Below, in pieces: positions 1 to 64,000 of a DNA stretch of 64,000 nt. The stretch lies in the NCBI RefSeq assembly GCF_004010195.1, contig NC_057718.1, forward strand, positions 64,529,123 to 64,593,122, in the 5' to 3' direction. The position numbers and the translations under genes were made by a program. The stretch is from Chiloscyllium plagiosum. Its lineage: Eukaryota. The stretch's first letter is position 1; every line of letters starts with the position of its first letter. The notes under the pieces were generated by a model. That model was not told the DNA's origin and ran no database searches. It worked only from the letters and a program-made list of their open reading frames with translations.

Positions 1-165
1 ATGTATAATTTCAGTTATATCACACTGCAAATTTTTGCTATAAATTCTGTGTTACGATCGAGCCCTCCACAATCACCTGATGAAGGAGCGTCGCTCCGAA
101 AGCTAGTGTGCTTCCAATTAAACTATAACCTGTTGGACTATAACCTGGTGTTGTGTGATTTTTAA
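1..165 (+). mobile_element. Penelope-like element 3' terminal (pLTR) fragment, family A
   Basis: Contains the hammerhead core CTGATGA-A-GGAGC-GTC-GCTCC-GAAA-GCTA followed by a short tail with a duplicated ACTATAACCTG. The window edge truncates it. Confidence 0.65.
74..108 (+). ncRNA. Minimal type I hammerhead ribozyme, intact core
   Basis: Stem I CAC(74-76)/GTG(106-108); CTGATGA 77-83; stem II GGAGC(85-89)/GCTCC(93-97); GAAA 98-101; palindromic AGCT stem III; CUA triplet 103-105. Confidence 0.75.
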
Positions 166-734
166 ATCTAACATTGAATTTTATTTATTTTGTGTAAGTA
201 AGATATGGGAGGTACATGAAGCGTAGGTAGGTGGGGAAACTGTGATGTACAGCTAAACATAGTCAGCGAGTCTTTATAACATCTAAGTGTATTGTGTAAT
301 CAATAATTGTGATTTTCTTTCTAGAAGAATTTCATGCTGGTTTGGTTCACGCCAAACAACTTCTGTGTTCTGAGAAATCATAATAAGAAATCACAAATTC
401 TAGTGTAATGCGTTGTAATGTGCCAGTAATTCTTTGAATATATTTCGCTTTAAGTTGTCCATCACTTCTACTGACTAACTTCTCTATAGTTGTGGGCAGT
501 TAAGGGTTAAAGTAGTGGGATTTAGTAAATAATAGAAGTCAGAATTATATTCTGGATAATACACTGTTATCCTTTGTTTGAAATCTTTCTATTTCAGTTT
601 TAAAATGTCTTTGGTAAATATAGTGCCATTGAGAATAATTTCACAAGAACATATTATTATGGGTAATTTTGCACAATACTAAGCCATATCAGGAAATCCT
701 GAGAAATTGATTTTTTAACATGAGTTGGAAATTG

Positions 735-1000
735 CATAGAATTGTTACAAGGCTCAAATCATTTAGCCCAAATGGTTTATGCTGATGGTTCTATTCCACA
801 CAAGTCTCATCTCATCTTAAATTCTCTCACATTAACTGCATGCTTTCTATTCCTTTCTCCTTCATGTACTTGACTAGCTTCACCTTAAAGGCATCAATGT
901 TAGTTGCTTTAAATCATCCTTATGGTAATAAGTTCCATATTCTAAACTCTCTGTGTAAGAAAGCTTCTCCTGGATTCTTCACAGTATTTATTGGCGAATG
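735..1000 (-). mobile_element. Old CR1 LINE 3' fragment
   Basis: Degenerate match to the CR1 3' ends repeated elsewhere in the window (e.g. AGTTCCATATTCTAAACTCTCTGTGTAAGAAA). Confidence 0.5.
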
Positions 1001-1053
1001 TCTTTTATTTATCACATTTATTTATGTACTTCCTCATACACATTTCTTTCTAC

Positions 1054-1612
1054 TGTTGTGTGGAAGCTGTTTTTGCTGGCCTGTTTGTCTGCAGCCACGA
1101 AGTCAGTCATGTTATTGGTTGCCTAGCTTAAACCCCTTGCCCTGGATGGCCCCCTAGCCAGCTACAACATTCTGTAACAAACACATAGCTTCTGCTTTTC
1201 TCACATAACTCATGAACTGTTTATCTGCAGCCACCTGCTAAGCAAAGCTGCAACCAAGGCAGACGTTATCAATGGGCGGATATAGTATCTGAAGGGTGCA
1301 TTGACTCAAGGTCTGAATACAATAGCTTGTTATGTAGTCTTAGGCAAGGCTGACCTCAGACTTTAGCTAGTGTATTGCCACTTAGGCCATCTTGTGTATT
1401 GCCACGTAGGCCACCTTGTGACTATCTTGTGGTTTTGTGTCTGATTGAGCAACTGTCAGCTCGGCGTCTGTTGTACTATGTAAATCCAACGCGATCTGGA
1501 GTGCTTTGGATTAGCACTGGACCGTACAAAGGAAAAGTGCACTCCCCACGATATCATGCAATAAAGTTTGTTAATGCTCAAGGTCTGAGTCTTGAGAATT
1601 TCATCAACAACA
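1054..1612 (+). mobile_element. Putative solo LTR
   Basis: TGTTGT...ACAACA inverted termini, AATAAA at about 1560, and a 24-bp tandem duplication at 1370-1417. No clear TSD. Confidence 0.55.
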
Positions 1613-2049
1613 GAGTTAGACTAACATGCAGACTGTGGGAAATAAGGTGACAGGCATACTTAATTGTTGAGGAGGTCCCTCCCAGCAGTGAATTAAGGTA
1701 ACTGAAAACTGAAGATGGATCAAGCTTCCCACAGATTGATGCCCTTTAAAATGGCACCCAGTTCTTTGAACCCGATGAAGTACTGAAGGGGTCATCAATC
1801 TTCTGTACATCATTGCCCATACGTGATCAAGCATCTGGGCCTTACATATCTAGGCAGCTGGCCACTGAATGATTGTGTGTGGCCGACCTTCCTACCTACG
1901 AGCTGGTATACTGCCAGCTGGTTGCCCCGCTGCCAAGACAATTGGTGTTGGTTATGATATCAGTCATGGACTCACAGCAGGCAGCCATCATTGAACTAAA
2001 TCTATTTACACGTTCCTAACAGAAAGGGCAACACAGAGGACAATATGGA

Positions 2050-2400
2050 AGGATGAGGATAAATTGAAGAAATTGGGATGTTCTTCTTTTACTAAAGAAG
2101 ATTGATAGCAGATTTGACAGAGGTTTTCAAAATCATGAGTGGACTGGATAGAATACATAGGGAGAAGATGTTTCTGCTTGTAAGAGAGAAAAAGGACAAA
2201 GGGTCATGCATTTAAAGGGATGTGCAGAAAAAGCAAAGGTGATGAGAAAAAAACTTTTTCACTCAGCGAGTAGTTATTATGTAATGCATTGCCTGGAAAA
2301 GTGATGGATGCAGGTTCAATTGAGGCATTCAAAATAATTATTTGGATAGAAATACTGTAGAGAGGTATGGGAGAAAGGCAGGAGTTTGGCATCAGGAAAT
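2050..2400 (+). mobile_element. Old CR1 LINE 3' fragment
   Basis: GATTTGACAGAGGTTTTCAAAATCATGAG and AACTTTTTCACTCAGCGAGT match the CR1 ORF2 C-terminus (DL.EVFKIM / NFFTQRVV). Confidence 0.65.
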
Positions 2401-2504
2401 AGAATCAGATCAGGCAGAAACAACTGAACTGTGTCGTGACAATTCTGTGAATCTTTGTTCAGACCATGCTACATAGTAGACTTCCTCTCCATTTAAAATC
2501 TCTT

Positions 2505-3750
2505 CCTTTTTAATTTGTTCATAGGATGTGGGCATCACTGGCTAGTCTAGCACATTTTGTCAATCTAAAATTATCTTGAAGAAGCTGGTGGTGAACTGCC
2601 TTCTTGGACCACCTGGAGTCCCTGAGGTGTAAGGAACCCCATAGTCTTTTCAGGAGGGAGTTCTAGAATTTTAACCCAGATGCTGTGTGATTTGGAGAGG
2701 CCCTTGCAGGTAATAGCACTCCCAAGCATCTGCTTGTCTTTATAGGTGGCAGAAGGTGCAGATTTAGCCTACAGTGCACCTTGTAGATGATACACATTAC
2801 CATTACCATGGTGGTCATTTGAGTGAATATGGAAAATGGTGAATTTGGGGTGCCAGTCAAGTTGGCTGCTTTGACCTGAATAGTGTCAAACATTTAGAAT
2901 GTTGTTGGAATTTCAATCATTCAGGAAGTGAAGTCACAATCCTAACCTGTGTCTTGTAGATGGAGGACAGAATCTGGGAGACAAAAGATGAATTACTCAC
3001 CAAGGATTCTTAGCCTCTGACCTGCTGCTCTGGGCATGGTATTGCTGATGCATATGGTTGATGCAGTTCAATTGCTGGCTGGTTCGTAGTAGGAGCTTCA
3101 GGGGCAATGTTGTTGAACGTCATGAAGGAGATGTTTAAATTCTCTCTTGTGGAGCTGACCAGTGTTTGTCACTTGCCAGTGATCAGCCCAAGTCTGGACT
3201 TTGGAGGGACATAAGGAACTGGCTTCAGAATCTAGGAGTGGTGAATGGTGCTGAACATTGTGCAATCATCAGTGAATGTCCCCACTTCTGAGCTTATGAT
3301 GGCGGGAAGGTCATTGATGAAGTAGCTGAGGATAGTTAGCCCTAGGACACTACCCTGAGGAACTCCTGCAGAGATGTCCTGAAGCTGTGATATCTGACTT
3401 CCAACAACCACGACCACCTTACTTTGTGAGATATGTGACTAAGCAGCGGAGAATTTGTCCCCAATTCTCATTCACTCCGCTTTTGTTAAGGCTTCTTGAT
3501 GCTCCACACTCTGTTGAATGCAGACTTGACATCAAGGGTATCACTCTCATCTCACCTCTGGAATTCAGTTCTTTGTCAATGTTTGAACTGAGGCTGTAAT
3601 GAGGTCAGGAGCTGAGTGACATTGGCAGAACCCAAACTGGATGTCACGGAATGGGTTATTACTGAGCAGGTACTGCTTAATAGCACTGTTGATGATCCCT
3701 TCTATCACTTTATTGAACATTGCACAATCATCAGTGAAAGTCCCCACTCG
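2505..3750 (-). mobile_element. CR1-group LINE (second family), RT and 3' region
   Basis: Minus ORF QDISAGVPQGSVLG..FINDLP..GTFTDDCTMF contains RT motifs. The 3' UTR recurs at 50345-50610. Confidence 0.8.
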
Positions 3751-3769
3751 AGATTATAATACTCAAGGT

Positions 3770-3940
3770 GATCGAATGTATACTTAGCCTACTGGACACA
3801 CTTTCCTCATTCCTGAAGAAGGGCTTATGCCCGAAACGTCGATTCTCCTGTTCCTTGGATGCTGCCTGACCTGCTGCGCTTTTCCAGCAACACATTTTCA
3901 GCTCTGATCTCCAGCATCTGCAGTCCTCACATTCTCCTCT
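3770..3940 (+). mobile_element. PLE terminal fragment, family B
   Basis: Same sequence as the 3' ends of the Penelope elements at 24530 and 32561. Confidence 0.85.
3809..3844 (+). ncRNA. Minimal type I hammerhead ribozyme, intact core
   Basis: CTGAAGA 3813-3819; stem II GGGC(3821-24)-TTAT-GCCC(3829-32); GAAA 3833-36; ACGT palindrome; GUC triplet 3838-40; weak stem I. Confidence 0.75.
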
Positions 3941-4819
3941 CTACATTACTCATTCAGTGTCATTGCTATTACCATCAGTGGCACCTAACTTTTACATTAC
4001 AGTACAAATGGATACATGCAAATAAATTTTCAAAATACAATATCTATCTGTAAATGTAACAGGTAAGTTGCAGCAAACAAAAGGCATCAGAGCAGACGGA
4101 AATGAATTGGCCCATTGAGTTTGAGATGAGAGGATAGAAAAACTTTTATTGTCACATAAACCCAATAGTGTAGTGAAAAGTTAATATATCACCAATTACA
4201 GTGCCAATGTAGATACAAAAGTACCTAGGCACAGCCTCATTTGTTACAGGATTGTAGACAATACAGAAATAAAATGTCCAGTATTGCAGAAAAGAGTCAG
4301 TACAGAAGACCACGTGGGCACTTAGCTTCCAGTCCACAATGAGCCCTGGCTCCACACTGTGCTAGCGAAATGCCATGCCTGGAGGCTGCTGCAGGAGCTG
4401 GAAGGTCATCATGCCATGCCAGGGGGTCCATATGGGGACCCTGCGCCAGGTGGGAGGTTACCACACCAGACCTGGCGTTTGCTGCAGGGAGGCCAGGAGA
4501 ATGCCACACCATGCTGGGAGGCCATTGTGGGATGCTAGGAGGTCACCATGCCTCAGGCTGGGGGTCTGTCAGAGGCTGGGAATCATCACCAGAGGCCAGG
4601 GATTGTCACTGTTCGTCAGAGGTCACCAGAGGCTGGGAGTCTTTGGATTTGAATGACTCACTGAATTTGGCAATATCAATATTTCTTCTAGGTTGTGCTG
4701 CACTGAGGTTCCATGCCCATTGATCACCAGAAGTCAATACTGCATGTGGAAGTCAGAAGTCCATGCATTAAAAAAAATAGTGGGAGTACTAGTCTACATC
4801 CCTCCATGTGTGGACTCTC

Positions 4820-5830
4820 ACCTTTTCACCTATTCTTGTGTCCCTTCTGAACTTGGCTTTCATACATTGATATCTGTCATCCAAGTAATTAATATGAATT
4901 GTAAATAATTGTAGACCCAGCAGTGATCCCTGTGGCACTCCACTAGTTACAGGTTGCCATTCTTAAAATGTCTACTTTATCCTAACTCTTTTGTTTCTGT
5001 TATTTAGACAATCCTCTATCCACGCAAACAGATTACCCCCAATACTGGGAGCTGTCATCGTATTAAGTATCTTATATACAGTTCCTTATTTTTGGATAAA
5101 TCCTTTTGTATATCCAAATGTATAACAACTACTGATTCTCCTTTATCTATCCTGTTTGCAACCATCCTAAAGAACTCTAATGAATTTATCAGGATGATGT
5201 TCTCTTCATGAAGGCATTGATTCTATATATTTCTAAATGTTCTACTATAACATCCTTTTTTAATGAACTCTAACAATCTCCCAATAACAGATGTTAATGT
5301 TCAAAATAAGCAAGGAACCAAGAATTCTGGAAATCTGAAGCACTCTGGAGGAGGGTCACTGGGCCTGAAACATTGACTTTGCTTTTTCTCCACAGATGCT
5401 GCTGAGTTTCAGCACTTGAGTCGCTCTGCCATTCTATACAATCATGGTTGATCTGATGGTCATCTCAAATTCTCATTTCCTACCCCTCTGATTACCTATT
5501 GACTCTTTGCTTAAGAAGAATCTATTTACCTCTGCCTAAAAAAAAGTTCAGGTCTCTGCTTCCACCACCTATTCAGAAAGGAGTCATAAACCTGAGAGAA
5601 CATTTCACCAAATCTCTGAATCTGATTTTTAAACAGTGATGTCTAGTTCTAGATTCTCCCAAGAGGAAACATCTTCCTCACATCTACCTGGTCAAGACCC
5701 TATGGAATTTTATATGTTTAAATCAAACTCATCTCAGCACATAACAATTTAAACCATTCCAGGCGTTAGTCTAGTAAACACTCACAAAATTGCCTCGGTA
5801 CAAACTCGATGGACCAAATGGCCTATTGCT
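4820..5830 (-). mobile_element. Old CR1 fragments (RT and 3' end) interrupted by a degenerate PLE terminus at about 5305-5410
   Basis: The reverse complement of CCCAGCAGTGATCCCTGTGGCACTCCACT encodes SGVPQGSLLG. CR1 3' motifs lie at 5420-5760 and a decayed HHR at 5345-5376. Confidence 0.6.
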
Positions 5831-6223
5831 TGATTTTATGAATCTAAGTGTAAGAAAGCTACAAATTACACTATGATGCAACACACAGTGCAGGTTAAAA
5901 TATGCACATTGTTTGCAATCAACTTAATTTTATTTTTGAATCTGCAGGCATGTCATGGCTTGAAATTCTAATGGAGAGCAGGATGAGTTTGACTTCCCAG
6001 GGAATAACTGGTCCTGAAACAAGTCTTTGTTGACAAATTGGGGTAACTAGTAGATTTCACTGAGTATCCTAAGCTCACGGCAAAACTCATAAAGAGAAGT
6101 GAGATTACCTATGGTGGCTTAATAGAAATATTTCATATTACGGAGAAGAAACTGTGGGCAGCCAGCAAGGAGAGGCTGAATTAAACTCAACAAGAAGAGA
6201 AGAAAACCTAGAATATACTATCG

Positions 6224-6600
6224 TTGTTTAGAATTGCATTGAAGGATAGCCAGACCAAAGTCGGTGTTGATGAGGAAATATACTTTAAGCACCAAAAGCA
6301 TTTCACAATCAAGGATAATTTACTAGCTTATGATAAAAGATTAGTTATTCTAGCCTCCATTCAGAAAGGTATATTGGAAAGGGTATGCTGGGGATACTTA
6401 GGTATTGGTGGTAGTACATCCAGGGTTCAGTCAGCAGTATACTGGCAAGTGGTCTTTAAAAACAATTGAAGGTCTCTTAATTCATTGTGATGTCTAAAAT
6501 TATAAGGTATTGTCAAGTCTGGAACACACTCCTGTTAAAATTGATGGCAGATCAGAAGCTAAATCTCAGCCAAACCTATAAAGAGAAGTGAATACTGAGA
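6224..6600 (+). pseudogene. Gypsy LTR retrotransposon integrase remnant
   Basis: DNLLAYDKRLVILASIQKGILERVCWGYLGI..SRVQSAVYW resembles the segment leading into the integrase H2C2 domain (LVIP..ILxxLHxGHLGI..RARxxVYWP). Confidence 0.65.
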
Positions 6601-9414
6601 ACTAGAATGAGCAGCACAACTCACTGAAGCCCATTCATTTAAAAATTGATATTATTTAGACCACAGAACAGCCTGGTGGGATCACATAGAAATGGCAGAA
6701 TTACTGATACCAGTGACAAAGATTATGCAAGCAGCAACCTTCCAGTTATATACCTGAGAGTGTGAACAGGTCAAGTTTACCAAACAATCATAGAGAGCAA
6801 ATGAAGGCATCCAGGCTGATCAACACACTCGAAGAAGGTATGCTGTGTATAACTCCATGAGAGCTAGACCAACATCCACAGTCCCATAACAGGATCAAGG
6901 AAAAGAACAAATTGCTTTTCTGAGCAATCAGAATATAATGAAAAGAAATGACTTTTCCAATCAGAAAGATATTGCTTGGTCCAGAAACTTAGGATATTAC
7001 AAAGAAGAAATAACTTATTTAAATTTTAAAACTGTGTTTTATACTGGAAATTTGTCAGGTTAAAGGTCCCCCCAGATGATTTATGGAATAGCAGAGAAGT
7101 GTTCCTCTGTGAAGGAAATGCCAAGGATTGATGTCCTCCAGATAAGGAAATGGGCCAATAACAAGGTCTACAAGGGACAACTTCCTCATCAAAGGATATC
7201 TGAAAAATAAAATATCCTTCAGTGGAGAAATGATCCAAAGATCATCAGGGTTAACAGTCTTCAAACAAAATACCTATCCTTCTTTCAAATCTAAAGAGAA
7301 AGTCTTCTGAGAAGTGTAAAATGTCCAGACAACCTGCTTTTGTGAAATCAAAAACTCGCTGAGGAAATGGGGATATAATAAATATAATATAGTTGTGTAC
7401 ATGATTGTATAATGGATTGACAATAGAGGATGAATCTTGGGGAGAAACGTTGGTAAGGCTATGCTTCTGAAGGGGCTAATGCTCATGTTACCATAACTTC
7501 ACCCATTTCACTGATGTCACACAGTCTGTGGGTAGAGGCAAGGAACTCTACCCAAGTATTTGGACAGAGCAGATGCATCTGTACCAGCTCTTTGATTTTC
7601 CAATGTTTATATACAAACAAATGTATTTGTACTTGATGCTATCAAGCAATGAATCTTCTTGTTATCTAAGAACCCTTTTCTGTAGATACTCTACAACAGT
7701 GTATCTTCTTCCACTAATCACTAGATAGGCCCAAGGCAAAGTAAAGGAAAAAGAGAATTGGTGGCAGCAAACTACCTCAAACATCCTCATCCAATAGCAC
7801 ATACTGGTAGAGATGGAAAATACCACAAGGTGCCCCAAGCGGTCGCCTGGGGAAATATCGCATTTCACAATCATGGACAAAGTACTAGTGTATGAGAAAA
7901 GTACTATGGCGTGTTGTTCTCTGTACAATGAGGCCAAGCAAAGTGATGAACTCTTGCAGCAGGGTGTCAGGGAGATGCAAGACTTATTTTCATTTCTCTA
8001 GGTGTTACTTGACCTTGTCCCATAGTGTGGCCCAATTACACCATTTTTTTTAATTTGGCAACTTCACTTTTAACCACTTATGAGCAAATTGGCTCATGGT
8101 AACTGATCAAACACTCAATTCATGTGATGTAAATATTCCTCTAAGATTTGGCCAAAATGTGTTGATATCTGTAGCACAGTTAAATGATCTTTTAATTACT
8201 TTGTTGGTAATCGTTGAAATGCTGCTGGAGAATTTTCATTCCAAACAACATAACTTTACATCTAACCAGTGTTAGAAAAGCTGATATTTCTTTGTTCAAT
8301 TAATGTATTTTCCCAATATCCTTTTAATAGGTCAATTTCAGTGGTGAACCACAGGTGTCCAATTCTTTTAGTGCAGTTTTCTAGTTGTGTATTCAGAAAG
8401 AAATCCACCCTTGTTGCCATGTTGACTTTATGATCTTTGTGACCCATCAGGTTTCAACACCACAATGGGTGAATACTATGATTCAATTCAATAATGCCAT
8501 TACCTATCAGGAACTTAATTGCTTCCCTCACTAAAACCTCTGGATTGAACCTAGAAAAACGTTGTTTCATGGGAACAGGTTCATTACATTATGATCATAT
8601 ACAGCCATAGACATTATCCAGGCCTATTTACAAAAATTGATTAATAAGTCTCTAATAGCCTTATAAGTCATTTTGATAATTTTCTGGAAACTAAACATAA
8701 TATTCCATCCAACATTTTAACCACCAATGCATAATACAACTTCTTAATCGTTCTCCAGTTTTTTAATGGTTCATTTTCACTCCCTTTGCTCATTACCATA
8801 CGTACGCTTCTGTTCAAATTTTCCCCTCACAACATCTCTTACCAATAAACATGACGCATTCACTGTTTTTTTTAATCCTGTCCAGTGTACTCACATATCA
8901 TTTACATAACTGAGCTTCTTTTTGATCTTCCTGCAATAAAGTTCCACAATATGGTCTTGTTATCTGCTTTCTTTTTCATCTTTTGGTAAGCACTTTTCAA
9001 GAGCTTTTTTGTCTAACTCATACAATTTGATTAGTTTATTTCTGAAAATCAAAATATAAGTTGGAAATGTAGTTTCTGAATTTGAGTTTATAATTTCTTT
9101 AAAACTAAATTAAAACTTTTTTTATGTAATGTCTATGTATCAGTTCAACAGAACTGAATCCATTTGCAGCATCCCTATTAGCAAACATTAACAAAATAAT
9201 TCCTTTATTCCAATAGTTGTTGATAATTAGATAAAATCACGGACTTTAAGGTTCAATAGCACATTTCAAATGCTACTTAAGAGTACAAATATTAAACCGA
9301 ATACATAAATTATTATCAGGCTATTCATTATTTCTTTGAATATTTGTGGTGCAAAATTTGATCCACAATTTGATAGTATTTCTTTGGGTCATCATATCTT
9401 CAAAGCAGGATAAT

Positions 9415-9595
9415 TTAAGCACGGCCAATCCACCTAACCTGCACATCTTTGGACTGTGAGAGGAAACCACAGCACCTGGGAAACCCATGCAGACATAGGA
9501 AGAATGTGCAAACCCCACATGAACAGTCACCTGGAATTGAACGCAGGTCCCTGGCATCATGAGACAGCAGTGCCAACCACTGTACCACCCTATCT
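9415..9595 (-). mobile_element. HE1-like tRNA-derived V-SINE (5' part)
   Basis: A box TGGTACAGTGG (9577-9587), B box GTTCAATTCC (9533-9542), and the CCAAAGATGTGCAGGTTAGGTGGATTGG body. Confidence 0.8.
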
Positions 9596-11439
9596 TGTTG
9601 GTACATCCATTATTGTTAAAAGATAGTCATTCCCAATCCTAATGTTAGGGGTTACATCCCACACAATCCATTAAAACCATAGTAAATACGTTTTTGAATT
9701 AACATGATGTTTGGGATTTCATCACTTCCTGACACATTTGACATGTCTGGAAAAAGCTGACCACATCTTTATGTAATCCTGGCTAAAATAAATGTTTTTT
9801 GTGTTTTTTGTATTTTCCTAACATTTAACTGACCCATCAGTTTTGGAATTTTTTGAACTACTCAAAGTTTGTTATGATATTCAGATGGGACTATAATCTG
9901 ATGGACTACTGGCCATTCTTCATCAGCGGGTGTTATAGATTATCTCTATTTTGTCATTCATACTTTGCCTTTCATATCACAATCAAGTTTTAGTTCTGAC
10001 AATTTCTGAGTAGGCTATATGGTATAATTTGCAATTACATATCAATTTGTCGCATTTCAACAAAAGATGGGCTAAGCATGTCATCCGCATTTTCTATACA
10101 ATCATTTTCTCTTTCAATTTTTGAAAGATGTATCAAGAACTGCATTTCAAAGTCATCTCCTTTTTTCCTACACTATTACTCTTCCGGTTTAAGTCAATGA
10201 GTCTCAGACCTTTCACAACACAGTCTTGAAACAACCCAGGATATTCCTCTTGTAGCATCTCAGTTTCTCTTACATCCATTGCTTGTCCTACCACCTTCCT
10301 GAGATCAACATTTTGAAACCAGCCAGTCCATTCCCCAAGATAACATCAATTCTTTCTATTGCGGTTTGTTGCATTACTCCAAATACAATTCTTTCTTTAC
10401 TATGTCACTTTTTAATCAAACCTTGTAGAATGGTTTGAACCTCCATGTCTACCTACAATGATTCTTTTCCCTCATTAAACTCTCAGGTAGACAAATTGTA
10501 GCATCAGCCAGCATAAGTGACTGACTTGATACAGTGTCTATTAATATTTTTATTGATTTACCTTCTTGATTTGAAGAATATGGAAATACTTCCTTTCAAA
10601 ATATGTAGTCAAGACCTCTGGTTTCCTGATTCCCTTTATCAATAATTCAGGAATTTTATTTTGTCGGTCCTGTGCCATTTCTTAGTAGGTTCTAAGGAAA
10701 CATGTTCCTTTCCTTTTTTGATGCATCTTTTGTTGAGGAATCCTTAGGCATTAGTATTACTGCAATTCATCTTCCATTTAACCTCCAACAAATTAGTTTG
10801 GGATGTCCAATCTTATTGTACTCAAAGCATGTTATTTCTTTATATCACTTTTAGATTCTGACATTTCGACTTTATCAGTTTAATGTTCTTCTGTTTGTCC
10901 CCTAATACTAATATCTCCTTTCTTCTCTTCCAATTTCCTTGTGCATTCCCATTTCAATACCAATTGAAAGTTGGTATGCCTGTAACCATGTAACATATTG
11001 CTATTTGTCAGAACTGCTGCTTCTTGGGTCTTTGATATTTAATACTCACCTAAAAATGCCTTAAGTTTCACTGGAATGCTATGTCTGATCAAAATTTCCT
11101 TTACACTCTATTTTTTTCTCTAACTTCATTGATTAATACCATTGATTCAAAAGCATTTTTTCTCTTGCAAATTGTACAAGTGTCTGAATAGGCGTTTCTT
11201 CTTTCTGTCCTAATTTTTAATGTATAAGCTTCAGGGACAAGCTCATAACATTGAATATTGTTCTTATTTTTAACAGTTTCATAGTCTGCAGAATTCTCTT
11301 GTGTCAAACTGGCTACACATTCATAGCTGTACCTGTCAAAATACTGAGCAATGCTAAGGTCCAAACATCTTTTGCTAACTTTGTCTGTCCAGCCAACTTT
11401 TCAAATATCTTTTAACTTAATCCTCTCTAAATTTAGGCA

Positions 11440-11614
11440 GGAGAAAGTGAGGACTGCAGATGCTGGAGATCAGAGCTGAAAATGTGTTGTTGGAAAAGTG
11501 CAGCATCCAAGGAGCAGGAGAATCGACGTTTCGGGCATGAGCCCTTCTTCAGGAATTCCTGAAGAAGGAATTGCTTGACCTGCTGCGCTTTTCCAGCAAC
11601 ACATTCTCAGCTCT
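11440..11614. mobile_element. Fold-back (head-to-head) PLE-terminus insertion with TSD
   Basis: Flanked by CTCTAAATTTAGGCA at 11425-11439 and 11611-11625. A perfect 26-bp palindrome lies at 11543-11568. Confidence 0.85.
11521..11556 (-). ncRNA. Minimal hammerhead ribozyme, intact core
   Basis: The reverse complement reads ATTC-CTGAAGA-A-GGGC-TCAT-GCCC-GAAA-C-GTC-GATT. Confidence 0.75.
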
Positions 11615-12039
11615 AAATTTAGGCACTAAGCTTGGTTTTCCCTCATTGTAATTAGTATTTTCCTCTCTGGCGAGATTATATTGTTTATTATATGAGATTA
11701 TATTGATCTCATCTCTTTAGAATTTAAGTTTTTAAAATTTCTTTCTCTGACTTTTTCTTTCTCCTATCTTTGTTTTACTTTAGTTTTCTTTCACTTCACA
11801 CTGCAACTCAAACTTTCTAATTTGTAATTATCTTTTCCCTTTCTTTCTATTCCTTTTCCCTTCTCTTTTCTTTCCTTGTTTACAAATTCAAATCTTGACT
11901 TTTCTCTGTCTCTCTAAGTCAATTATTTTCGTTTCTCAAAAATTATCTTGTGGTTCCATCACTTCTCTCAAGAAAAATACACTGGGATCATTCATTTCTT
12001 GGATTCTTGCAGTGTGGTGTGATCCATCTGAATTTTTCT

Positions 12040-12170
12040 TCAGAATGGGTCACTGGATTTGAAATATTAACTCTGCTTTCTCTCCACAAGTGCTGCCAGA
12101 TTTGCTGAATTTCTCCAGTAATTTCTGTTTTTATTGCAGGTTTTGAGCATCTACAATTCTTTCTTTTATT
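12040..12170 (+). mobile_element. Degenerate PLE terminus, family C
   Basis: GGGTCACTGGATTTGAAATATTAACTCTG...TGCTGCCAGATTTGCTGAATTTCTCCAG matches copies at 14061, 38262 and 41525. Confidence 0.6.
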
Positions 12171-12757
12171 TCAATATCCCTACTTTTGGATGCCAAACAT
12201 TGTGTCTTGTTAATGCTTTCATTTGGAATATCTCTCCATGCTCTTGATGAAGCTCCTTTACAAAAAAAATTATTAAACCTTGTGGAATAATAACTCTTAT
12301 TTAAATCCCATAAGAGATAGCCTTGATTTACACTCATTTCATTTCTGTTTGTGAAATACTGCAATTTCTCACCATTACACTTTTCATTCAGTCACTCATG
12401 AGATAATTAAGCACTTCACTAAATACCACATTTTTGGGAGTTTCTTCACTGGGCATGTTCTTTATGCTGGTAAAGGTAATTCAGCAGTTAGAAATTGAAT
12501 CAGTCTTCATGAGAAATCTTGATAGAATGCCCAGACTTGCATGATCTATTGACGTAACAATATTTGATATGACACTGCCTTAATCAATGACCACTTTATG
12601 CTCTATTTGCATTTCCTCAGTGACCAACATGTTCATATTTATGTCCACATAATTAATTCAGCCCAGTTTAATCAAATTTTCTGATGCCAATTACTGCTTA
12701 TCAGGGAGACTTTGTTCCTAGAAATTGACAGTAGTAGAATCTACCATCATATTCTAT

Positions 12758-13282
12758 TGTGATGATGCTGCTCCTTTAACATCGTTGTGCTGTCCTTGGC
12801 TTTTTCCAAAAGTATTTTACGAGACACAGTTTCCAAAATGTCTGGCTTGATCTACTTGAAGAAGCTTTTAAGTAAACAAAAACTTGTACAATGAAAGGAC
12901 AATGACCAGTTCTCTCAGCTCAGCTTTTCTCTGGTTTGGTTTGGTTTGGGTTTTAGCAGTCTGGCTGTTCAGAGCAAGCAGTCAGTCAGTTTTGAGACTG
13001 CTGGTCAAATAAACAGCCACATGGAAAAAGGTGTCCATGCTGAATCTCTCTGCCATCTCTCCTGTAAGAACATGTGTTTCCTTTTTTGTCAACAGGTGTT
13101 TATGGGGATTGTTGCAAGTATTTGGAGCAGCATCATTAATTTGGGATAATCTGTTGGGTTTTCAGATCGGATAAGTTATTCTGTATTCGGTTCTCTTTTG
13201 TTTATGCTTAAAACAACTGAAAAAGTTAAGGTCTGGACTACGTTCTTGAAATGTTTTGGGAGGTCTGGCCTGGTCCATAACA
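12758..13282 (+). mobile_element. Solo LTR
   Basis: TGTGATG...CATAACA termini. It interrupts the Gypsy RNase H remnant. No TSD resolved. Confidence 0.6.
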
Positions 13283-13344
13283 TCATCTTAAGACTGACTT
13301 GGGAATAACAAATCAGTTTTACACCCACTTTGTGTATCATTTAA

Positions 13345-13570
13345 TCCTTACAGTGGGAAAAGAGGCCATTCAGCTCATCGAGTCTTCACCAAACCTCCCT
13401 AGAACATCCCACCCAGACACAGTCCTAACCCACAACCCTCTATTTACAATGGCTAACCCATCTACACATCTCTGAAGACTATGGGACAATCTACCATAGC
13501 CAATCCACCTAACCTGTTCGTCTTTGGACTGTGGGATGAAACTTGAGTACCAGTGAAACCCATGCAGCTC
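13345..13570 (-). mobile_element. HE1-like SINE, 5'-truncated
   Basis: GCCAATCCACCTAACCTG..TCTTTGGACTGTGGGA body plus a CR1-like tail. Confidence 0.75.
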
Positions 13571-13614
13571 AAACAAAGAACTCCTGAGTAATATGCAGCT
13601 ATCTCTTTCTCAAT

Positions 13615-13745
13615 GGGAGAAAGTGAGGACGACAGATGCTGGAGATCAGAGTCAAAGAGTGTGATGCTGGAAAAGCACAGCTGGTCAGGCAGCATCCGAG
13701 GAGCAGGAGAATAGATGTTTTGAGCATAAGCTCTTCATCAGAAAT
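13615..13745 (-). mobile_element. PLE terminus, family B, HHR with G12A
   Basis: The reverse complement reads CTGATGA-A-GAGC-TTAT-GCTC-AAAA-CATC. ATCTCTTTCT occurs at 13601-13610 and 13744-13753. Confidence 0.8.
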
Positions 13746-14000
13746 CTCTTTCTGCCATTTCTCTGGCTGTGGCTGCATTGTAGGCCTCCCTCCACATATG
13801 TTTATTGCCTTTGCTCAAAAATCTGGCCTAATTTAAATTTTTGTAGGCCTCCTACAAATGTGTCTGTAAGTTGATTTTCATGTTCTTGCAATTATCCTAT
13901 GAGAGGGTTTCTTTAACTTGTGACTATAATTGGGCAACAGTCTCACTGCGACCACCATGACCACAACAGAAACTTGAACTTAATAAAAATGGAAAGAATT

Positions 14001-14155
14001 GTAGACGCTGTAAATCAGAAACATCAACAGAAAATGTTGGAAAAACTCAGCAGTTCAATTCTGTGGAAGGATCACTTGACCGGAAACATTAACTCTGACT
14101 TCTCTCCACAGATGCTACCAGACCTGCTGAGCTTTTCCAGCATTTTCTGTTGTTG
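14001..14155. mobile_element. Fold-back PLE terminus, family C
   Basis: CAACAGAAAATGTTGGAAAAACTCAGCAG is inverted as CTGCTGAGCTTTTCCAGCATTTTCTGTTG. A decayed HHR lies at 14061-14093. Confidence 0.7.
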
Positions 14156-14179
14156 CTAGCAACTTGAACATATACCTTT

Positions 14180-15690
14180 AAAACAATAAAATATCCAAAA
14201 AGCAAAGCAAAAAATAGCATTGAGCCACATGAGGAGACATTAGAGCAGTTGACTGACAATGACACCAGAGAGCTTTGTTTAAAGTGTGACTTAAAGGCGG
14301 AAAGCAAGATAAAGAGATGAGGAGGTCTAGGAAGGAAATTCCAGAGCTAGGGGCTACTATGAGCAGCATAGGGGAGACAATTAACATGAAGAGGCCGGAG
14401 TTAGAGAGATTTTGATATCTCAGAGGGTTGAAGAGTTAGAGGAGCCAGGCCACAGAGGGAACTAAAAACAAGGATGAGAATTTTGCCTTTGAAGTATTGT
14501 TTGATTGGAAGCCAGTATAAATCAGCGAGTACAGGGGTGATAGGTGGACATGGATTGAATTTGTCTGAATTATGACATGGGTAGCAGAGATTTGGATGTC
14601 CTCAAATTTAGAAAGGACAGAATATTGGAGGCTGATAAGGAATGCATTGGAGTATCACAATCAAGAGATGTTATAAAGATTAAAAAAAAGTGTCTGAATG
14701 AAATCTCATCTCAAGGTCAAATATGAAACCAAGGTTGTGAAAATCTGCCTTAGCAGGATGGAGGCAATAATTAGAAAATGGAATTTGAGATGAGGACTGA
14801 AGACAATTTTCATCTTTAAAGCTCATCAAGTACTTTTATGTGTGCCAAGAAGTCTAACAATTTACAGGCAATGGAAGAGTCAGGAGAAGAGTTGGGGGGT
14901 AAAACAGGCTGTCATCATTGCACACATGAAAACTGATACTGTACTTCTAGAAAATTTCCTCAAGGGTAGCATGTGTATGGGAAATAGAGGAGAAAAGTAT
15001 AGGTTTTTCGAGGATACCGGGGAAAGTCGAGGAAAGGGGAAGAGAAGCTATTGATGGCAAATACTTGATAATGAATAGGTGGATAGGAATGGAACCAGAA
15101 TGCAGTTCCAACAAGCTTGTGAAACTTGGAAGGGTTCAGAAAATATTTACAAAGATGTTGCCAGAGTGGAGGATTTGAGCTACAGGGAGCGGCTGAATAG
15201 GCTGGGGCTGTTTTCCCTGGACCGTCAGAGGCTGAGGGGTGATCTTATAGTGGTTTATAAAATCATGAGGGGCTTGGATAGGGTAAACATACAAGGTCTG
15301 TTCTAGACGTTTTGGGTGAGAGGGGAAAAGTTTAAAAGGGACCTAAGGGTCACCTTTTCATGCCACGGGTGGTGCATGTGTAGAATGAGCTGCCAGAGGA
15401 AATGGTGGAGGCTAGTACAATTACAACATTTAAAAGGCATCTGGATGGGTATATAAATAGGAAGGGTTTGGAGGGATATGGGCCAAGTGCTGCAAATGGG
15501 ACTAGGTTACTCTATCTGGTTGGCATGAAAGAGTTGGTCTGAAGGGTCTGTTTCCATGCTGTATATCTCTATGAATCTATGGATCTTAGCTGAGGAGAAG
15601 TGCAGAAGTATTAGAGGAGAATATATGATTAACTGTGTCACAGACTGCAGATAGGGAATGATGAGGAGGGATCATTTATCTTTCTGACAG
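14180..15690 (-). mobile_element. Old L2-like LINE
   Basis: Minus-strand LSAVCDTVNH at about 15640 resembles the L2 motif DLSAAFDTVDH. A CR1 is nested inside it. Confidence 0.55.
15113..15582 (+). mobile_element. CR1 (HER1-like) 3' end
   Basis: LSYRERLNRLGLFSL..RLRGDLI.VYKIM and a CTCTATGA-type tail. Confidence 0.85.
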
Positions 15691-15984
15691 TACCTTGCAA
15701 AGGGAAGAACATTTATTTACAGCAGAGATGCGAAATGAGCAGCAGTCAATGGAAGTTAAGATAAGCCAGAGTATATAACGAGTGGGTGATCCATGACCAC
15801 TGTAGCTATTTTCTCACCAAAGTTTAATTTTACCCACAATATTTAAAAAAAAATATTTTACTTCTATCAACCAAAAGCAGCATTGATCAGGAAAGGCCAG
15901 CAAATAGAAATGTCTCAGAAACTTCTGCCATTGGATTTTTATGAAACTACCATTATAAAATGTGTAGACATGCTTGATATGATT

Positions 15985-16405
15985 TTATTTATTACTGTTA
16001 CATGTGCCAACGTACAGTGAAAAGTGTTGTCTTACGTGCTTACAGGAAGATCATGCTACACATCTGCATCAGAATAACAGAACAGAGTGCAGGATACAGA
16101 GTGCAGCTGCTGAAAAAGTGCAGAGAGGGGTCAACATTAACATTAAAGAGGTCCATTCAAATGTTTGATAACAGCAGGGAAGAAGGTGTTCTTGAATCCG
16201 TTCATACGTGTAGGCAAACTTTCATATCTTATACCTGATTAAAAAAGTTGGAAGATCATATAACTGGAGTGGGACAGGTCTTTCATTATGTTGTTTGCTT
16301 TTCTGATGCAGTGGAAAATATAGATGAAGTCAATGGATGGGAGGCTTATTTGCATGATAGTCTGGGCTATGTTCACAACTCTGTAATTTCTTTCAGTTTT
16401 GGAAA
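15985..16405 (-). mobile_element. Rex1/Babar-like LINE 3' end
   Basis: RVVNIAQTIMQISLPSIDFIY..CIRKANNIMKDLSH matches the Rex1-type RT C-terminus. Confidence 0.7.
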
Positions 16406-16413
16406 GAGCATAT

Positions 16414-18940
16414 GGGGGAGGCAATGACCTAATGGTATTATCACTAGTCTATTAATCCAGAAACTCAGTTAATGTTCTGGTAGATGGTTGAATTTGAATT
16501 CAATGAAAAAAACCTGGAATTAAGAATTGAATGGTTACCATGAAACCATTGACAATTATGGGAAAAAAACATCGGGTTCACTAATGTCCTTCAAGAAAGG
16601 AAATCTGCCATCCTCACCTGGTCTGACCTATATGTGACTCCACACCCACAACAATATAATTCACTCTGAATTGCCATCTGAAATGGCCTCACAAGCCATT
16701 CAGTTGTATCAATGACTACAAAGTCTCAAAAAAACTGAAACTGGATGGATCACTGGAAAAGACAATGACAGAAACTGCCCTGCCAACCCTGCAAAGTCCT
16801 CCTTATGAATATCTGGGGGCGAGTGCCAAAATTGGCAGAGCTGTGTCACAGACTTAATCATACTCAAGGAATCATACTTTACAGATAATGTCCCATACAC
16901 AACCATCACCATCCCTGGATATGTCCCACCAAAAGGACAGAGCTGGCAGAGGTTGCGGCATAGCGATATATAGCCAGGAGGGAATTGTCCTAGGAGTCAT
17001 CAATATTGGCTCCAGATCCCATGAAGTCTCGTGGCATCAGGTTAAACATGGACAAGGAAACCTCCTGCTGATTATAACGTACCGTCCTCCCTTGACAGAT
17101 GAATTAGGACTCCTCCATGTTGAACAACACTTGGAGGAAGCACTGAGGATGCCTCACGGGCACAAAGTGTACTCTGGTTTGGGGATTTCAATGTCTACCA
17201 TCAAGAGTGGCTTAGCAACAGTACAGCTAATTGACCTGGTTAGGTCCTAAAGGACTGTGTCTGGAGCAGGTGGTGAGGGAACCAAGAAGAGGTAAAAATA
17301 TATGTGACCTCATCCTTACCATACTGATACTGCAGATCCATCTGTTCATAATAGTATCAGTAAAAGCAACCACTGCACTGTCACACCTTCACATTGAGAA
17401 TAACCTCCATCATGTTGTGTAGCATAATCACAGTGCTAAATAGTATAGATTTCAAACAGATCTAGCAAATCAAGACGGGACATCCCTGAGGTGCTGTGGG
17501 CCATCATTGCAGCAGAATTGTACTCCAGCACAGTCTGTAACCTCATGGCCCGGCATATCCCCCACTCAACCATTACCATCAAGCCAGGTGATCAAACATG
17601 GTTCAATTGAGAGAGTAGGAGTGCAAAGGGACTTGGGAGTCCTAGTCCAAGCTTCTTTTAAGGTAAACTTGCAGTTTGAGTCGCTGGTTAGGAAAGCAAA
17701 TACAATGTTGTCATTCAGCTCAAGAGAACTAGAATATAAAAGCAGGGATGTACTTATGAGGCTGTATAAACCTGTGGTCAGACCACATTTAGAGTATTGA
17801 GAGTAATTTTGGGCCCCATACCTCAGGAAGGACAACCTGGCTCTAGAGTAGGTCCAGAGGAGGTTCATAAGAATGATCCCAGGAATGAAAGACTAAACCT
17901 ATGAAGAACGTTTGAGGACTCTGGGATTACACCCGATGAAGTTTAGAAGGATGAGGAGGGACCTAACTGAAACATACAGAATACTGAATGGCCTGGACAG
18001 AGTGAATGTTGGGAAGATGTTTCCATTGCCAGAAAAGACTAGGACCCAAGAGCAAAGCCTTAGAGTAAAGGGAATACCTTTAGCACAGAGACAAGGAGAA
18101 ATGTTTTTCAGCCAGAGAGTGGTGAATCTGTGGAATTCACTGCCACAGAAGGCTGTGGAGGCCAGACCAATGAGTATATTTAAAACAGAGATAGAGAGAT
18201 TCTTGATTGTCAAGAGGATCAAAGGATACTGGGAGAAAGCAGAAGAATGAAATTGAAAATGTAACAGCCATGATTAGATGGTGAAGCAGACTTGATGGAC
18301 CAAATTGCCTAATTTCTGCTCCTATGTCTTATGATCTTATGTCAGGAGCAGCATCAGCCACACCTGAAAATGTGGTGTCAACTTGGTGAAACTACCAGAC
18401 AGGGCTACTTTCATGCCAACAGCATAAGCAACAAGTCTTGGTCAGAGCTAAGTGATCCCAGAACCAATGAATCAAATCTAAACTGTGCAGGTCCTGCCAC
18501 AATCAGTCTTGCCACAACTCACTGGAAGTGGAGGCTCCACAAATATTCCCATCACCAATGATTGTAGAGCCCAGCACAGTAGTGAAAAGGATAAGGCTGA
18601 AGCATTTGCAACAATCTTCGGCCAGAAATGATGAGTGGATGATCCATCTTGGCTTCCTCCAGTGGTCCCCATCATCATTGATACCAGTCTTCAACCAAAT
18701 TGATTCACTCCGCATGATATTAAGAAATTGTTGGTGGCACTGGATGGATACTGCAAAGGCTCAAGGGTCTTACAACATTTCGGCAATAGTATTGAAGACT
18801 TGTGCTCCAGAACTTGCTACTTCCCTAGACAAGCTATTCCAGTACAGTTACAACACTAGCATCTACCTGACAATGTGGAAAATTGCTCAATCAAGCAACA
18901 CCTGTTCAACAATAACCTGCTCAGTGACGCCCAGTTTCAG
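16414..18940 (+). mobile_element. CR1-group LINE (second family) 5' part with APE and start of RT, and a SINE-like 5' leader
   Basis: APE motifs DRAGRGCGIAIY and LLIITYRPP; pre-RT motif IVLKTCAPELATSLDKLFQYSY; A-box-like TGACCTAATGG at 16425-16435. Confidence 0.75.
17612..18340 (+). mobile_element. CR1 3' part nested in the preceding LINE
   Basis: QRDLGVLV..LYKPVVRPHLEY..FFSQRVVNLWNSLP with a TCTTATG tail. The host LINE resumes at about 18343. Confidence 0.85.
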
Positions 18941-19077
18941 GGAGTTAGCTACATACTGGATTGAAGGAAGAGGATACCAAATTAGAGCTTTAGTTAATAA
19001 AACAGAAGTGATAAAGTGGAGAATGACATTTATAAACTTACAGTTTGGACATGGGAATTGGCAAATGAATATGAGGT

Positions 19078-20135
19078 GATAGAGTCATTAAGTTATGCAG
19101 CATGGAAACAGACCCTTTGGTCGAACTCGTCCATGCTGACCACTAAATTAATCTAGTCCCATTTGCCAGCATTTGGCCCACTACCCCCTAACCCTTCCTA
19201 CTGATATGACTATCAGATGCCTTTTAAATGTTGTAATTTAGTAGCCTCTACTGCTTCCTCTGGCAGCTCATTCCAAACATGCACCACCCTCTGAGTGAAA
19301 AAGTTGCCCCTTAGGTTCCTTTTAATTCTTGCCCCACTTAAACCCACGCCCTCTAGTTTTGGACTCCCCCTACCCAGGAAAAAGACTTTGGTATTCACCC
19401 AATCCATGCATCTCATGATTTTACAAACCTCTACTAGGTCACCCTTTAGCTTCCAGGGAAAATAACCCCAGCCTATTTAGCCTCCCCCTATAGCTTAAAC
19501 ACTCCAACCCTGGCAATATCCTTGTAAATCTTTTCTGACTCCTTTCAAGTTTAACATCATCTTTCCTATAGCAGGGAAATCAGAATGGAACACAGTATTA
19601 CAAAAGTGGCCCAACCAATGTCCTCTACAACTGCAACATGATACCCCAACCCCATACTCGATGCACTAACCAATAAAGGTAAGCAAATGCCTTCTTCACT
19701 ACCCCGTCCACCTATGACTTCACCTTCAATGAATTATGAACCTACATCTCAAGTTCTCCTCATTCAGCAATAGTCCCCAGGACCCTATCATTAAGTGTAC
19801 AAATTCTGCCCTGTTTGTCTTACATCTCAAATTTATCTAAATTAAACTCCATCTGCTGCCCCTCAGCTCATTGCCCACCTGATCAAGATCCCATTACATT
19901 CTGTAATAACTTTCTTCACTGTCCACTATACTACCAATGTTGATGTCATCTACAAGCTTACTGACCAGTTCTCCTATGTTCACATCCAAATCATTTACAT
20001 AACTGACGAAAAACAGTGACCCAACACCAATCCTTGCAGCACACTGCTGGTCACAGGCTTCCTGTCTAAAAAGCAACTTTCTATCACCACCCTCTGTCTC
20101 TTATCTTCAAGCCAATTTTGGATCCAAATGGCTAG
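19078..20135 (-). mobile_element. CR1 (HER1-like) RT C-terminus and 3' end
   Basis: NFFTQRVVHVWNELP and YVNDLDVNI in minus ORFs. Confidence 0.85.
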
Positions 20136-20431
20136 TATTATACTAAATTGGTGAAGTCTGGAAAATCAATATCTAAAATGGGTAGAACAACAAAGAGATC
20201 TGAGGTTAGATGTATAAACATCAACAAATATATTGACACATTAATAAATTCATTTACTGTAAACAAAGAACTCAATAATTTCTCAACAGATAAGGGAAAT
20301 TAAAAAGTAGACAATTTTTTTAAAGCATAAAATTATGTGCAGAAAACCTTACTGAGATCATATTTGGAGTTTAACAGTTCTAATTTCTGCAGGAGGTACT
20401 GGAGAAGGTACAGCAAAAATTTGGAGACAGT

Positions 20432-20610
20432 AAGGACTACAGATGCTGGAAGCAAGAGTCAATAGATTGAAGCTGGAGAAGCACAGCAGGTCAGTCTGCA
20501 TTTGAGGAGCAGGATGAGTCCTAATGAATAGTTTTGGCCCAAAACACTGACTTTCCTGCTTCTCGGCTACTATCTGACTTGCTGTGCTTTTCCAGCTTCA
20601 CATCTATTGA
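20432..20610. mobile_element. Degenerate fold-back PLE terminus
   Basis: TCAATAGATTGAAGCTGGAGAAGCACAGCAGGTCAG is inverted as CTGACTTGCTGTGCTTTTCCAGCTTCACATCTATTGA. A decayed HHR lies at about 20520-20550. Confidence 0.7.
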
Positions 20611-21928
20611 TGACAGCAAAGATTTATTGAAACTGAAAAAGTATACTGTTCCTTTTTGAAAGTGAAGACTGAGTAGTGACCTGGTTTTTAACATTATTGA
20701 AAGGATATACTTAACAAATCTTCTGAGCTGGGTCAGAAAGCCTATTTCTGTCCGAGATCAGATTAAAAAATTACCTATTTACCTTTGGTGCAGTTTTTTG
20801 GTGAACTTTTGGGCTCAGGACCATTCCCAACTGAAGCAGCACAAACCCATCTAAGAATCGTCACAGTCAGGACAAGTGGGAGAAGGAAATGAGAATGTAG
20901 CAGTGTTAGGGCACAACATAATAAGGGGAATAAATATTATTCTCTGCAATCCTAAGTATAAGTTCCATAAGACTGTACTGCCTGCTGAGTGCCAGGATTA
21001 AGGGGATCACTGCAGGCCTGGAGTGAAATTTGGAGCAGGAGGGGAGGGATCTAATTGTCATCATTCATATTGGTACCAATGACATTGATAAAACTGGAAA
21101 GGGGGTTCTGTTGAAAGATTTTGAACTGTTTGGAACTTACAGAGTCTCCAAGAGTCTTGGGATTAATACCTGAGCCACAGGCAAACTGGCATAATGTAAA
21201 TAAAGTCAAAGAGTTAAATATGTGACTCAAAGATTTGCATGGGAGGTATGGGTTTCAATTCATGGAGCAATGGCACCAGTACTGGGTAGAAGGGAGCTGT
21301 TCTGAAGGGATAATCTTCACTTGAACTGTGGTGGAACAAGTGTCCTAATAACTCAAAAAAGTAGGGCTGTGGAGAGGGCCATAAACTGAATAGATAGGGG
21401 AGAGGTTGAGAAGGGGAAATGTGAGTTTACAAAGCAAAATGATATTCTGGCATTTCAGAGAAGCTATCTGAATAACAAATCCCAGAGTGAAACAAGAAAG
21501 GACAAAATGTATAGTCATATACAAATAGCATCAAATCAGGTCAAAGGGGCATGGGAAATGGAAAAAGGCAAAATTAATAGCCTTTTAATTAGAATCCATA
21601 TGGGTTGGGGTATGAAATAACAAGTGGAAAACGATACTAGTAGGTGCTATCAATAGGCCCCCTAATAGTAACTGTTCATTAAGATACAGAATAAATTAAG
21701 AGGAATGGGAGCTTGTAAAAAAGGTAGTACATTAATCGTGGGTGACTGTGATCTTAGTGTTGATGGGAAAAATCAAATTGGTAGAAGTAGCCACGAGGAG
21801 GAATTCATAGCGTGTATTTAAAACAGTTTCCTACAATAATAATGATCCAACCAGGGATCAGACTATTTTGGGTTTGGTAATGTATAATGATGCTGAATTA
21901 ATAAATGATCTCTGATAAATGAGCCCTC

Positions 21929-22023
21929 ATTCCTGATGAAGGGCATATGCCCGAAACACCAATTCTCCTGCTCCTCGGACGCTGCCTAACTGGCTGTGCT
22001 TTTCCAGTATCATATTTTTTGAC
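21929..22023 (+). mobile_element. PLE terminus, family B; HHR core intact but cleavage triplet altered
   Basis: CTGATGA(21933-39)-A-GGGC-ATAT-GCCC-GAAA-C-ACC. Confidence 0.8.
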
Positions 22024-22863
22024 AGGGGATAAACTAGCAAGTATGATAAAAATGGGCAGTAAGAACTTTATTAAATATATAAAAAGAAAGAGAAAGGCTG
22101 CTGCGATCTTAGACCCTTTAAGACAACAAAGCAGGGGAATTAATAATGGGGAACTGAGAAACGACAGAGTTGAATTAATACTTTGCATCAATGTTCACAG
22201 TAGAGAACATTAATAATACTCAAAACACATGAACTAATCATGATGTAAAAGGTTGAGAGGAAATAATAACTATCACTTGATAAAATATATTAAAGAAACT
22301 AAAGATGATAACGATTGGGTTGGGATATCTGGTTGGCATGGACAGGTTGGACCGAAGGGTCTGTTTCCATGCTATACATCTCTATGCTCTATGACACTAT
22401 GACTCTATGACTATTAAGTCCCCCAGGCCTGGGGGATTGCATTGCATGCTAGGATTTTAAAGTAAGTAGCTACAGAGATGGTGGATGCACTGGTAATAAT
22501 CTGCCAAGAATCCTTGGATTCTGGAAATGTCCCAGAGGTTTGTAAAACTGTCAATGTAACACATTTATTCAAAAGGAGGGAGACAAATCATGGGTAACTA
22601 TAAGCCACTTAGCTCAACATATGTCATTGGGAAAACATTAGAATCTATTATAAAGGATAGGAAGGGTTTGGAGGGAATTGGGCTGGGTGCTGGCAGGTGG
22701 GACTAGATTGAGTTGGGATACTTGGTCAGCATGGATGGGTTGGACCGGAGGGTCTGTTTCCATGCTGTACATCTCTATGACTCTATGTAACAACAGAGCA
22801 CTTAGAAATACATAAATAAGCAGAGTCAGCATGGATTCAAGAAGTGAAATCATGCTGAACAAA

Positions 22864-23414
22864 TGAAATAACTGTACAGAGACTGGTGCCCCTCACCAAG
22901 TCACCCTTTGTGTAATTGTGCACAGTACACTGGTTCGGAATCAATCCCCTGAACTGAGATTATAAACCCACTGTTTATGTTTTTTTTAATTCCAGTTTAT
23001 ATAAAGGTACAAGACATGTCAATAATTACAGAATAACAGAGAATTAGGGACGCCAAAACAGGATGCCTCAAATCCCATTTTAAGCAATAACAGTATATCA
23101 AACTGAACAAAATTGTTACACGGGTCACTTTTCCTTTAAAAATATACTATGGTGACCTATTTATGTCACATGAGAGAAAACATTACATTCTCCAAAAATT
23201 AACAAGTTAAACAGTAGGCAATAGTCCACAGTATATGACAAACACCTCACATCAGAGCACATCACCTGAATCAGGTTAAATACAAATCAGTCCATGAGAC
23301 ATAAATCCCCCTTCTATTTTGGTCAACCAGTGCTTCCATTCTGATTGGCCCAGGTCAACGACCCTAATCAAGTCTCTCATAGTCAATGAGATCCACTTGA
23401 TTCCAATCACTACA
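22864..23414 (-). mobile_element. Solo LTR with 5-bp TSD and a nested insertion
   Basis: TG...CA termini flanked by ACAAA at 22859-22863 and 23415-23419, splitting the CR1 motif CLTNLLEFFE. A segment starting with a T-run (about 22978-23315) looks like a nested insertion. Confidence 0.7.
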
Positions 23415-24529
23415 ACAAATCTGTTAGAATTCTTTGAGGAGGAATGATAATCAAGAAAGGTGAATTGGATATCAAAAAGGCCTTCAATAAGGTGCTGCAC
23501 ATAAAATTAGTGAAAAACATCTTCTCATCTCAGTCTTAAGTTGCTGACACCTTATTATGAGTAACTCTGAGTTCAAGGATCACAAGTCAAGCGAAATATC
23601 CTCCCAAAGTCAAAGCTGTCAAACTATTTAGAGCCTTTGTATATTTCCTTGAGATCCCCTCTTATACTTCTGATTCCAAGGATTATTGGTTCTAGGTTAT
23701 TACTTGATCTCAAAAATCAATCTTGTGAATAGTCATTTCAGTACAGCTAAGGAAATACATCTTCCTTTTGGCAAGGACACTAAAATTATACAGAGTACCC
23801 TAGGTGTATAATTGCAATACAACTTCTTTACTCTTACACTCCAATTCCTTTATAATGAAGGCTAACATACATATGTTTTGGCTAAAAGCCACAAATGTAA
23901 GCAGGGGTAAAAGATCAAACACTTCACTACAAACAATGTTATCTCCAGTTGATGTTTTTGCTATCTGATAGAAATGATCCATATAAACATCTTTCTACTT
24001 AGTACGCTCAGTTCTGCAATTCTCAACACGCCCATCCTTAAATCAAAATAGCAATGTCACTTTGTTATTTGAGAAAAGAGAAAGAAAAATGTTAGGGAGT
24101 TACAGACATATAATTTTGACTTGTATTTATGGCATTCACCAGATGTGCATGTTGCTGTCAGGTGAATACTTATTGTCCTTACAAATGTGACAGTGAGTCA
24201 CCTGAATTACTGTAAGCCATGCCATGAAGCAACTCCCACAATATGAATAGATAGGAGATGTTTCAGGTTTTTCACTCTGTGACATCAATATGTTTGCAAA
24301 TTAGGATTCTTTGTTACTGGGAGGAGATCTTACTGATTCTGCTGTGCCTTTTTGCCTTTGAGGTGATAATTATCATGAGTTCCTTGAAGTTATAATCAAG
24401 GACAGAATGACTAAGCAGTTTGGGCATGGGAATTGAACAACATGAAATTATAAATTGCTGGCCATATTTGATGAATACTAGTTTTCTTTGTTAGGTTAGT
24501 AACAATGTTTGGCAGGGGACTTCCAATGG

Positions 24530-26030
24530 AGATCAGGAGTGTGATGCTGGAAAGCACAGTCAGGCAGGCAGCATCCGAGGAGCAGAAGAGTCGATGTTTT
24601 GAGCATAAACTCTTCATCAGGAATGGGGGAAGGGGCAAGAGAGCTGAGAGATAAATCAGAAGTGGGGGTGAGGGTGGGAGTGGGGTTGGGGGCCGGGGAA
24701 GGTAACTAGGAAGGTGATAGGTAGATGAAGATATGGGCGTAATGGTGATAGGTTGGACCACAGGGTGGAGCAGATAGGTGGGAAGGAAGATGGACATGGA
24801 GGACAGTTCACGAGGGTGGTACTGATTTGGATGGTTGACTGTGGGATAAGGTTGGGAGAGGGGTGATGAGGAAACTGGTGAAATGGACATTGATGCCATG
24901 TGGTTGGAGGGTCCCAAGATGGAAGATCTTCCTCCGGTTGTTGGGTGGCTAGGATTTGGCAGTGAAGGAAGCCCAGAACTTGCATGTCCTTGGCGGAGTG
25001 GGACAGGGAGTTGAAGTGGTCGGCCAGAGGGCGATGGGATTGTTTAGTGCGTGTGTCCCAAAGATTTTCTCTAAAACGTTCTCCAAGTTTGCATCCTGTT
25101 TCCCCAATTTAAAGGAGACCACATCGAGAGCAACAGACACAGGAGGTGAGATATTCGGATGTGCAGGAGAATATCTGTCGGATGTGGAAGGATCATTTGG
25201 ATCCTTGGTTAGAGATGAGGGGGGTAGGTATGGGCACAGGTTTTACACATCTTGCATTGGTGAGGGAAAGTGCCTGGGAATGGAGGGTGGGTTGCTGGGG
25301 GATGTGGACCTAACAAGGGAGCCATGGAGGGAATGCTCTCTGTGGAACGCTGAAAGGGAGGGAAATAGATCTCTGGTGGTGGGGTCTGACTGCAGGCGGC
25401 AGAAATGGCGGAGGATGATACCTTGTATCTGGACATTAGTGGGGTGAAAGGTAAGGACCAGGAGTGTTGTTGCAGTTGGAGGGATAGGGTTCAAGGGCAG
25501 AGGTGCGGGAAGTAGAGGAGATGCACTGGAGGGCATTGTTAACCACATAGTTGAGGAAATTGTGGTCCTTGAAATAGGAGGCCATCTGGGATGTTCTGCT
25601 GTGAAATTGATCCTCCTGGGAGCAGATACAGCAGAGGTAGAGGAATTGAGAGTAAAGGATATCGTTTTTACAGGAGTGGGGTGGGAAGGAGGAGTAGTCC
25701 AGATCGCTGTGGGAGTTGGTGGTTTTGAAATAAATGTCTGTGTTGAGTCGGTTGCCTGAAATGGAAATGGAGAGGTCTAGGAAGGGGAGGGAGGTGTTTG
25801 AGATGGTCCAGATGAACTTGAGGTCAGGGTGGAAGGTGTTTGTGAAGTTGATAAATTGTCCAACATCCTTGTGGGAGCACGAGGTAGCACCGATACAATC
25901 ATCGATGTAGCGGAGGAAAAGGTGGGGAATGGTGCCGGTGTAACTGCGGAACTGTCCCATGTATCCAACGAAGAGGCCGGAATAGCTGGGGCCCATGTGG
26001 GTGCCCAGGGCTAAACCTTTGGTCTGAATG
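24530..26030 (-). mobile_element. 5'-truncated Penelope-like element (RT, GIY-YIG, HHR-bearing terminus)
   Basis: QTKGLALGTHMGPSY..LFLRYIDDCIG (RT); GIY-YIG-like segment at about 24990-25140; terminal HHR (G12A) at about 24592-24620. Confidence 0.9.
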
Positions 26031-26049
26031 GATGTTGTGCTTAGTACCA

Positions 26050-26500
26050 TCTCAGTAATATTACTTATCCCAGTCCCTGCTTTTGTTCATCTGCAATTCA
26101 AACCCTTATTCAGGCCTTTATAACCTCAAAGGTCAAATATTCCAGTGGTCTCTAGGTTAGTAACCCATCTTGCACCACCCCCGCAACATAAATTTGTGTC
26201 ATTCAAATTTGCTGTCCCTATCTGAACTCATAAAAATATTGCTCACATATTGTGCTTGTCAAAAATGTTCTGTCCAGCAAGAATTTAGAATTCTCATCCT
26301 TGTTTTCAAATTCCTCCTTGGTTTTCCATGCCTCTATCTCTATAGAGTCCTCCAGTCTTACAGCTATCTAAGATTCCTGCAATTTTGGCCTCTCATACAT
26401 CCTTGATTTCTATCACTCTTTATTTGGCACCCTGGTTCCTGCTGCAAGGGTTTAGAAACTAACATCTCTTTTGCTTCCATATATCTAAGACACGTTTTAC
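26050..26500 (+). mobile_element. L2-like LINE 3' fragment
   Basis: ACCCTTATTCAGGCCTTTATAACCTCA encodes TLIQAFITS; FRILILVFKFLLG follows. Confidence 0.65.
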
Positions 26501-27229
26501 AACTCTCACGTTGCCCATTGACCATTCAGGATGGTCCTTTTGACAAAGTGCTTCTGAACAAGTCACCAAGTGTTCTAGCCAACAACCTATTCTTTCACTT
26601 CTACCTTCTTTATCGAACTGCTTTTGCTCATTTTCTTTTTCCTTTATCTCTTTCATTGAATGTTTCATTCCATCAGACAGGAATTTGATCACAATACCTG
26701 TTATGAGCCCTTTTATACCCACTGAAGCACTAAAGAGCCTCCAAGGCAGTCAAGAGAATAGAATTGCAATGCCTGCTTAGCCTGCCTTTTGTGCAAAGCA
26801 CCACCTTTGAAAAGGACCATTACCGCAAGGATAAACAGCAATTATCAAATATGAATGCACATTAAAAAGAGGCTATATGCCATTTTGCTGGCTAGCACTG
26901 CAATAAATAACATTTTCTAACAGTGATTACCTGAACTGGGAAAAATAAGTCATTGGTAAAAGTTGAAATATTACATAAAACCATGCTCAGTTTAGTGATT
27001 GAAATTCCCTGACTACACTGCATTTGTACAAGACATTGATACATAAAATAAAAGTTCATGGGACCTTTTGTCAATTTTTACCAACACATTATTACAATAT
27101 TTTTATAGACATTTTCTGAGGACTTCATCAACACCTTATAAGAGTCACCCGGACAAAGATATTGTGTGAATCTTGCACATCTTGCTTGGGGTTCACATTA
27201 TTCTGCAGGAAGAACATGAGGAGGAAGTG

Positions 27230-28020
27230 AGGCCAGAATGAGTAGCACCAGGTGCGAGAGAAGAACCAGGTTTAAGGAGAAATCTTATCAGCAGACTTTT
27301 CAGACAGCACAACACCTACATTCACATTAGCCAAGAGGACTGCATATGAGAGTGCTTATAGGATTTAATAATATTTAATGTGTATACACCAGAACATCCA
27401 GGCTTCCATAGATGATATCCTTCATATGTTACCTTCCTCTGCGTATAAGATGGTACTGAGATTCCATACAATCCAAGAGGTGATTAAAGATCATTCCCAA
27501 TGAGGATTAGAAGCAGAAAATTCTTGAACGTTGAACATGGTTATGCTATTCCCTATGGTCTAGGGTCATAGGGCCATGAATGGCCCTCTTAAACTCAATG
27601 GTACTTGAAAAAATAAAGGGGTTAGATTCCTTCAGAGTGAAGCTTAACTGTGAATTCCAGTAGTACACCATGTAGGTGAATATCTGCTGTCCAGGGAACT
27701 GTTATAATGTTTTTATTATGAGACACTCATCCATTGCACAGATCTTCGAGCCCCCATCGCTGGCCACTGGGTGATCAGGGATACTCTTGTCCCATGAATT
27801 TTGACTCTCCTATAACCTTCCAAAGTCACCAGCTGAACATTTATACAGTGAGATTTAGCCTCCAGGAATACAACTGAGTAGACCACTGTGGTCTTTAAGT
27901 AAGGTTTCGGATGTTTTGACTAGTCAGTTAGTGCCCTGCAGTACTCAAGCATGATCTCCAGGTCTCTAGGTACCCGTTGCATTCTCCATAACATGACCAT
28001 CACATTTGCCTTGCTAAGAT
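27230..28020 (+). pseudogene. PIF/Harbinger transposase relic
   Basis: LGDQGY (about 27767), SRNTTE..FK.GFGCFD..SALQYS and CILHN match the HARBI1-type motifs LGDxGY, TRxxIE..LKxRFRCLD..GALQY and CCxLHN, with stop codons. Confidence 0.7.
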
Positions 28021-28084
28021 GTGGCAACATTTCTTCAATGTTTGGCATTGGGTAGTGAAATCTTTTCTATCCTTTATTGAGAGC

Positions 28085-28430
28085 ATAGAATCATCATTGA
28101 GTCCCCACGATATAGAAACAGGCCATTTGGCCCAACAAGTCCACACCAACTCTCTGAACAGCCTCCCACCCAAACACACCCCTCTACCCTATTGCCAGAA
28201 CCCTGAATTTCCTATGGCTAATCCATCTATTATAAACATCCCTGAACACTATGGGCAATTTAGCACAGCCAGTCCATCTAACCTACACATCTTTGGATTG
28301 TGGATGAAAACCCATGCAGACACAGGGAGAATATGAACTCCACACACAGTCACCCAAGGCTAGAGTTGAACCGGGGGTCCCTGGTGCTGAGGCAGCAGTG
28401 CTTACCTCCGAGCCATCATGCTGCCCCATT
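28085..28430 (-). mobile_element. HE1-like V-SINE, near full length
   Basis: Decayed A and B boxes (GGTTCAACTC), V-domain body and CR1-like tail. Confidence 0.8.
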
Positions 28431-30029
28431 TGGATCTTTGTACTCAGCTTTCCAGGTTGTTTCACTGCTACCATTTTACTAACCCATCTATAGGAGTTGT
28501 CAGTTTCTTGTTGATTCCCTTTTATTTTCCCAGTTCTTTGGTCTTGTTTTTCAGACTGGACTTGTGAGCAACTGGAATTCTCTTTGGCAGATGCTGAGTT
28601 GGCCTTACATTCTCACCTATTTCAAGATCATATTTACCAGGAAGGTATGTGACATCTGTGAAACATTTTTATAACAGGAACACTGCAAATCACAAGAGAT
28701 CTGCAATTTCCATGCAACTGTGCTGGAAGATCAAGCTCGGGAACACGACAGGATGGGAACTGGAGAAAGAACCAGAAGATTGAAGTTAAACTGCCCAATA
28801 ATGGGAGGGCAATTACTGTTATCTAACTGCAGACTCCTTTTTGAGAGATGTCCTTCAACATCAGACATTACAGCACAGTTGCCACGTACTTTGAATTCAG
28901 AGGCTCCATCAAGAAACCTAATATCTGTTGCAGAAGGACAGCTTATAGGTAAAATGAACTGTCATTTCATTATTAACCTCGCAGACCTATATGAAATTGT
29001 TCAAGATGGAAATGCAAAAATGAAGTCATTAAAGGTAAAGTTGACGGAAACTGATGGAAAACGTTCACTCCAAGAGAGCAAATTAAGCTAAAAGAAGATC
29101 TGCACTTCCAGACAGTGAACACGAAACCATATCCATACATCTCAACTGAAACAATCAAAAACTTGGACTGGTAAAACTTCATGTTTCAGAAGAGTTTTGT
29201 AGTGTTCCTAATCTAAAGATGTTTCACAGGTCTCAGATACCTTCACATTCTGTGGAGAGATCGAACCAGCGCAGGGGATAATGAGAGACCATCAGAAAGA
29301 GTAAGAGCTAGCCCAAGGCAGTAGAGAGTTAGCCCAGCACAGTAACGATAGAGGTCCTCCAGCATCTGTGATAGCAGCTACAGCAGATGGCCCAAGGTCT
29401 CCTGGCATGGGTGGCAGTGTCAAGCATGGGGAGATCGAACCTTCGTGGCAAGCCCAGAATGGTTAAGCACTATGGGAAGAGGAAGCAGTGTGAATCTTGC
29501 AGCTGCTCCTGGGATTGCAGGCTTAGTTAAAGATTTACTATAGATTTTTTTTAACAGTTAATTCAGTCATTATCATTTACTAACACAATATTTTTATTCA
29601 ATATGTTTCATTAACATTCAAAAACGTAACAAACTAACAAAAAATCACAATTTTGTTTTGCAAATGGTCTTTTTTTTTAAAATGAGCTCTTCAGGATCTA
29701 AACACTGTTTGTGAAAGTTATTTTTGAAAAACTGCAATTTTCTTTTAAAATAAGGAGTTATGTTTTCATTTTGGGGAGTTAGCTCTGGAGAAGGTTTCTT
29801 TCTTCGAGGAATTTATTGAAGAGGAGTCTATTTTTATTCAGTTAATTAGCTAAGTGGTTGATTTTATTTAAGTTTTATTATATTTGCTCTATATGTTGTT
29901 TTTCATTTTAACATTATTTTCTTGAAATAATGACATATAGTTTATTTATACATAAAGGTGTGAGTGGAAGTTCCTTTTTTAGGTGTAATGTTATTAGGGC
30001 CATAAATGAGGTACAGAGTGAGATGGCTA

Positions 30030-30200
30030 GTAGATTTAGAAGAGTTATTGCACTGCAAGATCAGTCAGATGGGTGGGTGACTGTTGAGAAAGGTAACAAG
30101 GTAGTTCAAAAGTCTCCGGTGGCTTTTCCTCTATCAAATAGATATTCAGTTTTTGGAACTATAGAAGGGGATAGTCTCTCCAAGGAAAATGGATGAAGCA
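30030..30200 (+). mobile_element. CR1 ORF1 fragment
   Basis: WVTVEKG..VQKSPVAFPLSNRYSVF; compare LTLSNRYEIF in the ORF1 at 53736. Confidence 0.65.
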
Positions 30201-30560
30201 GTCAGTAATTCATCCATTGTTCTTTAATCTTACCAGCCTTACCCATCACTGTAACAGGAACACAATGCCTCTGAATTCTTATCATCACATTATTGAACAC
30301 TTCCCACTTATCAGTCCTTTCAGCTGCGAACAATCTATTCCAATCAACTTTTGAAAGTTCTTGTCTCATACCATTAAAATTTGCCTTTCTCCAGTTAAGA
30401 ACTTTAACTTTTAGGCAAGGTTTAACCTTTACTATAACTGTTTGAAATAAAATTATGATCACTGGACCCAAAGTGTTCCCCCACTTCTACATTAGTCTTA
30501 AATGTTATTGCTTTCATCTGAGGTATGTTCCAGTTTTTAAACTCCTGAATGATCCATTCT
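30200..30560 (-). mobile_element. CR1 APE C-terminal fragment
   Basis: VGEHFGSSDHN..VKVLNWRKANF. Confidence 0.8.
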
Positions 30561-31139
30561 CCACCTTGATGAACTGGGAAAGAGCTGTTCACGCTTGCAG
30601 GGGTAACATTGTCTGTTGGAGTCTCCAAAGATTTTGTCCTGTTATGGAGTGGAAATTATCAGCCACTTTGAGTCTTTGCAGCTTTGTTTAGCAAAAATGT
30701 ATTACTAAGGTGGAACTAAGAAAGACCAGCCAATTTAAAATGACAATTATTCCTGACTTTGAACTACATGACTCAGCATCAATAAAATACATGATGTAAT
30801 GGAATGGATTTGGCAGGGTGGACAATACCTGACTAAATGTAGACTTTTTTTTGCAAAGGTTATTAACTTCGTAGGTAGGGGAGTGCCTGTGGAAGTTATT
30901 TTTGATCTTACCTCTGTAACATTGTCTGCCTCTATCCTCATCTTGTCTCTGCTGCCCATATTCCAGCACACACCAAGTTCTGTTTCCAGATCACCCCTGT
31001 GCTTCCTGACCTACATTTCCTATGGTATAGCAATGCCTTATTTTTTAAATGCTCATTATTTTTTCAAATTATTATTCCAGACCCTGTTCAAATCTTTGTA
31101 ACTCTCTCCATTACTCTGCAGTTCAAAGCTGTGCTTTTA

Positions 31140-31495
31140 GAATTACAGAATATTTATAATGTGGAAGCAGGCCATTTGGTCCATGAAGTCCACATCAACT
31201 CTTTGAAGAGTATCCCTCGCAGATCCACCTCACTCCATCCCTGCAACCCTGCATTCTCCATGGCTAATCCACCTAACCTACACATCTCTGGAGACTGTGG
31301 GCAATTTAGCATGACTTAGGCACCTAAACTACGCATCTTTGGACTGTGGGATAAAACCAGAGCACCTAGAAGAAATCCACGCAGACACAGGGAGACTGTG
31401 CAAACTCCACACAGTTATCCAGTGGTGGAAATGAACCTAGGTTCCTGATGCTGTGGGGTAACAGGGCCACCGTGAGCCACTGTGCCACTCCGTGG
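31140..31495 (-). mobile_element. HE1-like V-SINE
   Basis: A box TGGCTCACGG/TGGCACAGTGG, B-box-like GGTTCATTTCC, and V body. Confidence 0.8.
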
Positions 31496-31499
31496 TATA

Positions 31500-32380
31500 A
31501 TAAAACAAAAATAACTTTATTGTTTAGGTTGTTTCATGGAATAAAACACCCCAAGCCATTTCACAGGGGCATATTAGAGCAAATTTGATCCTGAGCTGCA
31601 ATATTAAGGTAGGTTGGTCATACAGACAACATTCAAGAAAAAATACAAAGAACTGCATATGCTCGAAATGAGAAACAAAAACTTACATTGCTGGACAAAC
31701 TCAGGACTGGCAGCACCTTTGGGGAGAAAGTGGTGTGGATTTGTTGGATCTAGTGACCCTTCTTCACAATGGCTTTGAAACAACATTTTTAGGGAGGAAA
31801 GAAAGCTGGAGAAGCAAAGAAGGTTAGGCAGGGAATTCAGGACTTGGGTAGCTGAATGCAAGTTAGCAAATGTGTAGTGAATAAAATTAAAGATGTTCAA
31901 GAAGTCAGAATTAGAATGCTGAGATTTCAAAGTATTGAGGGGGAACTGCAGCAGATTTATGAGATAGAGCGTGGTTTGAAAATAAATAAGAACATTTCAA
32001 AATTGGATTTAGATAAGCATCACATTAGTGTAGGTCCATGAGTGCAATTGGGTGAACAGGATTTGGTACAGCTAAAGGCATGGGCAACAGGATTTTGACT
32101 AAGCTCAAGTTTAATGGAGGTTGACATAGGAGTTGTCCAGAAGTGTAAATAATCAAATCTAGAGATAACAACAACTTAGGTAAGGAATTCAGTAACTGAT
32201 GTGATAAAAATGGAGTTGGTCGATATAATGAAGATGAAAATAGATGGTTTTGGTGATGGGCTTCGATATATTTGGAAACTCAGCTCCGAGTCAAATATGG
32301 AAGTAATGTTTAAATTTAGCCTGACAGTTGGTAGAGAGAGGGAAGGCGTTGATTGCAAGTAATGGAATTAGGTGTTGCCA
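31500..32380 (-). mobile_element. Old L2-like LINE 3' part with a nested family C PLE terminus (about 31635-31770)
   Basis: Similar to the 14180-14800 segment; minus VRLNL.I..IFDSELSF motif. Confidence 0.5.
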
Positions 32381-32429
32381 TATTGAAACAGTATCTTTGC
32401 AGTCGTCTAGACTGCCTTACCTTGTATGC

Positions 32430-32555
32430 ACTGTTAAACTGAGGTCACATTTTCCTTATTATGTTGGTGTAAAAGATCATATGACACACAGCAATCTTGG
32501 TCAATATTAATCCCTCATTCAATATCATAATTACAGGTTACCTGGTTCGTATTAA
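32430..32555 (+). mobile_element. DeuSINE (SacSINE1-like) fragment
   Basis: GTTAAACTGAGG..GTAAAAGATCATATGACAC..AATATTAATCCCTCA resembles the Deu domain. A tail-like sequence resumes at about 37415. Confidence 0.5.
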
Positions 32556-32560
32556 ATCTT

Positions 32561-35500
32561 TAGGAGAAAGTGAGGACCGCAGATTCTGGAGAGTCAGAGT
32601 CAAAAAGTGTGGAGCTGGAAAAGCACAGCAGGTCAGGCAGCACCCAAGGAGCAGGAGAGTTGATGTTTTGGGCATAAACACTTCATCAGGAATGTGGAGG
32701 GGGACGGAGGCTGAGAGGAAAATAAAGAAGTGGGGCTAGGGAGGGAAGATAACTGGGAAGGCAATAAATGGATGCAGCTGGGGGTAATTGTGATGGGTCG
32801 GTGAGGAGGGTGGGGCGGCTAGGTGGGAAGGAATATGGACAGGTAGGACAGATCAAGAGGGTGATGCCGAGTTCGAGGGATGGATCTGGGATGAGGTGGA
32901 GGGAGGGGAGATTTGGAAACAGGTGAAGTCAATGTTGATGCTGTGCGATGGAAGGGTCCCAAGGCGGAAGATGACTCATTCTTCCGCCAGTGTTGGATGA
33001 CTTGGATTTGGTAGTGGAGGTGGCCCAGGAATTGTATATTCTTGATGTAGTGGGAAGGGGAGATGAAGTGGTCAGCCACAGGGCAGTGGGACTTTTTGGT
33101 GCGTGTGTTCCAGATATGTTCCCTGAACTGCTCCGTGAGTTGGCATCCTGTCTCCCGATGTAGAGGAGACCACACCAAGAGCAACAGACACAATACATGA
33201 GGTGGGTGATGTGCAGGAAAATCTCTGCTGGATGTGAAAAGATCCTTTTGGGCCTTGGATGGAGGTTATGGGGTAGGTGTTGGCACAGGTTGCCAGGGAC
33301 GATGCCAGGTGTGGAGGGAGGGGAGGCGTGGACCTAATGAGGGACCCCCAGAGGGAATGGTCTCTGTGGAACACAAATAGGGGTGGGGAAGTAAATATAC
33401 CTGTGGAGTGGGGTCTGATTGTTGGTGGCGGAAATGGTGGAGGATAATGCATTGTGTCCATAGATTAGTGGGTAGAAGGTGAAGACCAGGAGGGTTCTAT
33501 TGTCGTTGCGATTGGAAGTTTGGTGGGGGGGGGAGGGTCAAGGGAGAAGGTGAGGAAATAGAGGAGAGGCATTGAATGGCATTGTGGTCCTTGAAATAGG
33601 AGGCCATTTGGGATATCCTGGTGTGGAAATGCTCCTCCTGGGAGCAGATACGGTGAAGGCAGAAGAATTGGGAGAAAGGGTTTGTTTTTACATAGCGGTA
33701 TGGGGGGATGGGAGGGGGGAGGATGTGATAAGAGGTATAGTCAAGGTAGCTGTGGGAGATGGTGGGTTTGAAATAGAAGTCCATGTTGAGTCGGTCACTG
33801 GAGATGGAGATATCCAGGAAGGGGAGGGAGGTGTCCGAGGTGGTCCATGTGAACCTCAAGTCAGGGTAGAAGGTGCTCGTGAATCTGCCAATTGAATGAA
33901 TGTGGCGGTGGATGGGCACTGGTTGGGTTAGCAGGACAGGAGAAACAAAGGGCTTGAAGGCCTTCACCATGGAGGATGGATGAGTGTAGGGACTGGATGT
34001 CGATAGTGAAGATGAGGCATTGGGTTGGGCAATCAAAAGTCACAGAGGAGATGGAGGGCATGTGAGGCATCCCCCAAATGTATTTGGGGAGTTCTTGGAC
34101 CAAGGGGGCCAAGATGGTGTCAACATAGAGGAGATAAGTTTGGCGGGGAAGGAGCAGCAGATATAATAGGTCTATCGGGGCAGTCAGGTTTTTGGATTTT
34201 GTGAAAGAGCTCGAACCAGGCAGTTTGGGGTTGTGGAACTATAAGGCTGGAGCTGTGGATGGGAGATCCCCTGAGATGATAAGGTCATGGATGGTTTGAG
34301 AAATGATGATTTGGTGATGGGAGGTGAGGTCACAGCCAATGGGGGCAGTAGGAAGAGGTGTCCATGAGTTGGCATCTGGCTTTGGCAATTTGTGGTCGGT
34401 GCGCCAAACTACCATTGTGCCTCCACCCCCCCCCCACTCCCTTGTCAGTTGGTTTAATAGTGAGATTGTGGTTGGTACAGAGGTCCGCAAGTTGCAAGAA
34501 TGAGAGATTGGAGTGGGTAAGACGAGTGGATAGGTTGAAGCTGTCAGTGTCACAGCAGTAGTTGGAGATAAAGAGGTTGAGGAAGGGTAAGAGGCTAACA
34601 CGGGTGTACAAGAGGATGGAATACATTGGAGGTGGGAGAAGGGGTTTACGGCAGGTGGGTGGGGGTCATGATTGAAGAAGTAAGCTTGGTGGTGGAAGCG
34701 GCGGAAGAAAAGTTCAATGAAACAACAGTTACGGATTTCGTTGACCCAGGAAATGATTGTTCATCCTCAGTGAGGGGGCGGTCTGGGGGGGAAGGTAAAA
34801 ATGTAGCAAGGCTAGGGGCTGAGTGTGTAGAGCTGAAGTTGGGGTGGAGATTGTCCCTGGAGTGGAACTGGTCATGTGATTGTTGGCAATGTCACTGGAG
34901 GAAGTAGTGGCAGTCAGGGGAGTGGAACTGAGGCGTTTGGAGGCACCCGTGGGGGCGCAAGTGTCGTTCTGGGTGGCGTTTGTAGAAATGGTGTCTTAGG
35001 TAGTGGCATTCTCGGTGATGGTTGCGGAGGCGACATGGTAGGCAAAGTTTCAGTAAGTGATGTCAGCAGGGGTGGAAGTGCCATGTTTGACGGCAATAGC
35101 AGGGGCAGAAGTGGGATCTGTGGCAGCATAAGGGTGCTTTGAGTGTGTGCAGGGGTGGCAAGGTTGTCGATGGTGTTCTGGTGAGTGACATCAGTAGGGG
35201 TTGAAGTGGCGTTGGCGGTGGCAACCATGGGTTGGAAGTGATGTGGCGGGCAGCGTCTGTGGAGGTTTCAGTGGCAGACTTTCAGCAGCGATTATGGAAG
35301 TGATATGGTTGGCGGTGGCTGTGGTCCGTGGGATGGCAGAAGTGTTGTCAACATTGGCAGTGGTAGTGGCTGTAGCAGCTGCATGGTTAATGGTGCCTGA
35401 CCGGTTCCAGAGGCGAGGGGAAGAGTCTGGTGTGCTCAAGGTATCTTGGGTTTGGAGGTAAGTAGGTGAGAGTTTGGTGTACTTAAGTTCTTTGATGTCT

Positions 35501-35790
35501 GATAAGCTGGAGAAAAAGTGTTTGTTGAGTGTGTGGATCCTTCTCAGGATGAAGAATAGCAGATGTCCTTTGCAGGTCTGGGAGGATATGGCCCTGAGCT
35601 GGGGCAGGGCTGATTGCAGGGAGAGTAGGCAGCGACACATGGCTGCGAGCTTGGAGTGGAGGATCCAGAGGGAGAACCATTTTTGGAAGCTTTGAATTTG
35701 CTGTAGGTAGTGGTTGTTCCAGCCAGGTCCAAATTGAGATGGTCTGAATGTTGTATGGTGTCCATGGGGGAGACGTCAGTTGTGTAGTAG
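32561..35790 (-). mobile_element. Near full-length decayed Penelope-like element
   Basis: N-terminal region; TIKPTDKG (PLE KxxDKG motif); IFTIDIQSL; CSWCGLLYIG (GIY-YIG); terminal HHR at about 32662-32689. The RT core is deleted near 33890. Confidence 0.9.
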
Positions 35791-37412
35791 GACATCCAAT
35801 CCCTATCCACATCTATCCCCCATGGTGAAGGCCTCCAAGCCCTCTGCTTCTTCCTGTCCCGCCAACCCAACCAGTACCCATCCACCGACACACTCATTTG
35901 ATTGACATAACTGGTCCCCACCTTCAACAACTTCTCCTTCAAATCCTCCCATTTCCTTCAGACCAAAGGAATAGCCATGGGCACCCGCATTGGCCTCAGT
36001 TATGCCTGCCTCTTCGTAGGATATGTGGAACAGCCCATCTTCTGCAGTTACACCCCGAAACCAACCCCACCTTTTCCTCTGCGACATTGATGACTGTATC
36101 GGAGCCACCTCATGCTCCCATGAGAAGGTTGAACAGTTCATCAATTTCACTAACACCTTCCACCCTGACTTTAAGCTCACATGGACCATCTCGGACACCT
36201 CCCTACTCTTCCTGGACCTCTTCATCTCTATCTCTGGCAACCAACTCAACATGGACATCTATTTCAAACCCACCAACTCCCACAGCTAACGTAACTAGCA
36301 CCTCCTCCACCGCCACCTCATGAAAATGTGATACCTTACACCCAATTCCTTCGTCTCTGCTGTATCTGCTCCAAAGAGGAGCAATTCCACTCCAAGATAT
36401 CCCAGATGTTTTCCTATTTCAAGGGCCACAATTTTCTCTCCCAAGCAATTAACAATACCCTCTAGTGTATCTCCTCTACTCCCTGCACCTCCACCCTTGA
36501 CCCCCATCCCTTCAACTGCAACAAGGATAGAACCTGACTGGTCCTCACCTTCCACCCCACTAATCTCTGAATATACATTATCCTCCATCATTTCCCCACC
36601 ACCAGAGGTATATTTCCCTCTCCACCCCTAGCTGTGTTCCATAGAGACCATTCCGTCTGTGACTCCCTCGTTAGATCCATGCCCCTACCAACCCATCCTC
36701 CACATGGCACTTTCCCTAGTCACCACAAGAGGTGTAAAACCTATGCCAACACCTCCCTCCTCACCTCTGTCCAAGGCCCAAAAGGATCTTTTCACATCCG
36801 GCAGAGATTTTCCTGCACATTCACCCACCTCATGTACTGTGTTCATTGCTCTCAATTTGGTCTCCTCTACATTGGACGACAGGATGCCAACTTGCGGAGC
36901 ATTTCAGGGAACATCTCTGGGGGACACACACCAAACAACCCCCCCCATCTTGTAGCTGACCACTTCAACTCCCCCTCCCACTCCCCCAAGGACATGCAAC
37001 TCCTGGGCCTCCTCCACTGCCAAATCCAAGCCACGTGACAATTGGAAGAAGCATGCCTCATGTTCTGCCTTGGGACCCTTCAACCACACAGCATCAACAT
37101 CGACTTCACTAGTTTCCAAATCACTCCTCCCCCACCTCATCCCAGATCCAACCCTCCAACTCTGCACCACTCTCTTGACCTGTCCTACTTGTCCACTTTC
37201 CTTCCCACTCATCCGCTCCACGCTCCCCACTGACCTATCTAATTAGCCCCCACCTGCACCCACTTATCACTTTCCCAGTTACCTTCCCCCTTGGCCCTGC
37301 CTCAAACCCCCCTATTTATCTCTCAGTTCCCTTCCCCTTCCACATTCTACTCTCCTGCTCCTTGTATGCTATCTCACCTGCTTTGCTTTTCCAGTGCCAC
37401 ACTTTTCGACTC
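35791..37412 (+). mobile_element. 5'-truncated Penelope-like copy, inverted against the previous one
   Basis: Starts at DIQSL; LFLCDIDDCIG; CSQFGLLYIG; terminus lacks the HHR core. Confidence 0.9.
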
Positions 37413-37486
37413 AAATGATGCATTATATTACAGCAATAAGTATACTTCATTGTTTTGGAATGACCAGTGCTTGGAATGTGCCAAAT

Positions 37487-39560
37487 AGAGAGTCATAGAG
37501 CTTTATAGCATGTAAACAGATCCTTCGGGCCAACTTGTTCATGCCTACCAGATATCCTAAACTAATCAAGTCCCATTTGCCAGCATTTGGCCCTCTAAAC
37601 CCCTTTTATTTACATACCCATCCAGATGCCTTTTAAATGTTGCAATTGTACCAGTCTCCACCACTTCCTCAGGCAGCTCATTCCACACACGGAGCATTCT
37701 CTATGTGAAAAAGTCCCTCAGGTCTCTTTTAAATCTTCCCTCTCACCTCAAACCTCTGCCCTCTAGTTTTGAACCCACCTCAGGAAAAGATCTTTGCCAT
37801 TTACCTTATCTATACCACTCATGATTTTATAAACCTCTGCAAGGCCACCCTTCAGCCACCAACACGCCAGAGAAAACAGACTCTCTCAGTTGCTCAAACT
37901 CTCTGAACGTGGAATCATCCTTTTAAATCTTTTCTGAACTCTTTCACTTTTTACAACATCCTTCCTATAGCAAGGACACCAGAACTGAATGCAGCATTCC
38001 AAAAGTGGCCTAACCAATGTCTTGTACAGCCAGAACATGACCTTCCAACTCCAATACCCAATGCACATGCCAACGCAGGCAAGCATTTCAAATGTCTTCT
38101 TCACTATGCTGTCTACCTGGGACTCCACTTTCAAAGAACTGTGAATCTGCACTACAAATCCTCTTTGTTCAGCAACATTACCCAGGATCTTACCATTAAA
38201 TGCATAAGTCCTGCCTTTTCAAAATTCAGCACCTCACATTTATCTAAATTAAAATCTATCTGTTGAGGAAGGGTCACCAGACCCAAAATATTCACTCTGA
38301 GGTTTTGGCACAGATGCTGCCAGACTTGGTGAGCTTTTCCAGCAACCTCTGTTTTTGTTCCATCTGCCACTCCTTGGCCCACTGGCCCATTTGATCAAGA
38401 TCCCGTTGTACTCTGAGGTAACCTTCTTCACTGTCCACTACACCTCCAATTTTAGTGTCATCTGGAAACGTACTAACCATACTTCCTATGTTCACATCCA
38501 AATCATTTATATAAGTGACGAAAAACAGTGGACCCAGCACCAACCCTTGTGGCACACCGCTGATCACAGGCCTCCAGTCTGAAAAACAACCCTTCACCAC
38601 CACCCTCTCTCTTCTCCCTTTTAGCCAGTTCTGTATCCAAATGGCTAATCCTCTGTGTATTCCATGAGATCTAACCTTGCTAACCAGTGTACCATGAGGA
38701 ACCTTGTTGAATGCTCTATTGAAGTACATATAGATCATGTCCACCATTGTGCCTTCATCAGTCCTCTTTCTCACTTCTTTAAAAGTATTTTACATCAGTG
38801 TTAACTGTGGAGAAGGATATCAAGAATAGAGAACTTGGGGAAATAAAAATGGACAACAAATGTCCATTTTATAGATGATTTGATCTAGTTAGTGAGCCCA
38901 ATTTCCCATGCACAAAGCCATGTTGGTTACCCCTAATCAGTCCTTCCCTTTCCAAATACATCTAAACCCTGTCTCTCAAGATTCCCTCCAACAACTTGCC
39001 CACCACTGATGTCAGGCTCACTGGCCTATAGTTCTCTGGCTTTTCCTTAAATCTTCTTAAGTAGTGGCACCACGTTAACCAACCTTCAGTCTTCTGGCAC
39101 CTTACCTGTGGCTATTGATGATACAAATATCTCAACAAGGGGCCCGTAATCACTTCCCTGGCTTACCACAGAGTTCTAAGATACACCTGATCAAGCATTT
39201 ATCCACCTTTATGCATTTAAGATGTCCAGCACCACCTTCTCTGTCATATAGACATTTTTCAATGTGTGGCTATTTATTTCCCCAAGTTTTTCTATTTTTC
39301 ATATCCTTCTCCACCATAAACATTGATGCAAAATACTTGTTTAGTATCTCCCCATCTCCTGTGGTTCCACACATAGGTAGTGAATTTTCGGACTGTATCT
39401 CTGATAGTTCCCTACAGCAATATGTCCTGGACACAACAATGGGTGTTCTTCCAGCCTCTAAGGCGCCCTATTCTCTCCCTAGTTACTCTTTTGTCCTTAA
39501 TGTATTTATGGAAGCCCTTTTGATTCTCCTTAAGTTTATTTGCCAAAGTTATTTTATGCA
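37487..39560 (-). mobile_element. CR1 (HER1-like) ORF2 3' half
   Basis: Minus ORF with AFNKVPH, SGVPQG and FPDDTKIG; tail at about 37487. Confidence 0.9.
38262..38360 (+). mobile_element. PLE terminus, family C, inserted in CR1
   Basis: TGAGGA-A-GGGTC-ACCA-GACCC-AAAA, flanked by TCTATCTG and TCCATCTG. Confidence 0.75.
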
Positions 39561-39599
39561 GGTTTTAAAAAAAATTCCTAATTTGTGAAAGGAGAACAT

Positions 39600-41150
39600 T
39601 TCTGTATCATGTACTGAATATCTGCCGAGTTTTCTGAAAATTTAGAGACATAATTTAGAGTTAGAAGTATTGCTGGTAATATGGAGCTGATTAGTTTTCA
39701 CAAGAGGTTGTGACAGCAAAAAAAGTCTTCATGTGAAGTATATGAGGAACAGAATATGGATGAAAAATAGATGGGTAGATCTTGGGGATCACCAGGAATA
39801 TTGTGACAGGAAGAAAAGCCATTTCAATTGGATGGATAAGAATGGAATCAGAATAGTACTGCTAGACAACAATGGAGAAGCAATGGAGGAGAAAGGTGTG
39901 GTCAAGAATACCCAAGTTTGAAGATAGGCTTTGAAGGCGAAAGAGTGAAAGTTTACCTTTTTCACAACCACATAGAATGTAATTTGTGAATTGGATAAGA
40001 GTTGTTCTGGCATTTATAGCAGGGACAGAAACAAGAAATGGCGGATTCAAAGGTGGATTTCTGGAAAATATGGGAACAAACTTCAGTGTTGACAACACAT
40101 TCCAGGAAAGGAAGAGAAATAGGACATTAGCTTACAACAATAGTGGGCTCAAGAGTTGGTTTTAAGCAAAGGAGTACTGACATCTGATTTGGTGGAGAGA
40201 GAAGTGTTAACAATATTGGCTAAAGCAAGAGCTAAGAGGTTAGGTTTGGTGATCAGCACCTTAGTATGAACAGGATTAAGGGAGCAGGTGGTGTGTCTAA
40301 TTGACAAGATAACCTCCAAGCAGGTTAGGGAGATAAGAAAGTAAGATGTGAGTTCTTAGCTAGGGCCGAGGGGAGTATTCAGTGAAGTTCAACTAGATGG
40401 ATTAATGGCAATGGAAAGACTTGAATGCGGCAGTAAACAAGTCCATGAGGTCCTCACAATGATTATTGGGAGTGAGGATGGATAGGATGCAAGAAAGATT
40501 TAAAGAAGATGATTTGCTGTAGAGAAAATAAAATGTGAGATCATCGCCACATACCTAAGTGATCCTGTAACAGTAAACAGTTTTATCAAATGAGAACAGA
40601 ATCCAATAATGCTCACTAGGCAGTCAGTTCTGGAGGTGGATGGCTGAGCGAGTTATTTGTCACATCTTTTCAAATCTATCTCCTTGAACTTAAAGGACTT
40701 AAGAGCAGGAATAGACCATTTGGTTTAAGGGTGTGAAGAGGAAGGTTTTACTGGGAGAATAGCCTCTAGAGAAAATAATGGTGTGCTGGGCAGTGGAGAG
40801 TAAAAGGCACTTACTATGACAAACTATTACAAACTCCTTACTGTTACAAGAGGAGATGCTTGAGCAAGTAACTAGCTGCAATATGGTGACAAGTGCTAGA
40901 TCAAATTTCTTCTCAATGCAAAGTTGAAGCTTGAAAATTACCGAAAGGAAATTTGAATATGTAAAGGTGGGAGGCAGTCAGGATTGTGAGAATAAAGGTA
41001 TAGAGCGCTAAGAGATCAAAAGAGGTGTTGAATTGTAAGGAGCATGGAGTTGTAAGAGGAGGATGAGGTGAGATGGGGAAGAATTTTGAAAGAGGTGGTG
41101 GGTGGGAAGAATGCTGTGACAGTGGGAGGCAGTGTTGGAGAACAGTCAGC
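39600..41150 (-). mobile_element. Very old L2-like LINE APE region
   Basis: Weak minus-strand motifs (LLALY, GNF, FDLAL) and purine-rich plus strand. Confidence 0.35.
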
Positions 41151-41524
41151 AATACTTACTTCACCTATAGATTTGTGAGTTCTGATGGAAGCAGCAATGA
41201 GGTCTCATAGATGATTTCATTAGGCTACATCCACTGAAACAAGGCAAGAAAAACATTGCATACAGGCATATCAAGAAACCTTGGTTCCTTTACCAGGACA
41301 GTGTTATCTGAATTTCCACTTCACAGTTGTCATTGCTGTCAAGGAGGACAGGGTGCTTGTGACCCTAATTGTATTTCCCACATTTTGGGAACCCCTGCTC
41401 TATAAATTTGAGACTTTGGAAGTGCCATTGTAATTAAGTTGAAGGATAGGTTTTTTTCCCCCAGAATAGATGTAGAAGGAGGAAGTTTGGAGGGTGGAGG
41501 TTGGAATCAGAGGTGACTTGCTAA

Positions 41525-41710
41525 ATAAAAAACAAAAAACTGCGGATGCTGTAAATCATAAACAAAAATAGAAATTGCTGGAAAAACTCAGCATGTCTGG
41601 CAGCATCAATGGAAATCAGAGTCAATGTTTTGGGTCGTGTGACCCTTCCTCAGAACTGAGGATAGCTAGGAAAATGTTGATTTATATGCAGAAGAAGGAC
41701 GGGGGAAGGA
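41525..41710 (-). mobile_element. PLE terminus, family C
   Basis: The reverse complement reads CTGAGGA-A-GGGTC-ACAC-GACCC-AAAA-CATT. Confidence 0.75.
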
Positions 41711-41714
41711 ATTC

Positions 41715-43000
41715 TATATGTTTACAATCCTCTGGGTGAAATAATGCTTTCTCATCTTGGACCTAAGTCACATCCCCCTTATTTAAAATCGTATCCCCGG
41801 TTTTAGATTTCCTAAACTGGGAAAACATCTTACCCAAATCTACCCTGTCTATTCCATTTCAGAATATTGTAGGTTTCATTCTTTGAAACTGGAGAGAATA
41901 AAGTCCAGTTTTCCCAATCTCTTTTCATCAGACTGTCCCACCAATCTGGGAACAAGTCTGGTGAACCCTCATTGCCATTTCTCTATGGCAATAATATCTT
42001 TCATAAGGAAACCAAAACGGCACACAACACTCCAAGTACAGTCTAACCAAGTTCTTATGCAACTGAGGCAAGACTTCACTATGCCTGTACTCACATCCTC
42101 TTGCAGGAAAGGCAAACGTTCCATCAGCCTTTCTGATCACTTGCTGCACCTCCATATTAACCTTCAGTGACTTATCAACAAGGACACCTAGGTCCCTTTG
42201 TATACCAACATTTCCCAACTTCTTACCATTTAAGAAGTAATGTGAAGATCGGTTTCTCCTACCAAAGTGGATAACTTCACAACATGTTCCACATTCTATT
42301 CCATCTGCCATGTCCTTGTTTATTTACTAACCTTGTCCAAATCCTCCTGAAGCTGAATTACATCTTCCTAACAACAAAAATTCCCACTTAGCTTTGCATC
42401 ATCTGTAAATTAAGAAAAATTGCATTTCGTCCCCAACTCCAAATCACTGACAGGTGTTGCAAACAGCTGGGTCCTGATCCTTGTAGTACCCAACCAGTCA
42501 TACACTACCAACATGAGAAAGATCCATTTATTTCTATTCTCTATTTTCTGTCAATTAGCCAATCATTAATCCAGAACCTTACTTCCTATCTCATATGATT
42601 TAATCTTTTTAGAAAGCCTTATGTGGGGACTTCATCAGAAGCCTTTAGTTTCTAACATTTTTCCTGTGATAGATGGTAAGCTAATTGGCCTGTAATTTCC
42701 TACATTCTGTCTCCCTTTTTTTTGAATAAAGGAGTTACATTCATTATTTTCCAATCTAAATGAATTTTCTCTGAGCTTAATAAATTTTGGAAAATTAAAT
42801 TCAGTGCTTAACTATGTCACTGGCTACTTCTTTTAAGGCCTTAAGATGAAATCTGTCAGGACCTTCGGACTTGTCAACTCACAGTCTGACAGTTTACTCA
42901 GTGTTACTTCCGTGGTAATTGTAATTTTCTTGAGTTCTTCCTTTCAATTCCTGATTTGTAGCTATTTCTGAGATGCTACTTGTATTCTCTGCAGTGATGA
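41715..43000 (-). mobile_element. Old CR1 RT region
   Basis: CEVIHFGR..QRDLGVLV..LVRLYLECCV. Confidence 0.8.
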
Positions 43001-43579
43001 CCAGCTGATTCGGTGCAAGGATCTGTTATCATGTGATTTGACCATTTGTTACTAGGATGTAGTGATAATACCAAGTGCGCAGACAAGATACATGACATTG
43101 ATAGCACTATATCTCGAACCGACACCAAACTGTCACCACGATTAAATTGGATGTGTTGTTCAAATGCCTGTTTAGAGAATTCCCAAAGCTTTCTTCTGAG
43201 ATGAAATGCAGCATAGATGTCACAACAGAAGTAGGCAAATAAAATAATATAAAGACATTCTGAAGGCTACCAAATTGAAACCTTGGGAAGGCATAGTTAC
43301 TGACAAGGCAAAATAGTGCCATGTCTGTCAGCTCAATTTGAATTGATTCGAACTGCCTTTTCCTCTATTAGCACAACTATAACAACTGACAGTCATCCAT
43401 CAGTTTGATGGGAGACACCATTATTAGCACTATCATCGTTATTAGATCTGTGATTGGTGGGATAACTGGCTAAATGCAGCAGATATTGAAGGCTCTTGCC
43501 CTGAGAGACAAGCATCACAGATAACATAACCTAAATGCTACTTTGTAAGCTGCTCTCTACTTCTTCCCTTATTCTTTCC

Positions 43580-43905
43580 AGATTGGTACAGTTAGTAGCA
43601 CCCTCATAATTGTGGTTCAAGTCCATGTCTAGGAATTAAGTGCCAATTTTAAAAAATTTGATTTGATTTATTACTGTCACATGTACCTACTTCAGGTTCC
43701 AGTACAATACTGAAGGAAAGTTGCATTGTTGGTGTAACTTTTAGATCAAGGTTAAGTCAAGTCTATGCGCTTACCCTCTCACATCATTGTAAAAAGTACC
43801 TTGGCACTGTTTAAAAAATGAGCAACATAGTTATCCCCAGTCTATCGGCAAGTAGTTATTCCTCAATAGAAACATATAAATATCACAAAAACAAATTACC
43901 TGCTC
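43580..43905 (+). mobile_element. Degenerate DeuSINE
   Basis: B-box-like GGTTCAAGTCC and a Deu-like body (GTAAAAAGTACCTTGGCACTGTT..TTATTCCTCAA..AAACAAATTACCTG). Confidence 0.5.
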
Positions 43906-46900
43906 AGTAAGCTTTGCAAGGTCAGGAAGGACAGATCACATTTGGAGTGAAACCCAACCCATTTTTTAAGATCCTTTTAAATCAGTTAAACTAAAGCACA
44001 GCAGAAAACAGAGTGACATCACAGGAAAATCATTTGTTCACTGGTTGGTAATAGCTACCATTTTGACGATCTACTATAGGTAATTTTCAGATTGAAGACC
44101 AAGTGGGGAAATATTTGCAGATTATAAACTAAAAGACCAGTAGGATGTATTTAAAACATCATGTTAAAAACTACGTAAATAAAATAGAGATTGCCACGCC
44201 ATGCATGACGTGGGAACTGATGGACTCCATTGTGGTTCATAGTGAGCTCATCTGTACGATGTGTTTCTTGCTTTAGATACTTCAGCTTAGAGTTCATGAG
44301 CTGGAGTCTGAGCTTCAAATACTGTGGCACATCAGGACTCTGTTTTAGGAGGCAGTCACACCTCTTTGATTAACTATCTCAAATTTGGTCAATGGTCAGA
44401 GACAGGAGGGCGTGACTATGACCAAGGCAGGTAGAGATATCTAGGCGGTAGTGCTGTAGGAGCTTCAGACCTTGAGCTTGTGCAAAAGATTTGCAATTTT
44501 TGCTTCCTTAGTGGCTGAGAGTGGGAACTATAGAAGAATGGGTACATGTGTAGGAAAGGTTTAGGGGGATATGGGCCCAATGCTAGCTGTTGGGACTAGA
44601 TTAATTAGGATATCTGGTCAGCATAGACAAATTGGACCGAAGAGTCTGTTTCTATGTGGCACATCTCTATGATTCTATCAGAAAACTGACCATAGCCCCC
44701 ATGGTGGATGGAGCCATGCAAGATTGGGGAGAAAAGAGAAATGCAATTGTAATCAAGAATAATGTAGTCAGAGAATAGACAATGTTCTCTGTGGCCAGCT
44801 TTGAGAGTCCTGAAAGTAATGTTGTCTGCCTGGTGCAGGTTCAGGACATTTCATCTGAAATACAGTGGAACCAGGAGTGAGGGGGGAAAGATCCCAGTTA
44901 TTGTGATACCAACAATGTAGGCTGAAAGAGGAAAGAGGTTCTGCCAAGGGAATATGGGGCTGAATTAGAAAGCAGAGTCAAAAGTTAATGATCTCTGGAT
45001 TATTACCTGAGTTATGACCAATTGTCGTAGATCAACAAGACTAAAGAGATAAATACATGGCTCAAAGAAATTATAAACAAAAAATATAATATCAAAAGTA
45101 AAGGAAACAATAGGATTATAGGTTAGTGATGGGTTTGAATGTTACCAGAAAATAAAAGTACAGAATGTATGGATGACTTATTGTATCAAGGAGCTATAAA
45201 CATGTCGGGAAACTCAATAAGAGAACAGATTTAAAGACTTTTATTCTTACTGCACAATGCATTTTGAATAATGTAGACAAACTGATGGCACAATTCAGGG
45301 TAAATGAATATGATCTCATTGCCAATACAGAAACATGGCTACAAGGAGACCAAAACTGAAAACTTGATATTCAGGAATATTTATCCTTTTGGAGAGACAG
45401 AGGTGATGGAAAAGGTGGTGGGGTAACACTATTAATAAGAAATTAAATGAAGACACTTGTGCCAGATGATGTAGTGTCCATTTGGGCAGAGGTAAAAAAA
45501 AATGAAAAAAATTAGTGGTAGGAGAAAATGTAGAGCCCCACCCAGTAGCCACTCTGTGGGAAAGGCTATAAATCAAAAAATAATAGGAGCATGTAAAAAG
45601 AATAGACCAATAACTAAGGGTGACTTTAATCTTCTTGCTGATTAGGTTAATTCATTTAGAAGGATAACTATGACAATGAATTTATAGACTGCATTAGGGA
45701 TAGTTTTCAAGAACAATACGTCATGGAGCCAACCAGAGAATAGTCTATTCTGGATCTGGTAATGGATAATGAGGCAGATAATAAATGACTTTTGAGTAAA
45801 GATCACTCAGGAGGTAGTGATCATAGCATGATAGAATTTAATATTCAATTCGAGAGTGAGCAACTTGGGTCAGAAACAATTGTGTTTAACTTAAATAAAG
45901 GGAATTACAATGAAATGAGGATAGAGTTAGGTAAAGTAAAATATGGCAGATAGATTAGCAGAAATGACAGTAAGCAAGTAATGGCAAACATTTAAACAGG
46001 TGGTTCAGGACTCTCAGCAAAAATATATCCCAATAAGGAGGAAGATTCTAAGATACTGATAAACCAACCAAGACTAACGAAGGAATATAAGGAGAGTATT
46101 AAGTTGAAAGAAAAAGTACACAGGAACACCAAAGTCAGATGGTAGCTCTGAAGCCTGGGATACATTCAGAAACCAGCAAAGGAAGACTAAAAAGATAATA
46201 AAAATAGAGAAAATAACAGCAAGGGCAAACCAGCGAGGAAAAAAAACTGACAATAAGAGTCTCTCTAAATATATGAAAAGGAAGACTGAGTCAAAGTGAC
46301 CATAGGCCCCTTGACAATGAATCTGGGGAAATAGCTTTGGGGAAAAGGAAATGGCAGTGGAGTTAAATGGATATTTTGCATCAGTTTTTATGGTGGAAGA
46401 TACTGCAAACATTCCATTAGTGGAGAGAAAATGGAGAAGGAAAAAATATGAAAGAATACCATCACCATCACTAGGCAGATAAGACCCATGGCCCTGATGG
46501 CTTGCCTCCTATGATCATAAAAGAGGTACCTAAGAGTTAGTGGATGCATTGATTTAAATTTGCAAATATTGTTGGATTGTGGATAAGAACTAGAGGATTG
46601 GAAAATTGTGAAAGGGACAGATGTATTCAAAAAGGTAAAGAGGAAAAGAGTGGGTAACTATCACCTGGTTAGCCAAAAGTCCACTGTTGGAAAAATATTG
46701 CAATCAGTTAAGGAGGTAATAGCAGAATATTTAGATAAACATAATCTAATTAAGCAGAAACATTGTGGCTTCATGAAAGGGAAATAGTATCTGACTAATT
46801 TATTAGATTTTGCAAGGAAGTCTCAACTGGAGTGGATACAGGGGAACCAGTAGATGTGTTGCATTTGGATTTCTAAAGGCATTCAACAAGGTACCTCACA

Positions 46901-47825
46901 AAAGATTAAGTCACAAGAGCCCACAGTGTTGGAGGTAGTACATTGGTATGAAAGAAAATCAGCTCAGCTGCAGGAAACAGCACGTGGGAATAAGGGTTTT
47001 TTTTAGTTGCATTCCACATTGACTGCAATAATTTACAATATATATTAATAACATGAAGGAAGGAAGTGAATATACTATAGCCAAATTTGTATTCAACACT
47101 AAAAAAGGTAGAAGGCAGGTCGTGAAAGGGTACAAACAGTTTATAGAGGTATTTTGACAGGTTTACTAAGTGTGCAAAATGTTGGCAAATGGAGTATGTG
47201 AGAAAATGTGAAATTGTTCATTTTGGAAAAGAGGACAAAACAATGGAGTATAATTTAAATGGAGCAAAACTGCAGAAAGCTGCAACACAAAGGGAGTTGA
47301 GGGGTGTTTGTAAACAAAACACAGAAAGCTAGCACACAGGTGCAGCAGGTAATCAGGAAGGGTATTGAAATGTTGGCCCTTATTTCAAAAGGAGGTACAG
47401 TATAGGAGTAGACAAATCTAACTGCAACTGCACAAGGTGCTGGTGAGACCATATCTGGAATACTGTGAGTAGCTTTGGTCTCTTTATTTAACGAAAAATA
47501 TCATTTTATTGAGGATAGTCTCCAGAAGGTTCACTAGGATGATTCCTGGTAGGGAGGGATATCTTATGAACAAATGTTAAACAGACTGGGACTCTACTCA
47601 CTGAGTTTTAGAATAATGAATGGTGATCTCATGGAAAACATAGAGGATTATTAAGGAGCTTGATAGGATAAATGTTGAGAGGATGTTTCCTCTCATGGGA
47701 GAGTCTAGGATCAGAGGGTATAGTCTCAGAATAAAAGAGTACCAATACAATAGATGAGGAGGAATTCGTTTTCTCAGAAGTTTGAGTGTCTTTGGAACTC
47801 CTTGTCAAAGAGAGCTGTGGGGCAG
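43905..47825 (+). mobile_element. Near full-length decayed CR1
   Basis: The ORF1 remnant parallels 53736-54690. APE, RT and C-terminal motifs follow in order. A nested CR1 tail lies at 44535-44680. Confidence 0.8.
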
Positions 47826-48057
47826 ATGATATTTCCTATTATTTTTCTCAGGTAGTGCCCTCTGAGAAAAATAACAGGAAATGACATCACCCCCAACCCA
47901 AGGAAATTTAAACACATAAACAGAAAGCGGAAAATAACACCAGCACATGGTATTACCTAGTATGGTGACGAAAGATCTGAAAACTAATCTTCCAGCTCAG
48001 CAAGCAAACGTATATCCAGAACATCAACCTGAGCTACATGTCTTCTAAAACCTCACT
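47825..48057 (+). mobile_element. PLE terminus, family D, with fold-back 5' junction
   Basis: Inverted repeat 47831-47851/47862-47882 (1 mismatch). Half HHR TTACC-TAGTAT-GGTGAC-GAAA lacks CTGANGA. Confidence 0.55.
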
Positions 48058-49009
48058 TACAACATTACCATTAATCAATTCACTTTCCAACATGCTTCAC
48101 TTCATTTCAAAGGTACCTTGCTGGATGCAAAACACTTTAATACACCTGAGATTGCAACTTACAGAGCAGTAAAGCATTTAGTTTTACTGTTTCTTGATTG
48201 AGAATTTGGAATAGCGAAGCTTTCTTATGGTCTATTACAACGTGCAGCAATGGAAAAGCTTTTGGGTAGTTACTGTAAATTCCACTATCCTGTCAACTTC
48301 AAAATATCTTAGAAACTGACCTCAGAGCATCCTTAATAGTTAATTCTGACCCTCTGTTTCTGAAGCAAAAGAAACCATTAAAATCAGATTCTCTCCATTT
48401 TAAGTTCCCCTGAACCCAAATGATAGGAATTGTAAGGATGCATGTTGAACAACTACAGAAATTTTCCTAAGGGATACAAATAGGAATTTGTAGAAGTGTC
48501 GATCCCTTGTTCTTATAGAAGGCTAAATGTTCACAAACAGTCATACTTTGAAGAGTGTACCTACGATGGTATTGGAAATGCATTTGTTTTCTGCATTTCA
48601 CTGATCAACTACCATTCTCTTTTAAATCAGAACTTCTAGTTCAACTCCATCAACAGGTTGGGGTTAGCAGCCCTTCCACTTTTGATGGAAGTCTTGGAGA
48701 TGAATTAGGGTTTTGGAAATTGGATAATGGAAGTTTAGTGTGAGAAAGAAACTGGGCAATTGGCACTTAGTGAGAAAGGGAGACTAGAGAATCAAGGATT
48801 AAAGAGCAAGCAAAATCATCAAAACATATAACATAGAAACAAGACATTAAGACATTTGTATCTATTCTGCCTCTTTGATAGATAATTATGACCCTTGTTG
48901 GAGAGCCCAGATTCTTGTAAAATCATTAACTTTATGCGGAACTTATCTACACAATTGCAAAAAATATTGACATTACTTGACTGATATCTCTAGAAGTTAG
49001 AGTAGAAGT

Positions 49010-49725
49010 TAGGGGCTTGAGTATAAGACAGGCTGGATAGATTGGGACCTTTTTTTCATTGGAGTTTAGGAAGTTGAGGTAACCTTATAGAGGTTTACAA
49101 AATCATGAAGGGTATAGATAAGGTGAGTAGCAAAGGTCTTTTCCCTAGGGTTAGGTGTTCAAAACTTGGGCATGAACTTTGAAAGCGAGAGGAGAAAGAT
49201 TTAAAAGGGACCTGAGGGACTCTTTTCCACACAGAGAGTGGTTCCTACGTGGAACAAACTCACCAGAGGAAGTGGTAGATGCAGGTACAGTTACAATAGT
49301 TAAAATACATTTGGATAGAAAAAGTTTGGAGGAATATGGGCCAAATGCAAGCAGGCAGGACTACTTTAGTTTGGGAAACTTAATCATCATAGAATCCTTA
49401 CAGTATGGAAACAGGGCATTCAGTCCATACTGCCTCTCCAAACAGCATTCCACCCAGACCTTCCTTATCCCTGTAACGCTGTATTTCCCAATGCTAATCC
49501 ACCTAAACTACACATCCCTGGTCACCATCGTCATTCCACCTACCTGCACATCTTTGGACTGAGGGAAGAAACCAGAGCACACAGAAGAAACACACACAGA
49601 CAGCCGTCCAAAACTGGAGCTGAACCCAGGTCCCTGGTGTGTGAGGCAGCAATGCTACCCAATGAGCCACCATGCACAAGTTGGTCTGAAGTGTCTGCTT
49701 CTGTACTGTATGACTCTGTGTCTGT
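49010..49725 (+). mobile_element. CR1 3' end split by a SINE
   Basis: NLIEVYKIMKG and RGERFKRDLR; the tail resumes at about 49676. Confidence 0.8.
49385..49675 (-). mobile_element. HE1-like V-SINE
   Basis: A box TGGCTCATTGG, B box GGTTCAGCTCC, and V body. Confidence 0.8.
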
Positions 49726-50344
49726 AAATTATTTTCTATGATCTCTTTTGTCAATGGCTCAATGTTCATTGGTATAAAACTAAAAGTAGCCAAGTTTAAT
49801 ATTGCTGAACAATTAAGTCAAAGTGTTTTGTTTTGTACTCATCCAGCCATTTCACAAGAATATCAAATGAAGGAAACAAAAATAAATATTTATACTGCTT
49901 GAGAGCAGATTGATTGACAGTCCTCTCATTAGTAGAGGTGTTGCCATGGAGAATGTGCCAGTAATATTGATTGATAGCTAATAGCTAGACTTTGCTTAAA
50001 TTTTAAACCAGGTAAGTTGTTGGTCAGAGCACTGCACTGAGAAATGAACTAGTGAATGGCTATCACTATTTTGTTGAACTATGTAATTGATGTCCCAAAC
50101 ATTGTTTTTGTTGTACCTCTGTCTCAGGTGTATGACTAGTCATTTGGTAGTTCAAAACTTGGTAGTTCAGCTGAGAAAAAAGCTTTGTTCAAACTTTCCA
50201 TCTCTACTAAAACCTGCTGTACCTGTTCATCCTGACTCACCCTCCCAGTCTCACTTACCTACTAGACCTCACTGATTCACATACCCAACATCATTTATGG
50301 ACTTAATCTTACTGGCTCAGTCTCATTCACCTACCTGTACTCCC

Positions 50345-50610
50345 TCATTTTGTTTTATTTCTCATGGGATGTTGGCATTGCTGGGCGGGCCAGCATTTAT
50401 TGCCCGTCCCTAGTTGTTTTTGAGAAGCTGATGGTGAGCTTCCTTCTTGAACTGCTGTAGCCCATGTCCAGTAGGTAGATGTGCAACAGCATTGGGAAAG
50501 GAGTTCCAGGATTTTGACCCAGTGACAGTGAAGGAACAGCAATATATTTCCAAATCAGAATGGTGAATGGCTTGGAAGGGAACTTACTGAAGATGGTATT
50601 CTCATGATGT
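50345..50610 (-). mobile_element. 3' end of the second LINE family
   Basis: Matches 2505-2700. Confidence 0.7.
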
Positions 50611-50614
50611 TTTC

Positions 50615-51615
50615 AATGCTGTTTCCTGCATTCATCTGGAATTAGAAAAAAAAATCATCAGTTTTCAATTTTTCATCCTTCGTTAACCTTTATTTTGTCC
50701 ATCTTTGCCTCTTCCCTTTCCTTTCTTGATTATGATTTCCAGTTCTGAAGATAGGCTATCCACCAGTATCCATTACAAGCCGTACAACAACCACTGTTAC
50801 CTTGACTATATCTCTCATATCCTGCTTTCTGCAAGGATTCCATTTCATTTTCTGACTCTATCTTCCCCGCAGCTGTTATTGCCTCTGACTTATCATCCTT
50901 TTTCCTCAACTGAGGATTAAACCTCCCAACATACCTGACAGAGCCCTCAGCTGTGTCTAATCCATCTCACACACTTCTGTCCTCACCCATTACTCTCTCT
51001 TCCAGAACAATAATCAGAATTCTCTTGTCTTCACTTTCCACCCCATCATGTCTGTATTCAAAGCACTATCCCTCACCAGTAGGATATCACCACCAAACAC
51101 ATCTTCTCTTCCTCTCCACTGTCAGCATTGCACAATGACCACTCCTTCCATAACATCCTGGACACTCCTCCATCATTCCTTATAATTCCTTATCCCCCCT
51201 AATGGCACATTTCCATGCAATCATGGAACATATAACACTTGCCCATTCACCTCCACCCTCCTCACTGTCCAAGGCCAAACACACATTCTAAGTGACACAA
51301 TGTATGTTTTGCTTGCAATTCTTTCAATTTAGTCCATTGCATTCACTACTCATGTGGTCTGTTTTACACTGCGGAGACCAGAGACTGGGTGACCACTTTG
51401 CAGAATACCTCTCACCTGTTCATAGGAATGACCTTGACCTTCCAGTTGCTTGCCATCTCAATAAACCACCTTGCCCTGATGCCAACATTTGTAACCTGCA
51501 TTTGCCACAACGTTCCAACATAGCTCACGCAAGCTGGAGGAACAACATCTCATTTTCCACTTGGGCACTTTACAGCTTCTAGAACTCAATATTGACTTCC
51601 ACCACTTCAAAGTAT
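50615..51615 (+). mobile_element. Old Penelope-like fragment
   Basis: DRLSTSIHYKP..YLDY and QRLGDHFAEYL..LPVACHLN parallel the other PLE copies. Confidence 0.8.
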
Positions 51616-51884
51616 GGCTTTCTGTCGTCCATTTTCTTCCAGTCATGTCTGATGAAGTTATACACTTTGATATGAAAAACAGAAAGGAACAATATTATTT
51701 AAGTATTGATATATTAGGAAATGTGGAGGTACAAAAGGAATTTGGTGTCCTTGTACACCAGTCAGTGAAAGTAGACAGGCAGTCACAGTAAGAAATTAGG
51801 AATGCAAATGGTTTATTTGCCTTCATTGCAAAAGGATTTGAACTCAGAAATAGTGATGCTTGACTGCAGTTCTACAGGTCAGAG

Positions 51885-52355
51885 AGTTAATGATTCATAC
51901 AGCAGAGAAACTAGCCCTTTAGCCCAACTCAGGTGTGCTGATAGGATTTCCTGAATATTACCAATTCTATTTGCCTGCAATTGGCCCATATCCTTCTAAA
52001 CCCGAGCCATGTACCTGTCTAAATGTCTTTTAAATGTTGTAATTTTACCTGCCTCTGAAAAATGTGTTGCTGGAAAAGCACAGCATGTCAGGCAGCATCC
52101 AAGGAGCAGGAGAATCAACATTTCAGGCATAAGCCCTTTTTCAGGAATTCCTGAAGAAGGGCTTATGCCCAAAACGTCGATTCTCCTGCTCCTTGGATGC
52201 TGCCTGACCTGCTGCGCTTTTCCAGCAACACATTTTTCAGCTCTGATCTCCAGCATCTGCAGTCCTCACTTTCTCCTAATTGTACCTGCCTCTACCACTT
52301 CTTCTGGTCGTTCATTCCGTATACGCACCACTCACTATGTGAAAAGGTTGCACCA
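51885..52355 (-). mobile_element. CR1 3' end hosting a fold-back HHR insertion
   Basis: ITTFKRHLDRYM; the CR1 sequence is continuous across the TSD. Confidence 0.8.
52057..52277. mobile_element. Palindromic twin-hammerhead PLE-derived insertion
   Basis: Inverted arms of about 90 bp centred on GAATTC (52145-52150). TSD TAATT(T/G)TACCTGCCTCT at 52040-52056 and 52277-52293. Confidence 0.9.
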
Positions 52356-53059
52356 TCCATTTGACACTTTTGGCTAGAGATTGTTGAAAATACTTAGGTC
52401 ATATCTTTTGCACTGATGTGCTGGGCTCCTCCCTTGTTGAAGATGGGGATATTTCTGGAGCCTGCCACTCTAATGAATTGTTCAATGTCCCATTACTAAT
52501 CATGACCGAATATGGCAGGACCACAGAACTTAGATTGTTTTGCCATTTAAAGTTCTATTGTTTAACTTCAGAGCACAGGTATAATGTTTTGAAGCAGTTG
52601 TGTATATAATCTTTCCAATATTGAGGTTCAGTGAGCAAATTTTAGGCTAATGAGTGTACAGTTCCAAATGGTGAATTGGTTAAAGTGTGCTGAGACATCA
52701 CAGGAGATCAGAACTGGAGAGAGCAGAGAGCTTATTGGTTGGGGAGGACATTCTAAATGTTTTATTGGAAAGCTGGATAAATAGAAATACAATGAATAAA
52801 AAAACAGAAGGTTTCTGAACGTTGACAGGAAGAGAATTGGGTAGGAGAAGGCTCAATAAATAGTAGCAGAGAGCTGATGAGCCAAAGAGCCTGTTTCTGA
52901 ATTGGAAAATTCCAAGTACCTTCTCCTCTCTAACCCAGTTTTACTGGAAGTCAGTGTTTGGTTCTGATTCTGAGGGTACAGTAAGGTTTCCAAAGACTGA
53001 CTGCATTTCTTAACGAAAAATACAGTTGCTAAAATGAGCATACAAAGCATATTTCACAA

Positions 53060-53410
53060 ACCTAGATCCATAGAATTGTACAGTACAGAAGAGGCCAGTG
53101 GGCACATGGAGTCTGTGCTGTCAAACAGCTACTCTAAATCTACAATAGTCCCACTTTCCAGCACTTGGCCCATAGACTTGAATTTTATAACACTACAAGT
53201 GCTCATCCAAGTACTTTTCAAAGACGGTGAGGTCTCCCATCTCAACTACCCTTGCAGGCACTGCATTCCTGATTCCAATCACCCTTTGGGTGATTGTTTA
53301 TTCTGCCAAATCGATTTGAAGCTTCATGCCTTTCTCCTCGAAATTATGTCCCATTGTTACGGATCCTTAAACTAAGGGGTATAGCTACTTTCTATCCAAC
53401 CTGTCCATGT
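53060..53410 (-). mobile_element. CR1 3' fragment
   Basis: CATAGAATTGTACAGTACAGAAGAGGCC tail and TGCATTCCTGATTCCAATCACCCTTTGGGTGA (reverse complement of QRV..IRNA). Confidence 0.6.
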
Positions 53411-53735
53411 CCAGTTGGAATGGAAGGATCAACAGCAAGGACCAGTGGCCCGATGGGAAGGTAATTTTTAAATATAAAATCGGGAGATTCAGGTATATAT
53501 TTTGGCAGTGGCTGAATCCTGAGACACCACACTTGTAGTGTCTCCCAAACGCCCTTCTCCTCTAACCATAAAAAAAAAGGAGTTGTGTGTTGCTATGGTA
53601 AGGCTTTTCAATTTATATTTCTTGTGTATCATGATTGATTAGAAACTTACTATTTGCAGCTAATTGAATAAGATGACAGAAGTACTAGAAATTATACAAC
53701 TCATAAATTTGTAAAAGTTAGTTAAATAAGTAGAG

Positions 53736-54690
53736 ATGGCAAGACAGATGATGTACTGTAGCTGTATGATGTGGGAGCTGGCTGATCCCATTGTGAATGG
53801 CAGTGACCACATCTGCAGCAAATATTGGTTGCTGGAAGAACTCTGGATCAGAATTGATGATCTGGTATCTGAGCTTCAAACACTGCGGCACATCCGGGAG
53901 GGTGAGAGTTACCTGGATGCTTTGTCTCAGGAGACCGTCATACCCGGCAGATTAAGTAATTCAAATTCAGTTAATGATCAGGAACAACAGGCTGTGACTG
54001 TAAGTGAGGCAGGTAGGGGGGTTCTGAGTTCAGGGGTGGAGCAGCCTCAGCCCTTGACCTTGTCCAACAGGTATGAAATTTTTGCTCCTTGTATGGATGA
54101 GGAAAAGGGCTGTGGACAGGATGAGCCAGCTGACCATGGCACCATGGTGCAGAAGGCCATTCAAGAGGGGGGAGCAAAAAGACAAGTAATTGTTATAGGG
54201 GATTCTATACTTAGGGGGATAGATAGTATTCTTTGTGAGCCAGATCGGGAGTCCTACATGGTGGGTTGTCTGCCTGGTGCCAAGGTGCAGGACATCTCCG
54301 ACTGGCTTGAAAGGATATTGGAGCAGGAGGGAGAGGAGCCAGTTGTTGTGGTCCACATTGGTACAAACAACATTGGTACAAGGCTAGGAAGGAGGACCTG
54401 TTTGGGAGTATCAAGCACTAGGAAGGAAATTGAAGAACAGGTCCTTGAAGATCATAATCTCTGGATGGCTGCCTGAGCCACGTGCTAATTGGCATAGGGA
54501 AAATGGAAATTAGGGAAGTAAACACGTGGCTAAGATATTGTGTGGGAAAGAGGGATTCCATTTCACGGGACATTGGCATCAGTTTTGGAACCGGGGCGAC
54601 CTGTACCCATGGGACGGTCTCCAGCTGAACCAATCTGGAACCAGTGTTCTGGCGAAAAGGATAAATAGGGTGGTCACTAGGACTTTAAAC
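53736..54690 (+). pseudogene. CR1 ORF1p: Cys-rich N-terminus, coiled coil, SGNH esterase
   Basis: CSCMMW..HICSK, then LEELWIRIDDLVSELQTL, VIGDSILRG and VVVHIGTNN. Frameshifted near 54380. Confidence 0.85.
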
Positions 54691-55770
54691 TTGTGAGTTG
54701 GGGGGGAAGGGAAAGGGAAAGTGACAGGGAGTATGGAGTCAAGTAGAAAGATAAGCAGCAGGTTAGAATGTGTGCAGGGTTTAAGTTCAAGGCAGACAAG
54801 GAATGAAACTAAAAGGAAGGATAACTTAGGACATATTAATAAAGGTGATGGAAATCATGACGATAAGAAAATTAGCATGAAGATGCTTTACCTGAATGCT
54901 TATAGTATTTGTAACAAAGTAGATGAATTAACAGCACAAATCATGGTGAATGATTATGATGTGGTAGGCATCACAGAGATGTGGTTGCAGGGGGTTCAGG
55001 ACTGGCAGTTAAACATCCAAGGATTTATAACTTATCGAAAAGACAGGGAGATGGGCAGAGGGGCTGGGGTTGCCTGCAACCGTCCAGATTATAGACCAGT
55101 GAGGACTGGACAGACTGTCTCAGAAGAAAAGCTCTTTTGGGTTAAACATTTTTCTAGAAAGTTAATCTTCTTATCTGATGTGTTGATACTGCAGAGTTGT
55201 TTCTGTAGGACCAAAGTTCTGGTTACCCAGTAATTTGTTTTTATGCTTCAGGTTATGGCTTTTGCAGATTAAATTTTTGTTTTAATATAAAAAAAAGAAA
55301 TTAAATCTATGACACTGAATGATAAAGGGTCAGATGATGTGGAGTCTGTGTGGGTGGAGTTCAGTAACCACAAAGGCAAAAAAAAATAATGGAGTTATGT
55401 ACAGACCTCCCAGCAGTGGTCAGGACCACGGGCGCAAGATGTACGGAAATAGATAGGGTATGTCAGAAAGGCAAGGTCACGGTGATCATGGGGGAATTCA
55501 ATATGCAAATAGTTTGGGTGAATAATGTTGCTGTTGGATCCAAAGAAAGAGAATTCATGGATTGCTTACAGAATGGCTTTTTGGAACAGCTTGTGATGGA
55601 GCTCACAAGGGAGCAGGTTATTCTGGACTTCGTGCTATGTAATGAGCCAGACTTTATGACAATAGACAATAGGAAACAGGTGCAGGAGTAGGCGATTCGG
55701 TCCTTTGAGTCAGCACTTATAAACTATCTTAAAGTAAGGAAATACTTAGGTGGCAGTGATCATAATATGG

Positions 55771-56279
55771 GTTTAGATCAAAGTGGTGTTGGAAAAGCAC
55801 AGCAGGTCAGGCAGCATCCGAGGAGCAGGAAAATCAACATTTTGGGCAAAAGCCCTTCATCACGAATGGAGGCAGAAAGCCTCCAGGGTGGAGAGATAAA
55901 TGGGGGATTGGTGCTGAGGAGAAGGTAGCAAAGAGTACAATAGGTGAATGGGCATGGGGATGGAGGGGATAGGTCTGAGAGGAGGGTGGGGGAAGGTAGC
56001 AAAATGTACAATAGGTGAATGGGGTGGGGATGGAGGTGATAGGTAAGATGTGGGGAGGGGAAATGAGGAAAAGTGGACTTCACCGGTATCCACACACCCC
56101 CACCCCCACAACCATTTACCTCTCCACTCTGGAGGCTTCCTGCTTCCATTCGTGATGACGGGCTTTTGCCCGAAATGTCAATTTTCCTGCTCCTCGGATG
56201 CTGCCTGACCTACTGTGTTTTTCCAGCACCACTCTGACTAAACTCTGGTTTCCAGCATCTGCATTCCTCACTTTTGCCT
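55771..56279. mobile_element. Head-to-head PLE-terminus pair with 16-bp TSD
   Basis: AGTGATC(A/G)TAATATGG at 55755-55770 and 56280-56295. HHR motifs lie at 55835-55863 (-) and 56152-56179 (+). Confidence 0.9.
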
Positions 56280-57934
56280 AGTGATCGTAATATGGTAGAG
56301 TTCAATCTGCAATTTGAAAGAGAGAAGGCAAAATTGGATGTAATGGTGTTATAGTTAAATAAAGGTAATTACAAGGGCATGAGAGAGGAACTGACGAAAA
56401 TCAACTAGAAGCAGAGCCTAGTGGGGGAGAGATTAGAGCAACAATGGCAGGAGTTTCTGGGTGTACTTGAGGACACAGTACAGAGGTTCATCCCAAAGAA
56501 AAGAAAGATTATCCGGGAGGGAATTAGACAGCCCTGACTGACAAAGGAAGTCAGCAAATGTATCACAGAAAAAGAGGGAGCCTATAAAGTGGCCAAGAGC
56601 ACTGGAAAATCAGAAGATTTGGAAGACTACAAAAACAAATAGGGGATAACGAAGAGAGAAATAAGGATAGAGAGGATCAAATATGAAGCTAAGCTAGCCA
56701 GTAATAATAGAAATGATAGTAAAAGTTTCTTTCAATACATAAGAAACAAACGAGAAGCAAAAGTAGACATTGGGCCGCTCCAAATTGATGCTGGAAAGCT
56801 AGTGATGGGAGAAAATGAAATAGCTGAAGAACTTAATAAACACTTTGTGTCAGTCTTCACAGTGAAAGACATGAGTAATATCCCAACAATTAAGAAGAGC
56901 CAAGGGGCAGCGTTGAGTATGGTAGCCATTATAAAAGGGGAAGTGCTAGAAACTCTAAAAGGTCGAAAAGTTGATAGAGCTCCTGGCCCGGATGGGCTGC
57001 ATCCTAGAGTTCTGAGGGAGGTGGCTGAAGAAATAGCAGAGGCGTTGGTTGTAATCTTTCAAAAATCACTGGAGTCAGGGAAAGTCCAGATGATTGGAAA
57101 ATCACTGTTGTAACCCCCTTATTCAAAAAAGGATCAAGCCAAAAGATGGAAAATTACAGGCCAATTAGTGTAACCTCGGTTATAGGTAAAATTCTAGAAT
57201 CCGTCGGTAAGGATGAGGTTTCTAAACTCTTGGAAGCACAGGGTCAGACTAGAACAAGTCAGCATGGATTTAGTAATGGGAGGTCATGCCTGACAAACCA
57301 GTTATAATTCTTTGAAGAGGTAATAAGTAGGTTAGATCAGGGACTTTCAAAAGACCTAGACTTTCAAAAGACCTTTGATAAGGTCCCTCACGGGAGGCTG
57401 CTGAGTAAAACGAGGGCCCATGGGTTTCAAGGTGAGCTACTGGCATGGATTGAGGATTGGCTGACAGAAGGCAGAGAGTTGGGATAAAAGGTTCTTTTTC
57501 GGAATGGCAGCTAGTGACAAGTGGTGTCCCGCAGGGTTCAGTTTGGGCAACAGCTATTCACTTTTTATATTAATGATCTGGATGAAGGGACTGGGGGCAT
57601 TCTGGCGAAGTCCGCTGATGATACATAGTTAGGCAGACAAGCAGGTAGATCTGAGAAGGTGAGAAGGCTGCAGAAAGATTTACACAGTTTAGGAGAGTGG
57701 ACCAAGAAATGGCTGATGAAATTCAACGTGAGCAAATGCGAGGAATTGCACTTTGGAAAAAAGAATACAGGCATAGACTATTTTCTAAACGGTGAGAAAA
57801 TTCATAAAGTACAAAGGGATCTGGGAGTGCTAGTCCAGGACTCTCTTAAAGGTTGACTTGCAGGTTGAGTCCGTGGTTTAGAAACCAAACGTAATGTTGT
57901 CATTTCTCTCAAGAGGGTAGGAATGTAAAAGCAG

Positions 57935-59952
57935 GTTCAAGGATTTAGAAGTTTCAATAAGAACAGAGAAGATGGTAAAAGAGGGGGAGGTATGGCATTG
58001 TTAGTCAAGGACAGTATTAGGGTGGCAGAAAGGATGTTTGAGGACTCGTCTACTGAGGTAGTGTGGATTGAGGTTAGAAACAGGAAAGGAGAGGTAACTA
58101 TGTTGGGAGCTTTCTATAGGCATCTGACTAGTTCAAGAGATGTAGAGGAAAGGATAGCAAAGATGATTCTTGATAGGAGCGAGTATAACAGGGTAGTTGT
58201 AATGAGGACTTTAACTTTCCAAATATTGGCCAGAAATATTATAGTTTGAGTGCTTTAGATGGGTCAGTTTTTGTCCAATGTGTGCAAGATGGTCTCCTGA
58301 CACAGTATGTAGACAGGCCAACAAGGGGCAAGGCCACATTGGATTAGGTATGAGTAATGAACTGGGCTAGGTGTTAGATTTGGAGGTAGGTGAACACTTT
58401 GGTGATAGTGATCACAATTCCATTATGTTTACTTTAGCGATGGAAAGGGATAAATATATACTGCAGGGCAAGAGTTATTGCTGGGAAAAGGCAATTATGA
58501 TGCGATTGGGCAAGATTTAGGATGCATAAGAAGCAAACTGCAGAGGATGGGCACAATTGAAATGTGGAGCTTATTCAAAGAACTACTACTGTGTGTCCTT
58601 GATAAGTATGTCCCTGTCAGGCAGGGAGGAAGTGGTCAAGTGAGGGAGTTTTAGTTTAGTAAAAAAGTTGAATCTCTTGTCAAGAGGGTAACAAGGGAGA
58701 GAATACGACCCATTAAAGATCAGCAAAGCGGCCTTTATGTGGAGCCGCAGGAAATAGGGTAGATACTAAACAAGTATTTTGCATCGTTATTTACTGTGGA
58801 AAAGGACATGGAAGATATAGAATGTAGGGAAATAGATGGTGACATCTTGAAAAAAAACCATATTACAGGGAAGGAAGTGCTGGATGTCTTGAAATGCATA
58901 AAGGTGGATAAATCCCCAGGACCTGATCAGGTGTATCCTCGAAATCTGTGGGAAGCTCGGGAAGTGATTGCGGGGCCTCTTACTGAGACATTTGTATCAT
59001 CGATAGTCATAAGTGAGATGCCGGAAGACTGGAGGTTGGCTAACATGGTGCCACTGTTTAAAAACGGTGGTAAGGACAAGCCAGGGATCTATAGACCAGT
59101 GAGCCTAACATCGGTGGTGGGCACGTTGTTGGAGGGAATCCTGAAGGACAGGATGTACATGTATTTGGAAAAGTAAGGACTGATTAGGAATAGTCAACAT
59201 GGCTTTATGCTTGGGAACTCATGTCTCACATAATTGATTGAGGTTTTTAAAAAAGTAAGAAAGAGGATTGGTGAGGGCAGAGCAGTGTATGTGATCTATA
59301 TGGACTTCAGTAAGGCGTTTGACAACGTTCCCCATGGAAGACTGGTGAGCAAGGTTAGATCTCATGGAATACAGGGAGAACTAGCCATTTGGATACAGAA
59401 CTGGCTCAAAAGTAGAAGACAGAGGGTGGTGGTGGAGGGTTGTTTTTCAGACTGGAGGCCTGTGACAGTGGAGTGCCACAAGGATCGGTGCTGGGTCCAC
59501 TACTTTTCATCATTTAAATAAATGATTTGGATGCGAGCATAAGAGTACACTTAGTAAGTTTGCAGATGACACCAAAATTGGAGGTGTAGTGGACGGCGAA
59601 GAGGGTTACCTCAGATTACAACAGGATCTGGACCAGATGGGCCAATGGGCTGAGAAGTGGCAGATGGAGTTTAATTCAGATAAATGAGAGATGCAGCATT
59701 TTGGGAAAGCAAATCTTAGCAGGACCTATACACTTAATGGTAAGGTTCTAGGGAGTGTTGCTGAACAAAGAGACCTTGGAGTGCAGGTTCATAGCTCTTT
59801 GAAAGTGGAGTCGCAGGTAGATAGAATAGTCAAGAAGGCGTTTGGTATGCTCTCCTTTATTGGTCAGAGTATTGAGTACAGGAGTTGGGAGATCATGTTG
59901 CAGTGGTTAGGCCACTGTTGGAATATTGCATGCAATTCTGGTCTCCTTCCTA
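57935..59952 (+). mobile_element. CR1 composite: subfamily A APE part (to 58687) and subfamily B RT part (from 58688)
   Basis: APE motifs, then KSPGPDQVYP, YMDFSKAFD and QRDLGVQV. It breaks at 59952. Confidence 0.85.
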
Positions 59953-62345
59953 CAACTTCCCACTACTGTCCTTGATTGGCTCTACTTTTACTCTAGTCAT
60001 TCTTTTATTCCTGATATACTAGAAAGCTTTAGGATTTTCCTTCATCATATCTGCCAACGACCTCTCAGGTCACCTTCTGGTCCTTCTTAGCTCTCTCTTT
60101 AGGTCCTTCCTGGCTGACTTGTACCTCTCAAGTGCCCTAACTGAGCCTTCACATCTCATCCTAACATAAGCCTTCTTCTTCCTCTTATAGCCATAGTCAT
60201 AGAGTCATAGAGATGTACAGCATGGAAACAGACCCTTCAGTCCAACTCATCCATGCCGACCAGATATCCCAATCCAATCTTGTCCCACCTGCCAGCACCT
60301 GGCCCATATCCCTCCAAACTCTTCCTTTTCATATACCCATCCAAATGTGATTTAAATGTCGCAATTGTCCCAGCCTCCACCACTTCCTCTGGCAGCTCAC
60401 TCCATACACGTACCACCCTCTGTGTGAAAAGGTTTCCCCGTAGGTCTCTTTTATATCTTCCCCTCTCACCCTGAACCTCTGCCCTCTAGTTCTGGACTCC
60501 TGGACCCCAGGGAAAAAGACTTTGCCTATTTACCCTATGCATGCCCCTCATAATTTTGTAAACCTCTATAAAGTCACCCCTCAGCCTCTGACGCTCCAGG
60601 GAAGACAGCCCCAGTCTGTTCAGCCTCTCCCTGTAGCTCAGATCCTCCAACCCTGGCAACATCCTTGTAAATTTTTCTGCACCCTTTCAAGTTTCACAAC
60701 ATCTTTCCGATAGGAAGGAGACCAGAATTGCACTCAATATTCCAACAGTGGCCTAACCAATGTCCTGTACAGCTACAACATGACCTCCCAACTCCTGTAC
60801 TCAATACTCTGACCAATAAAGGAGAGCATACCAAACGCCTTTTTCACTATCCTACCTACCTGCGACTCCACTTTCAAGGAGCCATGAACCTGCACTCCAA
60901 CATCTCTTTGTTCAGCAACACTCCCTAGGACCTTACCATTAAGTGTATAAGTCCTGCTAAGATTTGCTTTCCNNNNNNNNNNNNNNNNNNNNNNNNNNNN
61001 NNNNTACCTCTTATGCTCGCATCCAAATCATTTATGTAAATGACAAGAAGTAGAGGACCCAGCACCGATCCTTGTGACACTCGACTGGTCACAGACTTCC
61101 AATCTGAAAAACAACCCTCCACCACCACTCTCTGTCTTCTACCTTTGAGCCAGTTCTGTATCCAAATGGCTAGTTTACCCTGTATTCCATGAGAGCTAAC
61201 CTTGCTAATCAGTCTCCCATGGGGAACCTTGTCGAACGGCTTACTGAAGTCCATATAGATCACATCTATCGCTCTGCCCTCATCAATCGTCTTTGTTACT
61301 TCCTCAAAAAACTCAATCAATTATGTGAGACATGATTTCCCATGGACAAAGCCATGTTGACTAGCCCTAATCAGTCCTTGCCTTTCCAAATACATGTACA
61401 CCCTGTCCCTCAGGATTCCCTCCAACAACTTGCCAACCACTGACGTCAGTTCCCTGGCTTGTCCTTACCACCCTTCTTAAACATTGGCACCACGTTAGCC
61501 AACCTCCAGTCAGCCTGTGACTATCGATGATACATATATCTCAGCAAGAGGCCCAGCAATCACTTCTCTAGCTTCCCACAGAGTTCTTGGGTATACCTGA
61601 TCATGTCCTGGGATTTATCCACCTTTAGGCATTTCAAGACATCCAGCACTTCCTCTCCTGTAATATGGATATTTTGCAAAATGTCACCATCTATTTCTCT
61701 ACAGTCTATATCTTCCATATCCTTTTCCACAGTAAATACTGATGCAAAATACTCATTTAGTATCTCCCCCATTTTCTGTGGCTCCACACAAAGGCTGCCT
61801 TGCTGGTGTTTAAGGGGCCGTATTCTCTCCCTAGTTACTTTTTTGTCCTTAATGTATTAATAAAAACTCTTTGGATTCTCCTTAATTCTACTTCCTTTAT
61901 ACACTTCTAGGGATTCACTCAATCTATCCTGTCTATACCTGACATATGTTTCACTCTTTTTCTTAACCAACGCCTCAACTTCTTTAGTCATCCCATATTC
62001 CCCATACATACCAGCCTTCCCTTTCACCCTGACAGGAATATACTTTTTATGGATTCTTGTTATCTCATTTCTGAAGGCTTCCCATTTTCCAGCCGTCCCT
62101 TTGCTTGCGAACATCTGCCCCCAATCAGCTTTCGAAAGCTCTTGCCTAATACTGTCAAAATTGGCCTTTCTCCAGTTTAGAACTTCAACTTTTAGATCTG
62201 GTCTATCCTTTTCCATCATTATTTTAAATCTAATAGAATTATGGTCGTTGGCCCCACAGTGCTCCCCCACTGATACCTCAGTCACCTGCCCTGCCTTACT
62301 TCCCGAGGGTAGGTCAAGTTTTGCACCTTCTCTCGTAGGTACATC
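59953..62345 (-). mobile_element. CR1 subfamily B (62345-60187) followed by a subfamily A fragment (60186-59953)
   Basis: YMDFSKPFDKVPH and SQGSVLGP; CTCTATGACT tail at about 60190-60212. Confidence 0.9.
60973..61004. other. Assembly gap
   Basis: Run of 32 N. Confidence 1.
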
Positions 62346-63049
62346 CTCAGAAGTAGATTTGTTGTTGTTTTCTTTCTTTTAATCCAAATGTGCTATTATA
62401 CACAACTGAGTAGTTTTTTGTCCCATTAATAAAATCATGCATGTTTTTTTCTTTCATCTATTAACCATCAGTAAATCATCCATGATTACAATTGATAAAT
62501 TTACATACAAAGTCCATTAAGAGCAATGCAAACCATCAAAGGTGAAGGAAGAGGTAGGGAGGGTAAAGGGGATAATAGAAAATGGAGTTGGAAGGGGAGA
62601 TAAAGCACTGTATCCCCTGTGGTGCCCACCTCTCTCTCTAAAGACACTGTATGGATGGATACAATGCACTTTGTCTTCAAGGACACTTGGACATGAACAC
62701 AGCCACAGAAGAGGGGCAGATAGTCATGTAACAGCTACGACCTACTCCACAGCCTGCTGCATGTTGTATTTGTTTATTCGCTTTTTTATGTAAGTTGGGT
62801 TCAGTTTGGTAAGTAAAAACAACAGGTGAGAATTGCTTTGTCAACTGGAAAGGTCTGACCGACGATGACAGCATACTAGTGATGGTAACAGGCCAACCAG
62901 CAACCACTGTCAGTTGTTTTCAACTGGGAACATTCAACTGCCTGGCTACCTAAATAAATTGTTTCAACTGGGCCAGTAAAGTTATTATTGTCCTTCAACA
63001 TTTAATACATGCCACTAGGGAGATTTTCATAACATTCTGGTTTATGGGC

Positions 63050-64000
63050 ATAGGGCACTATATTACATGTATAGAAAATTGGTCTCTGCCCGTCAAACAG
63101 AATAAGAATGACATGTCATTATCAGGTTAACTAACTAAACAATTGGGTACCCTAAAGATTAGAGTCGAAGAGCATGGTGCTGGTAAAGCACAGCCGGTCA
63201 GGCAGCATCTGAGGAGCAGGACACTCGACGTATCGGGCATAAGCCCTTCATAGGAAGGATGAAGATCCTAAAGGTTAATGCTTGGCTCCTATATCAATGG
63301 ACTGTATGAGGAAACTGAGTGCAATGTATCGATGTTTGCTAATGATACAAAATGAGACTTAGAAAAGTGCAATATGAAAAAATTTTTCACTTTGATAGTT
63401 TTTCACATTTTTAAAATAGTGGGAGTCTGGGAAATGTAGGAATTCAGATGTAATAAAGGTTCAATAGACAGATTCCTGGAATGGGGGAATTGACCTATGA
63501 GGAAAGATTGATTAGATTATATTGATTAACTTGGAGTTAAGAAGAATGAGAGATGATATCATAGAATCATACAAAATTCTTGACACACTTAATGGAATAG
63601 ATGATCTAAAAATTATTCCCCTGACTCTAGAGTCTAGATATTTACTAATCAATCTGTTCAGAGATATTATTATATATGCCTAGAGCAGGTGCAGACCTAC
63701 TGGTTCAGAGTCATGGACACCACCCCTCAGCTACAAGAATCATTGGAGTCTAGAACTAGGGTCACAATCAGTACAAGGTGTTGGTCGTTTAGGATTAAAG
63801 TGAGAATTATGAATCTTTGTAATTCAGAAGGTGATGAATACTTAGTTGTTGACTAAATTCAATACAGATTTCAGAAGATTTTTGAATATTAAAAAAGGCA
63901 AGGAAATGGATATAATGCAGGAATGTTGAAATGGAAAAGTAGACCTGATCTCACTGAATGATGGAGTAAGCTTGAAGGATCAAATTGCCCACTCAAGATC
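63050..64000 (+). mobile_element. Very old CR1 RT and 3' fragment
   Basis: MFANDTK, LTYEERL and RRMRDDIIESYKIL. Confidence 0.65.
63158..63266 (-). mobile_element. PLE terminus, family B, decayed HHR
   Basis: CCTAAAG direct repeat at 63151-63157 and 63267-63273. Stem II GGGC/GCCC is retained. Confidence 0.75.

Follow-up and report, generated by a model that had tools for sequence, protein, structure and literature searches.

The palindromic insert at 52057-52276 of the window (the whole 64-kb stretch of DNA analyzed here) is a real feature, and it is the shortest form of an ordinary PLE head-to-head insertion, a kind already described and not a new class. We consider it likely to be a dead, minimal insertion of an endonuclease-bearing (EN+) PLE, the mirror half of which was made during insertion by the joining of two cDNAs. 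Its arms are the terminal pLTR region of a PLE, the target was duplicated, and one arm is tailed while the other is not. As a single locus it carries little weight, being one dead stub among very many. The stub population, on the other hand, represents the simplest head-to-head PLE insertions. The mechanism of such insertion is still called undefined in a published account (PMC8557442), and the shared 5′ boundary and two 3′ ends of the stubs could separate two-primer integration from antisense self-priming cheaply; the boundary could mark the end of the template RNA, which would make the two-primer model testable.

The first-pass annotation had reported a 220-bp insert made only of two family termini set head to head without a spacer, cleanly inserted in a LINE 3′ end between 17-bp target-site duplications (TSDs). 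We recovered the 220-bp insert and, between direct repeats, its inverted arms (52055-52147 and 52148-52240; 93 nt each, 92% complementary), which do lie head to head with a spacer of 0 nt. The insert is not a mirror image, however: it is composed of 91 + 129 nt, the right arm being 36 nt longer (52241-52276) than the left, and the inverted repeat stops short of the right end. An AT dinucleotide at the axis (52147..52148) is common to both arms; counted with it, the left arm (52055..52148, minus strand) is an inverted PLE terminal arm without a tail, or pLTR stub, recognized from the inverted repeat and the alignment of relatives, and the paired part of the direct right arm (52147..52240, plus strand) is recognized from the inverted repeat and a BLAST match. 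The 36 nt at 52241..52276 (plus strand) are a one-sided PLE “tail,” identified by arm alignment and by the two classes of 3′ end in other copies. The axis is also the 5′ boundary of the family (3809 in a single-arm copy) and the outer base of hammerhead helix I. The whole 129-nt right arm is 96.9% identical to that single-arm copy (3810-3937), and the left arm shows six substitutions relative to the same near-consensus copy (3809-3937), four of them at CpG, with sites at which the reference copy itself deviates excluded; between the two arms, CpG transitions account for 5/7 differences. Folding of the insert stretch gave a hairpin of -161.8 kcal/mol, whereas shuffles averaged -64.5 (z -23.3), and 0/200 of them were as good.

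The flanking direct repeats (52040-52056 and 52277-52293, plus strand) are identical at 16/17 positions; since a G occupies the mismatched position in 4/5 paralogous LINE ends, the mutation lies in the left copy. The last 2 nt of the left copy (52055-52056) double as the end of the left arm, a microhomology, and we therefore give the TSD length as 15-17 bp where 17 bp had been assigned. When the insert and one repeat were deleted, the resulting empty site aligned without a break to 5/5 paralogous LINE ends in the window (72-77% BLAST-reported identity). This unbroken alignment identifies the repeat as a true TSD, its right copy being defined by the direct repeat and the empty-site alignment together, and upholds the reading of a clean insertion in a LINE 3′ end. 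The host, an old LINE 3′ end on the minus strand (51969..52380) that was split by the insertion, was identified from the same alignment and from RVT_1 in related copies (38295-38789 and 60928-61320); we take the LINE around the insert to be CR1-like. Pfam was run on 125 stop-to-stop frames of at least 85 aa in the window, minus one containing N; at E≤0.001 RVT_1 alone matched among these ORFs, and no host exon was recognized.

A BLAST search of the window with the right arm returned 18 matches including itself, 15 of which were aligned; distant matches at 41539-41634, 14111-14142, and 38313-38346 were excluded from this count as another family. Seven of the aligned arms end with the tail, and eight stop ∼35-40 nt sooner. 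Four loci in the window contain two arms head to head within one TSD, and in 4/4 the tail occurs on exactly one arm; their TSDs measure 17 bp (52040..52293), 15 bp (11425-11625), 13 bp (20410-20625), and 16 bp (55755-56295). The loci at 52 kb and 11.4 kb share the GGAATTCC centre, from which the other two differ, giving three centre types among the four. The 11.4-kb locus (11425..11625) holds another palindrome of this family, with the GGAATTCC axis, a tail on one arm, an internal deletion in the other, and an exact 15-bp TSD. Both of its arms carry deletions, as the decay of a perfect hairpin would lead one to expect: the short arm lacks ∼37-40 nt beside the axis, and the long arm lacks 12 nt between short repeats. 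The remaining two loci are each an insertion of a sister subfamily. The one at 20410..20625 has an asymmetric centre, and its tail arm begins at about the predicted hammerhead cut site, unlike arms of the 52-kb family; it could be a copy of cleaved RNA. At 55755..56295 the arms extend beyond the boundary by at least 36 nt and are separated by 208 nt, with the tail on one of them. Single arms occur as well: the copy at 3783..3938 (plus strand), of the same family as the insert, bears a tail and a min-HHR core that is intact, is preceded by ∼26 nt of parent sequence, and served as our reference, while a sister copy at 13616-13745 also begins at the family 5′ boundary, beside a 10-bp TSD.

The link to coding PLEs runs through sister arms ∼85-87% alike (24540-24623 and 32563-32692) that lie downstream of decayed reading frames; no ORF of the insert's own subfamily, and no intact coding parent of it, is present in the window. 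In the decayed coding PLE at 24538..26086 (minus strand), a sister arm stands downstream of RT-thumb and GIY-YIG remnants, and the Atlas matched 25439-26086 to HTH_animal clusters (0.97). Two further decayed coding pieces are arranged head to head at 32563..37412, with a tail arm at 32563 and a tail-less arm at 37412, 73% alike; they repeat at kilobase scale the tail/no-tail pattern of the stubs. A TSD was sought around this pair and not found, and the pieces may represent two separate events. The Atlas matched 36574-37038 to GIY-YIG clusters (0.94), and a decayed Cys-rich linker before that remnant (36571-37038) hints, as a lead only, at the Neptune type as described in PMC8557442. Pfam scored none of the PLE ORF fragments. 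Together, the PLE terminus in the arms, the one-sided tail, and the sister arms downstream of RT/GIY-YIG remnants sustain the earlier interpretation of the insert as a non-coding product of PLE machinery. As a separate observation, the PLE arm at 37320-37412 (plus strand) is devoid of the entire hammerhead core, its parent sequence directly abutting post-cut sequence.

Family boundaries beyond the window were examined in contigs of three related organisms (three runs), which were aligned to the single-arm near-consensus copy over window positions 3650-4050. The contig runs yielded 77,825 (X1), 73,698 (X10), and 18,823 (third run) aligned records, the first two at ≥90% identity. In 3/3 runs, 5′ loose ends concentrate at 3809 (119, 146, and 54 contigs), where contigs mostly continue into unrelated AT-rich flanks (agreement 0.33-0.37); a smaller group extends upstream into conserved parent sequence (3783; agreement 0.72-0.83). 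All three consensus strings of the loose ends at 3809 terminate in G, but fold-back remnants are mixed into them, and this G carries no weight as a possible cap signature. Among the 3′ loose ends listed, 3937/3938 occurs in 3/3 runs and 3898 in X1 and X10. Summed contig depth, which shows shape and not copy number, is just upstream of the 3809 boundary 5%, 6%, and 10% of the depth just inside it in the three runs, the upstream part of the reference being short and having mismatches of its own; over the tail, depth is ∼40%, 44%, and 61% of the arm peak. One of the 15 joints listed, which connects 3902 head to tail with 3810, reuses the boundary and appears in all three runs (4, 1, and 1 contigs); among the others, opposite-strand joints fall at six different asymmetric places, and the perfect centre is absent; contigs built from short words probably cannot span a perfect palindrome. 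Position 3809 is thus the boundary of the family generally, as single arms and tandem joints begin there and not palindromes alone. None of the 8.3 million records in a raw RNA run (X22) aligned to the reference, a result that is uninformative for expression. Just upstream of the reference copy, at 3664-3719, lies a second, less abundant repeat, over which summed contig depth is thousands of times that of the flank in 3/3 runs.

These observations are consistent with the following course of events. The PLE protein would have nicked both target strands ∼15-17 bp apart, and each nick would have primed reverse transcription of the pLTR, with an outer internal start producing the tailed arm and an inner one the tail-less arm. 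Both cDNAs would then have run off the RNA at a single 5′ end, where hammerhead helix I has its base, and their own ends would have annealed through the terminal AT, leaving a palindrome without a spacer. That RNA end was probably the pLTR transcription start or else a nuclease stop at the folded motif, both of which fit equally; the boundary site in the parent sequence presumably conforms to an initiator consensus, and the conservation of the boundary bases may perhaps reflect helix I alone. Afterward, CpG decay and one other transition would have inactivated both hammerhead cores. A two-cDNA model needs no palindromic master to account for arms that overlap by 2 nt with zero spacer, for a tail on one side within a single TSD, or for a recurrent centre. 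In the published in vitro work, a PLE protein nicks both strands, extends them, and prefers AT-rich targets, and reverse transcription starts from two internal sites whose spacing corresponds to the tail, hammerhead cleavage being unneeded (PMC11167929, Frangieh et al.). PLE promoters have also been located in the pLTR (PMC2377424, PMC3846280).

A more tentative extension, which we consider possible but hardly probable, is that a discrete short RNA starting at the hammerhead base is the source of the stubs, copied twice per insertion, once per nick. It might be the 5′ end of PLE mRNA, or a free-standing RNA of ∼130 nt amplifying in a SINE-like manner on PLE protein. If this is true, the two-primer integration step has left a very large natural record in the genome, which would fix the 5′ end of the RNA and the two RT start sites at base resolution, and the origin of PLE inverted pLTRs becomes directly testable.

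Joining of two cDNAs must be weighed first against an explanation that keeps the same PLE identity but derives the palindrome from a single nucleic acid that primed itself or folded back, an antisense template being the case proposed by Arkhipova et al. This is the published reading of PLE head-to-head junction palindromes (PMC3846280), and a single template would suit the T-run variants, which are common to both arms at each locus: both arms carry the 5-T variant at the 52-kb locus and both carry the 4-nt form at the 11.4-kb locus. The shared state within each locus weakly suggests per-locus pairing of arms, across two loci only; nearest-neighbor arm identities were not counted as evidence, as the aligner had misplaced the T-run gap, and the 2-4% share of the extra-T variant in contigs was likewise not counted, such contigs often being clipped instead of gapped. 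Fold-back would normally be expected to leave a loop of at least 3 unpaired nucleotides, however, whereas the two arms of the insert share 2 nt and lack a spacer. Self-priming also leaves unexplained why single arms and head-to-tail joints begin at the same base and why the tail is found on exactly one arm. We therefore judge it rather unlikely.

Somewhat less probable still is the new class favored by the first-pass annotation, a self-propagating, non-autonomous palindrome that would be transcribed over its full 220 nt and then re-inserted by PLE protein. Both of the two palindromes of this family in the window have the same centre, and this point also weighs against the two-cDNA reading, as it would be expected of a palindrome that copies itself; further, the family is very abundant, as the X1 and X10 contig counts attest, and pLTRs are reported to suffice in cis for trans-mobilization (PMC3846280). 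Yet the boundary is found in non-palindromic copies and tandem joints too, so that a fixed centre needs no self-propagating palindrome, and centres vary in the sister loci and at contig joints. Most of the pLTR sequence in a full transcript would be buried in a hairpin of -155 to -172 kcal/mol, and no left/right-specific shared variants were seen between the two family loci compared. Moreover, inverted pLTRs, junction palindromes, one-sided tails, and TSDs have been published for PLEs (PMC3846280, PMC8557442), as have pairs of min-HHRs (PMC4209133), and the description “undescribed element class” is hard to maintain; recurrent fold-back with per-locus pairing, the alternative that the annotation itself had named, is a better fit than such a class.

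In MITEs, which are short, non-coding, and strongly hairpin-forming, both termini consist of inverted repeats and the short TSD has a fixed length. That the insert is a MITE of DNA-transposon type, or that its palindrome arose after insertion when two neighboring arms underwent repair or recombination, is very improbable: the insert is indeed a short, non-coding inverted repeat with a strong hairpin and a TSD, but its sequence is a PLE terminus of retroelement source, the 36 nt beyond the inverted repeat on the right (the PLE tail) and TSDs of 13-17 bp among loci rule out terminal repeats with a fixed TSD and dispose of the label “MITE-looking,” and the one TSD pair around both arms indicates that they arrived in a single event, contrary to an origin by repair.

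The make-up of the insert matches what has been described for this group of elements. An inverted, 5′-truncated copy adjoining at the 5′ end and a tail of 30-40 bp, often at only one end, are given as typical PLE features (PMC8557442, Craig et al.), with the tail defined as in PMC8557442 and PMC11167929, and Arkhipova et al. (PMC3846280) describe tails, TSDs, and inverted pLTRs that meet head to head with a palindrome at their junction. The insert has an inverted, 5′-truncated copy adjoining head to head, a tail within the 30-40-nt range at one end, and, across its relatives, a TSD of variable length. Like the complex EN+ PLE insertions in these accounts (PMC3846280; PMC8557442; PMC2377424), it has head-to-head arms, one TSD around the unit, and a palindromic junction, and its one-armed tail of 36 nt compares with 31 nt in Pen2a of A. 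vaga. It differs from them in being without any ORF, in having arms of only ∼90 and 130 nt, and in a centre that recurs at one base within its subfamily; its TSD of 15-17 bp also exceeds the 8-10 bp of rotifer PLE copies. The family of the insert has in common with Poseidon of Anolis carolinensis (PAc) a tail defined by two RT starts downstream of the hammerhead, as well as AT-rich targets, and the hammerhead of the 52-kb insert is uncut, just as PAc uses unprocessed RNA in vitro (PMC11167929); PAc belongs to a different lineage from the family of the insert. Animal non-LTR retrozymes, reported in the one chondrichthyan genome sampled, are likewise short, non-coding, derived from the PLE pLTR, and equipped with a type I hammerhead (bioRxiv 10.64898/2026.07.22.740005). 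Their units are arranged head to tail in tandem with intact same-strand motifs, whereas those of the 52-kb insert are head to head with dead motifs on opposite strands, and head-to-tail joints elsewhere in the family are few. A literature search by title and abstract, with Dfam, Repbase, subscription papers, and figures and supplements outside its scope, found nothing on these particular stubs.

As had been noted from the letters alone, each strand of the insert carries one minimal-hammerhead motif starting at the axis, and the cores of both are substituted, so that neither arm at 52040..52293 retains an intact core. The dead minimal type I hammerhead of the left arm (52113..52148, minus strand) has G8 changed to A at 52139 in its core, C11.1 changed to U in helix II at 52125, and the helix-III palindrome broken at 52120. 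In that of the right arm (52147..52182, plus strand), the core at 52151-52157 is followed by an extra A (52158), helix II (52159-52170), a G12 to A change at 52171, the palindromic ACGT at 52174-52177, and a predicted cut after 52178. The G12 change is CpG decay, and the same change is present in 10% (X1) and 14% (X10) of family contig depth. The family motif itself is intact at 3813 (plus strand) and 11552 (minus strand) by regular-expression match, with the same letters in the majority of aligned contigs: a CUGAAGA core, one extra A, a 4-bp helix II, GAAA, a self-complementary ACGU replacing helix III, and a short helix I. The motif was called from its core consensus, which was compared by eye and by regular expression with the description of Cervera and de la Peña, and its numbering was assigned by comparison with the same source (PMC4209133). 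The family consensus thereby has the min-HHR core (CUGANGA / GAAA / UH), the extra nucleotide between 9 and 10.1, and the palindromic 15-16 positions, and it resembles the metazoan PLE min-HHRs of that description further in the G10.1-C11.1 pair, the missing helix-III loop, and the short helix I; its helix II, by contrast, is 4 bp as against 7-8 bp in the Schistosoma examples. Published opposite-strand min-HHR pairs lie 100-700 bp apart (PMC4209133), whereas the two motifs of the 52-kb insert abut with no gap and have both cores mutated. Rfam returned 0 matches over the whole window at E≤1, and an exact scan for the 27-nt motif found 0 loci in metagenome contigs and 0 in viral contigs. The proposal that the centre is a ribozyme cut site was rejected, as the centre lies 31 nt upstream of that site.

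The first-pass annotation had further supposed that a transcript entering from either side would choose between a long hairpin and the ribozyme fold. Such a switch is excluded by transcription order and fold cost. The head-to-head layout means that read-through from either side transcribes the antisense arm before the hammerhead arm, and keeping the hammerhead out of the long hairpin has a computed cost of 36 kcal/mol for the plus strand and 44 kcal/mol for the minus strand, quite apart from the mutation of both cores. A single min-HHR motif is reported not to cleave and dimers to cleave weakly, activity requiring a same-strand partner (PMC4209133, Cervera and de la Peña); the motifs here are on opposite strands, and therefore no hammerhead dimer can form within one RNA, which removes an in-cis dimer as a candidate. 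By the folding computation, a read-through host transcript would give a hairpin of ∼90 bp and never a ribozyme, and many perfect hairpins of this size might supply sizeable double-stranded RNA where host transcripts read through.

Several other features of the window touch on these subjects. An intact min-HHR-like motif of an unrelated family, with a longer helix II and an AGCT palindrome at helix III, is located at 77-105 (plus strand), and at E≤1e-3 the window yielded no second copy of it. PLE-end-like stubs of a more distant family occur at 13972-14155, where they include a fold-back pair (14022-14056 / 14121-14155), with relatives at 5344-5400, 12047-12170, 38264-38359, and 41516-41665. 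Decayed frames at 53730-55233 (plus strand), which gave no Pfam match, resemble a LINE ORF1 (zinc-finger/esterase-like) and the start of a LINE endonuclease. An imperfect palindrome of 78 nt (80%) at 47818-47895 has no relation to the insert family. Finally, 58688-61838 contains a large inverted pair of CR1-like LINE pieces (58688-59545 vs. 61008-61838, 86%; 59704-59952 vs. 60711-60972, 90%) that has a run of N near 61.0 kb and is possibly an inversion or an assembly gap.
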